DNA of 64,000 nucleotides from Armatimonadota bacterium (GCA_037445735.1 JBBIJY010000004.1:60674-124673); one strand, 5' to 3'. Numbered from the stretch's first letter, positions 1 through 64,000 are shown. The notes: generated by a model from the letters alone, not told the origin. A program made the numbers and translations.

Positions 1-1399
1 TGTTGCCCCGCACCGCGCGAACCAGATCGCGCTGCTGGCGGGTATGGTTCATCAGCGGTTGACCGACCCGCGCATCGGCGAGTGGCTCGCCACGCTCGAA
101 AAGAGCGATCTCGTCGCTGATCCCGAAAGCGTCGAGGCGGTCAACATCCGTCAGTGGCGGCGCACTTACGACCGCATGACCAGGCTGCCCCACAAGCTGG
201 TGGTGGAGTTCGCGCGCATCACCTCGCTGGCGGAAAAGGCATGGGAGGAGGCACGCGCTCAGTCGAACTACGCGCTGTTCAAGCCCTATCTGGAGCAGAT
301 TGTTCAGCTCAGCCGCGAAATCGCCGAGCGATTGGGCTACGAATCGGAGCCGTACGACGCCCTGCTGGACGAATATGAGCAGGGTATGACGGCGCAGCAG
401 GTGGAGCGCCTGTTTACGCCGTTGCGCGAGCGCACGCCGGAGCTGATTCAGCGCCTGCAGAGCGCACCGCGCCAGCCCAACAGCGCGATCCTGCACCGCC
501 ACTACCCCCGACCTCAGCAGGAAGCGTTCTGCCGTCTGATCGCCGAGCAGCTCACCTTCGACTGGCAGAGCGGGCGGTTGGACCCCACCGTGCATCCGTT
601 TGCTACACGGCTTGGTCCGGGTGATGTGCGCATCACCACCCGCTACTACGAGGATTTCCTCTGCCCCGCGCTGTTCGGCACAATCCACGAGCTGGGGCAC
701 GCCCTCTATGAGCTGGGACTGCCCGAAGAGCATTTCGGCACGCCGATGGGCGAATCGGTCTCGCTCGGTGTCCATGAATCGCAATCGCGCATGTGGGAGA
801 ACTTCGTGGGGCGTAGCCGCGCCTTCTGGGAACATTTCTACCCCATCGCCCAGCAGTATTTCACCGCGCTGCAGGATGTGAGCCTCGACGAGTTCGTGTT
901 CGCCATCAACGAGGTCAAGCCGTCGCCCATCCGTGTGGAAGCGGACGAGGTGACCTACAACCTGCATATCCTGCTGCGCTTCGAGCTGGAGCTGGCGCTG
1001 ATGCGGGGTCAGTTGCAGGTGGATGACCTGCCTGATGCATGGAACGAGCGGTTCGAGTCGTATCTGGGCTTCCGCCCTGCGAACGATGCCGAAGGCGTGC
1101 TGCAGGATGTCCACTGGTCGGGCGGGTTAATCGGCTACTTTCCGACCTACACGCTGGGCAATCTGTACGCGGCGCAGCTGTTCGAGGCGGCGGCGCGCGA
1201 TCTGGGCGATTTGCCCGCGATGTTCCGCAAGGGCGAGTTCGTGCCCCTGCTGGAATGGCTGCGCGAAAAGGTGCATCGGCAGGGCAAGCGCTACGCGCCA
1301 GCCGACCTGATCCAGCGTATCACGGGTCAGCCGCCCAGCGCCGAGCCGCTCCTGCGCTACTTCGAACACAAGTTCAACGAACTCTATTTCGCGAGTTGA
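1..1399 (+). CDS. M32 family thermostable metallocarboxypeptidase (5' end lies outside the window)
   Basis: HPF, HELGH (HExxH), HESQSRMWEN, IRVEADE, QDVHW and GYFPTY motifs; the frame is open back to the window start. Confidence 0.93.
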   Translation, partial: VAPHRANQIALLAGMVHQRLTDPRIGEWLATLEKSDLVADPESVEAVNIRQWRRTYDRMTRLPHKLVVEFARITSLAEKAWEEARAQSNYALFKPYLEQIVQLSREIAERLGYESEPYDALLDEYEQGMTAQQVERLFTPLRERTPELIQRLQSAPRQPNSAILHRHYPRPQQEAFCRLIAEQLTFDWQSGRLDPTVHPFATRLGPGDVRITTRYYEDFLCPALFGTIHELGHALYELGLPEEHFGTPMGESVSLGVHESQSRMWENFVGRSRAFWEHFYPIAQQYFTALQDVSLDEFVFAINEVKPSPIRVEADEVTYNLHILLRFELELALMRGQLQVDDLPDAWNERFESYLGFRPANDAEGVLQDVHWSGGLIGYFPTYTLGNLYAAQLFEAAARDLGDLPAMFRKGEFVPLLEWLREKVHRQGKRYAPADLIQRITGQPPSAEPLLRYFEHKFNELYFAS

Positions 1400-1429
1400 G
1401 GCGGTTGCTTGAGAAGCGAGACATGGCTG

Positions 1430-2314
1430 GTGAATCTGGACGCCTATCTCCAGCCGCGCCTGCAGGCGATTGAGCGGGCGCTGGACGAGTGGCTACCCGC
1501 GTCTGGCGAGCGCCCGCGCATCCTGCCAGAAGCGATGCGCTACATGACGCTGGATGGGGGCAAGCGGCTGCGCCCGATTCTGTGCATCGCGGCGGCGGAG
1601 GCGGTCGGCGGCACGCTCGCACAGGTTCTGCCCACCGCCTGCGCCCTTGAACTCATTCACACCTTCAGTCTCATTCACGACGACCTGCCCGCGCTGGACA
1701 ACGACACCCTGCGGCGCGGCAAGCCCACCTGCCATGTGCAGTTCGGCGAGGCGATGGCGATTCTAACAGGCGACGCGCTGTTCGCCCACGCCTTCGGTCT
1801 GATCGCCCGTCAGGCGGAGATCAGTCCGCCCGAACGGGTGGTGCGCGTGCTCAAACTGATTGCCGATGCGGTTGGCGTGGACGGCATGGTGGGCGGGCAG
1901 GTGGAAGATATTCTTTCTGAAGGGGAGCCAGTAACCCCGGCACAGCTCGCCTATATCCATTCGTGCAAGACGGGCGCGCTCATTCGCGCGGCGGTGCTTT
2001 CGGGCGCGATCCTCTGTGGCGCCGATGCGGACGCCGAGCGCGCGCTGGACGCCTACAGCCGTGCGCTGGGGCTGGCGTTCCAGATTGTGGACGATATTCT
2101 GAACGAGACGGGCGACCCCGCACGACTGGGCAAGGCGACGGGCACCGACAGGTCGCGCCAGAAGGCGACCTATCCGCGCCTGTACGGGCTGGACGCCGCT
2201 CGCCAGCGCGCCCAGCAGGAACTACAAACCGCCCTCGATGCCCTCCAGCCTTTCCGCACCGAAGCAGACCCCCTTCGCTGGTTAGCTCACTATGTCATCA
2301 CCCGCGAACGATAG
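1430..2314 (+). CDS. ispA: Polyprenyl (farnesyl/geranylgeranyl) diphosphate synthase
   Basis: GGKRLRP, IHDDLPALDND..RRGKPT, KTGAL, FQIVDDIL and KATYP motifs; start uncertain (TTG 1409 or GTG 1430). Confidence 0.88.
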   Translation: MNLDAYLQPRLQAIERALDEWLPASGERPRILPEAMRYMTLDGGKRLRPILCIAAAEAVGGTLAQVLPTACALELIHTFSLIHDDLPALDNDTLRRGKPTCHVQFGEAMAILTGDALFAHAFGLIARQAEISPPERVVRVLKLIADAVGVDGMVGGQVEDILSEGEPVTPAQLAYIHSCKTGALIRAAVLSGAILCGADADAERALDAYSRALGLAFQIVDDILNETGDPARLGKATGTDRSRQKATYPRLYGLDAARQRAQQELQTALDALQPFRTEADPLRWLAHYVITRER

Positions 2315-2361
2315 CGTGATCCTGAGCAGGCAGGTCCCTAATCAGGTAAAATAGCCCGCGT

Positions 2362-3858
2362 ATGCAGGAGCCGCTGCACCCGATTGAAGAGGAGAACCAG
2401 CTGGTTCAGGTCCGACTGGAGAAGCTCCAGCAGCTGCGCGCGCAGGGGCTGGACCCCTTCGCCATCGAACGCTACCCCATCACGCACACCCTCCAGCAGG
2501 TGCATGAGCAGTACGAGCCGCTGGAGGGTCAGACGGTGGTCGTCGCGGGGCGAATCTTCTCTATTCGCCCGATGGGACGCGCCACCTTCGCCCACCTGAT
2601 GGACAGCACGGGCAAACTGCAAATCTATCTCAAAGCCGATGAGCTGGGCGAGCGCTATGCGCTGATCGACCTGTGGGATATCGGCGACTATCTGGGCGTG
2701 AAAGGCGTCGTGTTCAAAACGCGCACGGGCGAAATCACCGTGCATGTGCAGGAGTTCGCTCTGCTGGCGAAGGCGATTCGACCTGTGCCGTTCCCCAAAG
2801 AGAAGGGCGAGCAGCGCTGGTACGGTCTGCACGATGTGGAGCTGCGCCATCGCCAGCGCTATCTGGACCTGCTGGTGAACCCCGATTCGCGACGGCGATT
2901 GATTGCCCGCTGCCGCATGGTGTCCGCCATTCGCCGATTTCTGGAGGCGGAGGGCTTTCTGGAGGTGGAGACGCCCGTGCTTCAGCCGCTGGCGGGCGGT
3001 GCGGCGGCACGCCCCTTCATCACCTATCACAACGCGCTGGATCGCACCTTCCAGCTGCGAATCGCGCTCGAACTCCATCTCAAGCGGCTGCTAATTGGCG
3101 GCATCGATAAGGTGTTCGAGATCGGGCGCGTGTTCCGCAACGAGGGCATCTCCACCCGCCATAACCCCGAGTTCACCATGCTGGAACTCTATCAGGCGTA
3201 CGCCAACCTGGAAGACATCATGGCGCTGGTGGAGCGGCTCTTTCGGCATGTGGCGCAGACGGTGTTCGGCACGACCGTGTTTGAACGGGAGGGCGTGCAG
3301 GTCGACTTCAGCCAGCCGTGGCGGCGCGTGCGCCTGATGGAGGCGATTCGGGAGCATACGGGGCTGACGGAAGCCGATTTTGAGACGCTGGAGCGGGCAA
3401 CGCAGGCTGCCGGGCGGCTGGGCATCCATATCGAGCGCAAAGACACCATCGGCGGCATCATCGAGAAGGTGCTGGAGAAGTGCGTGGCGCATCACCTCCA
3501 GCAGCCGACCTTTGTTTATGGCTTCCCGCTGGACACCTCGCCGCTGGCGAAGCGCGAACCCGACAACCCGCGCTTCACCCGCCGCTTTGAGGGCTACATC
3601 TTCGGGCAGGAGGTGGCGAACGCCTTCTCGGAGCTGAACGACCCGCTGGAACAGCGGGAGCGGTTCCTGGCACAGCAGGCGCTGCGCGAGGCGGGCGACG
3701 AGGAAGCGCACCCGTTTGACGAAGATTTCATCCGCGCGATGGAGTATGGCATGCCCCCCGCAGGCGGGCTGGGCATCGGCATCGACCGCATGGCGATGCT
3801 GCTCACGGGCGCCGACTCGATCCGCGAGGTCATCTTCTTCCCGCAGCTGCGCGAGTAG
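2362..3858 (+). CDS. lysS: Lysine--tRNA ligase (class II)
   Basis: N-terminal OB fold, RQRYLDL, GGAAARPF, FRNEG..HNPEFTMLE, YGMPP.GG.GIGIDR. Confidence 0.97.
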   Translation: MQEPLHPIEEENQLVQVRLEKLQQLRAQGLDPFAIERYPITHTLQQVHEQYEPLEGQTVVVAGRIFSIRPMGRATFAHLMDSTGKLQIYLKADELGERYALIDLWDIGDYLGVKGVVFKTRTGEITVHVQEFALLAKAIRPVPFPKEKGEQRWYGLHDVELRHRQRYLDLLVNPDSRRRLIARCRMVSAIRRFLEAEGFLEVETPVLQPLAGGAAARPFITYHNALDRTFQLRIALELHLKRLLIGGIDKVFEIGRVFRNEGISTRHNPEFTMLELYQAYANLEDIMALVERLFRHVAQTVFGTTVFEREGVQVDFSQPWRRVRLMEAIREHTGLTEADFETLERATQAAGRLGIHIERKDTIGGIIEKVLEKCVAHHLQQPTFVYGFPLDTSPLAKREPDNPRFTRRFEGYIFGQEVANAFSELNDPLEQRERFLAQQALREAGDEEAHPFDEDFIRAMEYGMPPAGGLGIGIDRMAMLLTGADSIREVIFFPQLRE

Positions 3859-3900
3859 AGACCACTCCCTCCCGGCTTTCGGGAGAGTTACGGGAGGATG

Positions 3901-3985
3901 CCCCTCACCCCAACCCTCTCCCCAGCGGGGAGAGGGAGAAACTAAATCCCTCTCCCCCAGCGGGGGAGAGGGTACGGGTGAGGGG
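3901..3985. repeat. REP-like composite palindrome
   Basis: CCCTCTCCCC-AGC-GGGGAGAGGG (3914-3936) and CCCTCTCCCCC-AGC-GGGGGAGAGGG (3948-3972), enclosed by CCCCTCACCC (3901-3910) and GGGTGAGGGG (3976-3985). Confidence 0.8.
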
Positions 3986-4103
3986 GCTACAAGACCTGTG
4001 CCGAGAGAATTCCCCGGCGATCGCGTATAGCTCTCCCGGCTTTGCGGAGAGTTCTCCAGCGTCGATGGGGGGTTCCCTGGGCAGAGGCGGTATAATCCCT
4101 GCC

Positions 4104-5582
4104 ATGGACGGCAAGCTGACACGCAGGGAGCTGCTTCGGTGGGGCATCGCGGGCGTGGCAGGTCTCGCGCTTGCACCCTCAATAGCCCCCCAGCGTCGGG
4201 CGCGCGGGCGCGTGCGCAACATCATCTTCATGGTGGCGGATGGCATGAGCGCGGGCGTGCCCTCGCTCGCCGATGCGTTCGGCAAACTGGTGCGCGGCAA
4301 AGGCTCCTTCTGGCATCAACTGCTCCAGAACCCCGAAGCCACGCTCGGCTTTTTCGATATGGCGTCGCTCGATTCGCTGGTGACCGATTCCTCGTCGGCG
4401 TCGTCGGCGTGGGGCAGTGGCAGCCGAATCTTCAACGGCTGGGTCAATATGCTGCCCGACAGCACGCGCCTGACCCCGATTGCGCAGATTGTGAAGGCGG
4501 CGGGCAAAAAGGTGGGGCTGGTGACCACCACGCGCATCACGCACGCGACGCCCGCCGGCTTCGCCGCGGTGCAACGCAGTCGCGACGCCGAAGATGAGAT
4601 TGCCCCGCAATATCTGGATGTGGTCGATGTGCTGATGGGGGGCGGCTTGCGCCACTATGATCCGCGCCTGCGAGCCGATAAGCGCGACCTCATCAGCGAA
4701 TACACGCGCAAGGGCTACACCTTCTGGAACCGTCGCGAGCAGGTCATCAGCGACGAGCGCCCCGATAAGGTGCTGGGGCTGTTTTACAACAGCCATCTGC
4801 CCTACACCGTGGATCACATCCACTCGGAGGAGCTGAAGCGCACGGTGCCCACTTTAGCGGAGATGACGCGCAAGGCACTGGAGATTTTGAGTCGCTCCCG
4901 CGAGGGCTTCCTGCTGCAGGTGGAGGGTGGGCGCGTGGATCACGCCGCCCATTCGAACGACGCTGCCGCACTGATGTGGGACCAGCTCGCCTTCGACGAT
5001 GCCATCGAGGTGGTCTACAACTTCGCCGCCCGCCGCGACGACACGCTGGTGATTATCACCAGCGATCACGGCAACTCCAATCCGGGCTTGAACGGGATGG
5101 GGATCGAATATCGCCAGAGCAACGCCTGCTTTGAGCGGCTCGCGCTGGCGAAATGCTCCTTTGAGCAGCTGCCCCGCCACCTTCAGCAAGCCACACCCGA
5201 CTCGGTTCGCGAGGTCATCAGGGCGCAGCTGGGCATCGAGATCAATCGCGAGGAAGCGGAGGCGCTGTCCAGCGCGGTGGCGAACCGCATGCCGACGGTG
5301 TGGAACCGCCAGCACCAGAACCTCAACGGTCTACTGGGCGAGATTCTGAGCAACTACAACGGCATCGGCTGGACAGGCACCAGCCACACCGCCGACTATG
5401 TGTGGCTGACCGCGATTGGCGTCGGGCGCGAGGAGTTCCACGGGCTGGTTCGCAACACCGATGCCTTCTACAAGATGCTCAAGCTGTTCGGGCTGTCGCA
5501 CAAGAACCCGTCGATGAGTCCGCAGGAGGCTCGCAAGTACCTCTCACGCGCCGCCGCGCCGACGCAACCCCACTGGGTGTGA
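4104..5582 (+). CDS. phoA: Alkaline phosphatase (PhoA family) with Tat signal peptide
   Basis: TRRELL twin-arginine signal; IFMVADGM, VTDSS (catalytic Ser), THATPA, EGGRVDHAAH and TSDH motifs; ATG 4104 follows TATAAT. Confidence 0.9.
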   Translation: MDGKLTRRELLRWGIAGVAGLALAPSIAPQRRARGRVRNIIFMVADGMSAGVPSLADAFGKLVRGKGSFWHQLLQNPEATLGFFDMASLDSLVTDSSSASSAWGSGSRIFNGWVNMLPDSTRLTPIAQIVKAAGKKVGLVTTTRITHATPAGFAAVQRSRDAEDEIAPQYLDVVDVLMGGGLRHYDPRLRADKRDLISEYTRKGYTFWNRREQVISDERPDKVLGLFYNSHLPYTVDHIHSEELKRTVPTLAEMTRKALEILSRSREGFLLQVEGGRVDHAAHSNDAAALMWDQLAFDDAIEVVYNFAARRDDTLVIITSDHGNSNPGLNGMGIEYRQSNACFERLALAKCSFEQLPRHLQQATPDSVREVIRAQLGIEINREEAEALSSAVANRMPTVWNRQHQNLNGLLGEILSNYNGIGWTGTSHTADYVWLTAIGVGREEFHGLVRNTDAFYKMLKLFGLSHKNPSMSPQEARKYLSRAAAPTQPHWV

Positions 5583-5588
5583 ACCTGA

Positions 5589-5627
5589 CCCCTCTCCCAC
5601 AGCGGGGAGAGGGGCACGGGGTGAGGG
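5589..5627. repeat. REP-like palindrome, same family as 3901-3985
   Basis: CCCCTCTCCC-ACAGCG-GGGAGAGGGG followed by CACGGGGTGAGGG. Confidence 0.75.
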
Positions 5628-5691
5628 CAACCTGATTCCCTGTTGGTCTTCTGAGCCGCGGATGTGGAAAAACTGCCTCTGGTGAACGACG

Positions 5692-6168
5692 GTGGCAGAG
5701 AAGAAGGCAGGTAGCAGCAAGGGCAAGGAGCCGAAGTCGAAGGGCGGCATGCCCATCGTGCTGGTGATAGCGGTGCTGGTGGCGGGGCTGATGGGCGGCG
5801 CCTTCGCGGGCAAGATGCTGTTCGCGGGCAAGGGCGCGAAGGAACCCGAAAAGCCTAAAGTCGGGCACACGCTCGACCTCGGCGAGTTCCTGGTCAATCT
5901 GGACAGCGAGCATTATCTGAAGGCGGGCGTCGCGCTCGGTCTCAAAGAGGGCATCCCCGCTGAAAAGCTCAAGGAGGAGACCGCGCCCCTGCGCGACGCG
6001 GTGCTGATGGCGCTTGTTAGCAGCGGACGCGCCGAACTCAACACCTACGAGGGCAAACAGAAAATCAAGGAGCGCATCCGCGAGCGGGTCAACGAAGTGC
6101 TGCACGAGAAGACGCGCGAGAAGGAGAGCGTGCTGGAGGTCTATTTCACCACCTTTGTGACGCAGTAG
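5692..6168 (+). CDS. fliL: Flagellar basal body-associated FliL family protein
   Basis: Lys-rich N-terminus, one TM helix, FLVNL..HYLK, LRDAV, EGK..IK..I..RVN and VYFT.FV.Q terminus. Confidence 0.85.
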   Translation: MAEKKAGSSKGKEPKSKGGMPIVLVIAVLVAGLMGGAFAGKMLFAGKGAKEPEKPKVGHTLDLGEFLVNLDSEHYLKAGVALGLKEGIPAEKLKEETAPLRDAVLMALVSSGRAELNTYEGKQKIKERIRERVNEVLHEKTREKESVLEVYFTTFVTQ

Positions 6169-6173
6169 GTGGC

Positions 6174-7211
6174 TTACACGCTCAGGTTCGCGACGGCGGT
6201 CTCGATCAGCACGCGGCTGGGCGCCCGACTGCGCAGGTGATACTCGCACATTCGGAACGGATAGAGCAGGCGGTCATAGCGCGGGTCGGGCAGGCTCAGC
6301 GGGCGCGTCTCCTGCAGCAGCCAGGCGGAGATGGTATCCACCAGCTCCAGCGTCTGCGGTGTGGGCGACATCTCCACGCGCACCAGCCCGTAGGTCGGCG
6401 CGGCGCCCTCCTGCCAGCGCAGGCGCAGATACCAGCTGTAGACCTCCTCCACCTGCGGGCGGCGCGGGCGAAACACACTGCTCCTGTAGCCAGTGGGCAT
6501 GTTCAGCACCTGCAGCATCCAGTCGGGGCGCAGATAGGAGGTGCGATGCGATTTGGAGACGCCCACCACCCGCAGGAATCGGCGCGTCTGCTGCTCCCGC
6601 ATCAGGTCCGAAATGGAGCCGTCCACCAGCAGCCAGCAATTGGGGCTGTCGCCGTAGCGTTCGATCCAGCGCATCGCCATCTCGCGCTCCAGCTGGTCGC
6701 GCATGCGGGCGACGGTCGCCCCCGCCTTCTGCAGCATGCTGGCGAACGAGGCGGTCTCCACCTCCGCACGCTCGTAGGTGTCGTGGATGATGATGCCGTG
6801 CTTCTGGAAGGTGCGCGGGTTGATGAGTCGGGCAGGCAGGTAGAGCGCTTCCTCGTCGGCGTGCAGTTGCGGGCAGGGATGGAGCGTGCGCTCGCGCCGC
6901 TCCAGCACCATCGCCGCGATGTAGCCGTAGACCACGGGCAGGAACGCCTGCTCCACACAGAGATAATAGAGCAGTTGTGAGTGCTGGATGCCATCGATGA
7001 AGTGGGTGAAGGCGGTGGGCTGATTGCCGCGCGGCACTTCGAAGATGCCGAACTCCTTGCGGTCGGGTTCGGGCACCAGCAGCGCGTCGCCTGACCAGCC
7101 CTCTTCTTCAGGCACTTCGATGATGTCCTCGCTGGTGAGTCGTCGCACCACGCGCACCCCATCGGGGTTCTCGCGCAGGAACTCCACCACTTTGCGCAAA
7201 AACGGCGTCAT
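6174..7211 (-). CDS. NurA-like (RNase H fold) nuclease
   Basis: FIDG, LLVDGS, VVGVSKSH, SWYLRL and GLVRVE motifs, and a C-terminal YP...E. Confidence 0.65.
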   Translation of the reverse strand: MTPFLRKVVEFLRENPDGVRVVRRLTSEDIIEVPEEEGWSGDALLVPEPDRKEFGIFEVPRGNQPTAFTHFIDGIQHSQLLYYLCVEQAFLPVVYGYIAAMVLERRERTLHPCPQLHADEEALYLPARLINPRTFQKHGIIIHDTYERAEVETASFASMLQKAGATVARMRDQLEREMAMRWIERYGDSPNCWLLVDGSISDLMREQQTRRFLRVVGVSKSHRTSYLRPDWMLQVLNMPTGYRSSVFRPRRPQVEEVYSWYLRLRWQEGAAPTYGLVRVEMSPTPQTLELVDTISAWLLQETRPLSLPDPRYDRLLYPFRMCEYHLRSRAPSRVLIETAVANLSV

Positions 7212-7278
7212 CGCCGATTCTATTCGCCGCGCTCGCGCCCTCTCCTGCTCTACACTCTACAGATACGGAAATGCCGAT

Positions 7279-7713
7279 TCAGGTGGTGGGGGCGATGCCA
7301 ATTCCCCCAGTTGGGTGCCCCTGGCAGGGATGACCCTGACAGTCTGTACCTGTTGTTTCGCGCTCACGAACATCTTTGATGCATGTAGCCTCCCTGCACG
7401 GATTACCATTTCTATCCTTACAAGCCAGTACCCGTATGGTGTACTCCCATATGATACGCTCCGTACATGGACCAGCCCCTGGATTGTGATTGGGGCATCT
7501 GGGCGACTTCTTGGAACAAAAAGCGCTTGCATAATGTATTTCTGCTACGAGTTTCCAAACACATGGCTTGCCATCACGACACCTGCCCGACGATTCTGGT
7601 CGCGGTGCACTATCACAGTTGGGTCTCGGCCTCTGACACTCATGGGCCTGAACCAGCAGAGCCGTCAACAGAAGCGAACCGATTACCGCCATCACGCATC
7701 GTTTCACCAGCAT
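7279..7713 (-). CDS. Small secreted cysteine-rich protein, function unknown
   Basis: Signal peptide ending VQA; 12 Cys in the mature part; GGAGGTG SD upstream; start overlaps the stop of the upstream gene. Confidence 0.7.
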   Translation of the reverse strand: MLVKRCVMAVIGSLLLTALLVQAHECQRPRPNCDSAPRPESSGRCRDGKPCVWKLVAEIHYASAFCSKKSPRCPNHNPGAGPCTERIIWEYTIRVLACKDRNGNPCREATCIKDVRERETTGTDCQGHPCQGHPTGGIGIAPTT

Positions 7714-8417
7714 TCTGAATCACCTCCTTGCTTTATTGCCCCCTCCCAGGCTTTGACCATCTCATAGGGCAGAGGTGTGCCCCCAAACTTTTTGGAGGGA
7801 TCAAAGCCCGAGCGAAATACCCATTCTCGATTGATAATCTCCGACAGTAAGAGGTCGTGGTAATAGCCCACACATCCATAGAAGTTCACACCGAGAAAGC
7901 GATGATCTTTGATACGAACACGCTCCGAGAAAACGGGATACCACCATTCACCGCTCCAATCCCATCTAACCACCTCCTTCTCGAGCCATGGAGCGTAACA
8001 GCAATTGCACTGTAGCATTGGGTGATAGGGATACTGCTTCAGCAGTGTTGTAATGAACCGCTGCCATTCATGCCGCCTGTGTGGTGCATCGTAGTCAGCG
8101 GGTATGGTGCCATCGGCATTGAATTGAGGGAGATACGCGGCATAATAGCGGTATGGTTCCCCATTAATGGGGCATCGGGGTTCAATGCCTGCCCGTTTCG
8201 CCAGAGCTTCAAACTCCTCCTGCGTTATGGGCAGCGAACCTGTCCGACTGTACTCCTGAACCAGCCAAGCACCCAGCGTCGCTATCCGAGTCTTACAATC
8301 CGCCCGCTTCGCCGCCATCCGCACCCGAAGACCTATCGGCAAGAGCAGCGCCACCAGCGCCACCATAATCGCCACCACTATCAGCAACTCTTTCAGACTC
8401 CAGCCTCCGCGTACCAT
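7704..8417 (-). CDS. Prepilin/pseudopilin-type N-terminal domain protein
   Basis: MVRGG|WSLKELLIVVAIMVALVALLLP class III signal-like start, then a C...I..L motif; ATG 8417 with GGAGG upstream. Confidence 0.75.
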   Translation of the reverse strand: MVRGGWSLKELLIVVAIMVALVALLLPIGLRVRMAAKRADCKTRIATLGAWLVQEYSRTGSLPITQEEFEALAKRAGIEPRCPINGEPYRYYAAYLPQFNADGTIPADYDAPHRRHEWQRFITTLLKQYPYHPMLQCNCCYAPWLEKEVVRWDWSGEWWYPVFSERVRIKDHRFLGVNFYGCVGYYHDLLLSEIINREWVFRSGFDPSKKFGGTPLPYEMVKAWEGAIKQGGDSECW

Positions 8418-8464
8418 CACCGCCTCGCCTCCCTCTGCGATCTTGCAAATCCCCGCAGTAATTT

Positions 8465-9061
8465 TCAATAGCCCTTCGATACATCGGGAAACCACCGCGG
8501 GTCAGGACATCGATCATTCTCTTTAGGCCAAATAATCTCGCCGGTGGAAAGCCTTTTGGTGTACACTGTAAAGCCATATTCCATCTTGCCATCCCCAATG
8601 TCCAGCACCAATAATGCGCAGGCTCCTCCTACATAGGGTCTGCCACAACGCGGACGCGGCGGGCGTGTATGACAGGGGCACCACGCTACCAGATTCTCAC
8701 GGAGATAGAGCCCAAAATCACCTTCTAGGACCTTAGATATTAGATTGCTGCTATCCCAATACCTATTAGCAACCGGAACGTCGTAATTCTCACCACTGAG
8801 AGGACAGAAAAAGATATTTAAACCTTCTTGTCTGTGGAGCCATTGGTTCAGCTCGCGTGCCAAAGCACGGTTCCATCGCCCACCATTCTCCTGTTTCATC
8901 AGTTTGTACTTAGTATAGATTGTCCACAAATTGGTGCGGCACTTAGCCTCCAGCACACGATAGCGCACAATCTGAAACACAGGAAATACCAGCACCATCA
9001 GCGCCGCCATAATCACCAGTACCACCAACAACTGTTTCAGCGTCCAACCCCGACAACTCAT
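8465..9061 (-). CDS. Prepilin/pseudopilin-type N-terminal domain protein (paralog, Q at +5)
   Basis: MSCRG|WTLKQLLVVLVIMAALMVLVFP..C.TNL; shares CP..GE.Y with the neighbouring gene. Confidence 0.72.
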   Translation of the reverse strand: MSCRGWTLKQLLVVLVIMAALMVLVFPVFQIVRYRVLEAKCRTNLWTIYTKYKLMKQENGGRWNRALARELNQWLHRQEGLNIFFCPLSGENYDVPVANRYWDSSNLISKVLEGDFGLYLRENLVAWCPCHTRPPRPRCGRPYVGGACALLVLDIGDGKMEYGFTVYTKRLSTGEIIWPKENDRCPDPRWFPDVSKGY

Positions 9062-9330
9062 TGCCGTCCCTCCGTATCGGACTGACGCCCTCGTTGAGTC
9101 TGCAACCGATTCTGTTTCAGTTGCTTCCGAATAGCTGCTTCAGAGAGATTCCCCTGATTTTGGCGACATCCTGCTTCCTCCGTACTCTGCCAAGCGGAGG
9201 GAAGAGGAGCTATACTCCATAGCGGCAAGCGGACTTCAGGGCGACCATACAGCCACGCTATCGCCAGAAGGTAGAGCATAGCCCCCGCAATAATAATTCC
9301 TATTCGGACAAGGCGTTGCCACCTAGTCAT
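9058..9330 (-). CDS. Small membrane-anchored hypothetical protein
   Basis: N-terminal TM segment; GAGGGAG SD; stop overlaps the next start (ATGA). Confidence 0.55.
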   Translation of the reverse strand: MTRWQRLVRIGIIIAGAMLYLLAIAWLYGRPEVRLPLWSIAPLPSAWQSTEEAGCRQNQGNLSEAAIRKQLKQNRLQTQRGRQSDTEGRQ

Positions 9331-9349
9331 CGTTCTCCCTCTTCCTCTG

Positions 9350-9508
9350 CTATGGAATTATGGGCGTAACTGGATATGGTGTGGGAGTCCCAGGCTGTCT
9401 TGGGTCACACGGCCAAGCTAACAGAGCAGCTGTTGTTAACAGGACTCCGACAATTATTGTGCTCATCACGATTGTAAGGTTTCGCCAGTCAAACTGTTTT
9501 CGTCTCAT
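9350..9508 (-). CDS. 52-aa signal-peptide/TM micro-protein (not in the ORF track)
   Basis: Hand translation MRRKQFDWRNLTIVMSTIIVGVLLTTAALLAWPCDPRQPGTPTPYPVTPIIP*; GGAGGTG SD 7 nt upstream; lies directly after the promoter. Confidence 0.65.
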   Translation of the reverse strand: MRRKQFDWRNLTIVMSTIIVGVLLTTAALLAWPCDPRQPGTPTPYPVTPIIP

Positions 9509-9532
9509 TGTCTGTCACCTCCATACGCCCCT

Positions 9533-9562
9533 ATAATAGCACATAATCCCTCTGCTTGTCAA
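9533..9562 (-). promoter_or_regulatory. Sigma70-type promoter for the island operon
   Basis: TTGACA (9562-9557), 18-nt spacer, TATTAT (9538-9533) preceded by TGn (extended -10). Confidence 0.7.
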
Positions 9563-9611
9563 GGCCAAAAGGACGATTTTTTTTTGCAACCTTCGTGCCA
9601 GCAGGACACCC

Positions 9612-9953
9612 TCAGTGTAGACCGAATCTCCCCCAGTGAACCCCAAACCATTCACGAGCCGTTAACTCAGCAACATCCTCGGGAGCCTGAAGAAATCTAA
9701 TCCGTGCAAGTTTTTCGCGAAGGTCCCGATGATACTCGAGCAATCTATCCAGCTCATCTTGTGATAAAGACTGTGTACGCTGCCATATTAATCGCGCCTG
9801 ATCGAGCACTAAATCTCTTAGCGTGCGGCGATTGCCAATATAAGCAAAGCTCCCGTAAGTGGCAGCCAACTTATCCAGACTATCGCTAACCATGCGCTCT
9901 GGCGATATGCGCAAGGCGTCACAGATAGAGACAAACAGCCTAAAAATTCCCAC
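9612..9953 (-). CDS. Hypothetical protein coupled to the DNA methyltransferase (possible endonuclease remnant)
   Basis: GTG 9953 with an AAGGAG SD, overlapping the methyltransferase 3' end; 113 aa; no recognisable motif. Confidence 0.45.
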   Translation of the reverse strand: MGIFRLFVSICDALRISPERMVSDSLDKLAATYGSFAYIGNRRTLRDLVLDQARLIWQRTQSLSQDELDRLLEYHRDLREKLARIRFLQAPEDVAELTAREWFGVHWGRFGLH

Positions 9954-10854
9954 AGTTGTACTCCTTGCGAGTCTCAAATAGAGTCATCTGCTGGTCTGAA
10001 CCCGTCCATTCCAGCGAGCCTGTAGGCCAGATAGCCTCCAGGTTCGGTGTGAAGCGATAGTAGTGGCGAAGGGGCTGAACGGAATCGGCACTGCGCTTCA
10101 CCCTCAGTCGCCAGCGAATCAGCTCCACATTTTTGGGGTCGATTTCAATGCCAACCGAGGATCTGTTCAACTGCTCGGCAACAACCAGCGTGGTGCCCGT
10201 GCCTGCAAAGGGATCCAGCACCAGATCGCCAGGATCGGTGGAGGAGAGGATAATCCGCAACAAAAGCGCGACGGGTGACTGCTGTTTGTGGAACCGTTCC
10301 CCGCCTGGTAGTCGAAGCGCTTCTTCTCCTGCGAAGTAGCCCGAAGTCAGCTCCCGAATGTCGTCCCACACATCGGTGAGATACATTCCGTTCTCACGCT
10401 CATATCTGTATTCGGGGCGCAGGGGCGCATCAACACGCAACCGATGAAACACGCGCGGCTTGCGCCCCTTCGTCGCAAAGGCGATAATCTGATATTGCTT
10501 GCCGAAACGCCAGATGCCTGGCACAGCGGAAGTGCGCTTTGTCCAGATGATCAGGTTCTGAAGCGTCCAGCCTGTCTCACGCAGGCAACGCAGCACATAC
10601 TCCGTGTTCTTCTCGCGCTGCATGAAGTAGATGGCGCCGCCGTCGGCGGTCAGCGCATACACACGCTGGCAGACCTGCACCATCCAGCGCCAGTATTCCT
10701 GCTGCGGCAGGCTGTCTTCAAAGAAGTCATACTCCTTGCCCTGATTGAACGGCGGATCCAGGAAGGTAAGGCAAATTTCGCCCTTAATCCCTGCCTGCTC
10801 CAGAACTGCCCGCTGCAGCAGTTCCAGACAATCGCCCTGCAGAACCTGCGTCAT
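9940..10854 (-). CDS. Site-specific amino-DNA methyltransferase (N6/N4, beta-class motif order)
   Basis: GDCL, FLDPPFN (motif IV), DVW, H..Q.P and VLDPFAGTGTT (motif I); ATG 10854 with GGAGG. The longer ORF in the track is an artefactual extension antisense to nagA. Confidence 0.9.
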   Translation of the reverse strand: MTQVLQGDCLELLQRAVLEQAGIKGEICLTFLDPPFNQGKEYDFFEDSLPQQEYWRWMVQVCQRVYALTADGGAIYFMQREKNTEYVLRCLRETGWTLQNLIIWTKRTSAVPGIWRFGKQYQIIAFATKGRKPRVFHRLRVDAPLRPEYRYERENGMYLTDVWDDIRELTSGYFAGEEALRLPGGERFHKQQSPVALLLRIILSSTDPGDLVLDPFAGTGTTLVVAEQLNRSSVGIEIDPKNVELIRWRLRVKRSADSVQPLRHYYRFTPNLEAIWPTGSLEWTGSDQQMTLFETRKEYNCGNF

Positions 10855-10928
10855 TTTTCTCAACCTCCCCATGCGGTACTGTGGTGTGGAAACAGTTGAC
10901 CCGCACCACCCGCTGCGGTTCCAGCAGG

Positions 10929-10961
10929 GATTGTACCCGTCGGGGGGCTTCGGGTACAATC
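10929..10961. promoter_or_regulatory. Palindromic divergent -10 pair (methyltransferase / nagA)
   Basis: GATTGTACCCG-N11-CGGGTACAATC perfect 11-bp inverted repeat; each arm contains GGTACAAT. Confidence 0.6.
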
Positions 10962-10968
10962 TCGCGCG

Positions 10969-12135
10969 ATGGCGTTTCGGGTCTTTTGCGGGCAGCTCAT
11001 CACCGATGGGCAACTCTATCGGGATGTGGCGCTGCTCATCGATAAAGGGCGTGTGGTAGCGTGGGAATCCTTTAATAATAAGGGCGACCTGCGCATCGAG
11101 CCGCCCGATGTGGATGCGCGTGCCTGCGCCGTATTGCCAGGCATGATCGATATTCACATTCATGGTGGGGGTGGGCGCGACCTGATGGAGGGCACTGTCG
11201 AAGCGGTGCAGGCGGTCGCCCGCCATCTTGCCCGCCACGGCGTGACGGGCTTTCTGGTGACGCCGCTGACGGGTCCGTGGGAGGCGATTCGGGCGACGAT
11301 TCGCGCCGCGCAGCAGGTACGCCAGCACGGTTCCGACGGCGCTCAGGTGCTGGGCTGCCATCTGGAGGGTCCCTTTATCAATCCTGTGCGAGCGGGCGCT
11401 CAGCCGCCCGAATATATTCGCCCTGCCAGTGTTGCTGAGCTGGAACGCGAGCTGGGTCCGCTGCTGGAGGAGGTGCGCATCGTGACGCTGGCGCCCGAGA
11501 TCGAAGGCGGCTACGAGCTGACTCGCTACCTGGCGAATCAGGGCGTGATTGTGTCCATCGGGCACACCGACGCCCGCTATGAAGAGGTCACCCGCGCGAT
11601 TGATCTGGGCGCCCGCCACGCCACGCACTGCTATAACGCCATGCGCCCGTTCCAGCATCGGGAGCCGGGCACGGTGGGCGCAGTGCTGGCGCATCCCGAG
11701 CTGAAAGCTGAACTCATCTGGGACAACATCCACACGCATCCTGCCGCCGCCCGCCTGCTGGTTCAGGCGAAGGGCGTGGAGGGCGTCATCTGCATCTCGG
11801 ATGGCACCACGGGCGTCGGCATGCCCGACGGCTATCGGTTCGAGCTGTGGGGGCATGCGGCGGTGGTTCAGGCGGGCGCGGCACGCCTTGTCGAGAACGG
11901 CTCGCTGGCAGGCAGCGCGATTGCGATGGATGCCTGCCTGCGTCATTGCGCCCACACTTTTAGCCTTGCTGCCGCCTCCATGCTCTGCTGTGCGAACCCT
12001 GCGCGGGCGCTGGGGCTGGAAGGGCGCAAGGGCACGCTGCGCCCGGGCGCCGACGCCGACCTCGTCCTCTGGAACCCCGAACGCCAGCAGGTGGAAAGCA
12101 CCTACATCAGCGGGCAACGGCAGGAATCTCCATGA
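10969..12135 (+). CDS. nagA: N-acetylglucosamine-6-phosphate deacetylase
   Basis: PGMIDIHIHG, HLEGPFI, GAQ, VTLAPE, GHT, TH.YNAM, LAGS, NPA motifs. Confidence 0.95.
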   Translation: MAFRVFCGQLITDGQLYRDVALLIDKGRVVAWESFNNKGDLRIEPPDVDARACAVLPGMIDIHIHGGGGRDLMEGTVEAVQAVARHLARHGVTGFLVTPLTGPWEAIRATIRAAQQVRQHGSDGAQVLGCHLEGPFINPVRAGAQPPEYIRPASVAELERELGPLLEEVRIVTLAPEIEGGYELTRYLANQGVIVSIGHTDARYEEVTRAIDLGARHATHCYNAMRPFQHREPGTVGAVLAHPELKAELIWDNIHTHPAAARLLVQAKGVEGVICISDGTTGVGMPDGYRFELWGHAAVVQAGAARLVENGSLAGSAIAMDACLRHCAHTFSLAAASMLCCANPARALGLEGRKGTLRPGADADLVLWNPERQQVESTYISGQRQESP

Positions 12136-12319
12136 AAGTGTCGAATAACCTGATAGGGCAGATTATCGAGCGGTTCAACTGGGCTGACATGCCGCTCGCC
12201 AGGGGAGAAGAGCCTCTCCCGTGCGTGCGCGTTTGGTCGGCAGCTGCCCCAAATGGCAGGAATCGCTACGAGCATAGCGAATCTTGTTCGAATGCACTCT
12301 ACGAGGAGGTTATAGAGCG

Positions 12320-13810
12320 ATGTGGTACGACGAGCCAGTAGACGAGCAACGACCGGACACGACCAGTACCGACGGGTATCCAGAACCGGGTGATACGGAC
12401 GCGACGAACACGCCAGAGGGTGCGGCGAGCGAGGCACCTGCGGACCGCCTCGCCGAATCGCCAGCCCCAGCAGCAACCAGCGAGCAAGAGGTCTCGATGG
12501 AGGAAGCCCTCGAACAGAGCTTTCGCTCGTTTGAACAGGGCGAGATCGTGCGCGCGACGGTGGTGCAGGTCGACCGCGAGGGCGCATTAGTCGATGTCGG
12601 CACCAAGACGGAGGTCAAAATCCCGCTGTCGGAGCTGTCGGGCGAGCGTGTCAGCTCCGCTGAAGAGGTGGTGCAGGTTGGTGACGAGATCGAAGTGATG
12701 GTGGTGCGCCCGCGCGGTGAAGAGGGTGCACCCGTGCTGTCTAAACGACTCGCCGACTTCGAACGCCTCTGGCAGAGCATCGTGGACGCCTATGAGAAGG
12801 GAGAAACACTGGAAGCGATGGTTACCGAGCGGGTCAAAGGCGGTGTGGTGGTCGATATCGGCGTGCGCTGCTTTGTGCCTGCCAGCCTGATCGCTCGCAA
12901 GCTGCCACCGCAGCAACTGGATCGGCTCATCGGCGAGACCCTGCCCATTAAGATTATCGATCTGGACCATGAGCGTCGGAAGGCGGTGGCATCGAATGTG
13001 GCGGCGGAGGAAGAGCGGCGGCGCCAGCGCGAAGCCGAGGAGCGTGCCCGCCGGGAGCAGATTTTCAGCCAGCTGCAGGTCGGACAGCGGCTCAAAGGCA
13101 GGGTCAAGCGGTTCACCGGCTACGGTGCCTTCGTGGACATCGGCGGCTACGAAGGGCTGCTGCATGTGAGCGAAATCAGCTGGACGCGCATCGAGAACCC
13201 GCGCGACGCGCTCAAAATCGGCGAGGAGCTCGAAGTGGTGGTGATTCGGCTGGAGCCGGAGCGGGGCAAAGTGGCGCTCAGCCGCCGCCAGCTGCTGCCC
13301 GATCCGTGGACGGAAGTCGCCCAGCGCTATCGCGTGGGTGAGGTGCTGGAGCTGCCCATCTCGCGCGTGGAGCGCACAGGCGCCTTTGTGAGACTGCCCG
13401 AAGGCGTGGAAGGGTTCATTCCGCTCTCCGAGCTGACCAGCAAGCGGGGCGTGCGCAGCGCCCAGGAGGTGACATCGGTCGGGGAAACCGTCAAAGCGCG
13501 TATCACGGAGATCGATCCGCGCCGACGGCGCATGGTGCTGAGCGTGCGTAATGCCGAAGAGCAGGCAGCCGTGCAGGAACATGCCCGCCAGCGCGCCGCG
13601 CAACCCGCCCGAACCGGCGGCTTCACCATCGGGCAACGCCTCCAGTCACAACTGCAGGAACTGCAGCAGAGCCTTGCGCCTTCCGAAGACAGCGAGCAGG
13701 CAAACGCCGAATCGCCCGTTGCTACCGATGAACCCTCCGAGCAGGAACCGTCCAGCGATGCAGGAACTTCAGAGGCAGCCGACGAACAGGAATCGGCGAA
13801 GACGGAATGA
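12320..13810 (+). CDS. rpsA: 30S ribosomal protein S1-like protein (four S1 domains, acidic terminal extensions)
   Basis: VKGG.VVDIG...FVPAS, YGAFVDIGG.EGLLHVSEISW and GAFV.L..GVEG.I..SEL motifs; GAGGAGGT SD before ATG 12320. Confidence 0.82.
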   Translation: MWYDEPVDEQRPDTTSTDGYPEPGDTDATNTPEGAASEAPADRLAESPAPAATSEQEVSMEEALEQSFRSFEQGEIVRATVVQVDREGALVDVGTKTEVKIPLSELSGERVSSAEEVVQVGDEIEVMVVRPRGEEGAPVLSKRLADFERLWQSIVDAYEKGETLEAMVTERVKGGVVVDIGVRCFVPASLIARKLPPQQLDRLIGETLPIKIIDLDHERRKAVASNVAAEEERRRQREAEERARREQIFSQLQVGQRLKGRVKRFTGYGAFVDIGGYEGLLHVSEISWTRIENPRDALKIGEELEVVVIRLEPERGKVALSRRQLLPDPWTEVAQRYRVGEVLELPISRVERTGAFVRLPEGVEGFIPLSELTSKRGVRSAQEVTSVGETVKARITEIDPRRRRMVLSVRNAEEQAAVQEHARQRAAQPARTGGFTIGQRLQSQLQELQQSLAPSEDSEQANAESPVATDEPSEQEPSSDAGTSEAADEQESAKTE

Positions 13811-14508
13811 ATCGCTCATCCGTCGTGGCGCAGCCCACCAGCAGCGGTCAATCGCCGTTGCGGATCGCCATCACGGGCGGCATCGCCGAGGGCAAAACGA
13901 CCGTTTTGAACCTGTTTGGCGCGCTGGGCGGGCAAACCATCAGCAGTGACGGGATTGTCGCAACGCTGTTACGTCCAGGGACGGACCTATGGCACGCGCT
14001 TATCAGGGAATTTGGGGAGACAGTATGCACATCGGCGGGCGAGCTGAACCGCGAGCGGCTCGCCGCGCTCGCTTTTGGCGACCCGCGCCAGCGCCGACGC
14101 CTCAACCAGCTGCTGCACCCAGCGGTGGTGCAGGCAATCGAAGAATCGATTGCCCGCAGCGACAGGGATGTGCCGCTGTTTATCGAAGTGCCGTTGCTGA
14201 TCGAGGTGGGCTTGCAGGGGCTGTTCGATCGGGTGATCGTGGTTCAGGCGACGCCTGCTCTTCAGCGGCAACGATTGCTCATGCGGGGCGTCTCGCCGGC
14301 GCTGGCGCGCCAGATGCTGCGCTCGCAGCTGCCTACCCGCGCCAAAGTGCCCTTCGCCGACTGGATTGTGCGCACCCAGCGCTCGCTCGCCGAAGTGGAG
14401 CAACAGGTGCGCCGAATCTGGCAATCGTTGCCGAGGGGCAGGGTATACTTATCTGCCCTCGAAGAGGGACGCGCTTCGTCTCGAAGCGCAACCATTCGGG
14501 GCGATTAG
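13807..14508 (+). CDS. coaE: Dephospho-CoA kinase
   Basis: IAITGGIAEGKTT P-loop, LNR..L....F, LN.LLHP and EVPLL.E motifs. Confidence 0.9.
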   Translation: MNRSSVVAQPTSSGQSPLRIAITGGIAEGKTTVLNLFGALGGQTISSDGIVATLLRPGTDLWHALIREFGETVCTSAGELNRERLAALAFGDPRQRRRLNQLLHPAVVQAIEESIARSDRDVPLFIEVPLLIEVGLQGLFDRVIVVQATPALQRQRLLMRGVSPALARQMLRSQLPTRAKVPFADWIVRTQRSLAEVEQQVRRIWQSLPRGRVYLSALEEGRASSRSATIRGD

Positions 14509-14583
14509 CCGTCAAAAAAGCAGGCAGGAATAGGGGAACGCCTGCCGAACCAATTGGACGCAGAAGAGGAGGTTTAGTCAACA

Positions 14584-17500
14584 GTGGCTAAGCGATGGTG
14601 GCTGATTCTGACGGCACTGATCATCGGGAGCGTTGCTTTTGGGCAGAACACGGCAAGCGAGCGTCCGTGGGAGGAGGTGTACCGCAACCGTCCCAATCGG
14701 CACGTGCTGCCGAACGCGCGTCCGCGCACGATTCCACGCCAGAACTATCGGGAGGTGCCGCCCTTCCCCCGCTGGCAGGGGAGCCTTCAATGGCAAAAGG
14801 GCGGACTGTTCGATCCGCAGCGATTCCATCAACAGCGGCAGTCTCAACAGCAGCGTTCGCGCGCGCCGCGCTGGGATCGCGACCTGACCAACGCGCCCAC
14901 CGACGAGCTGCATCCTGTCTATGCATCGCGTGCTACCCGCATGTTCTTTGCCAGCAACGCCACCGCCGTCGTGGATGGACGCCTGGCAAACCCCGGTCCC
15001 TATTATCATATCTGGCGCGGCGACCTGGACGACGGCAGCAACCCCGACCTGGGGCAGCTGACCAACTACACCCAGATCACGGGCGATACTCCCGATGAGC
15101 AGTTCTCGTCCCAGATTCAGCCCAGCACCAACGCGAACGGGCACCTCCTCGCCTATGCCTCCCGCTCCGCTGCCGGGAGCTATAACATCATCATTCGGAA
15201 CCTGACCACCAACCAGCGGGTGATTCTCACCACCGACAACAACGGCGTGACGCAGAACCTGCGTCCAACGCTGGATCCGGGCGGAGGGCTGGTTATTTTC
15301 TCTTCGAATCGGCTGGAGGCAGGCGAGACGGAAGCCGACCGCCGATTTCGGCTCTACATGGCACGCGCGGATGGGCGTCCCTTCGATGACGGGCTCTTCC
15401 TGAAACGCCTCACGACCCCTGCCCCTGGCGAGAACGACATCGAACCGGCATGGTCGCCCGATGGCAGTCGGGTGGCGTTCGTGCGAACCTTTGCGGACGG
15501 CAGCAGCTACATCTTTATGCTGGATGTGCGCAACCTCAATATCGGGCAATGGACGAACTTCGTGGATAACAACAATAACCGTCCGCAAGATCGCCAGCCT
15601 GCGTGGACCATCGACACCGACGGCTCCCTGCATCTGGTGTTTGCCTCCACGCGCAAGTCGCTCGATAATCAGGGGCGCCACCAGCGACAGCAGCCGTCGA
15701 ACAGCGTGGACACCACCAATCGGATTTTCGATATCTATGAGATTGGCACCGACATCCCTGAGGAGCTGGGCGCCGTTGTACGCTCCATCACCGCCGATCC
15801 CAGCACGCCCGCACTGGCACGCCCCAACTACCCGGGCGACACCGAGCAGCTGGCAGGCGCCCTGTATCCGACGGGCGCCTTCCGCGAGCGCAACCGCGTC
15901 GCCTATCAGTCCACTCGCCTCAACGAACAACAAAACCAGGGCCCACACGACCTCTGGGAGACCTTCCGAACCGACACTATCCCACCCGTAATGGAGTTAC
16001 TGCCCGTCGTCAACCCGAAAGAGGTCTATCCGCCCGGCTCGAATGTGACTATCCGCATCCGCGTGGTGGACTTCCAGAGCGGAGTTCAGTTCGTGCGCAT
16101 CCAGATCAAAGACCCCGATAGCGCCGAACAGGACGAGGAAGGGCTGGAACATAAAATTTATCTTTTCTCGACAGAGGTGGTTGATACCCAAAATATTATT
16201 ATTCCGGTATTTATCGAGATCGGTCAGCAGGCGATTCACCCGGAGACCTATGAGTATAAAGACCCCTATGTGCTGGCGCCGCTGGGCTTCAATGGTCGCT
16301 TGGAAGACACACTGGCATTGCGGTATGTGCCCGATGATCCGAACAACCCTGATCCCACCCAATCGGGCTGGTGGGAGGTCACCTGGCGCACGCCCGATGT
16401 CGCCAGCGATTTCTACATCGATGTTATCGTGCGCGACAATGCGGGGAATGAGTTCCTCTACGACAATATCTCCGGCTTCACCACGAAGATATTCACGGGT
16501 GGCAACCGCATCCTGCTGGTGTCGGACTATGCGGCGGGACAGATGTTCGTGCAGAACCGAATCGGTGTGGTGGGCAACTCGGTGGGACGCCCGACCTGGC
16601 TCCCTGTGGAAAGCTACTGGACTGATAACCCGACAGGCAAGCCACCGTTTGATATTGCCATTAGTCCAGCTGGTGTGCCTATCATCGGGGACGGAGCCAT
16701 TCCCAGCCCCACGGTACCGTTCCAATTCATTCGCTCCGACACGCTGGGGAGCAACACGACCTACGGTAACCTGTACGAGATCTGGCGGGTGCAGTGTCGG
16801 AACCCGATCTCGCCCTCGGTGCTGGCAGGCTATCTACCCCGCTATGAGCGGGAGCCAACCGATTTGCAGGGTGGATTCCGCACCAAGTTGCATGCCGAGC
16901 GTATTGTGGTATGGGCAAGCCCCTACACGGGTGACCTGTGGGCAGGAGCAGGGCATCTGCTGGATCCTGAAGTCCAGACACTATTGCGGAACTTCCTGGC
17001 AGGAGCGGGTCGCCTGGTGGTCAGTGGTCAGGATGTCGCCTGGGCGCTGACCCTCGCAGGTGGTACTGCCAACGAGTTCCTCCAGCAGATTTTGCAGGCA
17101 CAGTTCGACACCGACACAGCCGAAGATGTGTTCCTGCCCATCCCGTTCGCTCGCCTGCGCCACCAGCTCGACTCCAGCGGGCTGGAAACCAACCCCGATA
17201 ATAACGATCCGAACCCGATTGCCTTCAACCCCGGCGGAATGCCCATCTGGTTCATCGTGGACGGTGGGGTTCAAGCCTCACCAGAAAATCTGCAAATCGC
17301 TGACCCCGCCACGATGTTGCCCAGTAGTGCGATCCTGCGTATCATACCGCCAACCGCACTTAACGGCATCAACAGCGACGGCGCCTGGAACCAGATCTGG
17401 CTTGACACGATCTTCACCAATCCGAACGAACGAGCGCCCTACAAGTACACCAACCCTGGCATCACGAACGATGCTCAGCGCCAGCGTGCGGGTACCTACT

Positions 17501-20049
17501 ACGAGAACACAGCCAACAAATCCAAAATCCTCTACCTTGCTTTCGGGCTGGAAGGTGTCGACTCGGGCTACGAGGAGATTGCTGGCGTCATCTGGTGCAG
17601 CGCCTTCCGCAATAAGGTGTTGCATAACGCCTTCGGCTGGATGACGCACAGCGTGCTGCGCGGCGTCGTGCGCGAGTACGATCCCGAAACCCGCACCTAT
17701 CAACCGCTGCCGCGTGCCTTCGTGCGGGTCACGGGCATTCTGCCGAACAGTGTCAACGGTGTGGAGGTGGGCTACGCCATCACCGACTCGGCAGGTGAAT
17801 ACACCATCTTCGGAATAGAGGCGGGGCTTTACCTGGTGGACGCCATTCGCCCTGGCTATCGTGTGCAGCACCCGGAGACCGTGATTTTAGTCGCGCAGGA
17901 GTTTGAGCTGAATCTGGTGATGCTGAAGGTGCCGCCCGGGCAAATCAGCGGGCGGGTCATCGATATTAACAATCAGCCCGTGCGCTATGCCCTGGTACGA
18001 GCCACCAATGTGGACGACCCAACCCTCACCATCGAGGTGTTGAGCGATCCCGACGGCAACTTCCTGATGCCACGCGTGCCAGTGGGTACCTGGAATGTGG
18101 CCGTGGTCTCGCTGGCGCTGGGTGGCTACACACTACCGCCTGTTCGCCCGCAGCCCGACGGCGTGTTCCGCAATGTGCAGGTGCAAGCAGGTCAGACCAC
18201 GCAACTACCCGAACCCTTCGTGCTGGAGCCACTGCCCGGCACCATTCGCGGGCAGGTCACCCGCGCCGATAACGGGCAGCCAATTCAGGGCGCGCGCGTG
18301 GTCGCCATCGCCAATAATGTGGAGCGCGGCTCCGCCACCACCGACGCCAGCGGCAACTACAGCTTCCAGGTGCCCGGCGGCGAATACCAGGTGACGGCGA
18401 CGGCGCCCGGCTTCGCACCCAGCACCCAAACCGTCACCGTGCCCCGCGAAGGCGAAGTGGTGGTGAACTTCCAGCTGGCGAAACTGCCACCAGGGCGCGT
18501 GACGGGGCGCGTGGTGCGCAAGTTCGGCGGCGCACCCGAGCCCGGTGTCACGATCGAACTGCTCTTTGGCAACACAGCAGTGTATCGCACGCAAACCGAT
18601 TCGAGCGGAACCTATACGCTCAATAGCGTGGAGCCGGGCGACTATGTGGTGCGCCCGACCAAGACAGGCTTCACCTTCGAGCCGCCTACACGCACCATCA
18701 CGGTTCAACCGAACCAGACGACCACCGTAGGCGACTTCAAGTCGCAGCCGTTGCGCACCTTCTTCCGCGGGCGCAGCCTGGTGTCGGCGCCCTTCGATTA
18801 CAGTCAGGATATTGCCGACCTGCTCGATGTGCCACCCGACCAGCGGCGCTTCCCTGACTTCCGATTCTTCACCTGGGACACGGTGAACAGCCGCTACATC
18901 TTCTATCCCGACGCGCCCGCCAACCGCTTCGCGCTCGGACGCGGCTACTTCATCGAGACCACGCAGGACCTGCCGCTGGCAACCGAAGGCACACCCGCCG
19001 ACGAGAATCAGAGCTTCCCGATACCTCTGCGACGCGGCTGGAACCTGATTGGCACGCCGTTCCGATTCGACATCGACTGGGAACAGACCCAGGTGATTGA
19101 CCCCGACACCAACACGCCCATCTCCAACGCGACGGCGGTCGGCAAGCAGATTATCGCGAATGCGCTGTGGGGCTATGCGTTCGGCACCTACAACGCCACC
19201 CGCCGCATGAAAATCTGGGAGGGCTACTGGGTCTACGCCTATAAGGACACCACGCTGCTGATCCCGCCCACAGCGCGGGCGCGCTCGGCGGTCAGTCGCA
19301 GTGTGGACGCACCGACGCCTGCTGGCTGGACGCTCGCGCTGCAGGTGCAATCGGGCGAGCTGATGGATCAGGCGTACATCGGTGTCTCGCGTGGCGCATC
19401 GCCGGGCTATGACGCCGCGCACGACCTGCTCAAGCCGCCGCCCGTCGGGCGCGACTATGTGTATATCAGCATGCCGCGCCTGAACTGGGGCGCGCAGAGC
19501 GGTATGTACGGCGTGGATGTGCAGGCGCCCTCGCGCAGCGCGAGCTGGGAGTTCACCGTCGAGACCACCCAGCCCAATCGCGAAATCACCCTGCGCTGGC
19601 CCAACATCCACCTGCTGCCCCGCTCGGCGAACCTGGTGCTGGTGGACCTGCAGACGGGCGCCCGCCGCTACCTGCGCACCACCGGCTCCTACACCTTCCG
19701 CAGCCCGCAAAACGGTGTCAGCCGATTCCGAATCGAGCTGGCGTCCAGTGCAGGGCTGTTGCGCATCGGCAATGTGCAGGTTACAGGTGGGCGTGGCAAC
19801 CAGCGCACCATCACCTTCACCCTGACGGGCGAGGCGAGCGTGGAGGTCAGCGTGCTGGCAGGCGGCAGAGTGGTGCGCCAGCTGCTGACCAGTGCCGGAC
19901 GCAGCGCGGGCGTGCAACAGGTCAGCTGGGATGGGCGCGACCAGAACGGCATCGCGCTACCACCTGGCACCTACACCGTCGAAATTCGAGCGGTGAGCGA
20001 GGATGGGCAGGTGGCACGCGCCGCCACCACCATCATCCTCACCCGATAA
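14584..20049 (+). CDS. Large secreted multidomain protein: TolB-like propeller, GATase-like domain, carboxypeptidase-regulatory-like repeats, shared C-terminal module with FlgD-Ig-like tail
   Basis: Signal peptide (SVAFG); PAWSPDG PD40 repeat; about four G.V...G.P..GA.V...TD..G.Y repeats; tail V.WDGRD..G..LPPGTY. Confidence 0.8.
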   Translation: MAKRWWLILTALIIGSVAFGQNTASERPWEEVYRNRPNRHVLPNARPRTIPRQNYREVPPFPRWQGSLQWQKGGLFDPQRFHQQRQSQQQRSRAPRWDRDLTNAPTDELHPVYASRATRMFFASNATAVVDGRLANPGPYYHIWRGDLDDGSNPDLGQLTNYTQITGDTPDEQFSSQIQPSTNANGHLLAYASRSAAGSYNIIIRNLTTNQRVILTTDNNGVTQNLRPTLDPGGGLVIFSSNRLEAGETEADRRFRLYMARADGRPFDDGLFLKRLTTPAPGENDIEPAWSPDGSRVAFVRTFADGSSYIFMLDVRNLNIGQWTNFVDNNNNRPQDRQPAWTIDTDGSLHLVFASTRKSLDNQGRHQRQQPSNSVDTTNRIFDIYEIGTDIPEELGAVVRSITADPSTPALARPNYPGDTEQLAGALYPTGAFRERNRVAYQSTRLNEQQNQGPHDLWETFRTDTIPPVMELLPVVNPKEVYPPGSNVTIRIRVVDFQSGVQFVRIQIKDPDSAEQDEEGLEHKIYLFSTEVVDTQNIIIPVFIEIGQQAIHPETYEYKDPYVLAPLGFNGRLEDTLALRYVPDDPNNPDPTQSGWWEVTWRTPDVASDFYIDVIVRDNAGNEFLYDNISGFTTKIFTGGNRILLVSDYAAGQMFVQNRIGVVGNSVGRPTWLPVESYWTDNPTGKPPFDIAISPAGVPIIGDGAIPSPTVPFQFIRSDTLGSNTTYGNLYEIWRVQCRNPISPSVLAGYLPRYEREPTDLQGGFRTKLHAERIVVWASPYTGDLWAGAGHLLDPEVQTLLRNFLAGAGRLVVSGQDVAWALTLAGGTANEFLQQILQAQFDTDTAEDVFLPIPFARLRHQLDSSGLETNPDNNDPNPIAFNPGGMPIWFIVDGGVQASPENLQIADPATMLPSSAILRIIPPTALNGINSDGAWNQIWLDTIFTNPNERAPYKYTNPGITNDAQRQRAGTYYENTANKSKILYLAFGLEGVDSGYEEIAGVIWCSAFRNKVLHNAFGWMTHSVLRGVVREYDPETRTYQPLPRAFVRVTGILPNSVNGVEVGYAITDSAGEYTIFGIEAGLYLVDAIRPGYRVQHPETVILVAQEFELNLVMLKVPPGQISGRVIDINNQPVRYALVRATNVDDPTLTIEVLSDPDGNFLMPRVPVGTWNVAVVSLALGGYTLPPVRPQPDGVFRNVQVQAGQTTQLPEPFVLEPLPGTIRGQVTRADNGQPIQGARVVAIANNVERGSATTDASGNYSFQVPGGEYQVTATAPGFAPSTQTVTVPREGEVVVNFQLAKLPPGRVTGRVVRKFGGAPEPGVTIELLFGNTAVYRTQTDSSGTYTLNSVEPGDYVVRPTKTGFTFEPPTRTITVQPNQTTTVGDFKSQPLRTFFRGRSLVSAPFDYSQDIADLLDVPPDQRRFPDFRFFTWDTVNSRYIFYPDAPANRFALGRGYFIETTQDLPLATEGTPADENQSFPIPLRRGWNLIGTPFRFDIDWEQTQVIDPDTNTPISNATAVGKQIIANALWGYAFGTYNATRRMKIWEGYWVYAYKDTTLLIPPTARARSAVSRSVDAPTPAGWTLALQVQSGELMDQAYIGVSRGASPGYDAAHDLLKPPPVGRDYVYISMPRLNWGAQSGMYGVDVQAPSRSASWEFTVETTQPNREITLRWPNIHLLPRSANLVLVDLQTGARRYLRTTGSYTFRSPQNGVSRFRIELASSAGLLRIGNVQVTGGRGNQRTITFTLTGEASVEVSVLAGGRVVRQLLTSAGRSAGVQQVSWDGRDQNGIALPPGTYTVEIRAVSEDGQVARAATTIILTR

Positions 20050-20056
20050 CGCTTTC

Positions 20057-20083
20057 GCCCGTTCCCCCGCGCGGGGAACGGGC
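20057..20083 (+). other. Intergenic stem-loop without U-tract
   Basis: GCCCGTTCCCC-CGCGC-GGGGAACGGGC, 11-bp stem. Confidence 0.7.
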
Positions 20084-20137
20084 AGGAAGCAAGCCGTTCA
20101 CAAAGAAAATAGACAACGGTAAGGAGGAACGACCAGA

Positions 20138-21943
20138 GTGAAAACACGGAGGCGACGAATCTGGGCAAAACGCTGGAGCCTGGTGGGCGTCGTCAGCATG
20201 CTGCTGATGTGGCTGCTGACGCCGTTTGGCATACCACCTGCACGGGCACAGCTGGTGCAACTGCCGCGCATTGCGGTTATCGATTTCCAGAACAAAAGCG
20301 GCTACGGCGGTGCCAGCATCGCGCGCGCCGCCACCGACGCCGTTGCCAGCGAGTTCCAGAAAACGGGGCGCTACGAGGTGCTGGCGCGGGGCGAGATCGA
20401 ACAGCAGCTCAAAGACCTCGATTTAGCTCCCCCGCTGAGCAAAACGGGCTACCTGCGACTGGGACGCGCCCTCCAGCTCGAATCGATTGTGGCGGGCGAT
20501 GTGGAAGCCGTCACCTTCACTGGCTCCCCGAAGCAGGCACAGGTAACCCTCACGGTCAAGGTGATCGATGTGGCATCGGGTGAGCCGGTGAACGGCGCGG
20601 TCGTGACAGGCTCCAGCAACCCGCGCCCGGGCTACAGCGGCGACGACGATACCCTGGTGCTGGAGGCTGTGCGCAACGCCGCCTTCGAAGCGGTACGCAC
20701 CATTCAGACCTACACCATCCCGGAAGCGACCGTGCTGACCACCCGCGCGGGCAAGGAGGTGCTGCTCAATCGTGGCATTCGCGGCGGGCTGAAGCCCGGC
20801 ATGGAAATGATTGTTATCCGCAACGGCGAGGAAGTCGGGCGCATCCGCATCACCGAAGTGTCCGATAGCGACGCCGTGGGCGTGATCATCCAGTCGCTGC
20901 GCGGCATCCAGACCGAAGACAAAGCGCGTGCCGTGTTCGAAATACCCTCAGTCAAAATCAAAGCGGGCAAAGTGATCAAAGAGGAGCCACGCAGTCGCAC
21001 GGAGCGCAATCGGGCGCTCAAAGCGCTGGGTCCAATCCTTGTGCTGGGGCTGATTGCGTTCGGCGTCGCACGCGCGGCATCAGGCGGCAACACACCCGTG
21101 CAGGATGTCATCGCCGAAGCGGGTGCCGACGGCAACTTCGAACCCTTCGTGCGGATCTCATGGAAGACCACCCTCTTCGCCAAGAGCAACCGCGACCAGA
21201 TCCAGTGGCAAATCTACCGCTCCGACTTCATCGACATCGACGGCAACGGCAATATGATCCCGGTGGGTGTGGTGCCGGGCAATCAGCACTCCTTTATTGA
21301 CACCACTGTGCCGCGCGTGGTGAACTACGCCAGCCTGCCACGCGAGGGCAGTGAGGACCTGGGTCTGGAAGAGGTCGATACCGCGCCAGGCGTCGCGCCA
21401 GGACGATCCTACACTTACCAGCTGGCTCTGGTCTATCGTGAGGTGCGTGATGTGGCAGGTGGTGGCACGGGAGGCGGTGGCGGGCAGCAGCAGCAGGTAA
21501 TCTTCCTGATGTCGGATCGGGTGCGTTCCGGGCAGGCGACCGTCATTCAGCCCGTGCAGCTGCTGACCCCTGTCCAGCGCAGCGAGGATGTGGACCCGAA
21601 AGACATCCTTTTCAGCTGGCTGGCGTCGGAGGGTGCCAACGCCTACCGCATCGAGGTCTCCACCGATCCCACCTTCCGCGACCGTAGCCGAACCTTCGTC
21701 TCGGCGGAGATCCTTTCCACAGCGGTGGGCGGTAGCCCCGTTAGCCCACCAGACCGAATCAATATTGAATCGGCGCTGCTGCAGCGGCTGGGGCTGGTGG
21801 GTCGGCGCGTCACGCTCTACTGGCGCGTGGGCGCCCGCAACCTGAACGATAACCCCGGTCCCATAGCGGGTCCAGGTGGTCTGCGCTATGTGTGGAGCCG
21901 ACCGTTCGAGTTCACCACGCAGGAGCTGCCGCCACCACCCTGA
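20138..21943 (+). CDS. Secreted protein with a CsgG/HfaB(TolB-N)-like domain, FlgT-C-like domain, internal hydrophobic helix and FN3-like domains
   Basis: Signal ending ARA; RIAVIDFQN..GRYEV..R..LGR.L....IVAG.V..V.V.VIDV.SGE; LNRG..GLKPGM...GRIRITEV. Confidence 0.68.
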   Translation: MKTRRRRIWAKRWSLVGVVSMLLMWLLTPFGIPPARAQLVQLPRIAVIDFQNKSGYGGASIARAATDAVASEFQKTGRYEVLARGEIEQQLKDLDLAPPLSKTGYLRLGRALQLESIVAGDVEAVTFTGSPKQAQVTLTVKVIDVASGEPVNGAVVTGSSNPRPGYSGDDDTLVLEAVRNAAFEAVRTIQTYTIPEATVLTTRAGKEVLLNRGIRGGLKPGMEMIVIRNGEEVGRIRITEVSDSDAVGVIIQSLRGIQTEDKARAVFEIPSVKIKAGKVIKEEPRSRTERNRALKALGPILVLGLIAFGVARAASGGNTPVQDVIAEAGADGNFEPFVRISWKTTLFAKSNRDQIQWQIYRSDFIDIDGNGNMIPVGVVPGNQHSFIDTTVPRVVNYASLPREGSEDLGLEEVDTAPGVAPGRSYTYQLALVYREVRDVAGGGTGGGGGQQQQVIFLMSDRVRSGQATVIQPVQLLTPVQRSEDVDPKDILFSWLASEGANAYRIEVSTDPTFRDRSRTFVSAEILSTAVGGSPVSPPDRINIESALLQRLGLVGRRVTLYWRVGARNLNDNPGPIAGPGGLRYVWSRPFEFTTQELPPPP

Positions 21944-21961
21944 GCGCAGTACGATTCTCAA

Positions 21962-21991
21962 GCCGTTTCGGGAGGTCTCTCCCGAAACGGC
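21962..21991 (+). other. Intergenic stem-loop without U-tract
   Basis: GCCGTTTCGGGAG-GTCT-CTCCCGAAACGGC, 13-bp perfect stem. Confidence 0.7.
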
Positions 21992-22056
21992 ATACCCGTT
22001 TGAGCGTCAGAACAGATGAGAGTGCGATTGGGAACCAATCGGGAGGGAAGCAACCG

Positions 22057-24996
22057 ATGAGATGGATGTGGCGACTGTGGCTTGGATGGGTGCTGATCGT
22101 GGGCTGCGCGGCAGCCCAGACGCTGACACCCAACGATGTGGTGCCTGGCGAGATTCTGCTGACGATGCGCGCGGGCAGCCCGATTGAGAAGGTGCGTGCG
22201 CTGGCAAACAGTGTGAATGCCGATTTGCGCCCGATCCGTGTGCCCGCCACCTATGTACTGCGCCTGCGCGACCAGCAGGGCGTAACGGACGCCGTGCTGC
22301 TGGAGCGGGTTCAGCGCGCAGTGGATCAGCTTAAACAGGATGCGGATGTGTTGTATGTCCGCCCGAACTACATCCGCCGACCTGCCGATATACCGAACGA
22401 CCCGCGCTTTGGCGAGCAGTGGGCGCTCACTCTGATTCGGGCACCCGAAGCCTGGGATCAGGAGAAGGGGCAGGCGGGTGTTCGGCTCGCCATCATCGAC
22501 ACGAACTTTGACCGCAATCATCCCGATTTGACCGCGCGTTTTGACCCCCTCTCGCGCAACTTTGTGGCAGACCCTCCCGATGACAATATTGGTCCTGATC
22601 CAGGGGTCTCTTTTTCTCATGGCACAGCGGTTATGGGTGTTGCGGCTGCCAGCACCAACAACGGGGTTGGCATTGCGGGGCTATGCTGGCAAGGGGTTAC
22701 AGTCGTCGCCCTAACCACTACCAAGCAAGACACATTTCTACCGCTGGACAATATTCTGGAAGCCATGCAGCATGTGATCGACAATGCACGCGACAGTAGC
22801 GGCAATCAACAAATTCATGTGGTGAACATGAGTTTTGGCAGCTCCTTCCCTGACCCGCAGGAAAACAGCCTGATCCAGCAGATGTATCAGCGCGGGGTGG
22901 TGCCGGTCGCTGCTGCAGGGAATGAAAACTCTTCCTCGCCGCTCTATCCTTCTGACTACGAGAACGTGATCAGGGTGTCCGCAGTTGGTCCATCCGGTCT
23001 GAAGGCATCCTACTCGAACTATGACCGCATCGATCTGGCTGCACCCGGCGGCGATTTCCAAACAAGTTTGCGTGACGGGATTCTCAGTACGGAAGTCGGC
23101 GGGCGTTATGAGTATAATGTGGGTACCTCCCTTGCCTCACCGTATGTGGCAGCAGCGGTGGCATTGTTGATCTCGGCTGGCGCGCCTGTGCATGACCCCA
23201 ATCGGGACCCCATCCCCCCTGCCCAGGAGGCGCTGCAGGAGACTGCCAATACGATGCAGCGCACAGTGCCCGATCCCGAGCTGGGCTGGGGCATCATTGA
23301 TGTGGGTTCCGCTATTCGGGGCTTCGGCGGCGCCAGCGTCACGATTGTAAGCCCCGCGAACAACACCTTCACCGACACCCGACGCATGCGAATCAATGTG
23401 GTTGTGCGTCGCAGCACGCTGCCCCAGATTCGCCTCTTCTTCATGGGCGAGGAAATCCCGCGCTCGCAGTGGGAGCCGTTCGCAGGTGTCTCCAGCGATG
23501 GCAAAACCATCACCATTTCTGGCTATGAGCTGGTCGCGCCGGGTGAGGGGCGCTTCGAATTCACCGTAACAGCAGTGGGACAGGACGGCAATCCCGTGAG
23601 TGCGACCTCCACAATTACTGTGCGTTCCCGCCAGCAGCCAGCAGGTCTGGCGATGTTCGCCACACCCTATCGTGTGAGCGGGACACCCGAAGAGATTTTC
23701 GGCGCGGATGCGATTCTGGCGCGCTACCTGCCGTCGCAGGGTCGCTACGCGCGCTACTCTGGCAGCGGCACACGCGAGCCGGAAGCGAGCTTCAATCCGC
23801 CGGGTGCGCGCGTGCGCCCTGAAGGGAGCGCGATTCCCACCCCGCCACGCGGACTGGGCTACTTCCTGCGCACGAACAGCCCCGCCTTCATTCTGGGTGA
23901 CGAGTTCATCGATCCGAACACCGCCTACCTGATCCCGCTGGAACCGGGCTGGAACATGATTGGCAACCCGTTCCCATTCCCGGTACCCTGGAGCGCGTGC
24001 GAGATTGAGGTGGAAGGGCAGGCAGGCGTGCGCCAGCGGTTCAGCATTCTGGAGGCTGCTGACAAAGAATATATTCGCCCGCAAATCTATCGCTATATCA
24101 CGCTCACGGGCGAATACACATGGCGCACGGCGCCGCTGGGCGAGCTGCTGCCCTGGCAGGCGCACTGGGTGCGGGCACTCAAACCCTGCACGCTGATTGT
24201 GCCGCCGCTGGGCACAACCCGCAGCCGTGACGAGTCAGCCTCCGGTAACCCGCGCGTTACACCGGACACGCGCGACGGCTGGCTGATCCGCCTCATCGCC
24301 CGCAGCGGCGATCGGGAAGACGCCAACAACTTCATCGGAGTCAGCCTGCGCGCCCGCGACGAGATGGGCAGCGAAGATGTGGAGAAGCCACCGCTGTTCC
24401 AGTCATATGTGCAGCTGCGTGTAATCGAACCGCGCAGCCGCGCTGCGCTCGCGCAGGACCTGCGACGGGCTGCTAAACGCCGAATGCGCTGGGAACTGGA
24501 AATCACCACCGACAAGCCCAACGCGGAGGTCACACTCCGCTGGCAACAGGAGGTGCCGCTGCCAACCAGTATGCGACTGACGCTGGTGGATAGCCTCACA
24601 GGGCAGCGCATCTCGATGAATCGCCAGAGCGCGTACACCTTCCGCACCGATGAGAACAGCCGCCGGCGGTTTATTGTCGAGGCACACCCTGCACGCCTGA
24701 GCCAGCTGCGCATCACGAACTTCACCGTCGCCCGCACGCGCGGCAACCAGGTCACCATCCAGTACGCGCTGAACGCGGCCGCCAGCGTGCAGGTGCTGGT
24801 TCAGGATTCGGCGGGGCGAACGATTGCGCGTCTAACAGGCGGCACCCGCTCGGCAGGGCTGAACAGTGTTACCTGGACAGGGCGCACCGATTCGGGTATC
24901 GCCGTGCCACCAGGCACTTATCAGATTCAGATTATCGCGACGGGCGAGGAGGGCGACACAGCCCGCGCCGTGCGCCCGCTCGTCATGACCCGCTAA
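22057..24996 (+). CDS. S8 (subtilisin-like) serine peptidase with shared C-terminal module
   Basis: Signal peptide, prodomain, PNDP..QW; catalytic triad IIDT / SHGT / GTSLASP; AAAGN; FlgD-Ig-like tail; ATG 22057 with GGAGG. Confidence 0.9.
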   Translation: MRWMWRLWLGWVLIVGCAAAQTLTPNDVVPGEILLTMRAGSPIEKVRALANSVNADLRPIRVPATYVLRLRDQQGVTDAVLLERVQRAVDQLKQDADVLYVRPNYIRRPADIPNDPRFGEQWALTLIRAPEAWDQEKGQAGVRLAIIDTNFDRNHPDLTARFDPLSRNFVADPPDDNIGPDPGVSFSHGTAVMGVAAASTNNGVGIAGLCWQGVTVVALTTTKQDTFLPLDNILEAMQHVIDNARDSSGNQQIHVVNMSFGSSFPDPQENSLIQQMYQRGVVPVAAAGNENSSSPLYPSDYENVIRVSAVGPSGLKASYSNYDRIDLAAPGGDFQTSLRDGILSTEVGGRYEYNVGTSLASPYVAAAVALLISAGAPVHDPNRDPIPPAQEALQETANTMQRTVPDPELGWGIIDVGSAIRGFGGASVTIVSPANNTFTDTRRMRINVVVRRSTLPQIRLFFMGEEIPRSQWEPFAGVSSDGKTITISGYELVAPGEGRFEFTVTAVGQDGNPVSATSTITVRSRQQPAGLAMFATPYRVSGTPEEIFGADAILARYLPSQGRYARYSGSGTREPEASFNPPGARVRPEGSAIPTPPRGLGYFLRTNSPAFILGDEFIDPNTAYLIPLEPGWNMIGNPFPFPVPWSACEIEVEGQAGVRQRFSILEAADKEYIRPQIYRYITLTGEYTWRTAPLGELLPWQAHWVRALKPCTLIVPPLGTTRSRDESASGNPRVTPDTRDGWLIRLIARSGDREDANNFIGVSLRARDEMGSEDVEKPPLFQSYVQLRVIEPRSRAALAQDLRRAAKRRMRWELEITTDKPNAEVTLRWQQEVPLPTSMRLTLVDSLTGQRISMNRQSAYTFRTDENSRRRFIVEAHPARLSQLRITNFTVARTRGNQVTIQYALNAAASVQVLVQDSAGRTIARLTGGTRSAGLNSVTWTGRTDSGIAVPPGTYQIQIIATGEEGDTARAVRPLVMTR

Positions 24997-25009
24997 TGGA
25001 GGAAAGACT

Positions 25010-27742
25010 ATGAGGCGGTTCTGCATATCGGAATGGGTTTTAAGCGTTATGCTGGTCGTCATGAGCCTGACGCCTTTATGGGGGCAGCGCGTGTACGATC
25101 CCTTCAGCCTTGCAGGTTGCTGCTGCCCCACCGATCAGGGCACCTGCGTCGAGAGACCAGTCAGTGATGATTACTTCGATATCAGTGTAACAAATGGCGT
25201 GCTGGGTGCCACTTTGGGGATAGATGGAACAGTTCAGTGGAATACAGCTTGCTTCCCGATGACCAATACGCGGTGCATCACGCTGCAGGCAGAGGGCAGT
25301 ATCCAGCTTGGAACCGCTGGCGGGACCAGCCTGCTGCGCAGTAATGATGATAATATCGCGATGACCTCTGGCTACCCATGGGCAGTCTATCCTGGTGGAA
25401 TTTATATCAGCATGCAGGAACGGCGTGGGAACCAGACGCGCACCTTCGTGTGGGGACGCGAACAGGGCGCTCCCAGCCTGATTTTCGATCGTGCCTGGCC
25501 GGGCGCCAGCGGTGTCTATATTCGCCGCCAGTGGTATGTGGAAGGCTGGAACACCGACATGCGTATCGAGCTGATTCAGTCGGTGGCGCGAATCGAGCTG
25601 CGCGTGCGCAACACTGGCACCGAATCGGCGTCGCTAGCGCTGCGTATGGCGTCCGATGTGGAGGTGGGTGTCGAGGAAGGCGTGGACCCGAACGGCGCGT
25701 CGCGACCCCCCTATGTCTATGTGCAGGGTCAGCGCCCCATCAGGGTAGATACCGATCTGCGCGGCGTGCAGGTGCCGCCTGCGGTGGAGTTCTATCTCTC
25801 ACGCGGCGATCTCAACGGCGCATCACGCTACATCCTGCGCCCGATGCCTGGCTTCGAAGATGCCACCCCCATCGACCGTCTGGTGTTCGGCGAGTGGTTC
25901 TTCATTCAGGCAACCACCAACTGGGAGCCGGTGCTGTTCCCCGACAGCTTTATCAGCGATGTGGCGATTAACATGTTTGTGAATCCGCGCAACTTCGCGC
26001 CGGGTCAAGAGCGTGTCTATGTGTTCTATGTGATGCTGACCCCTGTGGATATCGATGTGCAGCCGCCCCTGGCGGTGGGTGTGGAAACCTTACCCGTGAT
26101 TGAGCCGAATGAGCGCGACCTGTCCCAGCTGGCTAATGGAGGCGTGTTCGATGTGAATGTCTCGGTCACCAACATGTTCCATGTGGTGAACAAAGAGGTT
26201 GATCTCCGAAATGTGGCTGTCGATATTGCGCTGCCTTCAGGTTTGAGCCTTGCCCCGGGTGAAACGCGCACCAGGATTATTCCCAGCATTCCATCCGAGG
26301 CGACCCGACCCGTGAGCTGGCGGGTAATTGCTGACCCGAAGGCGGTGGGCTTTGCCACCATTCGTGTCTCGGTGAATGCGCCGCCCGCGCCGCCCAAGAC
26401 GGTCAGTCGCACCATCCTGATTTCCGCCACAGCGCGCCGCGAGCTGAAACGCGGATTCCAGATTATTTCTATCCCATTCACAACCACGGCGCCGCTGGTC
26501 GATGTGCTGGGTCTGCCAGAAGGCACTTACCTTGCCAAACGCTGGAACCCCAATCGGGAAGTGTACGAGACGGTGGATGTCCTGCAGCCTGGCATCGGCT
26601 TCTGGCTCTACCTGCCCAACGAGGGCACGACCATCACCATGAACAATGTATCTTTCTCTTCCAGCATGGCTTTCACCACCGGCGTGCCCATCCGCCTCAG
26701 CCGCGGATGGAACCAGATTGGCAATCCCTACCCGTATCCGCTGGTGCTGGGGCAGATTGTGGTGGTGAGCGCGAGCGATCCACGCACCAGCCTCAGCTTC
26801 TTCGAAGCTGCCCAGCGTGGGGTCATTCGCGGCGTCATTTACTACTGGGACGAGTTCTCTGCCGAATATAAGTTCACTTCCGACCCCAACACACCCCTGA
26901 TTCCGCACAGGGGCTACTGGATCAAGTGCAACGATGATATCGATCTGGTGTTCCCGCCGGTGTTCCTGCCGGGCACGGGGTTTGGCAGGTTGCCGAATCG
27001 GTCGGTCGATTCAGCGAATCGCCCCAACGAGTGGCGTCTGCAGCTGATTGCCCGCACCGAGCGCGGCGAGGATAGTCAGAACTATATCGGCATCACCAGC
27101 GGTCGCTCGACGGGTGAGGTGGAGGAGCCGCCAGCACCATTAGCCGAGGTGCCCGTGCGCCTGACCATTCTCAAATCGGGCACGAACACGCCGCTGATGC
27201 AGGATGTGCGTCCTGCCTCCGCCACACGCCACACCTTCGAACTGCTGGTGGAGGCGCCCGCGGGCACAGAAGTGAGCCTGCGTGCGCCCAATGTGCGCAC
27301 CGTGCCGCGCACCTACCGCCTGCGCCTGACCGATCAAAGCACAGGGCGCACGGTCGACCTGCGCAACACGCCCGAATATCGCTTTACCTCCAGCGGGCGC
27401 AACCGATTCACGCTGAGTGTGGAGCGCGGCGTGCGCGGTAGCGCGCTTATCACCAGCATCAGCGTGGGCGCAGTGGGGCGCGGCGCGAACAGCGTCAGCA
27501 TCTCCTATGTGCTGGCGCAGGACGCCCAGACCAATGTGCAGATTCTGGGCGCGGATGGACGCCTCATCGCCAGCCTGCAACAGGGACGCGCCGCCACACG
27601 CGGCGTGAACACTGTCGTCTGGAACCTGCGCGATAACGCCGGACGCGCGGTGCCACCCGGCACCTATCGCGTGCAGATCGAAGCCCGCGACTCCGACGGG
27701 CAAATCGCACGCGCGGTACGACCGCTGATCGTAACGCGCTAA
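25010..27742 (+). CDS. Secreted protein, unknown N-terminal domains, with shared C-terminal module
   Basis: Signal peptide, Cys-rich N-terminus, RGWNQIGNPYP, tail VVWNLRD..G..VPPGTY..ARAVRPLIVTR; GGAGG SD. Confidence 0.78.
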   Translation: MRRFCISEWVLSVMLVVMSLTPLWGQRVYDPFSLAGCCCPTDQGTCVERPVSDDYFDISVTNGVLGATLGIDGTVQWNTACFPMTNTRCITLQAEGSIQLGTAGGTSLLRSNDDNIAMTSGYPWAVYPGGIYISMQERRGNQTRTFVWGREQGAPSLIFDRAWPGASGVYIRRQWYVEGWNTDMRIELIQSVARIELRVRNTGTESASLALRMASDVEVGVEEGVDPNGASRPPYVYVQGQRPIRVDTDLRGVQVPPAVEFYLSRGDLNGASRYILRPMPGFEDATPIDRLVFGEWFFIQATTNWEPVLFPDSFISDVAINMFVNPRNFAPGQERVYVFYVMLTPVDIDVQPPLAVGVETLPVIEPNERDLSQLANGGVFDVNVSVTNMFHVVNKEVDLRNVAVDIALPSGLSLAPGETRTRIIPSIPSEATRPVSWRVIADPKAVGFATIRVSVNAPPAPPKTVSRTILISATARRELKRGFQIISIPFTTTAPLVDVLGLPEGTYLAKRWNPNREVYETVDVLQPGIGFWLYLPNEGTTITMNNVSFSSSMAFTTGVPIRLSRGWNQIGNPYPYPLVLGQIVVVSASDPRTSLSFFEAAQRGVIRGVIYYWDEFSAEYKFTSDPNTPLIPHRGYWIKCNDDIDLVFPPVFLPGTGFGRLPNRSVDSANRPNEWRLQLIARTERGEDSQNYIGITSGRSTGEVEEPPAPLAEVPVRLTILKSGTNTPLMQDVRPASATRHTFELLVEAPAGTEVSLRAPNVRTVPRTYRLRLTDQSTGRTVDLRNTPEYRFTSSGRNRFTLSVERGVRGSALITSISVGAVGRGANSVSISYVLAQDAQTNVQILGADGRLIASLQQGRAATRGVNTVVWNLRDNAGRAVPPGTYRVQIEARDSDGQIARAVRPLIVTR

Positions 27743-27797
27743 AGTTGACGGGGGTAGCCGTCAAAGCTGCCCCCAAACCGAACAGGGAGGCAAATCG

Positions 27798-28484
27798 GTG
27801 AAACGGACTGTTCTGACCGGGGCACTCATGATTCTGCTGCTCGCATGCGCGTTCGCCAGCACGCGCGAGCTGGTCATCTTCCCCTTCGGCATGAGCAGCG
27901 GCGTGCAGCAGCCGCAGGATTTCAACCTGAATACGGAGCTGACGAACGCGCTCTACGCCCAGCTGAAGGCGATCCCTGACCTGTATGTGATGCGCTTCAA
28001 GGAGACGAACCCCGCGGTGCGCCGTGCGCTGGATGAGAACCGCCTGCGCCGCGACCGTCTGAACCCGCCCTTTAATGTGCGTGAGGCGGACGGCACATGG
28101 CGCTCCGCCCGAATCGGGCAGATTCTGGGTGTGACCTACGCGCTGGCAGGCACCATCGAAGAGTTCCGCTATGACCCCAATACCCGAACGGCAACCATCA
28201 CGGTGAGCCTGGACCTGGTGCAGGTGTCGGACGGCGCCGTGCTGGTCTCACTGGCGGAGACGGGTCAGGGACGCCTGAGCGGCGATGACCCGAACACTGC
28301 CTATATAGCCGCGATTGCCGATGTCGCTAAGAAGCTGGGTGCGTCGTTGCAGCAGCGGTTGACCCCACCGGCGCCTGCCGAGCCACCCAGAACACCGAAA
28401 GCGTCCACCCGTCGCACGGAACGAGCCGCTGCTGCCCTTTTCGGATTGCTGATCTTGGTGGGGTTACGGCTCACCGTTTTCTAA
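27798..28484 (+). CDS. CsgG/TolB-N-like secreted protein with C-terminal hydrophobic anchor
   Basis: Signal AFA; LVIFPF..IGQILGV.YAL.GTI..I.VSLDLV.V.DG; Pro-rich linker, then RRTERAAAALFGLLILVGL. Confidence 0.6.
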   Translation: MKRTVLTGALMILLLACAFASTRELVIFPFGMSSGVQQPQDFNLNTELTNALYAQLKAIPDLYVMRFKETNPAVRRALDENRLRRDRLNPPFNVREADGTWRSARIGQILGVTYALAGTIEEFRYDPNTRTATITVSLDLVQVSDGAVLVSLAETGQGRLSGDDPNTAYIAAIADVAKKLGASLQQRLTPPAPAEPPRTPKASTRRTERAAAALFGLLILVGLRLTVF

Positions 28485-28487
28485 CGC

Positions 28488-30434
28488 ATGCGAATCGGGT
28501 TGTTGTGCAGGGCGCGTTTGAGCTGGGCAGGGAGTCTATGGCTGGCTCTCTGCCTGCTTGCTCATGGCGGTTCAGGCACCATTCGGCTCACGGCATATCC
28601 CACCGCGCTCGTGGCGGATGGGGCATCGTCCATCACGCTGACAGCCGAGGTACGCACCGCGCAGGGCAAACCGGTGCCTGACGGCACCCAGATCACTTTC
28701 AGCACCACGCTGGGCACGCTGCGCGAATCGGTGGTTCCTACTGAAGGCGGTGTGGCGCGCGCGACGCTGATTGCCAGCCAGCTGCCCGGCGTCGCGCTTG
28801 TCACCGCCACCGCGCTGGGGCAGGGGCTTGTGGCGCAAACGCAGGTGATGATGGTGCGCGACGCCAGCGAACTGCGCACCGCCACCGACTATGTGCAGGT
28901 GACCGCCCCCGACTATCTGGCTTACGCGAACGAACAGCGCGTGATTGCCGCCAGCGGGCGCGACAAAGGCGCAACCATCCAGTACGGCTTCATCCGAATC
29001 GAAGCCGACGACCTGCAACTGCTGGTGGACGACCTGCAGGTGAAAGCCCGCAACGCGGCGCTCCAGTATGGACCTGCCGCGCTCAGCTTCGATGAGCTTG
29101 CCTTCAACCTGCGCACGGGCGACGGTTATGGAACGGTTCAGCAGGAGGGGCGATGGCAGGTGATGCGCGTTCAGGGCGCTCAGGCGACCCCTGTGCAGGC
29201 GCCGCTTCCACCAGAGATGTTTCGCTTCGAGGACATCTCCCAATCGGAGATGGTCATCAAGGCGGAGCAGATATGGTTCTATCCGGGCGAGCGACTGCAG
29301 TTCCATCGTGCCGATTTTTATGTGGGTGCAGTGCGGGTGATGAGCCTGCCGCTCTATTCGCACAGCCTGTGGGGGGGCGGTGTGGGCACCGATACCCTGA
29401 TTGGCGTGCAGGGCGGTCAGCTCTATCTCGATCTGCCGTATTACTATGCGCTCAAGCCGGGTCAGGTAGGCGCGTTGCGGTTGCGCACGGCGCAGCGGGG
29501 CGGTCGCGGCGTCAGCAGCGCGCGCGGGCTGTTCCTGGATCTGGAGCATGAGTACCGTTTCGGGCTGGGCAGGGGGAGTTTCACGCTGTCCAGCCTTGCC
29601 CGTGAGGATTGGGGCGTCAGCTGGCGCCACTATCAGCCGCTGGGCGCGTCGATGCGCCTGAACCTGTGGCTCGACTCGCCCGCGCACAGGGGTCTGTTCG
29701 CCTCCGCGCAGCTGTCGCATCAGGGCAGGGGCTACTCCACCGGGCTGACGCTCGCGGGCAGCACCTTCTGGGAGGGCACTCGCGCCCGCACCCTGCGCAC
29801 CGAGTTCTATGTGGAGAGCAACCCGCGCAAGGTGACTAACTGGCCGCTGCGCCAGAGCGTCTCGCTGAATCTCAGCTCCGCGCGCACGCACCTGAGCGGT
29901 TCATCGGGCACGCGGCGCGACGGGGTGGGACTGCGCGCCCGCTGGACGCTCGTGCCGCTCGATCTGGACAGCCGTACCACACTGACAGGCGGGTTGAGCA
30001 TCGGGCGCTTTCTGGGCAACCTGCCGAACGCAGGCTGGGAACTGCTCGGCTCGCTGGGCATCTCGCATACGCTGGGCAGCGGCGCCCTCACGCTCACCTA
30101 CGACTACGCGCAGGACCCGCTCGGCATCAACCTGCTGGGACAGCACCGGCTGTCGGGCAGCCTCAACTGGGCAATTGGCGACCGCCTCTACGCCACCGCC
30201 TATGGCAGCCGCTCACTCGATCGGGACGCCACCAGCCTCATCGCCGACCTCTCATGGCGGCTGGGCACACGCTGGCGCATCGGCACGGGCATCACCTGGC
30301 AGCAGTTTCACGGCTCCGCTTTCCGCGACCAGACCTACACCATCGCCTATCGGCTCGGATTCCGCGAACTCGCGCTCACATGGTCCACTTTTAGCCGCCG
30401 CTGGAGCTTTGATCTGCTGACCGTTTTTTATTGA
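28488..30434 (+). CDS. Invasin-type Ig (Big_1) domain plus LptD-like outer-membrane beta-barrel protein
   Basis: LTA.P..LVADG.S..T.TAEV....G.PVPDGT..TF.TTLG; amphipathic Gly/aromatic-rich strands; terminal aromatic residues (VFY). Confidence 0.6.
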   Translation: MRIGLLCRARLSWAGSLWLALCLLAHGGSGTIRLTAYPTALVADGASSITLTAEVRTAQGKPVPDGTQITFSTTLGTLRESVVPTEGGVARATLIASQLPGVALVTATALGQGLVAQTQVMMVRDASELRTATDYVQVTAPDYLAYANEQRVIAASGRDKGATIQYGFIRIEADDLQLLVDDLQVKARNAALQYGPAALSFDELAFNLRTGDGYGTVQQEGRWQVMRVQGAQATPVQAPLPPEMFRFEDISQSEMVIKAEQIWFYPGERLQFHRADFYVGAVRVMSLPLYSHSLWGGGVGTDTLIGVQGGQLYLDLPYYYALKPGQVGALRLRTAQRGGRGVSSARGLFLDLEHEYRFGLGRGSFTLSSLAREDWGVSWRHYQPLGASMRLNLWLDSPAHRGLFASAQLSHQGRGYSTGLTLAGSTFWEGTRARTLRTEFYVESNPRKVTNWPLRQSVSLNLSSARTHLSGSSGTRRDGVGLRARWTLVPLDLDSRTTLTGGLSIGRFLGNLPNAGWELLGSLGISHTLGSGALTLTYDYAQDPLGINLLGQHRLSGSLNWAIGDRLYATAYGSRSLDRDATSLIADLSWRLGTRWRIGTGITWQQFHGSAFRDQTYTIAYRLGFRELALTWSTFSRRWSFDLLTVFY

Positions 30435-30450
30435 CGGGAGGGACTGCCCT

Positions 30451-30888
30451 GTGCGTTCGTCAACGGTCGCTGTATGGGTGTTGCGATTGCTCGGCGTGGG
30501 CTTTCTGGTATTCGGGCTGCTGTTCGCCTTCGCGCCGGCGGGCACCCTCGAATATTTTAACCGCTGGGGTCAGGCGCTGGGCTGGCAGGAGCCGATGCCC
30601 CTCGATGAGGGCGGACTCTGGCGGGTGCTGGCGGTTGCCTTCATGGTGATGGTGACGGTGCTGGCGTTCTGGGGCGCACAGCCGACTCCGGCGCGTCCCG
30701 CCCTGCTGATGGTGCTGACCCTCGGCAAGCTCAGTTCCTCCCTGCTGGCGCTGCTGTTCTACTGGCTGGTTGCTCCCCACTTTATCTACCTGCTCAACTT
30801 TGCGGTGGATGGCTCCATCGCGCTGATCGTGTTCTGGTGTCGGCAAGTGTTGCGAGGCGCCGATTCGGCGGGAGGGATTGCCCAATGA
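30451..30888 (+). CDS. Small integral membrane protein (about 4 TM)
   Basis: Four hydrophobic segments; stop overlaps the next start. Confidence 0.65.
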   Translation: MRSSTVAVWVLRLLGVGFLVFGLLFAFAPAGTLEYFNRWGQALGWQEPMPLDEGGLWRVLAVAFMVMVTVLAFWGAQPTPARPALLMVLTLGKLSSSLLALLFYWLVAPHFIYLLNFAVDGSIALIVFWCRQVLRGADSAGGIAQ

Positions 30889-31964
30889 GCGGTCCCGAAC
30901 TGGGCGATCCGCTGCTATGGAACCGTCCGCGCTGGTATGGGCAGTCGCCCTTCTACGAGGTCTACTTTCTCAAACTGAACCTGCCTGCAACGGGAAGCGG
31001 CACGGAACACGCCGACTGGCGCCATGCCCTCTGGATACGCTACACGCTGACCGCCACGAAGGGCGAGCCACCGACTGGCGAGGTGTGGGCGTTCATCTTC
31101 GATGCCCAGACGCCCGAATGCAATCAGGGTGCAAAGGGAGCAGCATCCCCTGCGGATGTGCGCTGGCAGGCGGAGTTCCCCATCCGGATCGGCGCGATAG
31201 GAGAACTGACGCACACAGGCGCCACAGGCACGCTGCTCGTGGGTGGGCAACCCCTGCAGTGGACGCTTCACTGGGAGCCTGCGCGGTCGGCAATCGGGCT
31301 GTTCCCGATGCGTTGGATGTATGGAGCGCGGTTTCCCCGTACTAAATATGTGTCGCCGCACTGGGATGTGCGCGTCAGCGGCATGCTTCGCTGGGGCGAC
31401 CAGAGCTGGCAGGTTCGGGACGCGCCCGCTCAGCAGGCGCATATCTGGGGTACCCGCTACGCCGAACGCTGGGTGTGGGCGCACTGCAACACCTTTGTCG
31501 ACGCGCCCGATGCCGTCTTCGAAGGGCTGGAGGTGCAGGTGCAGCTGGGGCGATGGCGAACGCCGCCGATGCGCATGCTCTACCTGCGCACCAGCGAAAT
31601 CCAGTTTTTCACCCGCCGCTGGCGAACCATCATCCAGAGGCGTGGCGGTCCTTCGCAAGTCTGGACTGCTGAAGCGCAGCTTCAGCAGTCCATAGGTCGA
31701 TGGCGATTCGATGCCATAGAGGGCAATCTGCGCCTGACAGGTGAGCTGGATGCCGAACCGTTCCAGATTCTGGGCGCGTGCTACACCGACCCTGACGGCT
31801 CGCGCCGATGGTGCCATAACACCAAAATCGGGCGTGCAACGCTTCAGCTCTTTCGGCGAGTGGGCAGCGGCTGGCAGATGGTTCGGAGCCTGCACGCGCA
31901 AAACAGCTGCGCGATTGAATGGGTGGAACCCGCGCCCGATGCGCGAATCGAGAAGTGGGTCTGA
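30885..31964 (+). CDS. Tocopherol cyclase/AttH-like fold protein
   Basis: FYEVYF..WIRYT and AHIWG.RYAERWVWAHCN motifs; ATG 30885. Confidence 0.55.
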   Translation: MSGPELGDPLLWNRPRWYGQSPFYEVYFLKLNLPATGSGTEHADWRHALWIRYTLTATKGEPPTGEVWAFIFDAQTPECNQGAKGAASPADVRWQAEFPIRIGAIGELTHTGATGTLLVGGQPLQWTLHWEPARSAIGLFPMRWMYGARFPRTKYVSPHWDVRVSGMLRWGDQSWQVRDAPAQQAHIWGTRYAERWVWAHCNTFVDAPDAVFEGLEVQVQLGRWRTPPMRMLYLRTSEIQFFTRRWRTIIQRRGGPSQVWTAEAQLQQSIGRWRFDAIEGNLRLTGELDAEPFQILGACYTDPDGSRRWCHNTKIGRATLQLFRRVGSGWQMVRSLHAQNSCAIEWVEPAPDARIEKWV

Positions 31965-31967
31965 ACG

Positions 31968-33848
31968 ATGACGGATATCCATCCTGTGCTGACGCGACTG
32001 GGACAGCATCTGTTCGGGCGGGACGGGCAGCTCGATTCAGAGGCGTGCGCAATATTCGGTCAGTGGCTGGCTCAGCTGGAGCCGGCGGTACGGCGGATGC
32101 TGACCGCCCTAATGGTTGCCTGCGATGCCCTGCCACTCATCTCGCCGTGCTGGAAGCCGCTGCGCTGGCTTTCGGACGAGGCGCTGACGCGCTTCGTGCA
32201 GGGAGTGCGCGATCCCTATCGCCTGCTGATCCTGCGGCTGGTGAAGGGGTTGTGTGGGGTGGCGTATCTTTCGGCGGAGGCGTTGAGCGAGCGTCTGGGT
32301 TATGGTGTCCAGCCTTACAAACAGCCGTATGCGCCGTTGCCGCCGGAGCTGCCCCTGCGTGTGGAGGTGCCTTCGGGTGGGTTCGAGGCGCGTTATGATG
32401 TGGTGATTGTGGGCACGGGCGCAGGCGGGGCAACGGTTGCCCGCCGTCTCTCGGAGGCGGGGTTGAACGTCGCGCTGGTGGAGGAGGGCGAGTTAGCCAC
32501 CCGCGCCCATACCCGGCTCCCTTTGCTGGAGCGGGCACGCCGCTTCTATCGCCAGAACGGCTTCACCGTTGCGCTGGGCATGCCACCCATCATCATGCCG
32601 ATGGGACGCACGGTAGGCGGCACAACAGTGGTCAACTCTGGCACTTGCTTTCGCACGCCGCGCTTCGTGCTGGAACGCTGGCAAAAGGAGTTCGGCGTTC
32701 AGGGGCTGGAGCCAGCGGTGCTGGAACCCCTCTTTGAGTGGATCGAGCAGGAGCTTCGGATCGCGCCTGTTGCCGACGAGGTGCTGGGCGGGAACGGGCA
32801 GGTGGTTCGGCGGGGAGCGGAGCGGCTGAAGGTGCGCCATCAGCCGCTGAATCGCCCGCAGCGCGACTGTCATGGCACGGGCGTGTGCGCCCTTATCTGC
32901 CCGCGCGACGCGAAGCTCGACATGCGCTTCAGCATGCTGCTGCCCGCCCAGCAACACGGCGCCACCATCTTCGCCAGCTGTCACGTGGAGCGCGTGCTGT
33001 TTGACGGCGAGCGCGCGGTGGGGGTGGAGGGAACGGTGCTGAACGGCAACGGACGCTTCCAGATATGGGCGAAGGAGGTGGTGCTGTGTGCGGGCGCGAT
33101 CCACACGCCCTGGCTGCTCCATCGGTCAGGGGTTCACCACCCGCGCATCGGGCATAACCTGCACATCCACCCTTCGGCGAGCGTGTTTGCCCGCATGCCA
33201 GAGCCTGTCAGGGCGTGGAGCGGCGTGATGCAGTCATACGGCGTCACGGAATGGATAGAGCAGGGCACGCTGATCGAGGCGACTTTTCCACCGCTGGCGA
33301 TTGGCTACGGTCTTCATCCGCTGCCCTTCTGGGGTTCGGAACATCGCCGCCTGCTGGAGGATGTCGCGCATCTGACGGGGGTCGGCGTGCTGACGGCAGA
33401 CGAGCGGAGTGAGGGGCGCGTGCTGCACCTGCCAGGCGCCAGTGAACCCGTGATTGTGTATCGCTTGCATCGGGCAGACGCCCAGCGTATACTGGAAGGG
33501 ATGACGCGCGCGGCGCAGGTCTTCTTTGCGGGCGGCGCGGAGCGCGTCTACACCGATTTGCCCGGCGCGGAACAGCTCCGCACACCCGACGAGCTGGATT
33601 GCCTGCTGAAGAGCAACGCCCGTTTGCTGAACCTGAGCGCGTACCATCCCGGCGGTACATGCTGTATGGGTGAGGACGAGCGGCGCTGCCCGGTGGACAG
33701 CTTCGGGCGTGTGCGTGGGCGCACCCATCTGTGGGTTGCCGACGCCTCGCTGATCCCCACACCGACGGTGGTCAACCCGCAAATTACCATCATGATGCTG
33801 GCGGCGCGAGTGGCAGATGCTCTCGTAGCACGGGCATCCTGCCTGTGA
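31968..33848 (+). CDS. GMC family oxidoreductase (long-chain alcohol oxidase-like)
   Basis: IVGTGAGG, VGGTTVVNSG, C...G.C...CP, SAYHP.GTC.MG, VADAS..P....VNPQ.TIM. Confidence 0.9.
   Translation: MTDIHPVLTRLGQHLFGRDGQLDSEACAIFGQWLAQLEPAVRRMLTALMVACDALPLISPCWKPLRWLSDEALTRFVQGVRDPYRLLILRLVKGLCGVAYLSAEALSERLGYGVQPYKQPYAPLPPELPLRVEVPSGGFEARYDVVIVGTGAGGATVARRLSEAGLNVALVEEGELATRAHTRLPLLERARRFYRQNGFTVALGMPPIIMPMGRTVGGTTVVNSGTCFRTPRFVLERWQKEFGVQGLEPAVLEPLFEWIEQELRIAPVADEVLGGNGQVVRRGAERLKVRHQPLNRPQRDCHGTGVCALICPRDAKLDMRFSMLLPAQQHGATIFASCHVERVLFDGERAVGVEGTVLNGNGRFQIWAKEVVLCAGAIHTPWLLHRSGVHHPRIGHNLHIHPSASVFARMPEPVRAWSGVMQSYGVTEWIEQGTLIEATFPPLAIGYGLHPLPFWGSEHRRLLEDVAHLTGVGVLTADERSEGRVLHLPGASEPVIVYRLHRADAQRILEGMTRAAQVFFAGGAERVYTDLPGAEQLRTPDELDCLLKSNARLLNLSAYHPGGTCCMGEDERRCPVDSFGRVRGRTHLWVADASLIPTPTVVNPQITIMMLAARVADALVARASCL
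33825..33847 (+). repeat. GTAG-type REP-like palindrome inside the GMC gene 3' end
   Basis: GTAG-CACGGGCA-TCC-TGCCTGTG. Confidence 0.45.
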
Positions 33849-33857
33849 GCATCGGGT

Positions 33858-34690
<833 letters not shown>

Positions 34691-34705
34691 CGGTGCCTCT
34701 CCGAT

Positions 34706-35593
34706 TCAGGCTCGCAAAATGAGCAGGTTATACGACTCGGCGGTGGCGAAGTGGTGGGAGATGCTGCCGAGCGTGAGGCGTTCCAGCAGGCTGTGCCCCT
34801 TCGCGCCAAGAATGAGCAGCTGGGCGCCGGTGTCGGTCAGCACCGTGCGCAGGGCGGGGATGGTCGCGCCCTCCACCACCAGCGATTCACAGCCCGCGCC
34901 TAACGGACGCAACTGCTCGCATAGCTCGCGATTGCGCTCATGCAGCTGTTCGATAACCCATTCGTTGCCCGCCTCTTTGAGCGCGGGTGTGGTGCGGGCT
35001 AAAATCTCCAGCATCTCGCTGTCCAGTTCGAAGGCGGTGGTCAGCAGCAGTTTCTGGATGCCTGCGGGCGCGAACGCCAGCAACTTTTGCAGGCAGCGGC
35101 GATTGTACTCTGAGTGGTCCGTCGCGACGACCGCCTGCAGGGGCTTCTCGCTGATGGGTGGCTGATGGGCAATCAGCACGCTCTGGTGGGCGTGCGTGAC
35201 GGCGGCGCGTCCTGTGCTACCGAGCAGCCATGCTCGCCAGCCGCGCCGACCTTTGCTGCCCAGCGCAATCAGCTCGACGCCGTTCTCGTCGGCGGCACGC
35301 AGCAGCTCGGTGCTGGCATGCCCGCGCCTGATCAGGGGTGTGGCGGGGATGCCCGCCGCGGTGAGCGCGTCCTGCGCCCGTTGCAACACCTGCTGGGCTG
35401 CCTGCTCCTGCGCCTGAAGGCTTTGCAGGGCAATCTCCTCTGGCATCGGCGCCAGCACGCCCACCACCAGCGGGCTGACAGGCTCCAGCACGGTCATGAG
35501 CAACACTTCTGGCTCGCGGAAGCGCAGCTGAACAACCCACTGCAGCGCGCTCTCATAAGAACCCTCGATGTCCACACCCAGTAGAATCTTCAT
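34706..35593 (-). CDS. Tandem universal stress protein
   Basis: KILLGVD.., LGSKG...LLGS, VVATDHS and LGAKG...LGSIS motifs. Confidence 0.88.
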   Translation of the reverse strand: MKILLGVDIEGSYESALQWVVQLRFREPEVLLMTVLEPVSPLVVGVLAPMPEEIALQSLQAQEQAAQQVLQRAQDALTAAGIPATPLIRRGHASTELLRAADENGVELIALGSKGRRGWRAWLLGSTGRAAVTHAHQSVLIAHQPPISEKPLQAVVATDHSEYNRRCLQKLLAFAPAGIQKLLLTTAFELDSEMLEILARTTPALKEAGNEWVIEQLHERNRELCEQLRPLGAGCESLVVEGATIPALRTVLTDTGAQLLILGAKGHSLLERLTLGSISHHFATAESYNLLILRA

Positions 35594-35596
35594 CGT

Positions 35597-37612
35597 TTAT
35601 CCCTCATCCAGCACCTGGCGCACCCGATTGGCGAGCTGGGAGGGCGTGTACGGCTTCGGCAGAAATCGGATGCCCTCATCCAGCACCCCATGATGGGCAA
35701 TCGTATTTTCAGTGTACCCCGAAACATAGAGAATCTTGGTTTCGGGATGGAGCCGTCGCACCAGTTCTGCCAGCTCGCTCCCGCTCATCACAGGGAGCAT
35801 CACATCGGTTAGCAGCAGGTGGATGGGGTCGGTGTATTGTTCGGCGATTTGAAGGGCTTCGGCGGGCGTGGCGGCTTCCAGCACGCGATAGCCCAGCATG
35901 CGCAGGCTTTCGGTGGCGACGGCACGCACCTCCGCCTCATCCTCCACCAGCAGAATCGTTTCGGTGCCTGTCTGCATCACGGGCGGTGGCAGTGTGACGA
36001 TGGGCGCGTGGTCGACGGCGGGCGTGCGGGGCAGATAGATTTTGAAGCTGGTGCCGCGCCCCACCTCGCTGTAGACCCAGATATGCCCGCCCAGCTGCTT
36101 CACGATGCTGTAGACGGTCGCCAGCCCCAGCCCGCTGCCCTGCCCGCGCGGCTTGGTGGTGAAGAACGGCTCAAAGATGCGCCGCTGCACCTCAGGCGTC
36201 ATGCCGACGCCTGTGTCCGAGACCGCCAGCATCACATAGTCGCCGGGCACTACATCGTAGTGGACACGGGCATACTCAGCGTCGAGCGAGACATTCGCCA
36301 GTTCGATGGTGAGCGTGCCGCCGTTCGGCATCGCGTCGCGGGCGTTCAGCGCGAGGTTATACAGCACCTGGGTTAGCTGGGCAGGATCCGCCTCCACCAG
36401 CCAGATGTGTTCTGGCAGGAAGGTAACGAGGTTGATATTGGAGGGTAGCCATCGGCGCATAATCGGCTCGGTATCCCGCACCAGCTGGCTCAGATTCACG
36501 GGCTGGAGCTGCATCGGCTGGCGGCGGGCGAAGGTCATCAGCTGGCGTGTGAAGTCGGTCGCTCGTTCGATGCCGCGCAGCGCGTTCTGCAGAAACTGAT
36601 ACGCCTGCGACTCTTCGGGCATGCTCGCCTGCGCCAGCTCCACATAGCCCAGAATGGCGGTCAGCAGGTTATTGAAGTCGTGGGCGATTCCGCCCGCCAT
36701 CTGCCCGATGCTCTCCAGCTTCTGCGCCTGAATGAGCTGTCCCCGCACCTGCTGCAGCTCCTGCTCGATCCGGAGGCGTTCCAGTTCCGCGCTGGCGCGT
36801 TCGGCAAACAGGTTCAGCACTTCGAGCAGTATGGGCGTGTTGGGCATCGGTTGGGTGTCCGCGAACCATACCAGTCCCATCACGCGCCCTTTCGAATCGC
36901 GCAGCGGCACGCCTAAATAACTTTCGGCGCCGATTGCCTGCAGCTCCCGATCCGTGGGGAAGAGCTGTTGCACGCTGTGCGGATACAGGCACGCCTCGCG
37001 CATAATCACATTCTCGCACGGCGTGCCCGGAAGCTCATAATCGGGTGGCTCGCGGAACTCGCCTTCCGCCCAGTAGAACAGTCCGCGCACACGCTCCTCG
37101 CCGGGCACCACCTCGCCGAGATAGGCGTGGCGCAGGTTAAGGGTTTGAGCGGTCTGCTGCAGCAGCTGGCGCAGATAGTCGGCGCCCGATAGCCGTGCCG
37201 TGCTGATGATGAGGTTCGTCAGCAACTGGCGCGAGAGGTACAGCTCCGTGAAGTCGCCAAACAGCAGGTGCAGCAGTTCATAGTCAGGTAGCTCGGTGAG
37301 CAGGGCGACCAGATGACGGATTTCACCCGTGGCGTTGCGCGCGATAATTAACCGGTAGCTGGAGCTGATACCCGCTGGCTGCGCGAACTCCGGGAGCATC
37401 TCCTGCCGAATATCCAGCAGGAACTCCGACACGCGCATCTGCAACAGCTCGCTCTCCGAATAGCCCAGCAGCGCCTGGGCAGCTGCATTCGCCCGATAAA
37501 CGCGCTCCCTATCGGGCAGCAGGAGCATCTGGGGCGCAGGCAGCTGCGTGAAGAGGGGCGACTCGATGAGCTGAGCGCGCCGCTGCTCCAGCTCCGTCGG
37601 CTTCTGCCTCAT
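35597..37612 (-). CDS. Hybrid sensor histidine kinase/response regulator (PAS-GAF-HK-REC)
   Basis: QKLESIG..AGGIAHDFNN H-box, NARDAM, DTG.GM, FEPFFTTK, GLGL; receiver domain LLVEDE..TDV. Confidence 0.93.
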   Translation of the reverse strand: MRQKPTELEQRRAQLIESPLFTQLPAPQMLLLPDRERVYRANAAAQALLGYSESELLQMRVSEFLLDIRQEMLPEFAQPAGISSSYRLIIARNATGEIRHLVALLTELPDYELLHLLFGDFTELYLSRQLLTNLIISTARLSGADYLRQLLQQTAQTLNLRHAYLGEVVPGEERVRGLFYWAEGEFREPPDYELPGTPCENVIMREACLYPHSVQQLFPTDRELQAIGAESYLGVPLRDSKGRVMGLVWFADTQPMPNTPILLEVLNLFAERASAELERLRIEQELQQVRGQLIQAQKLESIGQMAGGIAHDFNNLLTAILGYVELAQASMPEESQAYQFLQNALRGIERATDFTRQLMTFARRQPMQLQPVNLSQLVRDTEPIMRRWLPSNINLVTFLPEHIWLVEADPAQLTQVLYNLALNARDAMPNGGTLTIELANVSLDAEYARVHYDVVPGDYVMLAVSDTGVGMTPEVQRRIFEPFFTTKPRGQGSGLGLATVYSIVKQLGGHIWVYSEVGRGTSFKIYLPRTPAVDHAPIVTLPPPVMQTGTETILLVEDEAEVRAVATESLRMLGYRVLEAATPAEALQIAEQYTDPIHLLLTDVMLPVMSGSELAELVRRLHPETKILYVSGYTENTIAHHGVLDEGIRFLPKPYTPSQLANRVRQVLDEG

Positions 37613-37747
37613 AGCCTTGCATCCCTCCCTGCAAGCATCTCGCTTCCCCCTGTACCTGCCTTTTATTTTTATTCGTCTCCTTTATTCGCCCCCATCCCAG
37701 CCACTCCTGCTGCTATGAAGCCCTGTCGGGGTATAATCGCCTCAGCG

Positions 37748-38641
37748 ATGGTGAACCCACCCTGTGAAACCGTGCCAGGCACCGAGGCTCTGATTCTGAA
37801 CGGCAAAGTAGTCGCCCAGCAGATTCGCGAATCGTTGCGGGAGCAGGTGGAGCAGTTGCGTCAGCGCGGGGTACAGCCCTGCCTCACCGTGATGCTGGTG
37901 GGCGACGATCCCGCCTCGCATACCTATGTGCGCACCAAAGCCCGCGCCTGCGAATCGGTGGGCATCCGCTCGGTTGTCCATCATTATCCTGCCACGGTCT
38001 CGCAGTCCGAGTTAGAGGCGCAGATCGACGCCTGGAACGCTGATCCGACGGTGCATGGCGTGTTGATTCAGCATCCTGTGCCCGCGCCGCTGGACGAGGC
38101 GGCGCTGTTGCGGCGGCTGGCGCCGCACAAAGATGTGGACGGCATCACGCCCGCCTCGCTGGGCGCACTGCTCACGGGCGAACCCGCCTTCGGCGCCTGC
38201 ACGCCGCTGGGCATTCTCACCCTGCTGGACGCCTATCAGATTCCGATCGAGGGCAGGCATGCGGTGGTGGTCGGGCGCAGTGTGATTCTGGGCAAGCCGA
38301 TGGCGCTGATGCTGCTCAACCGCAACGCGACGGTCACCATCTGCCATTCGCGCACGCGCGATCTCGCCTATCACACCCGTCAGGCGGACATTCTGGTGGC
38401 GGCGGTCGGCAAGCCGGAGTTCATCACGGGCGAGATGATCAAGCCTGGCGCGGTGGTCATCGACGCGGGCTACAATCGGGTGGAGGGGCGCACGGGCGAT
38501 GTGGGCGATGTGCATTTTGAATCGGCGGCGCGCGTGGCGTCCGCCATCACGCCTGTGCCCGGCGGCGTCGGTCCGATGACCGTCGCGATGCTGCTGCAGA
38601 ACACCCTCCGCGCCGCCCAGCGGAGCGCTTCCCAACTCTGA
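37748..38641 (+). CDS. folD: Bifunctional methylenetetrahydrofolate dehydrogenase/cyclohydrolase
   Basis: VGDDPAS..YV..K, KDVDG, CTP.G, VGRS..LGKP, TPVPGGVGPMT. Confidence 0.96.
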   Translation: MVNPPCETVPGTEALILNGKVVAQQIRESLREQVEQLRQRGVQPCLTVMLVGDDPASHTYVRTKARACESVGIRSVVHHYPATVSQSELEAQIDAWNADPTVHGVLIQHPVPAPLDEAALLRRLAPHKDVDGITPASLGALLTGEPAFGACTPLGILTLLDAYQIPIEGRHAVVVGRSVILGKPMALMLLNRNATVTICHSRTRDLAYHTRQADILVAAVGKPEFITGEMIKPGAVVIDAGYNRVEGRTGDVGDVHFESAARVASAITPVPGGVGPMTVAMLLQNTLRAAQRSASQL

Positions 38642-38668
38642 GAGGAAGGGGGTATACTGATAGCGACC

Positions 38669-39460
38669 ATGCCAGGCAAAGCGGCATCGGCTAAAGGAAC
38701 AGCGCTCGCCAGCACGCGAACCCGCATGCGCCAGAAGGCGTCGACGGGCGCACCCCCTTACGACCCCGACCTGGAAGAGCTTATCCGCCAGGCGGAGAGC
38801 ATCGAACTACTGGAGGAGGACGGCGAACCGTTGGAAAGCGAATGGCATGCCCTGCAGATTCCACTCCTCATCGAACTGGTGCGCCAGCATCTGGGTGATC
38901 CACACCACTACTACTGCGCGGGCAACATGTTCATCTACTACAGCAAAGAGCAGGCAGATGCGGTGCGTGAGAACCGCGCCGCTTTCAAGGGACCCGACTT
39001 TTTCGTGGTGCGGGATGTGGACGGCACACAACTGCGCAAATACTGGGTCACATGGCAGGAGGGCGGGCGTTATCCAGACCTGGTGATCGAGCTGGTCTCA
39101 CCCAAAACGGTGCGTAAGGACAAAGAGGAGAACCTGCGGTTTTATGCGACGGTGCTGCGGGTGCCCGAATACTTCTGGTATGACCCCGACAGAAACGAGC
39201 TGCGCGGCTTTCGGCTGGATGTGCAGCGACTGGAGTATGTACCGATAGAGCCGAACGAACAGGGCTGGCTCTGGAGCAATGTGCTGGAAGCCTATCTGGG
39301 CGTTCAGGAGTGCGACTACCTTCAGCGTCGGGCCCGCTGGCTGAGGCTCTATCGCGCCGATGGTCGCCTTGTGCCCACTCATGCCGAGCGCGCCGAGCAA
39401 GCCGAAGCCGAACTGCAACGCCTGCGGGAACAGCTACGCCAGCGCGGCGTCGAACTCTGA
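38669..39460 (+). CDS. Uma2 family (PD-(D/E)xK) endonuclease-like protein
   Basis: ES.WH, GPDFFVV, PDLVIELVS, V.EYFWYDP and RAEQAEAE..RL tail. Confidence 0.9.
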   Translation: MPGKAASAKGTALASTRTRMRQKASTGAPPYDPDLEELIRQAESIELLEEDGEPLESEWHALQIPLLIELVRQHLGDPHHYYCAGNMFIYYSKEQADAVRENRAAFKGPDFFVVRDVDGTQLRKYWVTWQEGGRYPDLVIELVSPKTVRKDKEENLRFYATVLRVPEYFWYDPDRNELRGFRLDVQRLEYVPIEPNEQGWLWSNVLEAYLGVQECDYLQRRARWLRLYRADGRLVPTHAERAEQAEAELQRLREQLRQRGVEL

Positions 39461-39461
39461 G

Positions 39462-41528
39462 TTAGCAACCTGAACCGAACGCGAACAACGCAATTAGCAG
39501 GTCGGCGTCATCCACAACGCCATCCCCGTTCACATCAGCGGGCAGATTCGCGCCTGTCTGTCCAAACGCAAACAGCACGGTCAGCAGGTCGGCATCGTCC
39601 ACACAGCCGTCGCCGTTCACATCGCCCTCCTGTCGGAGAGGGCTGCGAGCGACCAGCAGGGTCGCATCCCGGCGCCCCACCGCAAAGAACCGCCCATCGG
39701 GTGAGAATCGCACCGAGTTAATGCCGTTGCCTGTCTCCTGATCGTAGAGCCTTCGCTGGGAGCCGTCGCTGACCCGCCACAAACGAATCGTTCGATCCCA
39801 CCAGCCACCGGAGATGAGATACTCGCCATAGAAAGCAACCGAAAACACATACCCGTTGTGCCCGTCCAGAAAGCGCACCAGCGTGCCGTCCGCCACACGC
39901 CAGAGCGCGAGGGCAGGACCGTTCGAAGACCCTGTGCTGCCCACCGCCAGCGTTTGACCGTCGGGCGAAAAGGCGACCGCCAGCCCACTGTCGGGGAAGT
40001 CGATGCGGCGCACCAGCGTGCCGTCTGCCACGCGCCAGAGACCGACATAGCTGCCATCTGCCGAGGCGAGCAGGCGCCCATCGGGCGAAAACGCGAGCGC
40101 GAAAACCCAGCTCGGACCCACGATGGCGTGGACGAGGCTGCCATCAGCAACCCGCCAGAGGCGAATCTGTCCCTCCACACTCCCTGAAGCCAGATGCTGC
40201 CCATCGGGTGAGAAGACCACTGCCCTGACCTGATCGGTATGCCCGCTGAGCGTGCGGATCAGCGCGCCGTCAGCAACCCGCCAGAGACACACCGTCATGT
40301 CCCGACCGCCTGAAGCAAGCAGGTTGCCATCGGGTGAAAAGGCGACGGCAAGCACGGCGTCGGTGTGCCCCCTCAGGGTGCGAATCGGGCTGCCGTCGCT
40401 CGCGCGCCAGAGCCGAATGGTGCTGTCGTAACTGCTTGAAGCCCCCAGCTGCCCATCGGGTGAAAAAGCCACCGCGCTGATCTCATGGGTGTAGACGGTG
40501 AGCGTGCGTTGCAGATTGCCACCCGCCACGCGCCAGAGCCGCACGGCGCCATCCAGCCCGCCCGACACCAGCAGCTGACTATCGGGCGAGAAGGCGATGC
40601 TTTTCGCCTCATCGGTGTGCGCAGAGAGCTGGCGCACCAGGCTCCAGTCGGACACCCGCCAGAATCCAACCGTGCCGTTCCCCAGCGCCGCCGCCAGATA
40701 TTGCCCATCGGGCGAGAAGGCGAGCGCCTGCACGCTGCTGGGCGCACTGAGCTGCCTCACCAGGCTCCCGTTCGAAACACGCCAGAACCGAATGGTGCTG
40801 TCCAGCCCACCCGACACCACATGTTGACCATCGGGTGAGAAGGTAACCGCCAGAACCATGCCGGTGTGTCCGCTCAGCGTGCGCAACAGGTTCCAGTTGG
40901 AAGTGGAAAAGAGCTTCACGGTGTTATCGCCGCCGCCCGTCGCCAGATACTGCCGGTTGGGTGAAAAGGCGACCGAGCGCACCCCGAACGCATGCCCTGG
41001 CAGGGAGCGGATCTGGGTTCCATCCGCGATGCGCCAGATGCGGGTCGTGTCGTCGCCACCACCTGATGCCAGATACTCGTTGCTCGCGAAGGCAACCGTC
41101 TTCACCCAGTTTATATGCCCAACAAAGGTTCGGACGAGGCTGCCATCCGCCACACGCCAGAGGTGCAGGGTGTGCCCCCTTACGAGGGGATCCTCGAACC
41201 CCGTCACCAGAAACTGTCCATTGGGCGAAAAGGCAACCGCGTAAACCGAACCGGGTTCGGCAATTGTGCGGATAAGTTGCCCATCCGCCACGCGCCAGAT
41301 TTTGACCGTGCCATCAAAACTGCTGGCGGACGCGATATACTGCCCATCGGGTGAGAAGGCGACGGCGCTGACCGCGATGGTATGCCCGCCCACCATCCAC
41401 TGGATGTCGGGACGCCCCTGCGCCACCCCATCGGGGGCGACCAGCAGCCACATCCACCAGAGAGTCAGGCGAAGCCGCAGCACCGAAACCTGCTCTGAAC
41501 CCCAGCACCCACGCTGTCTCGCTCTCAT
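39462..41528 (-). CDS. Secreted WD40-repeat protein (14 repeats) with C-terminal dockerin-like EF-hand pair
   Basis: 14 VAFSPDG-type repeats; tail GDVNGDGCVDDADLL..LFAFG...ADVNGDGVVDDADLL..LFAFG; exact start uncertain. Confidence 0.88.
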   Translation of the reverse strand: MRARQRGCWGSEQVSVLRLRLTLWWMWLLVAPDGVAQGRPDIQWMVGGHTIAVSAVAFSPDGQYIASASSFDGTVKIWRVADGQLIRTIAEPGSVYAVAFSPNGQFLVTGFEDPLVRGHTLHLWRVADGSLVRTFVGHINWVKTVAFASNEYLASGGGDDTTRIWRIADGTQIRSLPGHAFGVRSVAFSPNRQYLATGGGDNTVKLFSTSNWNLLRTLSGHTGMVLAVTFSPDGQHVVSGGLDSTIRFWRVSNGSLVRQLSAPSSVQALAFSPDGQYLAAALGNGTVGFWRVSDWSLVRQLSAHTDEAKSIAFSPDSQLLVSGGLDGAVRLWRVAGGNLQRTLTVYTHEISAVAFSPDGQLGASSSYDSTIRLWRASDGSPIRTLRGHTDAVLAVAFSPDGNLLASGGRDMTVCLWRVADGALIRTLSGHTDQVRAVVFSPDGQHLASGSVEGQIRLWRVADGSLVHAIVGPSWVFALAFSPDGRLLASADGSYVGLWRVADGTLVRRIDFPDSGLAVAFSPDGQTLAVGSTGSSNGPALALWRVADGTLVRFLDGHNGYVFSVAFYGEYLISGGWWDRTIRLWRVSDGSQRRLYDQETGNGINSVRFSPDGRFFAVGRRDATLLVARSPLRQEGDVNGDGCVDDADLLTVLFAFGQTGANLPADVNGDGVVDDADLLIALFAFGSGC

Positions 41529-41674
41529 CGCAGCGTCTCCACACCGCTTCTCTCAGCACTGGCGATTCTATACGCCCCATTGGGCGCACTTCCCTGCCAG
41601 CGGTTGCAACCACTGGTGTGTGGCAGGGAGTACTGGAGGGTACTCTTATAGTATCGTCTGGAGGAGGTGCAACG

Positions 41675-42574
41675 ATGGAGTTTCTGAAGCTGATTGTATG
41701 GCTGATCGGGCTGGTGCTGGCGATTGTGGCTGGAGTGCGAGCGGTGCGCAGCGAATCGCCGGGCACACAGCTGCTCTCGCTGGCTCTGGCGGTGGGCATT
41801 CTCATCTTCACTGCGTTGCTGACCGCCAGCTTTGGGCAGGTTCCCGCTGGCTATCGCGGGATTGTGCTGCAGTTTGGCGCGCCCACCGGACAGGTGCTGA
41901 ACGAGGGCTTCTACACCGTGTTCCCGCCGTACATCAAGACGGTGGAGCTGATGAGCGTGCAGATCCACGCCTATGAAGCGCCGGCGGAGGCAGCCTCGCG
42001 CGACCTGCAGGTGGTCAAAACGCAGGTGACACTGAACTACACGCTGGATACCAGCGCGCTGGTGCGCATCTATCGCGAGTTGCGCCACGAGTATGTTGAT
42101 CGCGTGATTCGCCCCGCCATTCAAGAGGCGGTGAAGGCGACCACCGCCCGCTTCACTGCGGAAGAGCTGATTACCAAACGACCAGAGGTGCGCGAGGCGA
42201 TCGAGCAGAGCCTGTCGCAGCGCCTGCAGCGGTTCGGCATTCGCGTGGTGGCGATGTCCATCACCGACTTCGACTTCAGTGAAGCATTCAACGCGGCAAT
42301 TGAGGCGAAGGTAACGGCGCAGCAGCAGGCGTTGAAGGCGGAGCGTGATCTGCAGCGCGTGCGGCTGGAGGCGATGCAGCAGATTGAGCGCGCCAAAGCG
42401 GAAGCCGAAGCGCTGCGCATCCAGAAGCAGAATGTGACGCCGGAGCTGGTGCGCCTGCGCCAGATCGAAGCGCAGCTCAAAGCCATCGAGAAGTGGGACG
42501 GACGCCTGCCGACAGTGGTGTCGGCTGGTGCGCCCGTACCGCTGCTCGATGTGTTTCAGGTGCAGGGTCGCTGA
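41675..42574 (+). CDS. SPFH/prohibitin family membrane protein
   Basis: Two N-terminal TM segments, S.DLQ, F.AEELITKR, AIEAK..AQQ coiled coil; GGAGGAGG SD. Confidence 0.9.
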   Translation: MEFLKLIVWLIGLVLAIVAGVRAVRSESPGTQLLSLALAVGILIFTALLTASFGQVPAGYRGIVLQFGAPTGQVLNEGFYTVFPPYIKTVELMSVQIHAYEAPAEAASRDLQVVKTQVTLNYTLDTSALVRIYRELRHEYVDRVIRPAIQEAVKATTARFTAEELITKRPEVREAIEQSLSQRLQRFGIRVVAMSITDFDFSEAFNAAIEAKVTAQQQALKAERDLQRVRLEAMQQIERAKAEAEALRIQKQNVTPELVRLRQIEAQLKAIEKWDGRLPTVVSAGAPVPLLDVFQVQGR

Positions 42575-42580
42575 AGCATG

Positions 42581-42600
42581 GGGCGACGCAGGTGTCGCCC
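42581..42600. terminator. Hairpin between convergent genes (terminator or REP-like)
   Basis: GGGCGAC-GCAGGT-GTCGCCC. Confidence 0.45.
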
Positions 42601-42612
42601 ATGCCATCCCAT

Positions 42613-43407
42613 CTACCGCTGACAGGCGGCTTTGAGCGCGCGAACGAAGTCGCCCACCACTTGCGCCCAGTGAGGCGAATCGGCGTACTCGTGCAGGTAA
42701 TGCACCACCTGGCTGCCCACCACCGCGCCGTCTGCCAGTTGCGCCACCGCGCGCACATGCTCCGGGCGCGCGATGCCGAATCCCACCGCGATGGGCAGGG
42801 TCGTCTGCTCGCGGATTCGGGCGATCAGGTCGGGCAAATCGGGCGGCAGCTCGTCGCGGGCGCCCGTGACGCCCGTGCGCGACACGCAGTAGACGAAGCC
42901 CGTCCCGCGCTCCGCCACCAGCCGAATGCGCTCAGGGGTGCTGGTCGGCGTCAGCAGAAAAATGGTCTGTAACTCCGCGGCGCGAGCGTGCCGGAGCCAT
43001 TCATCCGCCTCATCGGGCGGCAGGTCAGTAATCAGACAGGCGTCGAAGCCGGCGCGATGGGCGTCCTGCGCGAACCGCGCCACCCCATAGCGCAGAACGG
43101 GATTGTAATAGGTGAAGGCAATCAGCGGCATCGCGATTTCCGAGCGGCATGCCGCGACCGTTTCCAGAATCTGCGCGGGTGTGGTTCCCCTTGCGAGGGC
43201 GCGATCCATCGCTGCCTGGATCACCGCGCCGTCAGCTAACGGGTCGCTGAAGGGGAAGCCGACCTCCACCATATCGGCGCCCGCATCCTGCAGCATGCGC
43301 AGTACCTCCGGCAGGCGCTGGAGGCTGGGGTCGCCCGCCGTAATATACACAATCAGTGCCGCCTCGCCTTTGCGCTTCAGCCGCTCAAAGCACTGTTGCA
43401 AATCCAT
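42613..43407 (-). CDS. trpA: Tryptophan synthase alpha chain
   Basis: YITAGDP, EVGFPFSDPLADG..IQ, YYNP, DLPP, SRTGVTG, VGFGI, DGAVVGS. Confidence 0.96.
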   Translation of the reverse strand: MDLQQCFERLKRKGEAALIVYITAGDPSLQRLPEVLRMLQDAGADMVEVGFPFSDPLADGAVIQAAMDRALARGTTPAQILETVAACRSEIAMPLIAFTYYNPVLRYGVARFAQDAHRAGFDACLITDLPPDEADEWLRHARAAELQTIFLLTPTSTPERIRLVAERGTGFVYCVSRTGVTGARDELPPDLPDLIARIREQTTLPIAVGFGIARPEHVRAVAQLADGAVVGSQVVHYLHEYADSPHWAQVVGDFVRALKAACQR

Positions 43408-43426
43408 CGCCTCTGTCCCTGAACCC

Positions 43427-45217
43427 CTATCGCACCTTCTGCATGCGCTTCAGGAAGGCGCTGGCGGGTTCGAACCCTGTCAGGCGCAGCTCGCGCCGCT
43501 CCTGACCATCGGAGCCAATGAAAATCACCGTCGGCAAGCCGACCACCGCGTGCCGCTGCAGAATCTGCTGAATCTTCGGGTCGTTCTCGCGGGTGGCGTC
43601 CACCACGAGGCGCACGAACCGCTCCGATTCTTTGACCACGCGCGGGTCGGTGTAGGTGTACTCCTCCAGCTCGATGCACGCCTGACACCATGCGGCGGTG
43701 AAGTCGATGATCACGGGTCTGCGTTCGCGAAGTGCCTGTTCCAGTCGCGCTTCGGTGTAGGGTTCCCACCGCACATGCACCTTCGGGCGCAGCAGTGAGT
43801 AGCCGTTGCTGAGCGCGATAATCAGAAAGACTGCGCCCAGCGCCTGCTTGAACCGCACCACCGGGAGCTGGGTGAACTCGCGTCGTTCGAACGCGAAGAA
43901 GTAGAGCGCCACCAGCGCGAAGAAGAGCAGCCATGCGATGGCGTACAGCTTGGGCGCCATCAGGCTGCGGGCGAAGAAGAGCGCGACCGCCAGCAACAGC
44001 ACGCCGAACAGCCGCTCCACCAGAATCGTCCACTCCCCGGAGCGGGGCAGGCGGTTCTGGAGCTTCTCGTAGAAGATTCCCAGAATGAAGTAGGGCGTGC
44101 CCAGTCCCAGCCCCAGCGCGAGGAAGCAGAGGAATCCGAGCGTGGGGTTCGCCAGCGCTGCCACGATGGGGATGAGCGCGGCGACCACGGGACCGATGCA
44201 GGGCGCCGCCGCCACGCCTGCCAGCATGCCCATCATCATCGCGCCAAGCCAGCCCTGCCGCGCGCCCACCGCGCGCATCAGCGCGGGCGGTACCCGAAAC
44301 TGGTACACGCCGAACATCGACAGCGCCAGCAGCACCAGCAGGGCGACCAGCACACCCACCACCACAGGGTTCTGGAACTGGAACCCGAACGCCTTGCCGG
44401 CCAGCGACGCGATGGTGCCCAGCAGGGCGTACACCGCTGCCATGCTGAGCGCATAGAGCGCGCTCAGCCCCACGCGCCGCCCGCGCTGACCCCGCGCCTG
44501 CATCGAGAAGAAGCCCAGTGTGATGGGAATCAGCGGCAGCACGCATGGCGTGAGATTGAGCGCCAGCCCGCCCGCGTAGAGGGCAGCCACGAACGGTAGC
44601 CACCGCCCCTCACGGAACTGCGCCTCCATATAACCCGCGAAGCCGCCCGCACCGCTGGAATACTCCTTCAGCTTGCGCGACGCGCCTGAGTCCTGCTTGA
44701 TCAGTCGCTCATATTCCGGGTTGAGCGCGCCCTCCCGCTGGCTGATGGGCAGGGTGAGCGTCAGCTTCAGCCGCTGCGGGGGATAGCACGCCTTATCGTC
44801 GCATGCCTGATAGCGCAGGGTGGCAGGGATATTGAGCTTGCCCGGCTTGACCGTCGCCGCGAGCTTCAGTTGAAACTTAATCAGCACCTGCCCCTCGTAA
44901 ATCTTGAGTGGCTTGCCCGCCGAGAACTCGAACGCCTTCTCGATGGGCGCGGGATACTCCACTTCAGGCGCGGTAAAGGCGCTGCTCTTCTCAAACTTCA
45001 GCTCGGTCGGGATCAGATACTCTTCCGAAGCGGGATTGGCGTTCACATGGTAGGGCGCGCGGATTTCCAGCACGAGCAGCCCTCTGACGGTGGAGTTCGG
45101 CGCGTAGCTCTTGCGCTCGGTCACGAATCGGGCGGGGAACTTCAGGTCGGGCATCTGCGCCGTCGCGCCCGCCCCCAGCAGAAGAGCCGTTATCAACCCC
45201 AGCCATCGCTGTCGCAT
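43427..45217 (-). CDS. dsbD: DsbD-type thiol:disulfide interchange protein
   Basis: N-terminal YQACDDKACYPP; TM domain LTPCVLP and APC.GP; thioredoxin domain DFTAAWCQAC. Confidence 0.9.
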   Translation of the reverse strand: MRQRWLGLITALLLGAGATAQMPDLKFPARFVTERKSYAPNSTVRGLLVLEIRAPYHVNANPASEEYLIPTELKFEKSSAFTAPEVEYPAPIEKAFEFSAGKPLKIYEGQVLIKFQLKLAATVKPGKLNIPATLRYQACDDKACYPPQRLKLTLTLPISQREGALNPEYERLIKQDSGASRKLKEYSSGAGGFAGYMEAQFREGRWLPFVAALYAGGLALNLTPCVLPLIPITLGFFSMQARGQRGRRVGLSALYALSMAAVYALLGTIASLAGKAFGFQFQNPVVVGVLVALLVLLALSMFGVYQFRVPPALMRAVGARQGWLGAMMMGMLAGVAAAPCIGPVVAALIPIVAALANPTLGFLCFLALGLGLGTPYFILGIFYEKLQNRLPRSGEWTILVERLFGVLLLAVALFFARSLMAPKLYAIAWLLFFALVALYFFAFERREFTQLPVVRFKQALGAVFLIIALSNGYSLLRPKVHVRWEPYTEARLEQALRERRPVIIDFTAAWCQACIELEEYTYTDPRVVKESERFVRLVVDATRENDPKIQQILQRHAVVGLPTVIFIGSDGQERRELRLTGFEPASAFLKRMQKVR

Positions 45218-45311
45218 AGCTATAGCATACCCGCCCGAAGGCGGTCAGGTTTCCGACCACCCCCGCGCTCATGCTAACCGAGGAATTTGCAACCGCCCTC
45301 TATCTGGCGTG

Positions 45312-46166
45312 CTACCACTCGTCGCAATAGAATGTCCGATGGTAGCAGCGCAACAGCATGCGTCCCGTGTCGGGATCAGGACGACTGGGCCAGCCCATAA
45401 AGCTCGACTTGCCGTGATAGACCGTGCCCTGCACCAACCACACAGGCACCTGCCGTCCATCCAGCGCAACAGGGCGCGCGAGGTACTGAATGAAATCGCG
45501 TCCCTCTCTTGCGATGTCGGGTCGCAATCGGGCAGGATGGCTCTTCGCATGCGTGTCCAGCGCCACCACCTGCACCCGATCGATGCGCGACTGCCGAACT
45601 GTCTGAAAATAGAGCGATTCCACTGGCGCACCGTGCCGCGCCGAGAGCGAACTGCCCGGCTCAAACCGTGCCCGATTGCCCTCCACCAGATAGCCGTCGA
45701 ACCAGACCACGGTATCTGACGGGTAAACCATCTGGGACAGCGAAACCGCTGGCGTGTCTGGAAAGGCGATTTCGTTCACAAACAGGCACCAGTTGGGCAC
45801 GGAAGCGACCTTAAGAGGCGCTTCTGCCAGTTCCGCGTCGATGAGCGGCAAAAGCGCGGTCGTTGGAATGGGCTGCGGCTCCGCAGGGCAGAGGTAGACC
45901 GCATCGCTTTTCAGATAGGGGCGGAGAAGACCCCACACGGTTCGCAGACCCGCACCCGTGCGATAGAAGCCGAGCGCGAAGCACTCGTCGTGATCCTGGG
46001 CGTAGAGCAGGGTTGCCTGCCCGACCTGACGCAGATTGGAAAGGCACACGCTGCCATACGAAGCGCGTCGCGCCGAAAACAATACGGGTAGCAGAATCGC
46101 AATTAAAATCACGATGATCGCCACCACAGTCAGCAACTCAATCAGTGTCCAGCCAGTTGAACGCAT
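45312..46166 (-). CDS. Prepilin-type N-terminal cleavage/methylation domain protein (DUF1559-like)
   Basis: [27 protein letters not shown]...AR....C.SNLRQ.G.A...YAQD.DE, Y.CP, RH..D.HAK; GGAGGTG SD. Confidence 0.85.
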
Positions 46167-46239
46167 GACCATCACCTCCGCCACACCTGTTTGCCGTCGC
46201 CATCGGGCAAGCCAATCCAGCGTGTTCGCACGCCGCTCA

Positions 46240-46266
46240 GTAGGGGCGTGGTCACCACACCCCTAC
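46240..46266. repeat. GTAG-type REP-like palindrome
   Basis: GTAGGGGCGTGG-TCA-CCACACCCCTAC. Confidence 0.55.
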
Positions 46267-46448
46267 CCCCATGCATTCAGCGCGTGGCAGAATGCCCGTT
46301 CTACAGGGAACGGATCGGCAGCACTCTCAGGCGATGGAGACAGGCGTGGCTTTCGAAGCGAATCTGCACATCGGAAGCGTGTTTCGATGGCGATTATCGG
46401 GATAGCTGTCAAAAATCTGGAGTCGGGGATACAGGGTACAATTGGGTT

Positions 46449-49223
46449 ATGGCGCTCAGGCAGCGGGTGGCGACAGGGCTGATTGTTTTCGCGTTGCTTC
46501 TGCTCTTCTTCGGTGGGATGCTGGTGCGGCTGTATACGGACTACCTGTGGTTTGTCCACGATGTGGGCTATCCGCAGGTGTTCGGGCGTGTGCTAAGCGC
46601 GAAGTTGACCCTCTTTCTGACGGTGAGCATCGGATTCTTTCTGTTTGCGCTGGTGAATCTGGTGGTGGCGAATCGGGTGGTGGGTTCGGTGGAGGAGCCG
46701 GCGTTTGCGCTGCGCGGGGGTCGCATTGTGCGCATCACGCGGGCGGTGCGCGTGAGCACTTTCTGGCTGCTGGTGCTGGGCGTGCTGGTCTTTGCGTTGT
46801 TTTTGGGTTTGACGGCGGTGGGCGCGTGGAACGAGTTCCTGCTGTTCCGTCATGCGCAGTTGTTCGGTGTCAAGGAGCCGCTATTCGGGCAGGATGTGGG
46901 CTTTTATGTGTTCCGCCTGCCGTTCCTGTCGTTCCTGACGGGGCTGATGGTATTCGCCACGCTCGCGGTGCTGGTGGGCATCGGCAGTTTTTACTATTTC
47001 AATCGGGCGCTGGGCTGGCTGGGGGGTATGCCCACCTTCCTGCCGTCGGTGAAGCCCCACCTGCTGATACTGGCGACGCTCTTTCTGCTGACCTTCGCCT
47101 GGTATCTGTGGCTGGGGCGTTATGATCTGGTCTTCTCGGATCATGACCAGTTCTTTGGCGCGGGCTACACCGATGTGCATGCCACTTTACCCATTCTGAA
47201 CCTGACAGTGTTCGGGTTGCTGATCGCGGCGGTGCTGTGCCTGATCAGCCTGCGCCCGGGCGCGGGTCTGTTGCTGCCCGTGGGCGGTTTTGGGGCAGTG
47301 ATCCTGTTCTGGGTGGTCGCCAGCATGTTCTATCCGCCGATGGTGCAGCGCTTTGTGGTGGTGCCGAACCAGCTGGAGCGGGAGCGTCCCTATATCGAGC
47401 GCCATCTGGAGTTCACCCGCCGCGCCTATCAGCTGGACCGGGTGAAGGTGCGCACGATGAATGTGCGGGAGGAGCTGACCGCAGCGGACCTGCGGGGTGC
47501 GCAAGGCTCGCTGGAGAACCTGCGCCTGTGGGACTATCGCCCACTGAGTCAGGTCTACAATAGCCTGCAGGCGCTCAAGCCCTACTACCGCTTCGTGGAT
47601 ATCGATGTCGACCGCTATCGGATTGAGGGCAAGGTTCGGCAGGTGCTGCTGTCGGTGCGCGAGCTGAATCTGGAGGGTCTGCCAGCGGAAGCCCAGCGCT
47701 GGCAGAACCTGCACCTGCTTTACACGCACGGCTATGGGCTGGTGATGAACCCGGTCAACGCGGCGACCAGCGAGGGTCAACCGCTGCTGCTGATTCGTGA
47801 TCTACCGCCCGTGACCCCGCCTGACATCCCGCTCAAGAACCCCGCCGTCTACTTCGGGGAGAATATCACGCAATATGCCATCGTGCGCTCGCGCCTGAAG
47901 GAGCTGGACTACCCGATGCTGACAGGCAGCGGCAGCGAAGAGAATGTCTACACCACCTATGCGGGCGATGGTGGCGTGCCGATTGGCGGCTTCCTCTCAC
48001 GGCTGATGTTCGCCATCCGCCTGCAGGATTCGAACCTGTTGCTCTCACGCGACCTGACGGCGGAGTCACGCCTGCTGTTCCGTCGCCATATCGCGGAGCG
48101 CGTGCGCGCCCTGTTCCCCTTCTTTCTGTGGGATGACGATGCCTACCCTGTGATCGCCGATGGCGAGATCGTCTGGGTGTACGACGGCTACACCTGCAGC
48201 CGCAACTATCCCTACAGCAAGCCCTTCCTCTCGGCGGATCAGCGCCTGCGCCAATTCAACTACCTGCGCAACTCCGTCAAGGTCACCATCCACGCCTACA
48301 CGGGTGAGGTGAACGCCTATATTGCCGATGAGAGCGACCCCATCATCCGTGCCTATCGTCAGGCATTTCCGGGCTTGTTCAAGCCGCTCGATGCGATGCC
48401 TGCCGCGCTGCGGTCCCATATCCGCTATCCGCTCGATCTCTTCTCGGTGCAGGCACGGCTGCTGGAACTCTATCACACCACTGATGCGCGCATCTTCTTC
48501 AATAAAGAGGACGCCTGGCAGGTGGCACGCGAGGTGCTGGTCAATGAGGAGCCGAAGCCGATGGTGCCCTACTATGTGATGATGCAGCCGCCGGGCGAAT
48601 CGGAGCCACGCTATATGCTGACCCTGCCCTTCACGCCGCTCAACCGCGATAACCTGGTCGGCTGGCTGGCAGCGCACTGCGACCCTGACCGCTATGGCGA
48701 GCTGATCCTTTATCGTTTCCCGAAGGAGCGACTGGTGTACGGACCCGCTCAGATCGAAGCCCGCATCAATCAGAATCCTGAAATCGCGCAGCAGCTCAAT
48801 CTCTGGAACCAGCAGGGTTCGCGCGTGTTTCGGGGCAATCTGCTGGTCATTCCGCTGGGCAACTCGATGCTTTATTTTGAGCCGATCTATCTGCAGGCGG
48901 CGTATGAGGCGGCGATCCCCGAACTGAAGAAGGTGATTTTAGCCAGTGGCAGTCGCGTGGTGATGACGGACACGGTGGAGGAGGGTCTGGCTCAATTGCT
49001 GGGCGAGGCGAAGCCGTCGCCGGGTGTTCGTCGCCCGCCGGGTGCAACCGCCCCGGCGCCGACGCCCTTTCCGACAACCGACATGCGTGCGCTGGTTCAG
49101 CAGGCGAACCGGGTCTATCGCGAGGCGCAGGACGCGCTCAAGCAGGGCGACTGGGCAACCTACGGCGCCCGCATGAAAACGCTCGAACAGCTCCTGCGCC
49201 AGATGGAGCAGCTGTCACGATGA
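46449..49223 (+). CDS. UPF0182 family membrane protein
   Basis: YTDYLWF..VGY..VF, D.GFYVF.LP, GAGYTD, DVDRY, YTHGYG, NY.RNSVK, GP.QI motifs; ATG 46449 follows TACAAT. Confidence 0.92.
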   Translation: MALRQRVATGLIVFALLLLFFGGMLVRLYTDYLWFVHDVGYPQVFGRVLSAKLTLFLTVSIGFFLFALVNLVVANRVVGSVEEPAFALRGGRIVRITRAVRVSTFWLLVLGVLVFALFLGLTAVGAWNEFLLFRHAQLFGVKEPLFGQDVGFYVFRLPFLSFLTGLMVFATLAVLVGIGSFYYFNRALGWLGGMPTFLPSVKPHLLILATLFLLTFAWYLWLGRYDLVFSDHDQFFGAGYTDVHATLPILNLTVFGLLIAAVLCLISLRPGAGLLLPVGGFGAVILFWVVASMFYPPMVQRFVVVPNQLERERPYIERHLEFTRRAYQLDRVKVRTMNVREELTAADLRGAQGSLENLRLWDYRPLSQVYNSLQALKPYYRFVDIDVDRYRIEGKVRQVLLSVRELNLEGLPAEAQRWQNLHLLYTHGYGLVMNPVNAATSEGQPLLLIRDLPPVTPPDIPLKNPAVYFGENITQYAIVRSRLKELDYPMLTGSGSEENVYTTYAGDGGVPIGGFLSRLMFAIRLQDSNLLLSRDLTAESRLLFRRHIAERVRALFPFFLWDDDAYPVIADGEIVWVYDGYTCSRNYPYSKPFLSADQRLRQFNYLRNSVKVTIHAYTGEVNAYIADESDPIIRAYRQAFPGLFKPLDAMPAALRSHIRYPLDLFSVQARLLELYHTTDARIFFNKEDAWQVAREVLVNEEPKPMVPYYVMMQPPGESEPRYMLTLPFTPLNRDNLVGWLAAHCDPDRYGELILYRFPKERLVYGPAQIEARINQNPEIAQQLNLWNQQGSRVFRGNLLVIPLGNSMLYFEPIYLQAAYEAAIPELKKVILASGSRVVMTDTVEEGLAQLLGEAKPSPGVRRPPGATAPAPTPFPTTDMRALVQQANRVYREAQDALKQGDWATYGARMKTLEQLLRQMEQLSR

Positions 49224-50002
49224 GATGCCATGCTTTCTGCGCCTATGGCGCCCAGCAGGTTCTGGATGCGTTGCCCGTGCTGGAACGCCCGCCGTTGCTG
49301 GATGAGACGGCGACCCTTCGGCGGGCAGCGGTGCGCCTGCAGGCGTGCCTGACGCTGTTTTATCCATGTTATCCGCCCACGCGCGTAGCGTTCTGGAAGC
49401 GTCGCCTGCGTCGCCTGATCCGCGCCCTGAACGCCCTGCGCGACTGCCAGCGCCTGCTGACGCTGATCCCCGACGGGCGCGTCCACCTGCGCCTGCAACA
49501 GCGCGTTGAAAGGCTCTTCAGCAAGGCGCAACTGGCATGGCGCCAGCTGCGAAAGGATTATGTGCCCAACGAGATTCGGGGTCTATCCCAGCGGCTTGCC
49601 CAATCGTCCGCTCAACCCGTCACGGAGGAGCTGCTGAACCATGCCCGCGCCCGCTGGCAGGAACTCGCACGGGTGAATCGGGAGGCGTTCGAGAGCGAAG
49701 GGCAGAGCCTGGAAGACGTGTGGGGACGGCTCCAGCTGATGGCAGAAGTGGCGGAGATGCTTCAACCGCTGCTGGGTCCGGAAATCCCGCTGGACGAACT
49801 TCGCGCCCGCTACAGCCAGCTCGACGACCTGCGCTTTTGCGAACGCGCCCGCGCCCTGCTCATCGAACTCAAAGAGCAGGAGCGCGCGCTGACCCTCCAC
49901 TACCACGGCTCCCTGCGCGGCTTCAAGCGCATCGAACAGGAGTTTGACAGGTGGATTGCGCAATTCAGCGAGGCTTCAGCAATCCACCAGTGTCCACGCT
50001 GA
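49220..50002 (+). CDS. CHAD-domain-like protein (degenerate)
   Basis: LRRAAVRLQA.L..F and LRRL.RAL..LRD helical pattern; ATGA overlap with the upstream gene. Confidence 0.5.
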   Translation: MRCHAFCAYGAQQVLDALPVLERPPLLDETATLRRAAVRLQACLTLFYPCYPPTRVAFWKRRLRRLIRALNALRDCQRLLTLIPDGRVHLRLQQRVERLFSKAQLAWRQLRKDYVPNEIRGLSQRLAQSSAQPVTEELLNHARARWQELARVNREAFESEGQSLEDVWGRLQLMAEVAEMLQPLLGPEIPLDELRARYSQLDDLRFCERARALLIELKEQERALTLHYHGSLRGFKRIEQEFDRWIAQFSEASAIHQCPR

Positions 50003-50012
50003 GGGACAGCCC

Positions 50013-52016
50013 TCACAGATACTTCGCCCACCATTCCAGGTAGCGTTGGAGGCGGTCGGCGCGGAGGTCGGGCGGACCGCTGCGTGATAGCCCGTGGCTG
50101 GTCTCCTGCGGGTAGCGCACATAGACCACCTCGCGTCCGAGCCGTTTGAGCGCGGCGAAGAGCTGGTCGGCTTCGCTGATGGGGCAGCGCAGGTCGCCCT
50201 CGCTATGCACGATCAGCAGCGGCGTGCGGATGCGCCCCGCGTACGCCAGCGGCGAACGCTCCCACAGCTTCTGCGGTTCGTCCCAGAAGTTGCCCTGCCA
50301 GTAGCGGTTGGGAATCATCGGGAAGTCGGAGGTGCCGCCCATGCTCACCAGGTTCACCACGCTGCGGTCGGTGATGGCGGCTTTGAAGCGGTCGGTGTGC
50401 CCTACAATCCAGTTGGTCATATAGCCGCCGTAGCTGCCGCCCGCCACGCCCATCCGTTCAGGGTCAACGAACGGCAGGCTTGCCAGATAGTCCGCCACAT
50501 GCATCAGGTCGCGGAAGTCGCGATTGCCCCAATCGCCCTTGATGGCGCGGGCGAACGCCTCGCCATAGCCCCAGCTGCCGCGCGGGTTCGTATATGCCAC
50601 CACATAGCCCTGTGCCGCCGTCAGCTGGAACTCATGGAAGAAGACGCGCCCGTACTGCGCGTGTGGTCCGCCGTGAATCATCAGGATGGTCGGATAGCGG
50701 CGCGAGGGGTCAAAATCGGGCGGCTTGAGCAACCAGCCGTGAATTTTTACGCCATCGTCCGCCTCCACCTCGAACTCTTCGGGCGGCACGACCTGCACCT
50801 CGTCCAGCAAAGGCTGATTGAGCGCGGTCAGCGGGCGAAGGGTGAGCGTGTTGCCCTGCAGAGTGCCAGCGTACACCTCGTGCGGGGCGGTTGGCGTGCC
50901 GTAGAGCAGGGCGAAGCGTGTTTCGTCCTGCGCCAGCGAAAAATCGGCGACTTCGAAATCACCTTCCAGCAGCCGCTCCACACGCGAGCCGTTCCCATCG
51001 ACGCGATAGGGATAGACCCCGCCCCGCTCGCTGACGAGGAAGTAGAGCCGCTGGCTGTCCGCGCTCCAGTAGAACCCATTGCCACCGCCGAACTCGCGCA
51101 CATCGGTGAGCGTCGCGACGCCAATCAGGTTATCCAGTTCGGGCGTGAGGTTGGTCGCGTCGCCGCCTGCGGGCGATACGCGCCAGAGATGATCACAGCG
51201 GGGATAAGGGTCATCGGGATAGGTGTGTCCCAGATATGCCAGATAGCGTCCGTCGGGCGACCAGCGCAGGGCGTACTTCGGACCTTCAGGTGCCTCCACC
51301 CGCTGAAGCTCGCCGCCCTCCGCCGAAATCAGCCAGATGTCGATGCGGCTCGGATCGTTATCAGGGTCGGGGCGGCGGTTCGACAGAAAGGCTATCTGTC
51401 TGCCATCGGGCGACCAGGTTGGGCTGTACTCCTCATAGGCGGGGTCGGTGGTGAGCGGTTTCGTTTCGCCCGTGCGCACATCGACCACATAGAGGTGATA
51501 GCGCTGGTCGACGAACGCGCCATCGCCGTCCAGTCGCCAGTAGGCGCGGGTGATGACGCGCGGCGGGTTCGAGAAGCCCTTTTCCCTGCGCTCTTTGACC
51601 GCCTGCTCGCGCCATTCAGGGGCGGTCGCGCGATAGGTGAAGGCGATTCGGGTGCCGTCGGGCGACCAGACAATCTCGCCGATGCTGCCCTCCTCGAGGT
51701 TGGTGATGGGACGCGCCTCGCCGCCGTCGACAGGGATCAGATAAATCTGCGTTTTGGGCTTCTGGCGATTGCTGACGAAGGCGATTTGCCTGCCGTCAGG
51801 CGACCAGCGCGGCTGCGAATCGCTCCACTCGCCACAGGTAAAGGCGCGCGCCTCGCCGCCCTCAAACGGCGCCAGCCACAGGTTGGAGAAGTACTTGTTC
51901 TTCTCCGCATCGATCCACTTCTGCACGAACACCACCCGGCTGCCGTCGGGCGCGATCTGCGGGCTACCCAGCAGCCGAATGCGGAACAGGTCCTCAATCG
52001 TGATTTTGCGCTTCAT
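50013..52016 (-). CDS. S9 family peptidase (acylaminoacyl/dipeptidyl peptidase) with TolB-like propeller
   Basis: ITIEDL, WSPDG repeats, IHGGPH, GGSYGG (Ser), D.RCP (Asp), SHG (His). Confidence 0.93.
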   Translation of the reverse strand: MKRKITIEDLFRIRLLGSPQIAPDGSRVVFVQKWIDAEKNKYFSNLWLAPFEGGEARAFTCGEWSDSQPRWSPDGRQIAFVSNRQKPKTQIYLIPVDGGEARPITNLEEGSIGEIVWSPDGTRIAFTYRATAPEWREQAVKERREKGFSNPPRVITRAYWRLDGDGAFVDQRYHLYVVDVRTGETKPLTTDPAYEEYSPTWSPDGRQIAFLSNRRPDPDNDPSRIDIWLISAEGGELQRVEAPEGPKYALRWSPDGRYLAYLGHTYPDDPYPRCDHLWRVSPAGGDATNLTPELDNLIGVATLTDVREFGGGNGFYWSADSQRLYFLVSERGGVYPYRVDGNGSRVERLLEGDFEVADFSLAQDETRFALLYGTPTAPHEVYAGTLQGNTLTLRPLTALNQPLLDEVQVVPPEEFEVEADDGVKIHGWLLKPPDFDPSRRYPTILMIHGGPHAQYGRVFFHEFQLTAAQGYVVAYTNPRGSWGYGEAFARAIKGDWGNRDFRDLMHVADYLASLPFVDPERMGVAGGSYGGYMTNWIVGHTDRFKAAITDRSVVNLVSMGGTSDFPMIPNRYWQGNFWDEPQKLWERSPLAYAGRIRTPLLIVHSEGDLRCPISEADQLFAALKRLGREVVYVRYPQETSHGLSRSGPPDLRADRLQRYLEWWAKYL

Positions 52017-52070
52017 CTCATCCCGATTATACTCACGGGACGGTATAATTCCTGCAGAGGAGTGGATCCG

Positions 52071-52361
52071 ATGAAAACCATCACGATCGAGGTGCCGGAT
52101 GAGGTGTATCAGGCGTGTGAGGAGATGGCTCGCCAGCAGGGGCGCCCGGTGGAGGCGCTTGTGCTGGAGTTCGTGCTGGAGCATCGATTCAAACCGCAAC
52201 CGCAGCCGGTAGAGGATGAGCGCAAAGCCGCCTGGGAACGGCTGATGCGTCATATGGGCGCTCAAAATTTAGGCTATCCTACTGGCGCTGATAACGAAAG
52301 CATCGACGCTGACCTGGTGCGGGAGTACGGGCGTAGTCACGAAGAGGATAACCGATGCTGA
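52071..52361 (+). CDS. Putative antitoxin (VapB-like)
   Basis: MKTITIEVPDEVY..A...GR.VE ribbon-helix-helix-like start; DNESIDADL..EY tail; GAGGAG SD; overlaps the PIN gene. Confidence 0.7.
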   Translation: MKTITIEVPDEVYQACEEMARQQGRPVEALVLEFVLEHRFKPQPQPVEDERKAAWERLMRHMGAQNLGYPTGADNESIDADLVREYGRSHEEDNRC

Positions 52362-52609
52362 TAGACACCTCCGGGCTGCTTTGTTGCCATCATCGGGGCG
52401 AGCCGCAGCACGCGGATGCTGTCGCGTTATTCAAGACGGCTCGTCAGAGGTTAATTCATAACTACATCCTGGCAGAGTTTATTCCCCTGTGCCGCGTACG
52501 CGGACTGAACATGAAGGCGGTGCTGGATTTCATGGTAGACCTGCTGGATAACCCGCATGTAGAAGTCGTCTGGGTGGACAGGCGGCTGCACCAGAGCGCG
52601 ATCGATTAG
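52355..52609 (+). pseudogene. vapC: Truncated VapC/PIN-domain toxin
   Basis: MLIDTS..H..A and ILAEF N-terminal half present; ends at 84 aa, before the C-terminal acidic PIN residues. Confidence 0.7.
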
Positions 52610-52615
52610 ACAGCG

Positions 52616-53527
52616 ATGTCGAGCCGAAAGCGGATTGTTGTTGTCGGCAGTGCGAACACCGATCTGGTGGTGCAGGTGCCGTCGATCCCTGCGCCAGGTG
52701 AGACGGTGCTGGGCGGCGCATTGCGTGTGGTGGCGGGTGGCAAGGGGGCCAATCAGGCGGTGGCTGCCGCGCGGCTGGGCGCACAGGTGTGCTTCATCGG
52801 CTGTATCGGGCAGGATCAGTTCGGCGAGCAGACCCTGCAGAACCTGCAGCGAGAGGGCATCGACACGCGCTATCTGGTGCGCACGGCGGATCATCCATCG
52901 GGTGTCGCGCTGATTGCGGTCTCGGAGCGGGGCGAGAACGCGATTGTGGTCGCGCCCGGCGCGAACATGGCGCTCCGTCCGCAGCAGGTTGAAGCGGCAG
53001 CGCCCGCGATTGCGGAAGCCGATGCGGTGATTGCCCAGCTGGAGGTTCCGTTAGAGGCGGTGGAGGTGGCGGCGCAGATCGCAAGGCGGCATGGTGTGCC
53101 CTTCATTTTGAACCCCGCACCGGCGCGCCCGTTGCCCGTCGAGTTGCTGCGCCAGACGGCGGTGCTGATCCCCAACGAGACGGAGGCACGCCAGCTGACC
53201 GGTGTGGACGAGCAGACCGATGAGCGGGAAATCTTACGCCGATTGCTGGAATGGGGCTGTCCGACGGTGGTCATCACGCTGGGCGCACGCGGTGCCCTCT
53301 ACGGCACTGCCGAAGCGGTTCATCATCAGCCTGCCCTGGCAGTGCAGGCGGTGGACAGCACGGCAGCGGGCGACGCCTTCGTGGCAGGCTTCACCGTCGC
53401 GCTGACCGAAGGTAAACCCCTGCATGAGGCGGTTCGGTTCGGGCAGTGTGCGGCTGCCGTTGCCGTAACGCGCTGGGGCGCCCAGCCCTCGTTGCCGAGC
53501 CGTGAAGAGGTCGAACGCCTCTATTAG
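52616..53527 (+). CDS. rbsK: Ribokinase
   Basis: [43 protein letters not shown]. Confidence 0.93.
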
Positions 53528-54693
53528 CTGTCCTGCAACACTGCCACGCCGGGCAGTTCGCGCCCCTCAAGGAACTCCAGCGCCGCGCCGCCGCCCGTGG
53601 AGATATGGGTGATGCGGTTCGCGAAGCCCAGTTGCTCGGCGGCGGCAGCGGTGTCGCCCCCACCGAGGATGGAGATGGCGTCCGATTCAGCGACCGCCTG
53701 CAGCACCGCGCGCGTGCCCTGCGCGAACGGCGCCCGCTCGAACAGCCCCAGCGGTCCGTTCCACACGATGGTTCTCGCCGTGCGGATTATCTCCCTGAAG
53801 CGGGCGACCGTTTCGGGACCGATGTCCAGCCCCATCTGGTCGGGCGGAATGGCATCGACGGGCACAATCTGCCATCTCTCCGATTCGGGCGCGGGCGCCA
53901 CCACCACATCGACGGGCAGCACCATCTTATCGCCTGCCTGCTGCAGAACCTGTCGCGCGAACTCAAGGCTATCGGCATCCAGCAGGGAGCGCCCGATCCC
54001 GTAGCCCTGCGCTTTGAGAAAGGTGAATGCCATTCCGCCCCCAATCAGCAGCCGATCCACCTTCGGCAGAAGGTTCTGGATCACGCCGATTTTGTCGTGC
54101 ACCTTCGCGCCGCCCAGAATGGCGATGAAGGGGCGTGCGGGGCTGGCGAGCGCATGGCTGAGGTAGCGCAGCTCCTTTTCCATCAGCAGTCCTGCGACGG
54201 CAGGCAGGTAGTGTGCCACGCCCTCAGTGGAGGCGTGCGCTCGATGTGCCGAGCCGAAGGCGTCGTTCACATAAATCTCGCCCAGCCGCGCCAGCGCCTG
54301 CGCAAAGGCAGGATCGTTCGCCTCCTCTTCAGGGTGGAAGCGCAGGTTCTCCAGTAGGATCACTTCGCCGGGCGCCGCTGCCTGCACCGCCTGCTCCACC
54401 GCGTCGCCGATGCAATCATCCAGAAAGCGCACGGGGCGACCGAGCAGCTCGCTCAGCCGTTGCGCCACGGGTCGCAGCGAATATTGTGGGTCGCGCCGCC
54501 CCTTCGGGCGACCGAGATGCGACATCAGGATCACCGTCGCACCCTGCTCCAGCAGATATTGAATCGTCGGCAGCGCTTCACGAATGCGACGGTCGTCGGT
54601 GATCTGCCCATCCTGAATGGGCACATTGAAATCGACGCGCACCAGCACACGCTTGCCCTGCACCGCAATATCGCGAACGGTCTTCTTCATCAT
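53524..54693 (-). CDS. pgk: Phosphoglycerate kinase
   Basis: [46 protein letters not shown]. Confidence 0.97.
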
Positions 54694-55190
54694 TTTGCCT
54701 CCTTCAGTGCGGCGTACATCGCGCGGATGTATTGAATCTGTCCGGCGTGGTAGAGGTCGTGTTCTGCCAGCATCAGGAACAGGTCGCCGGTGGGCATGCG
54801 TCCGCCGCCCCAGTAGGGTCGCTCCAGTTGCAGGTCGTCGTCGGTCAGTGGCGCGAGCGCATCGAGGCTGGTTTCGTAGCCTTCCTGCGCGATTTGCAGG
54901 GCGGCGTTCAGGTCGCCTCCCATCGCCCGGAAGCGGTGTTCCATCGCGTTCCAGTCGACTGCGCCCTCGCCGAAGGCGGTGGAAATCTGCACGATTTTAT
55001 CGGCGCCCAGATGAAAAATGATTTTCAGGATGGAGCCGTCCGCCCAGCGGAATCCTCTGTAGCCTGCTGGGGGCTTCCAGAGCGCCTCTTCGGGCGTCAG
55101 CCCTTTGACCGCCGTTTTGAAGCTGTGCCAGCGGCTGCCCTCATAAGCCTGGATGAGCAGCTCCTTCAGAAAGTTCACATGCGCCCGCAT
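54690..55190 (-). CDS. DinB family protein
   Basis: GLTPEEA.W.P, SI..II.H and HD.YHAGQI motifs. Confidence 0.8.
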
Positions 55191-55199
55191 TGTTCGCTC

Positions 55200-56006
55200 C
55201 TATGCCAGTGGAATGTTGTGCTGACGCGCCGCCAGCAGCAGATGTTCGCGCAGCGCGTCCTGCACAATTGTACCCTGCTGGTTGACCGCGCGCCCCTCGA
55301 TGCGGAACAGGTAGCGGTTGCTCTCCAGCGAGGCGGGTCCCTGCACGCTCAGGGGTGTGCGCAGCGCGGGATGCTGGAACGATTCGACGGTGCGCTGCAG
55401 CCATTCGCGCGCGGCGGGCAGTTCCATCGTGCTGGCGATACCCACCTCCAGCACCAGCCGCCGCTCGCCCCGACTGTGATTGATCACGCGATTGATGTCG
55501 CCGTTAGCAATCGTGACCAGTCGTCCTTCGTCGTCGCGCAGGCGGGTAATGCGCATGCCCATCGTCTCCACCGTGCCGCTGATGCCGTCCACCGTGACAT
55601 ATTCGCCCACTGCGAACTGGTCTTCGAGCAGAATGAAGAAGCCGTTGATGAGGTCGCGCACGAGCCGTTGTGCCCCGAAGCTGATTGCCAGCCCTGTGAT
55701 GCCCGCTGTCGCCAGCACGGGTCCCAGATTGACGCCGAACACGCTCAGGATGGTCAGCAGCGCCACAAAGAGCAGGGTGTAGTTGAGGATGCTGATGAGC
55801 AGGGCGGTGAGGGTCTGAAGCTGGGCGGCGCGTCGCTCGGACACCTCGAAGCGACGCTGGAGGGCGTTCAGGGCTGCCATAATCGCGCGCACCATCAGCC
55901 AGCGTACAATCAGCACCAGCGCCACAACCAGCGCGATTTTCAGCGCCCCTGTCAGCACTGGCTCCGACCATCGCTCCCACAGAGTGCCCAGCCTTTCTAT
56001 CATCAT
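55200..56006 (-). CDS. mscS: Small-conductance mechanosensitive channel
   Basis: AGI.GLAISFGAQ.LVRD...GFFILLEDQF.VG, G.VE.M..R.T, I.NG motifs. Confidence 0.9.
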   Translation of the reverse strand: MMIERLGTLWERWSEPVLTGALKIALVVALVLIVRWLMVRAIMAALNALQRRFEVSERRAAQLQTLTALLISILNYTLLFVALLTILSVFGVNLGPVLATAGITGLAISFGAQRLVRDLINGFFILLEDQFAVGEYVTVDGISGTVETMGMRITRLRDDEGRLVTIANGDINRVINHSRGERRLVLEVGIASTMELPAAREWLQRTVESFQHPALRTPLSVQGPASLESNRYLFRIEGRAVNQQGTIVQDALREHLLLAARQHNIPLA

Positions 56007-56065
56007 CTAAGGATACCCTGATGGTGCCGTTCGGCAGGCAAATGGGGTATTATAAAGAGGTGGCT

Positions 56066-56365
56066 ATGCCGAAAAACAGGGTGATGTATCTTGGGGTGCT
56101 GGTGCTGTCGGCATCGGTGCTGCTCTATCTGGGCGCGGTGCTGCTGAACTATATCCAGTGGTTTTTGCCCTGGAGCGCGGGTGCGGGCGTCGCGCTGATC
56201 CTGATCGGGCTGGCGATGGAGCTGCGCAAAAGCGCGAAGGCGAAGGCGGCGACAGAAGCGGCTGCGTCGATGCCCGTTAGCAGTGATGCGACGGCGAATG
56301 CGCCCGCCGCTGAGACCAGCACGACGCAAGCCGATAGCAGCAGTTCACAGGAGGGGCGCGAATGA
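56066..56365 (+). CDS. Small two-TM hypothetical protein
   Basis: Two hydrophobic helices and an Ala/Ser-rich tail; GAGG SD. Confidence 0.65.
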   Translation: MPKNRVMYLGVLVLSASVLLYLGAVLLNYIQWFLPWSAGAGVALILIGLAMELRKSAKAKAATEAAASMPVSSDATANAPAAETSTTQADSSSSQEGRE

Positions 56366-56577
56366 ACCGCTATGTGCGGCTGGGATTGCTGATCCTGCTC
56401 GCCGTGGTTCTGCTTCAGGTCGCGTTTCGTGTTCTGGCTATCGCGATGCGACTGGTGGCGATGCTGTTCCCACTGCTGTTGCTGGTGGGAGCGGGGCTGG
56501 TCGTGTACGGGCTGATCCGCCACTGGCAGCGTGCCCGCCTGCAGTCGCCCCTCTCGCGTCGCGAGCTGGAAGATTAG
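56362..56577 (+). CDS. Small membrane hypothetical protein
   Basis: Hydrophobic 71-aa ORF; GGAGG SD; ATGA overlap. Confidence 0.6.
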   Translation: MNRYVRLGLLILLAVVLLQVAFRVLAIAMRLVAMLFPLLLLVGAGLVVYGLIRHWQRARLQSPLSRRELED

Positions 56578-56583
56578 CAGGAG

Positions 56584-57849
56584 GTGACCCGTATCGCGCA
56601 GGTGCGAGCCATCGCGGAGCCAGAGCGAGCCATCCTGGTGCTGTGCCACACCGACCTCGAAGAATCGTACTGGGCGGACGAGATGCGGGCGCTGAGCCAG
56701 TCGGCGGGTGTGACGATTATCGCCGAGATGCGCCAGCGACGCCACAGCCCCGATGTCGCCACCTGCATCGGCAGGGGCAAAGCGGAGGAGCTGTTCGTGC
56801 TGGCTCGCGAAAAGGAAGCCGACCTCATTATTTTTGACACCGAACTGACCCCCGTGCAGCAGCGCAATCTGGAGGAGCTGACCCAGACGCGCGTGGTCGA
56901 CCGCACGCAGCTGATTCTGGACATTTTTGCGCGGCGGGCGCGCTCGCGCGAGGGTGCGTTGCAGGTGGAGCTGGCGCAGCTGCTGTACCTGATGCCGCGC
57001 CTGTCGGGCAAGGGCAACGCGCTCTCCCGATTGGGCGGCGGCATCGGCACGCGCGGTCCTGGCGAGACCAAGCTGGAGATGGATCGGCGGCGCGTGCGCG
57101 AGCGCATCGCCCACCTGCGCCACGAAATCGACGAAATCCGTCGTCAGCGCGAGCATCAGCGCGCGTCCCGACGCCGACTGCCCTTCCCCAGCGGCGCCAT
57201 CGTCGGCTACACCAACGCAGGCAAATCGACCCTGCTGAATGTGCTATCTGGCTCGCACACCTATGTCGATTCGCGCGTGTTTGCCACGCTGGACCCCACC
57301 ACACGCCGTGTGGTGCTGCCCGACGGCTGGTCGGTGCTGTTGACCGACACGGTGGGCTTCGTGGAGAATCTGCCCCCGATGCTGTTAGAAGCCTTCCGCG
57401 CCACGCTCGAAGAGGTGCTGGAAGCCGATTTCCTGCTGCATGTAATCGACATCTCCAGCCCGCACTGGGAACTCCAGCGCGACGCGGTGGAGACCACGCT
57501 CGTCGAGCTGGGCGCAGATCAGAAGCCCACCATTCTGGTGTTCAACAAGGCGGACCGCGTGCGCGATACCTACTGGCTGCGCCAGCTGGTCGCCGAGCAT
57601 CCGAACTCGGTCTACATCTCCGCGAAGCAGGCGCAGGGCATCCCCCACCTGATGGATCGCATCGTCAGCACGCTGCAGGGGATGCTGGTGAGCGTCGATG
57701 TGTGGCTGCCGTATGAGGCGAGCGCGCTCGTCGCCGAATGCTACGAGCTGGGGCGCGTGCTGTCGGTCGACTATCACGAGCAGGGCATCCACCTGCGCGC
57801 GCAGGTCATCCCCACCGTCGCCGCCAAACTGCAACCGTATGCTAAATAA
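56584..57849 (+). CDS. hflX: GTPase HflX
   Basis: [49 protein letters not shown]. Confidence 0.96.
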
Positions 57850-58879
57850 CTGGTCCGAACTGGGCGCCGAATACGCGCTGATCGGGCGCATCGCTCGCGC
57901 CGCGCTGGGCGGGAGCGACCCGCTTCACCTGTCAGCGGGTGCCAGCCTCATAGAGGGTATCGGCGATGACGCCGCCGTGCTACAGGTGGGCGACCGCCTG
58001 CTGCTGTGGACAGCCGATATGCTGGTTGAGGGCGTCCATTTTCGGCTCGACTGGATGGACGCCCGCGAGCTGGGCTGGAAGTCGCTCGCGGTCAATCTGA
58101 GCGATATAGCGGCGATGGGGGGCGAAGCGCTCGGTGCGCTGCTAAGCCTCGCGCTGCCGCCCGAACGCACGGGCGACTGGCTCGACCGATTCATCGAGGG
58201 CTTTCTGGAGTGCGCCCGCCGCTATGGAGTGCCCCTGATAGGTGGCGACACCAACCGCGCTGCGTCCGCGAACGGCGCCCTCATCATCGATGTGAGCGTG
58301 CTGGGCAGCGTGCAGGAGGCGCCCGTGCTGCGGCGGGGCGGTCAGCCAGGCGACTGGCTGCTGGTCACAGGCGCGCTGGGCGGCTCGCGGGCAGGACTGA
58401 TGCGCCTGATGCAGGGCGACCGCTCCGATAGCGAAGCCCTGCAGGCGCATTTCCGACCCGTGCCGCGCCTTGCGGAAGGGCAACTGCTGCGCGCAGGCGG
58501 CATTCATGCCATGATGGACATCAGCGACGGACTGGCGGCGGACCTGCCAAAGCTGGCGTACGCCTCCCGCTGTGGCGCCGTCGTTCAGTCGGTGCAGATA
58601 CCCGTTCATCCAGCCGCACAGCGTTGGTGCGAGCAGAGGAGTGAAGACCCCACGCTCTTCGCGCTATCGGGCGGTGAGGACTATGAGCTGCTGATCGCCG
58701 CCGCGCCCGCAACTGCCCAACCGCTGATGGAGATGTTGCCCGCCCAGACAGGAACTTCCCTCACACCCATCGGCTACCTCGTTGAAGAGAAGGGGCTATG
58801 GCTGGAGGATGCGGACGGCAACCGCACACCGATGCCCGCAGGCGGCTGGGATCACTTCGAAAGCATCCCAGGCGTTTGA
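57839..58879 (+). CDS. thiL: Thiamine-monophosphate kinase
   Basis: [46 protein letters not shown]. Confidence 0.95.
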
Positions 58880-58979
58880 AAACCTCGTCCAACATCGTTC
58901 GCTATCGTTATCTGTTGGGACAAAGGCATAGTGAGGCGACTATACCCCATTCACTTTCTTGGATAGTCTCTAATATGAG

Positions 58980-59453
58980 CTAACACGGTTCTTCGTAGAA
59001 AGCCAGCAACTGGTTACCTTGGCATACTGCTTTGCCTTTCGCCCCTTCTTTCAGCCGCCTATACAAGCTGTAAGTACACTCATATTCCTCTACGCTGCCA
59101 TCTGGCAGCTGCAAGTGTGCATAAAACCCTTGCATTAGTGTCTCTAATCCATCACAATCAAAACATATTTGTCCTTCACTATTGATTGCAAAGCGACTGA
59201 TCACTACCACACCCTCGATAGAGCATTTCTGACCCCATCGGCGCGTGAGATAGACAACTGCTAAGCAGAAAATGCCAATGCCGAAAATAAACGCTCCTAT
59301 CATAAACAGATTACCTATCAACATCAATCTGTGATAACGATTGATTCGATACGGATGGGGCGATAGCGAATCGACAAGCATTATTCCTGTCGCTACCCAC
59401 AACCCTGCTCCCAGCAAAAGAACCGTACTAACAAACTGCTCTTTGCGACGCAT
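58980..59453 (-). CDS. Two-TM hypothetical protein (toxin-array associated)
   Basis: Two TM helices plus a small beta domain; GAGGAGG SD; AT-rich. Confidence 0.65.
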   Translation of the reverse strand: MRRKEQFVSTVLLLGAGLWVATGIMLVDSLSPHPYRINRYHRLMLIGNLFMIGAFIFGIGIFCLAVVYLTRRWGQKCSIEGVVVISRFAINSEGQICFDCDGLETLMQGFYAHLQLPDGSVEEYECTYSLYRRLKEGAKGKAVCQGNQLLAFYEEPC

Positions 59454-59468
59454 GACCCACCTCCTCTA

Positions 59469-60071
59469 CTACGGTGCACACACTATTTCATATGTTACCG
59501 TTCCCTGACGGCTGCGCAGCATCCATTTCGCAGACCGCAGCGACCAGATAACGGTTCTATCAGAAGGACGATAAACTGCCAGCTGGATTCCCGTTTGGGC
59601 ATCAATCATATCCACCTGCCTTGCCCGACGAACCTCATATGCTTGACGACCGCAGTAAGTGGTTGCAATTAGATTGCTGCCGAGGCGTGCGCGTATTGTT
59701 TGAGATGAGGGGAAAACAGAACCAACATAATAGTTTGCCTGCAATGATTGTAACGATTGACCGTTATCGTTGATCTGAATGGGCGGATCAGTTCGACGAT
59801 GACCTGCTCTATCAAACCATTCAACAATAATTATCCGACCTTGCTTGTTCCCGCGCACGGTTGTCCTCATCGTTTCTCCTCGCACTTGACGCTCACCTCG
59901 AATCTCAAAACTATTTGCGTCCACTCGCAGATACTGCATAGATCCACCTGATGCCGTCATTTCAAAAGCCAGCACTTGCCAGCCTGCAGGATTGGCAACG
60001 CGCGCTTGCCGCTGACAACCTATCCATAGAGTTAAAAATAAAACAAAAATTATCAAATATATATTACGCAT
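59469..60071 (-). CDS. Putative lipoprotein, candidate immunity protein
   Basis: Lipobox-like WIGC after a hydrophobic stretch; AT-rich; directly follows the orphan Rhs tip. Confidence 0.6.
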   Translation of the reverse strand: MRNIYLIIFVLFLTLWIGCQRQARVANPAGWQVLAFEMTASGGSMQYLRVDANSFEIRGERQVRGETMRTTVRGNKQGRIIIVEWFDRAGHRRTDPPIQINDNGQSLQSLQANYYVGSVFPSSQTIRARLGSNLIATTYCGRQAYEVRRARQVDMIDAQTGIQLAVYRPSDRTVIWSLRSAKWMLRSRQGTVTYEIVCAP

Positions 60072-60093
60072 AACTATTCACCTTGCTGCGATT

Positions 60094-61030
60094 TTATAAA
60101 TTCTCAATAACCCATGTAAGCGACTCGCACGGAGTGCGTTCTGGTATCTGGTGCCATGCCTTTAGCAACTCACAAATTTTCTCTAACCAGTCCCACTCAT
60201 CTTCAGGGATTGTAGGTGGATCGATGACCGTCACACCACAATCGCCTGGCTCTTCAGGACATGAAGCTGCGCACCTGGAGTAAGCTGCGGGACCGCACTT
60301 CTCACCACAACACATTATGCAGGTTAGGGCACAGTCACCCCAATTGTAATCCTGCGCTTTTGCCTCCTTACAATTGGCATCATACTCCAAGCAAGCAGAG
60401 CCATCATGGGGCGGTTGTGGGTCTGAAAGCATACCCCCAGGTGGGGCCGGAAGCGCGGGCGGAGCAGGAGGTTGAGGGGTAGGGTGTTGGGGATGGAGGG
60501 GCAGGCGCAGGCGAAGATGGAGGTGGTGGAACAGGTACAGGAACTAAGGGCGGCTTTGGGAATAGCAATCGGGCTGAGCGACCAAATTGCGGTAGGTATG
60601 GATAGAAGGGTAACCAAAATATTGGGTAGTCTTCGTGTAGAATAAATGATGGTATGGGGACACTGGGAGCAGAAACTGCTGGTTGCCCAAAGTGGTCGCG
60701 ATAGATGAAATATGAATTATTCGAGCTGTTCATTGACATCAAAAGAAAGATACTTCCTATATGCAGAGCAAAGATGCTTATGTTGTTTCCGCCCCATAAG
60801 GTTGCTTGAGAGGCCTTCACCCAGCTGATAGAAGCCCAATTCGCATCACTTATTTGCCTGACATACACCCGCATCGGCACACCTCCACACCCTATCCGAC
60901 ACACATACCGATACTCCTGCTGAGCCAGACCATCCCGCTTCCACACCCGAACACCATCACTATTGTACCCATACTCGTATGCCACCTGCAAGTTTTTACC
61001 ACCATGGTCGCGTTCTATCTGTATCGACTA
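60094..61030 (-). pseudogene. Orphan Rhs C-terminal module (5'-truncated, +1 frameshift in Pro-rich linker) with Cys-rich tip
   Basis: YEYGYNSDG..EYRY.C.IGCG matches FRYNSDG..EYRF.C.LSCG of the upstream Rhs; two ORFs join into one Pro-rich reading if 1 nt is removed near 60482. Confidence 0.75.
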
Positions 61031-61095
61031 AGCGTCTACATAATTACACAACAATTCTATCAAAAATCAGATTCTCATCTGGCAGCTCACATATT

Positions 61096-62079
61096 CTAAT
61101 GCAATGATCCTATATCAAGGATCTTATGCAAGTCTAAACCATCCAGCTGCACTTGCCATAGAGCTGGATATCCTGTATCTGATAAGAAGAAAAGATTGTC
61201 TCCAATGCACTTCAGTTGAACTATCCGATTTCGGAACTTCACCAGTTTCTTGGTTTGATGAACCTTTCGATCGAAACAGTAAATTTCGTAGTTGTTCACG
61301 GCTGGATCGTGAAGCAGATAACAAAAGAATCGCCCATCCCTACTGGCAACTAAAGTCTCACTATACATAGGTAGAGGCTGCCGGCGCATGACTCGAGCAT
61401 CTGGCATCGTGAGGGGCTTGTCCAGCTCTGCAAGAAACCATCTTTTTCCACGACTGGTGTAAAAGGAAATGATGACATATTTATCACTAAGAATTTGCTC
61501 TAATTGATAAGGACTCGTATCCAGTTGTAAAAAGGTTCTGCTTCCGTTCGAGGCATCAATAACTATGGTCGATTTTTCAAGTCCATAAATTTCCCATCCA
61601 AATATTGTAAGATATATATGAATATAATGTTGTCTAAAAATAAACTTTTGAGATGAAATTTGTTGAATTCGTGCTTCCCAAACACGCCTCGCGTCCGTTA
61701 GCCGATGCATTGCGCCAGTATGCAAATTTACAAGATAAACATATATATCTGAACTAACCCGACTGCGTTGCAAGCGCACTGATAATACTGCTTGATTCTC
61801 ATTGATCGCACAAATCTCTTCAATACTACCTGCTATTTGCATCAAGCGTCTGAGCTGACCATTTAGACGATCAAACTTAAAAAGAATATCATATTTATCT
61901 GATTTACTATTGAAAATAATTATCCTTCCGGAGGGTGCTATGTCAAATACAGGGCTGATCTCATCCGCGCGAATCGTGTCTGCCCGCCAAAAGGTGCCAT
62001 AAAGACAGAGCACCGGACATAGTGCTATTATCATCATCATCAGTAACCCTGTACGAACCGATGGCTGTTTGTGTCGCAT
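61096..62079 (-). CDS. Membrane-anchored TolB-like beta-propeller protein, candidate immunity protein
   Basis: N-terminal hydrophobic segment; repeats such as APSGR.IIF, DIYVY.V.L.TG..RLT and SRDGR; very AT-rich; starts 6 nt after the Rhs stop. Confidence 0.6.
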   Translation of the reverse strand: MRHKQPSVRTGLLMMMIIALCPVLCLYGTFWRADTIRADEISPVFDIAPSGRIIIFNSKSDKYDILFKFDRLNGQLRRLMQIAGSIEEICAINENQAVLSVRLQRSRVSSDIYVYLVNLHTGAMHRLTDARRVWEARIQQISSQKFIFRQHYIHIYLTIFGWEIYGLEKSTIVIDASNGSRTFLQLDTSPYQLEQILSDKYVIISFYTSRGKRWFLAELDKPLTMPDARVMRRQPLPMYSETLVASRDGRFFCYLLHDPAVNNYEIYCFDRKVHQTKKLVKFRNRIVQLKCIGDNLFFLSDTGYPALWQVQLDGLDLHKILDIGSLH

Positions 62080-62085
62080 CGCTTT

Positions 62086-64000
62086 TCAGGGAGCTAGAAC
62101 GAAACACCAAGCGGGACGAACCTCTGGTAGCAAACCAATCAACATTTTAGCAAGTAAGCAGGTCGTCGGGTTCGGAGATTGATTGCAATCGACCTGCATG
62201 GCACATTTATATAAACTACAGTCACATAACATACACATCGGTGATATAATTATTTGAACAATTCCACAATTATTCTGATGATAACAATCATCATGAGCAA
62301 AACAGCATGAATCCAAGGCATCTATGGGAGGCAATCCAGGTCGAATACCACCCCCCCTATTAGGGAGACGGTACTTATCTGGAGGGTGCCCCGGGCCACA
62401 CCAGTTACCATGTATACCCCCTGGGATAACCACCACAGGACTTGGTCTGATAGGTCGGCTGGGTGAGCCGGGAGGACTAGGAAACGGCAACCAAGGTGGG
62501 TTTATAGGAGAAGTAGGCGGACTTATAGGCTCACCTGGTGTGACCACAGGTGGAAACACGATCACAACCACTCCAACCGCCTTCAAACGACACGGAATGA
62601 GCTCCCATATATTGCCCGGCAAATACGGATACGGCAAATCTAACGGCGGCGGCACAGGATGATAATACGGCGGCATCGGACGATAGGGAGAACCTATCGG
62701 TGACGGGATCCCAACAGGTTCATCAAAACTATCCTTCACATACCCAGCATACACAGTCCCATCCTCGCGCAAATCCTGAACCCATACCGCATTCGGCGAA
62801 CGCAACTCACTGCTCGCAAACGGATCGCTGAACCACCAGCTGGTCGGCGTATGCACATAGTCCTCCTGAGCCACCCAATCGCCCCCCAAACCCGACAGTG
62901 GACGACTGTAGGTGCGTCGTATGCCTGCCCCACAGCTCAGACTACACCCAAAGCGATATTCCTTCTCTTCCCAATTGTTGATCATTTGTACCAGACAACC
63001 GTCGCTATTGTACCGAAACTCTTGCAACAGGCGCATCTCGCTTTCTCCTTCGCGGCGCCAGAAGCGAGTGAGCAAACCTGCCTCATTATATTCAAAGAAC
63101 CGTTCATAGATGATAGATTGTCCTTCTGGAGTTGGCACAGGACCGACCCACCGCACCAGCATGCCCTCCGGGTTCCAGCTGAAACTATATACCACATCGG
63201 GGTCCGGCACCTCATCCGTCACCGACACCAGCCGCCCCGACACAGGGTCATACCCATACACATCCCGATGCCGACCGTTCACTATATCCTCCCGCTCCAC
63301 CCACTGCCGACTGCCATCCAGGTTGTACTGATAGACCCGCCTGTACGCCACCTGACCCGTGCGCACCTCGCTCCCTAACCGACCCGCAGGCGTGTAGCTG
63401 TAAACCGTCGTGTCCCCACTCGGACGCTCCACGCTCTGCTCCACCCGACCCAGCAGGTCATAAGTGTACTCGTACCCGATCAACAAACTCCCATCCCCCC
63501 GCTTGTGTTCCACCTTCCACACATGCCCCACCTGCGACGGATTGTCCGCGCCATAGTAAGTATACGCCACAAAACTCCCGTTCGGGTAATCCTCTCGCTG
63601 CAGCCGCCCCGTGCCCCGCTCATAACTGTACACCACACTGCCCCGATAATCGCCCACGCTTTGCAGCCGTCCCAGCGCATCATAGGTGTACTCAATCGTG
63701 CGCACGACACTCTCGTCCGACCGACGCTCCTTCTCAAACCGCTTCCTGCCCGCCGCGTCGTACTCCGCCGACACCACCTGCACCTCTATGCCAGACTCGC
63801 TCCCGCAGCATCCCTGCTGGCGCAGCACCCGACCCCACGCATCGTAGGTGTAGTCCCGCCGCCCAACGCCATCCGCAACCCACACCCGACGGTTCTCACC
63901 GTCCCAGCCCATGCGCACATCGGCACTGCGCGGATAGTCTATCCCCCGCAACCGACCCCACGCGTCATAAATATAGGTCGTCACCTCGCTCCCGCTCGCC
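62086..64000 (-). CDS. Rhs/YD-repeat protein with C-terminal phospholipase A2-like domain (5' end outside the window)
   Basis: Multiple Y.YD..GR repeats; tip HGNWCGPG..PIDALDSCCFAHDDCY..CD..L..C. Confidence 0.88.
   Translation of the reverse strand, partial: ASGSEVTTYIYDAWGRLRGIDYPRSADVRMGWDGENRRVWVADGVGRRDYTYDAWGRVLRQQGCCGSESGIEVQVVSAEYDAAGRKRFEKERRSDESVVRTIEYTYDALGRLQSVGDYRGSVVYSYERGTGRLQREDYPNGSFVAYTYYGADNPSQVGHVWKVEHKRGDGSLLIGYEYTYDLLGRVEQSVERPSGDTTVYSYTPAGRLGSEVRTGQVAYRRVYQYNLDGSRQWVEREDIVNGRHRDVYGYDPVSGRLVSVTDEVPDPDVVYSFSWNPEGMLVRWVGPVPTPEGQSIIYERFFEYNEAGLLTRFWRREGESEMRLLQEFRYNSDGCLVQMINNWEEKEYRFGCSLSCGAGIRRTYSRPLSGLGGDWVAQEDYVHTPTSWWFSDPFASSELRSPNAVWVQDLREDGTVYAGYVKDSFDEPVGIPSPIGSPYRPMPPYYHPVPPPLDLPYPYLPGNIWELIPCRLKAVGVVVIVFPPVVTPGEPISPPTSPINPPWLPFPSPPGSPSRPIRPSPVVVIPGGIHGNWCGPGHPPDKYRLPNRGGGIRPGLPPIDALDSCCFAHDDCYHQNNCGIVQIIISPMCMLCDCSLYKCAMQVDCNQSPNPTTCLLAKMLIGLLPEVRPAWCFVLAP

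Follow-up and report, generated by a model that had tools for sequence, protein, structure and literature searches.

Positions 14584-30434 of a 64,000-nucleotide stretch of Armatimonadota DNA (hereafter the window) hold an envelope operon inherited vertically within the armatimonadotal class Fimbriimonadia and conserved, as six genes, in hot-spring Armatimonadota; its last gene encodes a very divergent member of the LptD family of outer-membrane proteins. With moderate confidence, the operon can be read as encoding an outer-membrane translocon of the LptDE type whose partner proteins are particular to the lineage; candidates for these partners are two proteins with a domain related to LptE, PelC and CsgG (g2 and g5) and three secreted proteins with a common C-terminal tail (g1, g3 and g4).

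The region is filled by six ORFs (g1-g6), all of which, like every feature described below, lie on the + strand. The gaps between them are 88, 113, 13, 55 and 3 bp, when g3 is started at M56, and these ORFs and gaps confirm the six co-oriented, tightly spaced genes of the first-pass annotation. The longest ORF for g3 begins at 21892; the real start is probably M56, at 22057, because an identical database protein (P0007, 100% identity) is 979 aa in length. The cluster, which has a GC content similar to that of the remaining window, is bounded upstream by the conserved neighbours rpsA (S1) and coaE (12284-14508). Signal peptides had been ascribed to all six products: a crude Kyte-Doolittle scan found an N-terminal hydrophobic segment in g1, g2, g4 and g5, while the N-termini of g3 (from M56) and g6 resemble signal peptides by eye only.

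A tailed g4-type gene immediately precedes g6, or is separated from it only by g5, in 34 of the 36 loci with a g6 relative, synteny which indicates a conserved unit, not a chance neighbourhood. Of the six genes, only g2, g4 and g6 form a core present throughout the class. The remaining genes, g1, g3 and g5, are additions of the thermophilic clade; g5 itself was found only in this clade, with a longer g5-like gene in locus L035. The rpsA-coaE pair also precedes g2 in L026-L028 and L030-L032, the cluster adjoining it in both clades. An arrangement of this kind could be no more than envelope genes that have stayed neighbours while their products are not physically coupled, in which case g6 would be a housekeeping LptD and the others unrelated secreted proteins of the same operon. 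There is precedent in E. coli K-12, where lptD adjoins surA, a gene outside the Lpt pathway, such that a common neighbourhood need not mean a common pathway; likewise, L034 and L041 contain a g6 relative without g2 or g5 genes, or any tail gene in the flanks, and class-wide conservation extends to just three of the six genes. We nevertheless consider such a loose association rather improbable, as the g2-g4-g6 order and tight spacing have been kept among orthologues at ~30% protein identity, L035 again groups g6 with g4-like and g5-like genes, the latter having an Fn3 part, and the gene before g6 in L034 and L041 is again a secreted S8 protease or Big_1 Ig protein.

The core gene g6 (28488-30434) encodes a 648 aa protein shown by Pfam, AF2, Foldseek and profile searches to be an LptD-family outer-membrane protein, comprised of a periplasmic Ig domain, an OstA-type jellyroll and a barrel of about 22 strands. 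These appear in that order in the AF2 model (mean pLDDT 81.5) as a Big_1/Invasin_D3 Ig domain (28578-28856, residues 31-123; Pfam and AF2), a beta-jellyroll (28893-29366, residues ~136-293; AF2 and profile) and a beta-barrel (29400-30419, residues ~305-644; AF2), the strand number being a count from the DSSP line of the model. In a Foldseek search with this model, ranks 1-15 were all LptD (E 7e-15 to 1e-11, probability 1.0), at TM-scores of only 0.27-0.32. A profile of 43 family members matched Neisseria gonorrhoeae LptD (7omm_A, E 1.2e-9, query 152-420 on chain 104-379), a further LptD (8h1r_A, E 1.2e-3) and LptA (8onu_A, E 1.9e-3). Similarly, hhalign aligned the family with E. coli LptD over 138 columns at the jellyroll-barrel junction (E 1.3e-4), an earlier comparison with 21 closer sequences not having been significant (E 0.16). 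This alignment places the LPYYY of g6 on the LPYYW of E. coli LptD, in which P246, a proline of the first barrel strands, has a role at the lateral gate; P317 of g6 is one of only three columns invariant among the 43 sequences, and the second E. coli proline, P231, has no aligned counterpart. Neighbours of g6 in the ESM Atlas bear OstA_2, LptD_N, LptC or DUF3769 with LptD_N, and the family profile also reaches a PF04453-annotated protein (P0336, E 4.8e-4).

No g6 relative meets the cut-off of any Pfam Lpt model. PF04453 (LptD) was matched by 0/21 relatives at E ≤ 10 and 0/36 at E ≤ 0.01, and LptD_N was recorded, below its threshold of 20.4 bits, in two of 36 (19.0 and 17.5 bits) and none of the 21 in the closer set; the Big_1 Ig domain was present in all 36 distant relatives checked. 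Taking Foldseek, the profile match and hhalign together, the product initially described as an LptD-like barrel is genuinely, if remotely, homologous to LptD. The 36 full-length loci come from 36 different assemblies, one in each, which fits a single-copy gene. In common with LptD of the LptD-LptE systems of E. coli, Neisseria and others, g6 possesses a periplasmic jellyroll followed by a large barrel and retains the LPYY(W/Y) motif, gate proline included, and its small neighbour g5 falls in the same alpha/beta fold class as LptE. It differs in the addition of an N-terminal Big_1 Ig domain, in having about 22 strands when the proteobacterial (E. coli) LptD barrel has 26, and in the lack of a Pfam LptD or LptE match; furthermore, the putative partners are non-lipoproteins with a hydrophobic helix, and the operon encodes tailed secreted proteins but lacks lpt genes, none of which were found elsewhere in the window or next to the g6 relatives of L034 and L041.

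The second core gene, g2 (20138-21943, 601 aa), is present in both clades, and Pfam and hydropathy divide its product into a signal peptide, a CsgG/TolB_N/LpoB-type alpha/beta domain (20258-20737, residues ~41-200), a small beta domain, a hydrophobic helix (21014-21079, residues 293-314) and an Fn3/SusE-like C-terminal part. The much shorter g5 (27798-28484, 228 aa) consists of a signal peptide, a PelC/LpoB/CsgG-type alpha/beta domain identified through profile searches (about 27861-28367), a Pro-rich linker and a C-terminal hydrophobic segment (28422-28481). Both had been labelled CsgG/TolB-N-like, a resemblance that is weak but real. For g2 it is supported by a score of 24.3 bits against the Pfam CsgG cut-off of 20.8 (profile positions 8-151 of 210), and 8 of its 13 orthologues match CsgG at E ≤ 1, with TolB_N and LpoB each found in three. 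The g5 protein is related to g2 (BLASTP E 3e-5; g5 HMM on g2 E 4e-6); it has no Pfam match at E ≤ 0.01, and CsgG reaches only 12.3 bits at E ≤ 10. The sole PDB matches of the g5 profile at E ≤ 10 are PelC entries, namely 5t11_A (E 3e-5), 5t10_A (E 3.7e-5) and 9h80_C, named PelC (E 0.57), and span only ~70 residues of common core; Pfam LptE was matched by none of 14 g5 sequences or 13 g2 orthologues. One paper describes a single alpha/beta core common to LptE, PelC, CsgG and PqiC, with LptE acting as a single plug in LptD and PelC as a 12-mer ring beneath the porin PelB (PMC13631591). These comparisons show g5 and the N-terminal domain of g2 to be paralogous members of the alpha/beta superfamily that includes LptE, PelC, CsgG, PqiC, LpoB and TolB-N.

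This wider LptE/PelC/CsgG/LpoB/TolB-N affiliation replaces the CsgG-like label. Unlike LptE, PelC and CsgG, neither protein has a conserved lipobox, and nothing indicates a CsgG-type beta-pore. In g2 the signal peptide lacks Cys and closes with a conserved AxAQ, and the Cys in that of g5 is not conserved among 14 orthologues; the segment following the alpha/beta domain of g2 is a hydrophobic stretch of the alpha type, and no membrane-spanning hairpins were identified. Like CsgG of the curli (type VIII) secretion system, g2 has a periplasmic alpha/beta domain, but its match stops at profile position 151, it lacks a lipobox and carries an alpha-helical hydrophobic segment, and a Pfam scan of 50 window ORFs, those of the cluster included, yielded no csgA/B/E/F. 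The core of the g5 profile matches PelC, and the g5 gene lies beside that of an outer-membrane barrel. One alternative is a PelBC-like export gate, in which a periplasmic ring of g5 and g2 would funnel an exopolysaccharide or other polymer into g6 and the tailed proteins would act on this polymer. However, the barrel resembles LptD, not PelB, and has no TPR part, g5 lacks the lipobox of PelC, the PelC match is limited to the short common core, and neither the cluster nor its flanks contain a glycosyltransferase or polysaccharide synthase; a polymer gate appears very unlikely.

The remaining genes, g1, g3 and g4, encode secreted multidomain proteins shown to have a common tail of three domains ending in an invariant Arg. 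The tail, ~400 aa in length, is located at about 18937-20046 in g1, 23851-24993 in g3 and 26438-27739 in g4, and its copies are 29-35% identical across 362-464 columns (BLASTP; g1-g3 E 8e-49, g1-g4 E 2e-32, g3-g4 E 9e-45). The earlier description of three proteins with unrelated N-termini and one C-terminal module is upheld by these matches. The secreted giant g1 (14584-20049, 1821 aa; Pfam, PDB search and BLASTP) begins with a PD40/TolB-type propeller, which matches TolB in the PDB (E 2.8e-5), followed by a middle part without a family and four CarboxypepD_reg domains; g3 (22057-24996) is an S8 subtilase (Peptidase_S8, E 1.4e-39); and the N-terminal ~470 aa of the core protein g4 (25010-27742, 910 aa) have no known family in Pfam, with pLDDT < 50 for most of residues 1-354 of the AF2 model. 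The last tail domain is a FlgD-type Ig domain (FlgD_ig, PF13860), found at 19792-20001 in g1 (E 6.1e-10), 24736-24942 in g3 (E 7.6e-16) and 27479-27694 in g4 (E 1.7e-9, with FlgD matches in the PDB); the other two match no named family. The terminal Arg is invariant in all 42 S8 (g3) orthologues, as is the last column in an alignment of 16 g4 orthologues, in which the L028 row is incomplete. A lipobox-like Cys in g3 is not conserved among orthologues, and the tailed proteins are not lipoproteins.

Such a tail might be a sorting or anchoring module, the LptD-derived barrel and its PelC/CsgG-like ring subunits serving to move or anchor tailed proteins in a dedicated export or display pathway dependent on C-terminal domains and independent of T9SS. 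In the most far-reaching form of this hypothesis, the tail would be a signal read by the additional Ig domain of g6 or by the helix-anchored PelC/LptE-like subunits, and its bearers would be delivered to the cell surface or attached there, perhaps in a manner coupled to the lipid cargo. The linkage of g4-type genes to g6 among such divergent orthologues is consistent with this, as is the confinement of the tail HMM to three ORFs of the 64-kb window, all in the cluster, the co-orientation with g6 of all 76 tail-bearing ORFs across the loci, and the copying of the tail onto unrelated N-terminal parts. The terminal Ig domain and final Arg also recall the T9SS C-terminal sorting domains of Bacteroidota, Ig-like beta-sandwiches at the extreme C-terminus of otherwise unrelated secreted proteins, the last strand of which, as in the tails, is hydrophobic with a basic residue at the end, and there are weak matches between g4 and the C-terminal ends of PorU (E 1e-3) and PorZ (E 3e-3). 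By contrast, the tails match FlgD_ig (E 1e-9 to 1e-16) and not Por_Secre_tail (PF18962), which none of the three matches even at E ≤ 10; TIGR04183 is absent from NCBIfam matches at E ≤ 0.01, and the common module, about 400 aa long, includes the two additional domains without a named family. To our knowledge, Armatimonadota are outside the group where T9SS is known. The absence of T9SS and curlin genes noted in the first-pass annotation holds for the six cluster ORFs and 44 other window ORFs scanned with Pfam, with no porK/L/M/N, sprA or porU/V in the window.

A precedent is the LptD homologue BB0838 of Borrelia burgdorferi, an LptD-family barrel through which proteins are proposed to reach the cell surface and which is reported to help flip surface lipoproteins (10.1101/2022.12.21.521298). 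The cargo there is lipoprotein and the host without LPS; the candidate cargo here is not lipid-anchored, and LPS genes are reported from the phylum. In addition, folded proteins of 900-1800 aa are large for a barrel with about 22 strands, which may moreover be plugged, the g6 relatives of L034 and L041 have no tail gene in their flanks, and neither an energy source nor a periplasmic chaperone was identified. Protein export or display is a doubtful, if credible, interpretation, and it is a shade less probable still that Fimbriimonadia repurposed an LptD-type translocon for the surface display of proteins, by a sorting pathway independent in origin of the type IX system.

In the favoured LptDE-type reading, g6 would be an LptD-type translocon, along the jellyroll of which a lipid-linked cargo, most simply lipopolysaccharide, would be carried before release sideways into the outer leaflet. 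Either or both of g5 and g2 may take the role of LptE, as a plug inside the barrel, or that of PelC, as a ring under it, held by a hydrophobic helix instead of a lipid anchor. The tailed proteins would be envelope proteins docking on, or maturing with, the g6 complex, not threaded through the barrel; for instance, the tail might find a binding site in the additional Ig domain of g6 or in the Fn3-like part of g2. An LptD is to be expected, since Armatimonadetes possess the four core LPS genes, as stated in a phylogenomic paper (PMC5007114). The end of g5 just 3 bp from the start of g6 was also counted in favour of the translocon, and the lack of Pfam Lpt matches, low TM-scores, fewer strands than 26, missing lipobox and missing lpt neighbours were counted against it. 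Were the g5/g2 helix to reside in the inner membrane, the ~25-residue linker of g5 might not reach the outer membrane, and a role in LPS export only leaves the g4-g6 linkage in 34/36 loci unexplained.

Outside Proteobacteria, LptD and LptE are difficult to detect; the same phylogenomic paper, the only one returned by literature searches pairing Armatimonadetes or Armatimonadota with LptD, could find neither in diderm Firmicutes (PMC5007114). The g6 family constitutes a remote set of LptD relatives with a new Ig-jellyroll-barrel layout, which makes it a concrete candidate in Armatimonadota for the outer-membrane step of lipid export. The cluster also displays LptE/PelC/CsgG-fold proteins with a hydrophobic helix in place of a lipid anchor, and offers a testable case of three proteins with a long common C-terminal module linked to an LptD-like barrel throughout a bacterial class. 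The family comprises 501 representative clusters at E ≤ 0.001 and 252 at E ≤ 1e-30, and named close relatives are annotated by their sources as 'hypothetical', 'Ig-like domain-containing' or 'invasin domain 3-containing'.

Six closely spaced, co-oriented ORFs on the + strand, here termed g1 to g6, span positions 14584-30434 with small gaps between them, much as the first-pass annotation had described, and constitute an envelope operon that is real, conserved and for the most part unannotated. The first, g1 (14584-20049), encodes a 1821 aa protein with PD40/TolB propeller repeats and four CarboxypepD_reg domains, and is followed by g2 (20138-21943) and the S8 subtilase g3 (22057-24996). The longest g3 ORF overlaps g2, and translation probably begins instead at M56 (22057), as an identical database protein is 979 aa long. 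The first ~470 residues of g4 (25010-27742) match no family, g5 (27798-28484) has no match at E <= 0.01, and g6 (28488-30434) carries an N-terminal Big_1/Invasin_D3 Ig domain. The cluster is flanked by housekeeping genes, rpsA and coaE preceding it and a tocopherol-cyclase-like gene and one for a GMC oxidoreductase following it, and its GC content is similar to that of the remainder of the window. No T9SS, curli or lpt families were found among the six cluster ORFs and the 44 other window ORFs scanned, agreeing with the earlier remark that the window holds no recognisable T9SS core or curlin gene (50 ORFs in all). Rfam gave zero matches within the window, and a promoter and terminator scan of 13500-31500 was uninformative, with counts no higher than those in shuffles.

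The description of g6 as an Ig/LptD-like barrel is substantiated by both structure and profile comparisons. An AF2 model based on 21 orthologues (pLDDT 81.5) comprises an Ig domain (residues 30-123), a beta-rich domain (136-293) and a barrel (305-644) of about 22 strands by DSSP. When this model was compared with the PDB using Foldseek, LptD occupied ranks 1-15 (E 7e-15 to 1e-11, with low TM-scores of about 0.3), followed by pilus ushers. The Pfam LptD family matched none of the 21 g6 sequences at E <= 10, and an alignment of these sequences had no significant similarity to Escherichia coli LptD by hhalign (E 0.16). When 1.84 billion representatives were searched with a profile lacking the Ig domain, this returned 501 relatives at E <= 0.001, including 252 at E <= 1e-30. 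Among 36 distant relatives scanned, all had the Ig domain, two had a sub-threshold match to LptD_N and none matched PF04453. A profile constructed from 43 diverse family members detected Neisseria gonorrhoeae LptD (E 1.2e-9), another LptD (1.2e-3) and LptA (1.9e-3), and hhalign of this 43-sequence alignment against E. coli LptD (E 1.3e-4) placed the LPYYY motif of g6, in which P317 is invariant across the family, on LPYYW. The last homologue search with this profile recovered the same family (66 matches) and one PF04453 protein at E 4.8e-4, while neighbours in the ESM Atlas were annotated as OstA_2, LptD_N, LptC or DUF3769. Judged from these profiles and the predicted fold, g6 is a genuine, very remote homologue of LptD with a new domain layout; in the literature, LptD turned up with the phylum name Armatimonadetes in one paper, and with Armatimonadota in none.

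Conservation of the cluster was assessed across 44 loci returned by a genome scan, a biased sample in that the search used a peptide pattern taken from the Ig domain. A full g6 relative was present at 36 of these, each in a separate assembly. At 24 loci from hot-spring Fimbriimonadales the g1-g2-g3-g4-g5-g6 order is retained; 19 of them reach at least as far as the g1 tail, and contig ends truncate the other five. In nine Fimbriimonadaceae-type loci, one truncated within g4, the order is instead g2-g4-g6, without g1, g3 and g5, and rpsA and coaE lie directly upstream in all six of these with sufficient flank (L026-L028 and L030-L032). One further locus (L035) has g6 together with g4-like and g5-like genes, the latter with an Fn3 part, and at two others (L034 and L041) g6 occurs without these partners, preceded by a gene for an S8 protease or a Big_1 protein. 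This distribution over related loci identifies g2-g4-g6 as the core of a syntenic cluster; g1, g3 and g5 look like later additions through copying of the tail and the alpha/beta domain described below. That the cluster genes are merely co-located seems quite unlikely.

Three proteins with dissimilar N-termini, g1, g3 and g4, do indeed share a C-terminal module, a tail of ~400 residues with 29-35% identity and pairwise BLASTP E values of 8e-49, 2e-32 and 9e-45; a tail HMM matches only these three in the window. In the AF2 model of g4 (mean pLDDT 54, and below 50 over most of residues 1-354), the tail is predicted with moderate confidence to form three beta-rich domains (~476-650, 675-806 and 814-908). 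The last of these is FlgD_ig, and FlgD was the sole PDB match to a 16-sequence g4 profile. The first two had no named relatives: the 30 nearest ESM Atlas clusters to g4 residues 476-812 were all unnamed, and Foldseek on the g4 model found generic multi-Ig proteins only, such as alpha-2-macroglobulin and complement, at TM <= 0.12. They also exist outside the context of the cluster, since a ~1200-aa protein from an unclassified 'bacterium' MAG (L037:573-4193) contains two partial copies (tail HMM E 6e-32 and 2e-15) without a full g6 neighbour, the only Ig-domain match there being 6 kb distant. At its extreme C-terminus the tail ends in Arg in all 42 S8 orthologues listed, in the invariant last column of the g4 orthologues and also in g1. 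At the other end of g4, the region directly past the signal peptide (residues ~29-47; 25094-25150) is Cys-rich, reading CCCP...C here and CxC in orthologues, and C37 and C81 are nearly invariant among 16 orthologues, a pattern that suggests disulfides or a metal site.

The tails had been likened to the T9SS sorting domain, but none of the three matched its Pfam family Por_Secre_tail, FlgD_ig being found instead; g4 did weakly match PorU and PorZ at their C-terminal ends. Of the papers listed for type IX secretion and Armatimonad, none bore on this question judging from titles and the opening of abstracts. The wider proposal of the first-pass annotation, that the cluster is a protein export or display system, is favoured by how closely g4 stays linked to g6, by the spread of the tail as a module and by the invariant residue at its terminus. 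Against it stand the small size of the barrel, the failure to match anything of T9SS type and the want of lipid anchors, leaving it a small though real chance; the label 'undescribed secretion system' is not yet earned.

The remaining pair, g2 and g5, share one paralogous domain. Their designation as CsgG/TolB-N-like stands for g2, which has a weak CsgG match (24.3 bits against a cut-off of 20.8) and whose 13 orthologues matched CsgG (8), TolB_N (3), LpoB (3) and DUF3280 (4). Among 14 g5 orthologues, eight gave weak CsgG matches and two matched LpoB, and the g5 profile matched only PelC entries in the PDB (5t11_A, E 3e-5; 5t10_A, 3.7e-5; 9h80_C, 0.57); the g2 profile had no PDB match below E 1.9. 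According to PMC13631591, 5T10 and 5T11 are PelC-like, one alpha/beta core is common to LptE, PelC, CsgG and PqiC, and a lone LptE plugs LptD whereas CsgG and PelC assemble into rings. A PelBC-like polymer gate, another conceivable identity for the cluster, is very improbable.

Neither g2 nor g5 has a conserved lipobox in orthologue alignments, and the idea that cluster products are lipoproteins was rejected, as the lipobox-like Cys residues of g3 and g5 in the window are not conserved. Both g2 (residues 293-314; 21014-21079) and g5 (209-228; 28422-28481) possess a hydrophobic segment past the alpha/beta domain, in each case preceded, not followed, by an Arg/Lys cluster. C-terminal to this segment, g2 has Fn3/SusE-like domains, connected in Fimbriimonadaceae through Gly/Thr-rich linkers; such domains and linkers are typical of extracytoplasmic proteins. 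With a plain inner-membrane anchor they would end up in the cytoplasm, which makes the topology of g2 puzzling.

Upon the observed domain identities, paralogies and conserved linkage of these genes, an arrangement can be envisaged in which g6 would function in an LptD-like manner, g5 and/or g2 would take the role of an LptE-type plug or PelC-type ring, with a hydrophobic helix replacing a lipid anchor, and the tailed proteins would dock on the g6 complex. The simplest cargo would be LPS, because core LPS genes are present in the phylum, according to PMC5007114. The chances of this arrangement being correct are evenly balanced. A complex prediction for g6 and g5 (residues 22-228), both supplied as alignments, scored 0.00 relative to a mark of 0.32 and was uninformative either way.

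Elsewhere in the window, a low-GC patch (0.515 at 8001-10000) adjoins an N6_N4 DNA methylase, the domain of which lies at ~10116-10770 on the - strand; the 725-aa methylase ORF (9940-12117) is over-extended, overlapping a + strand amidohydrolase (10969-12135), and - strand ORFs at 7704-9061 match no family. The 8000-12135 region may be a restriction-modification or mobile remnant. On the - strand at 39462-41528, next to a Uma2-family endonuclease gene (38669-39460), an ORF encodes a protein of 688 aa that contains 11 WD40 repeats. Over 58000-64000, GC content drops from about 0.64 to 0.45-0.56; an RHS-repeat ORF on the - strand (62086-63984) runs past the window end and is followed by four small - strand ORFs without a Pfam family (58980-62079). 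The appearance is that of an acquired Rhs-type polymorphic-toxin locus that may include immunity or orphan genes.
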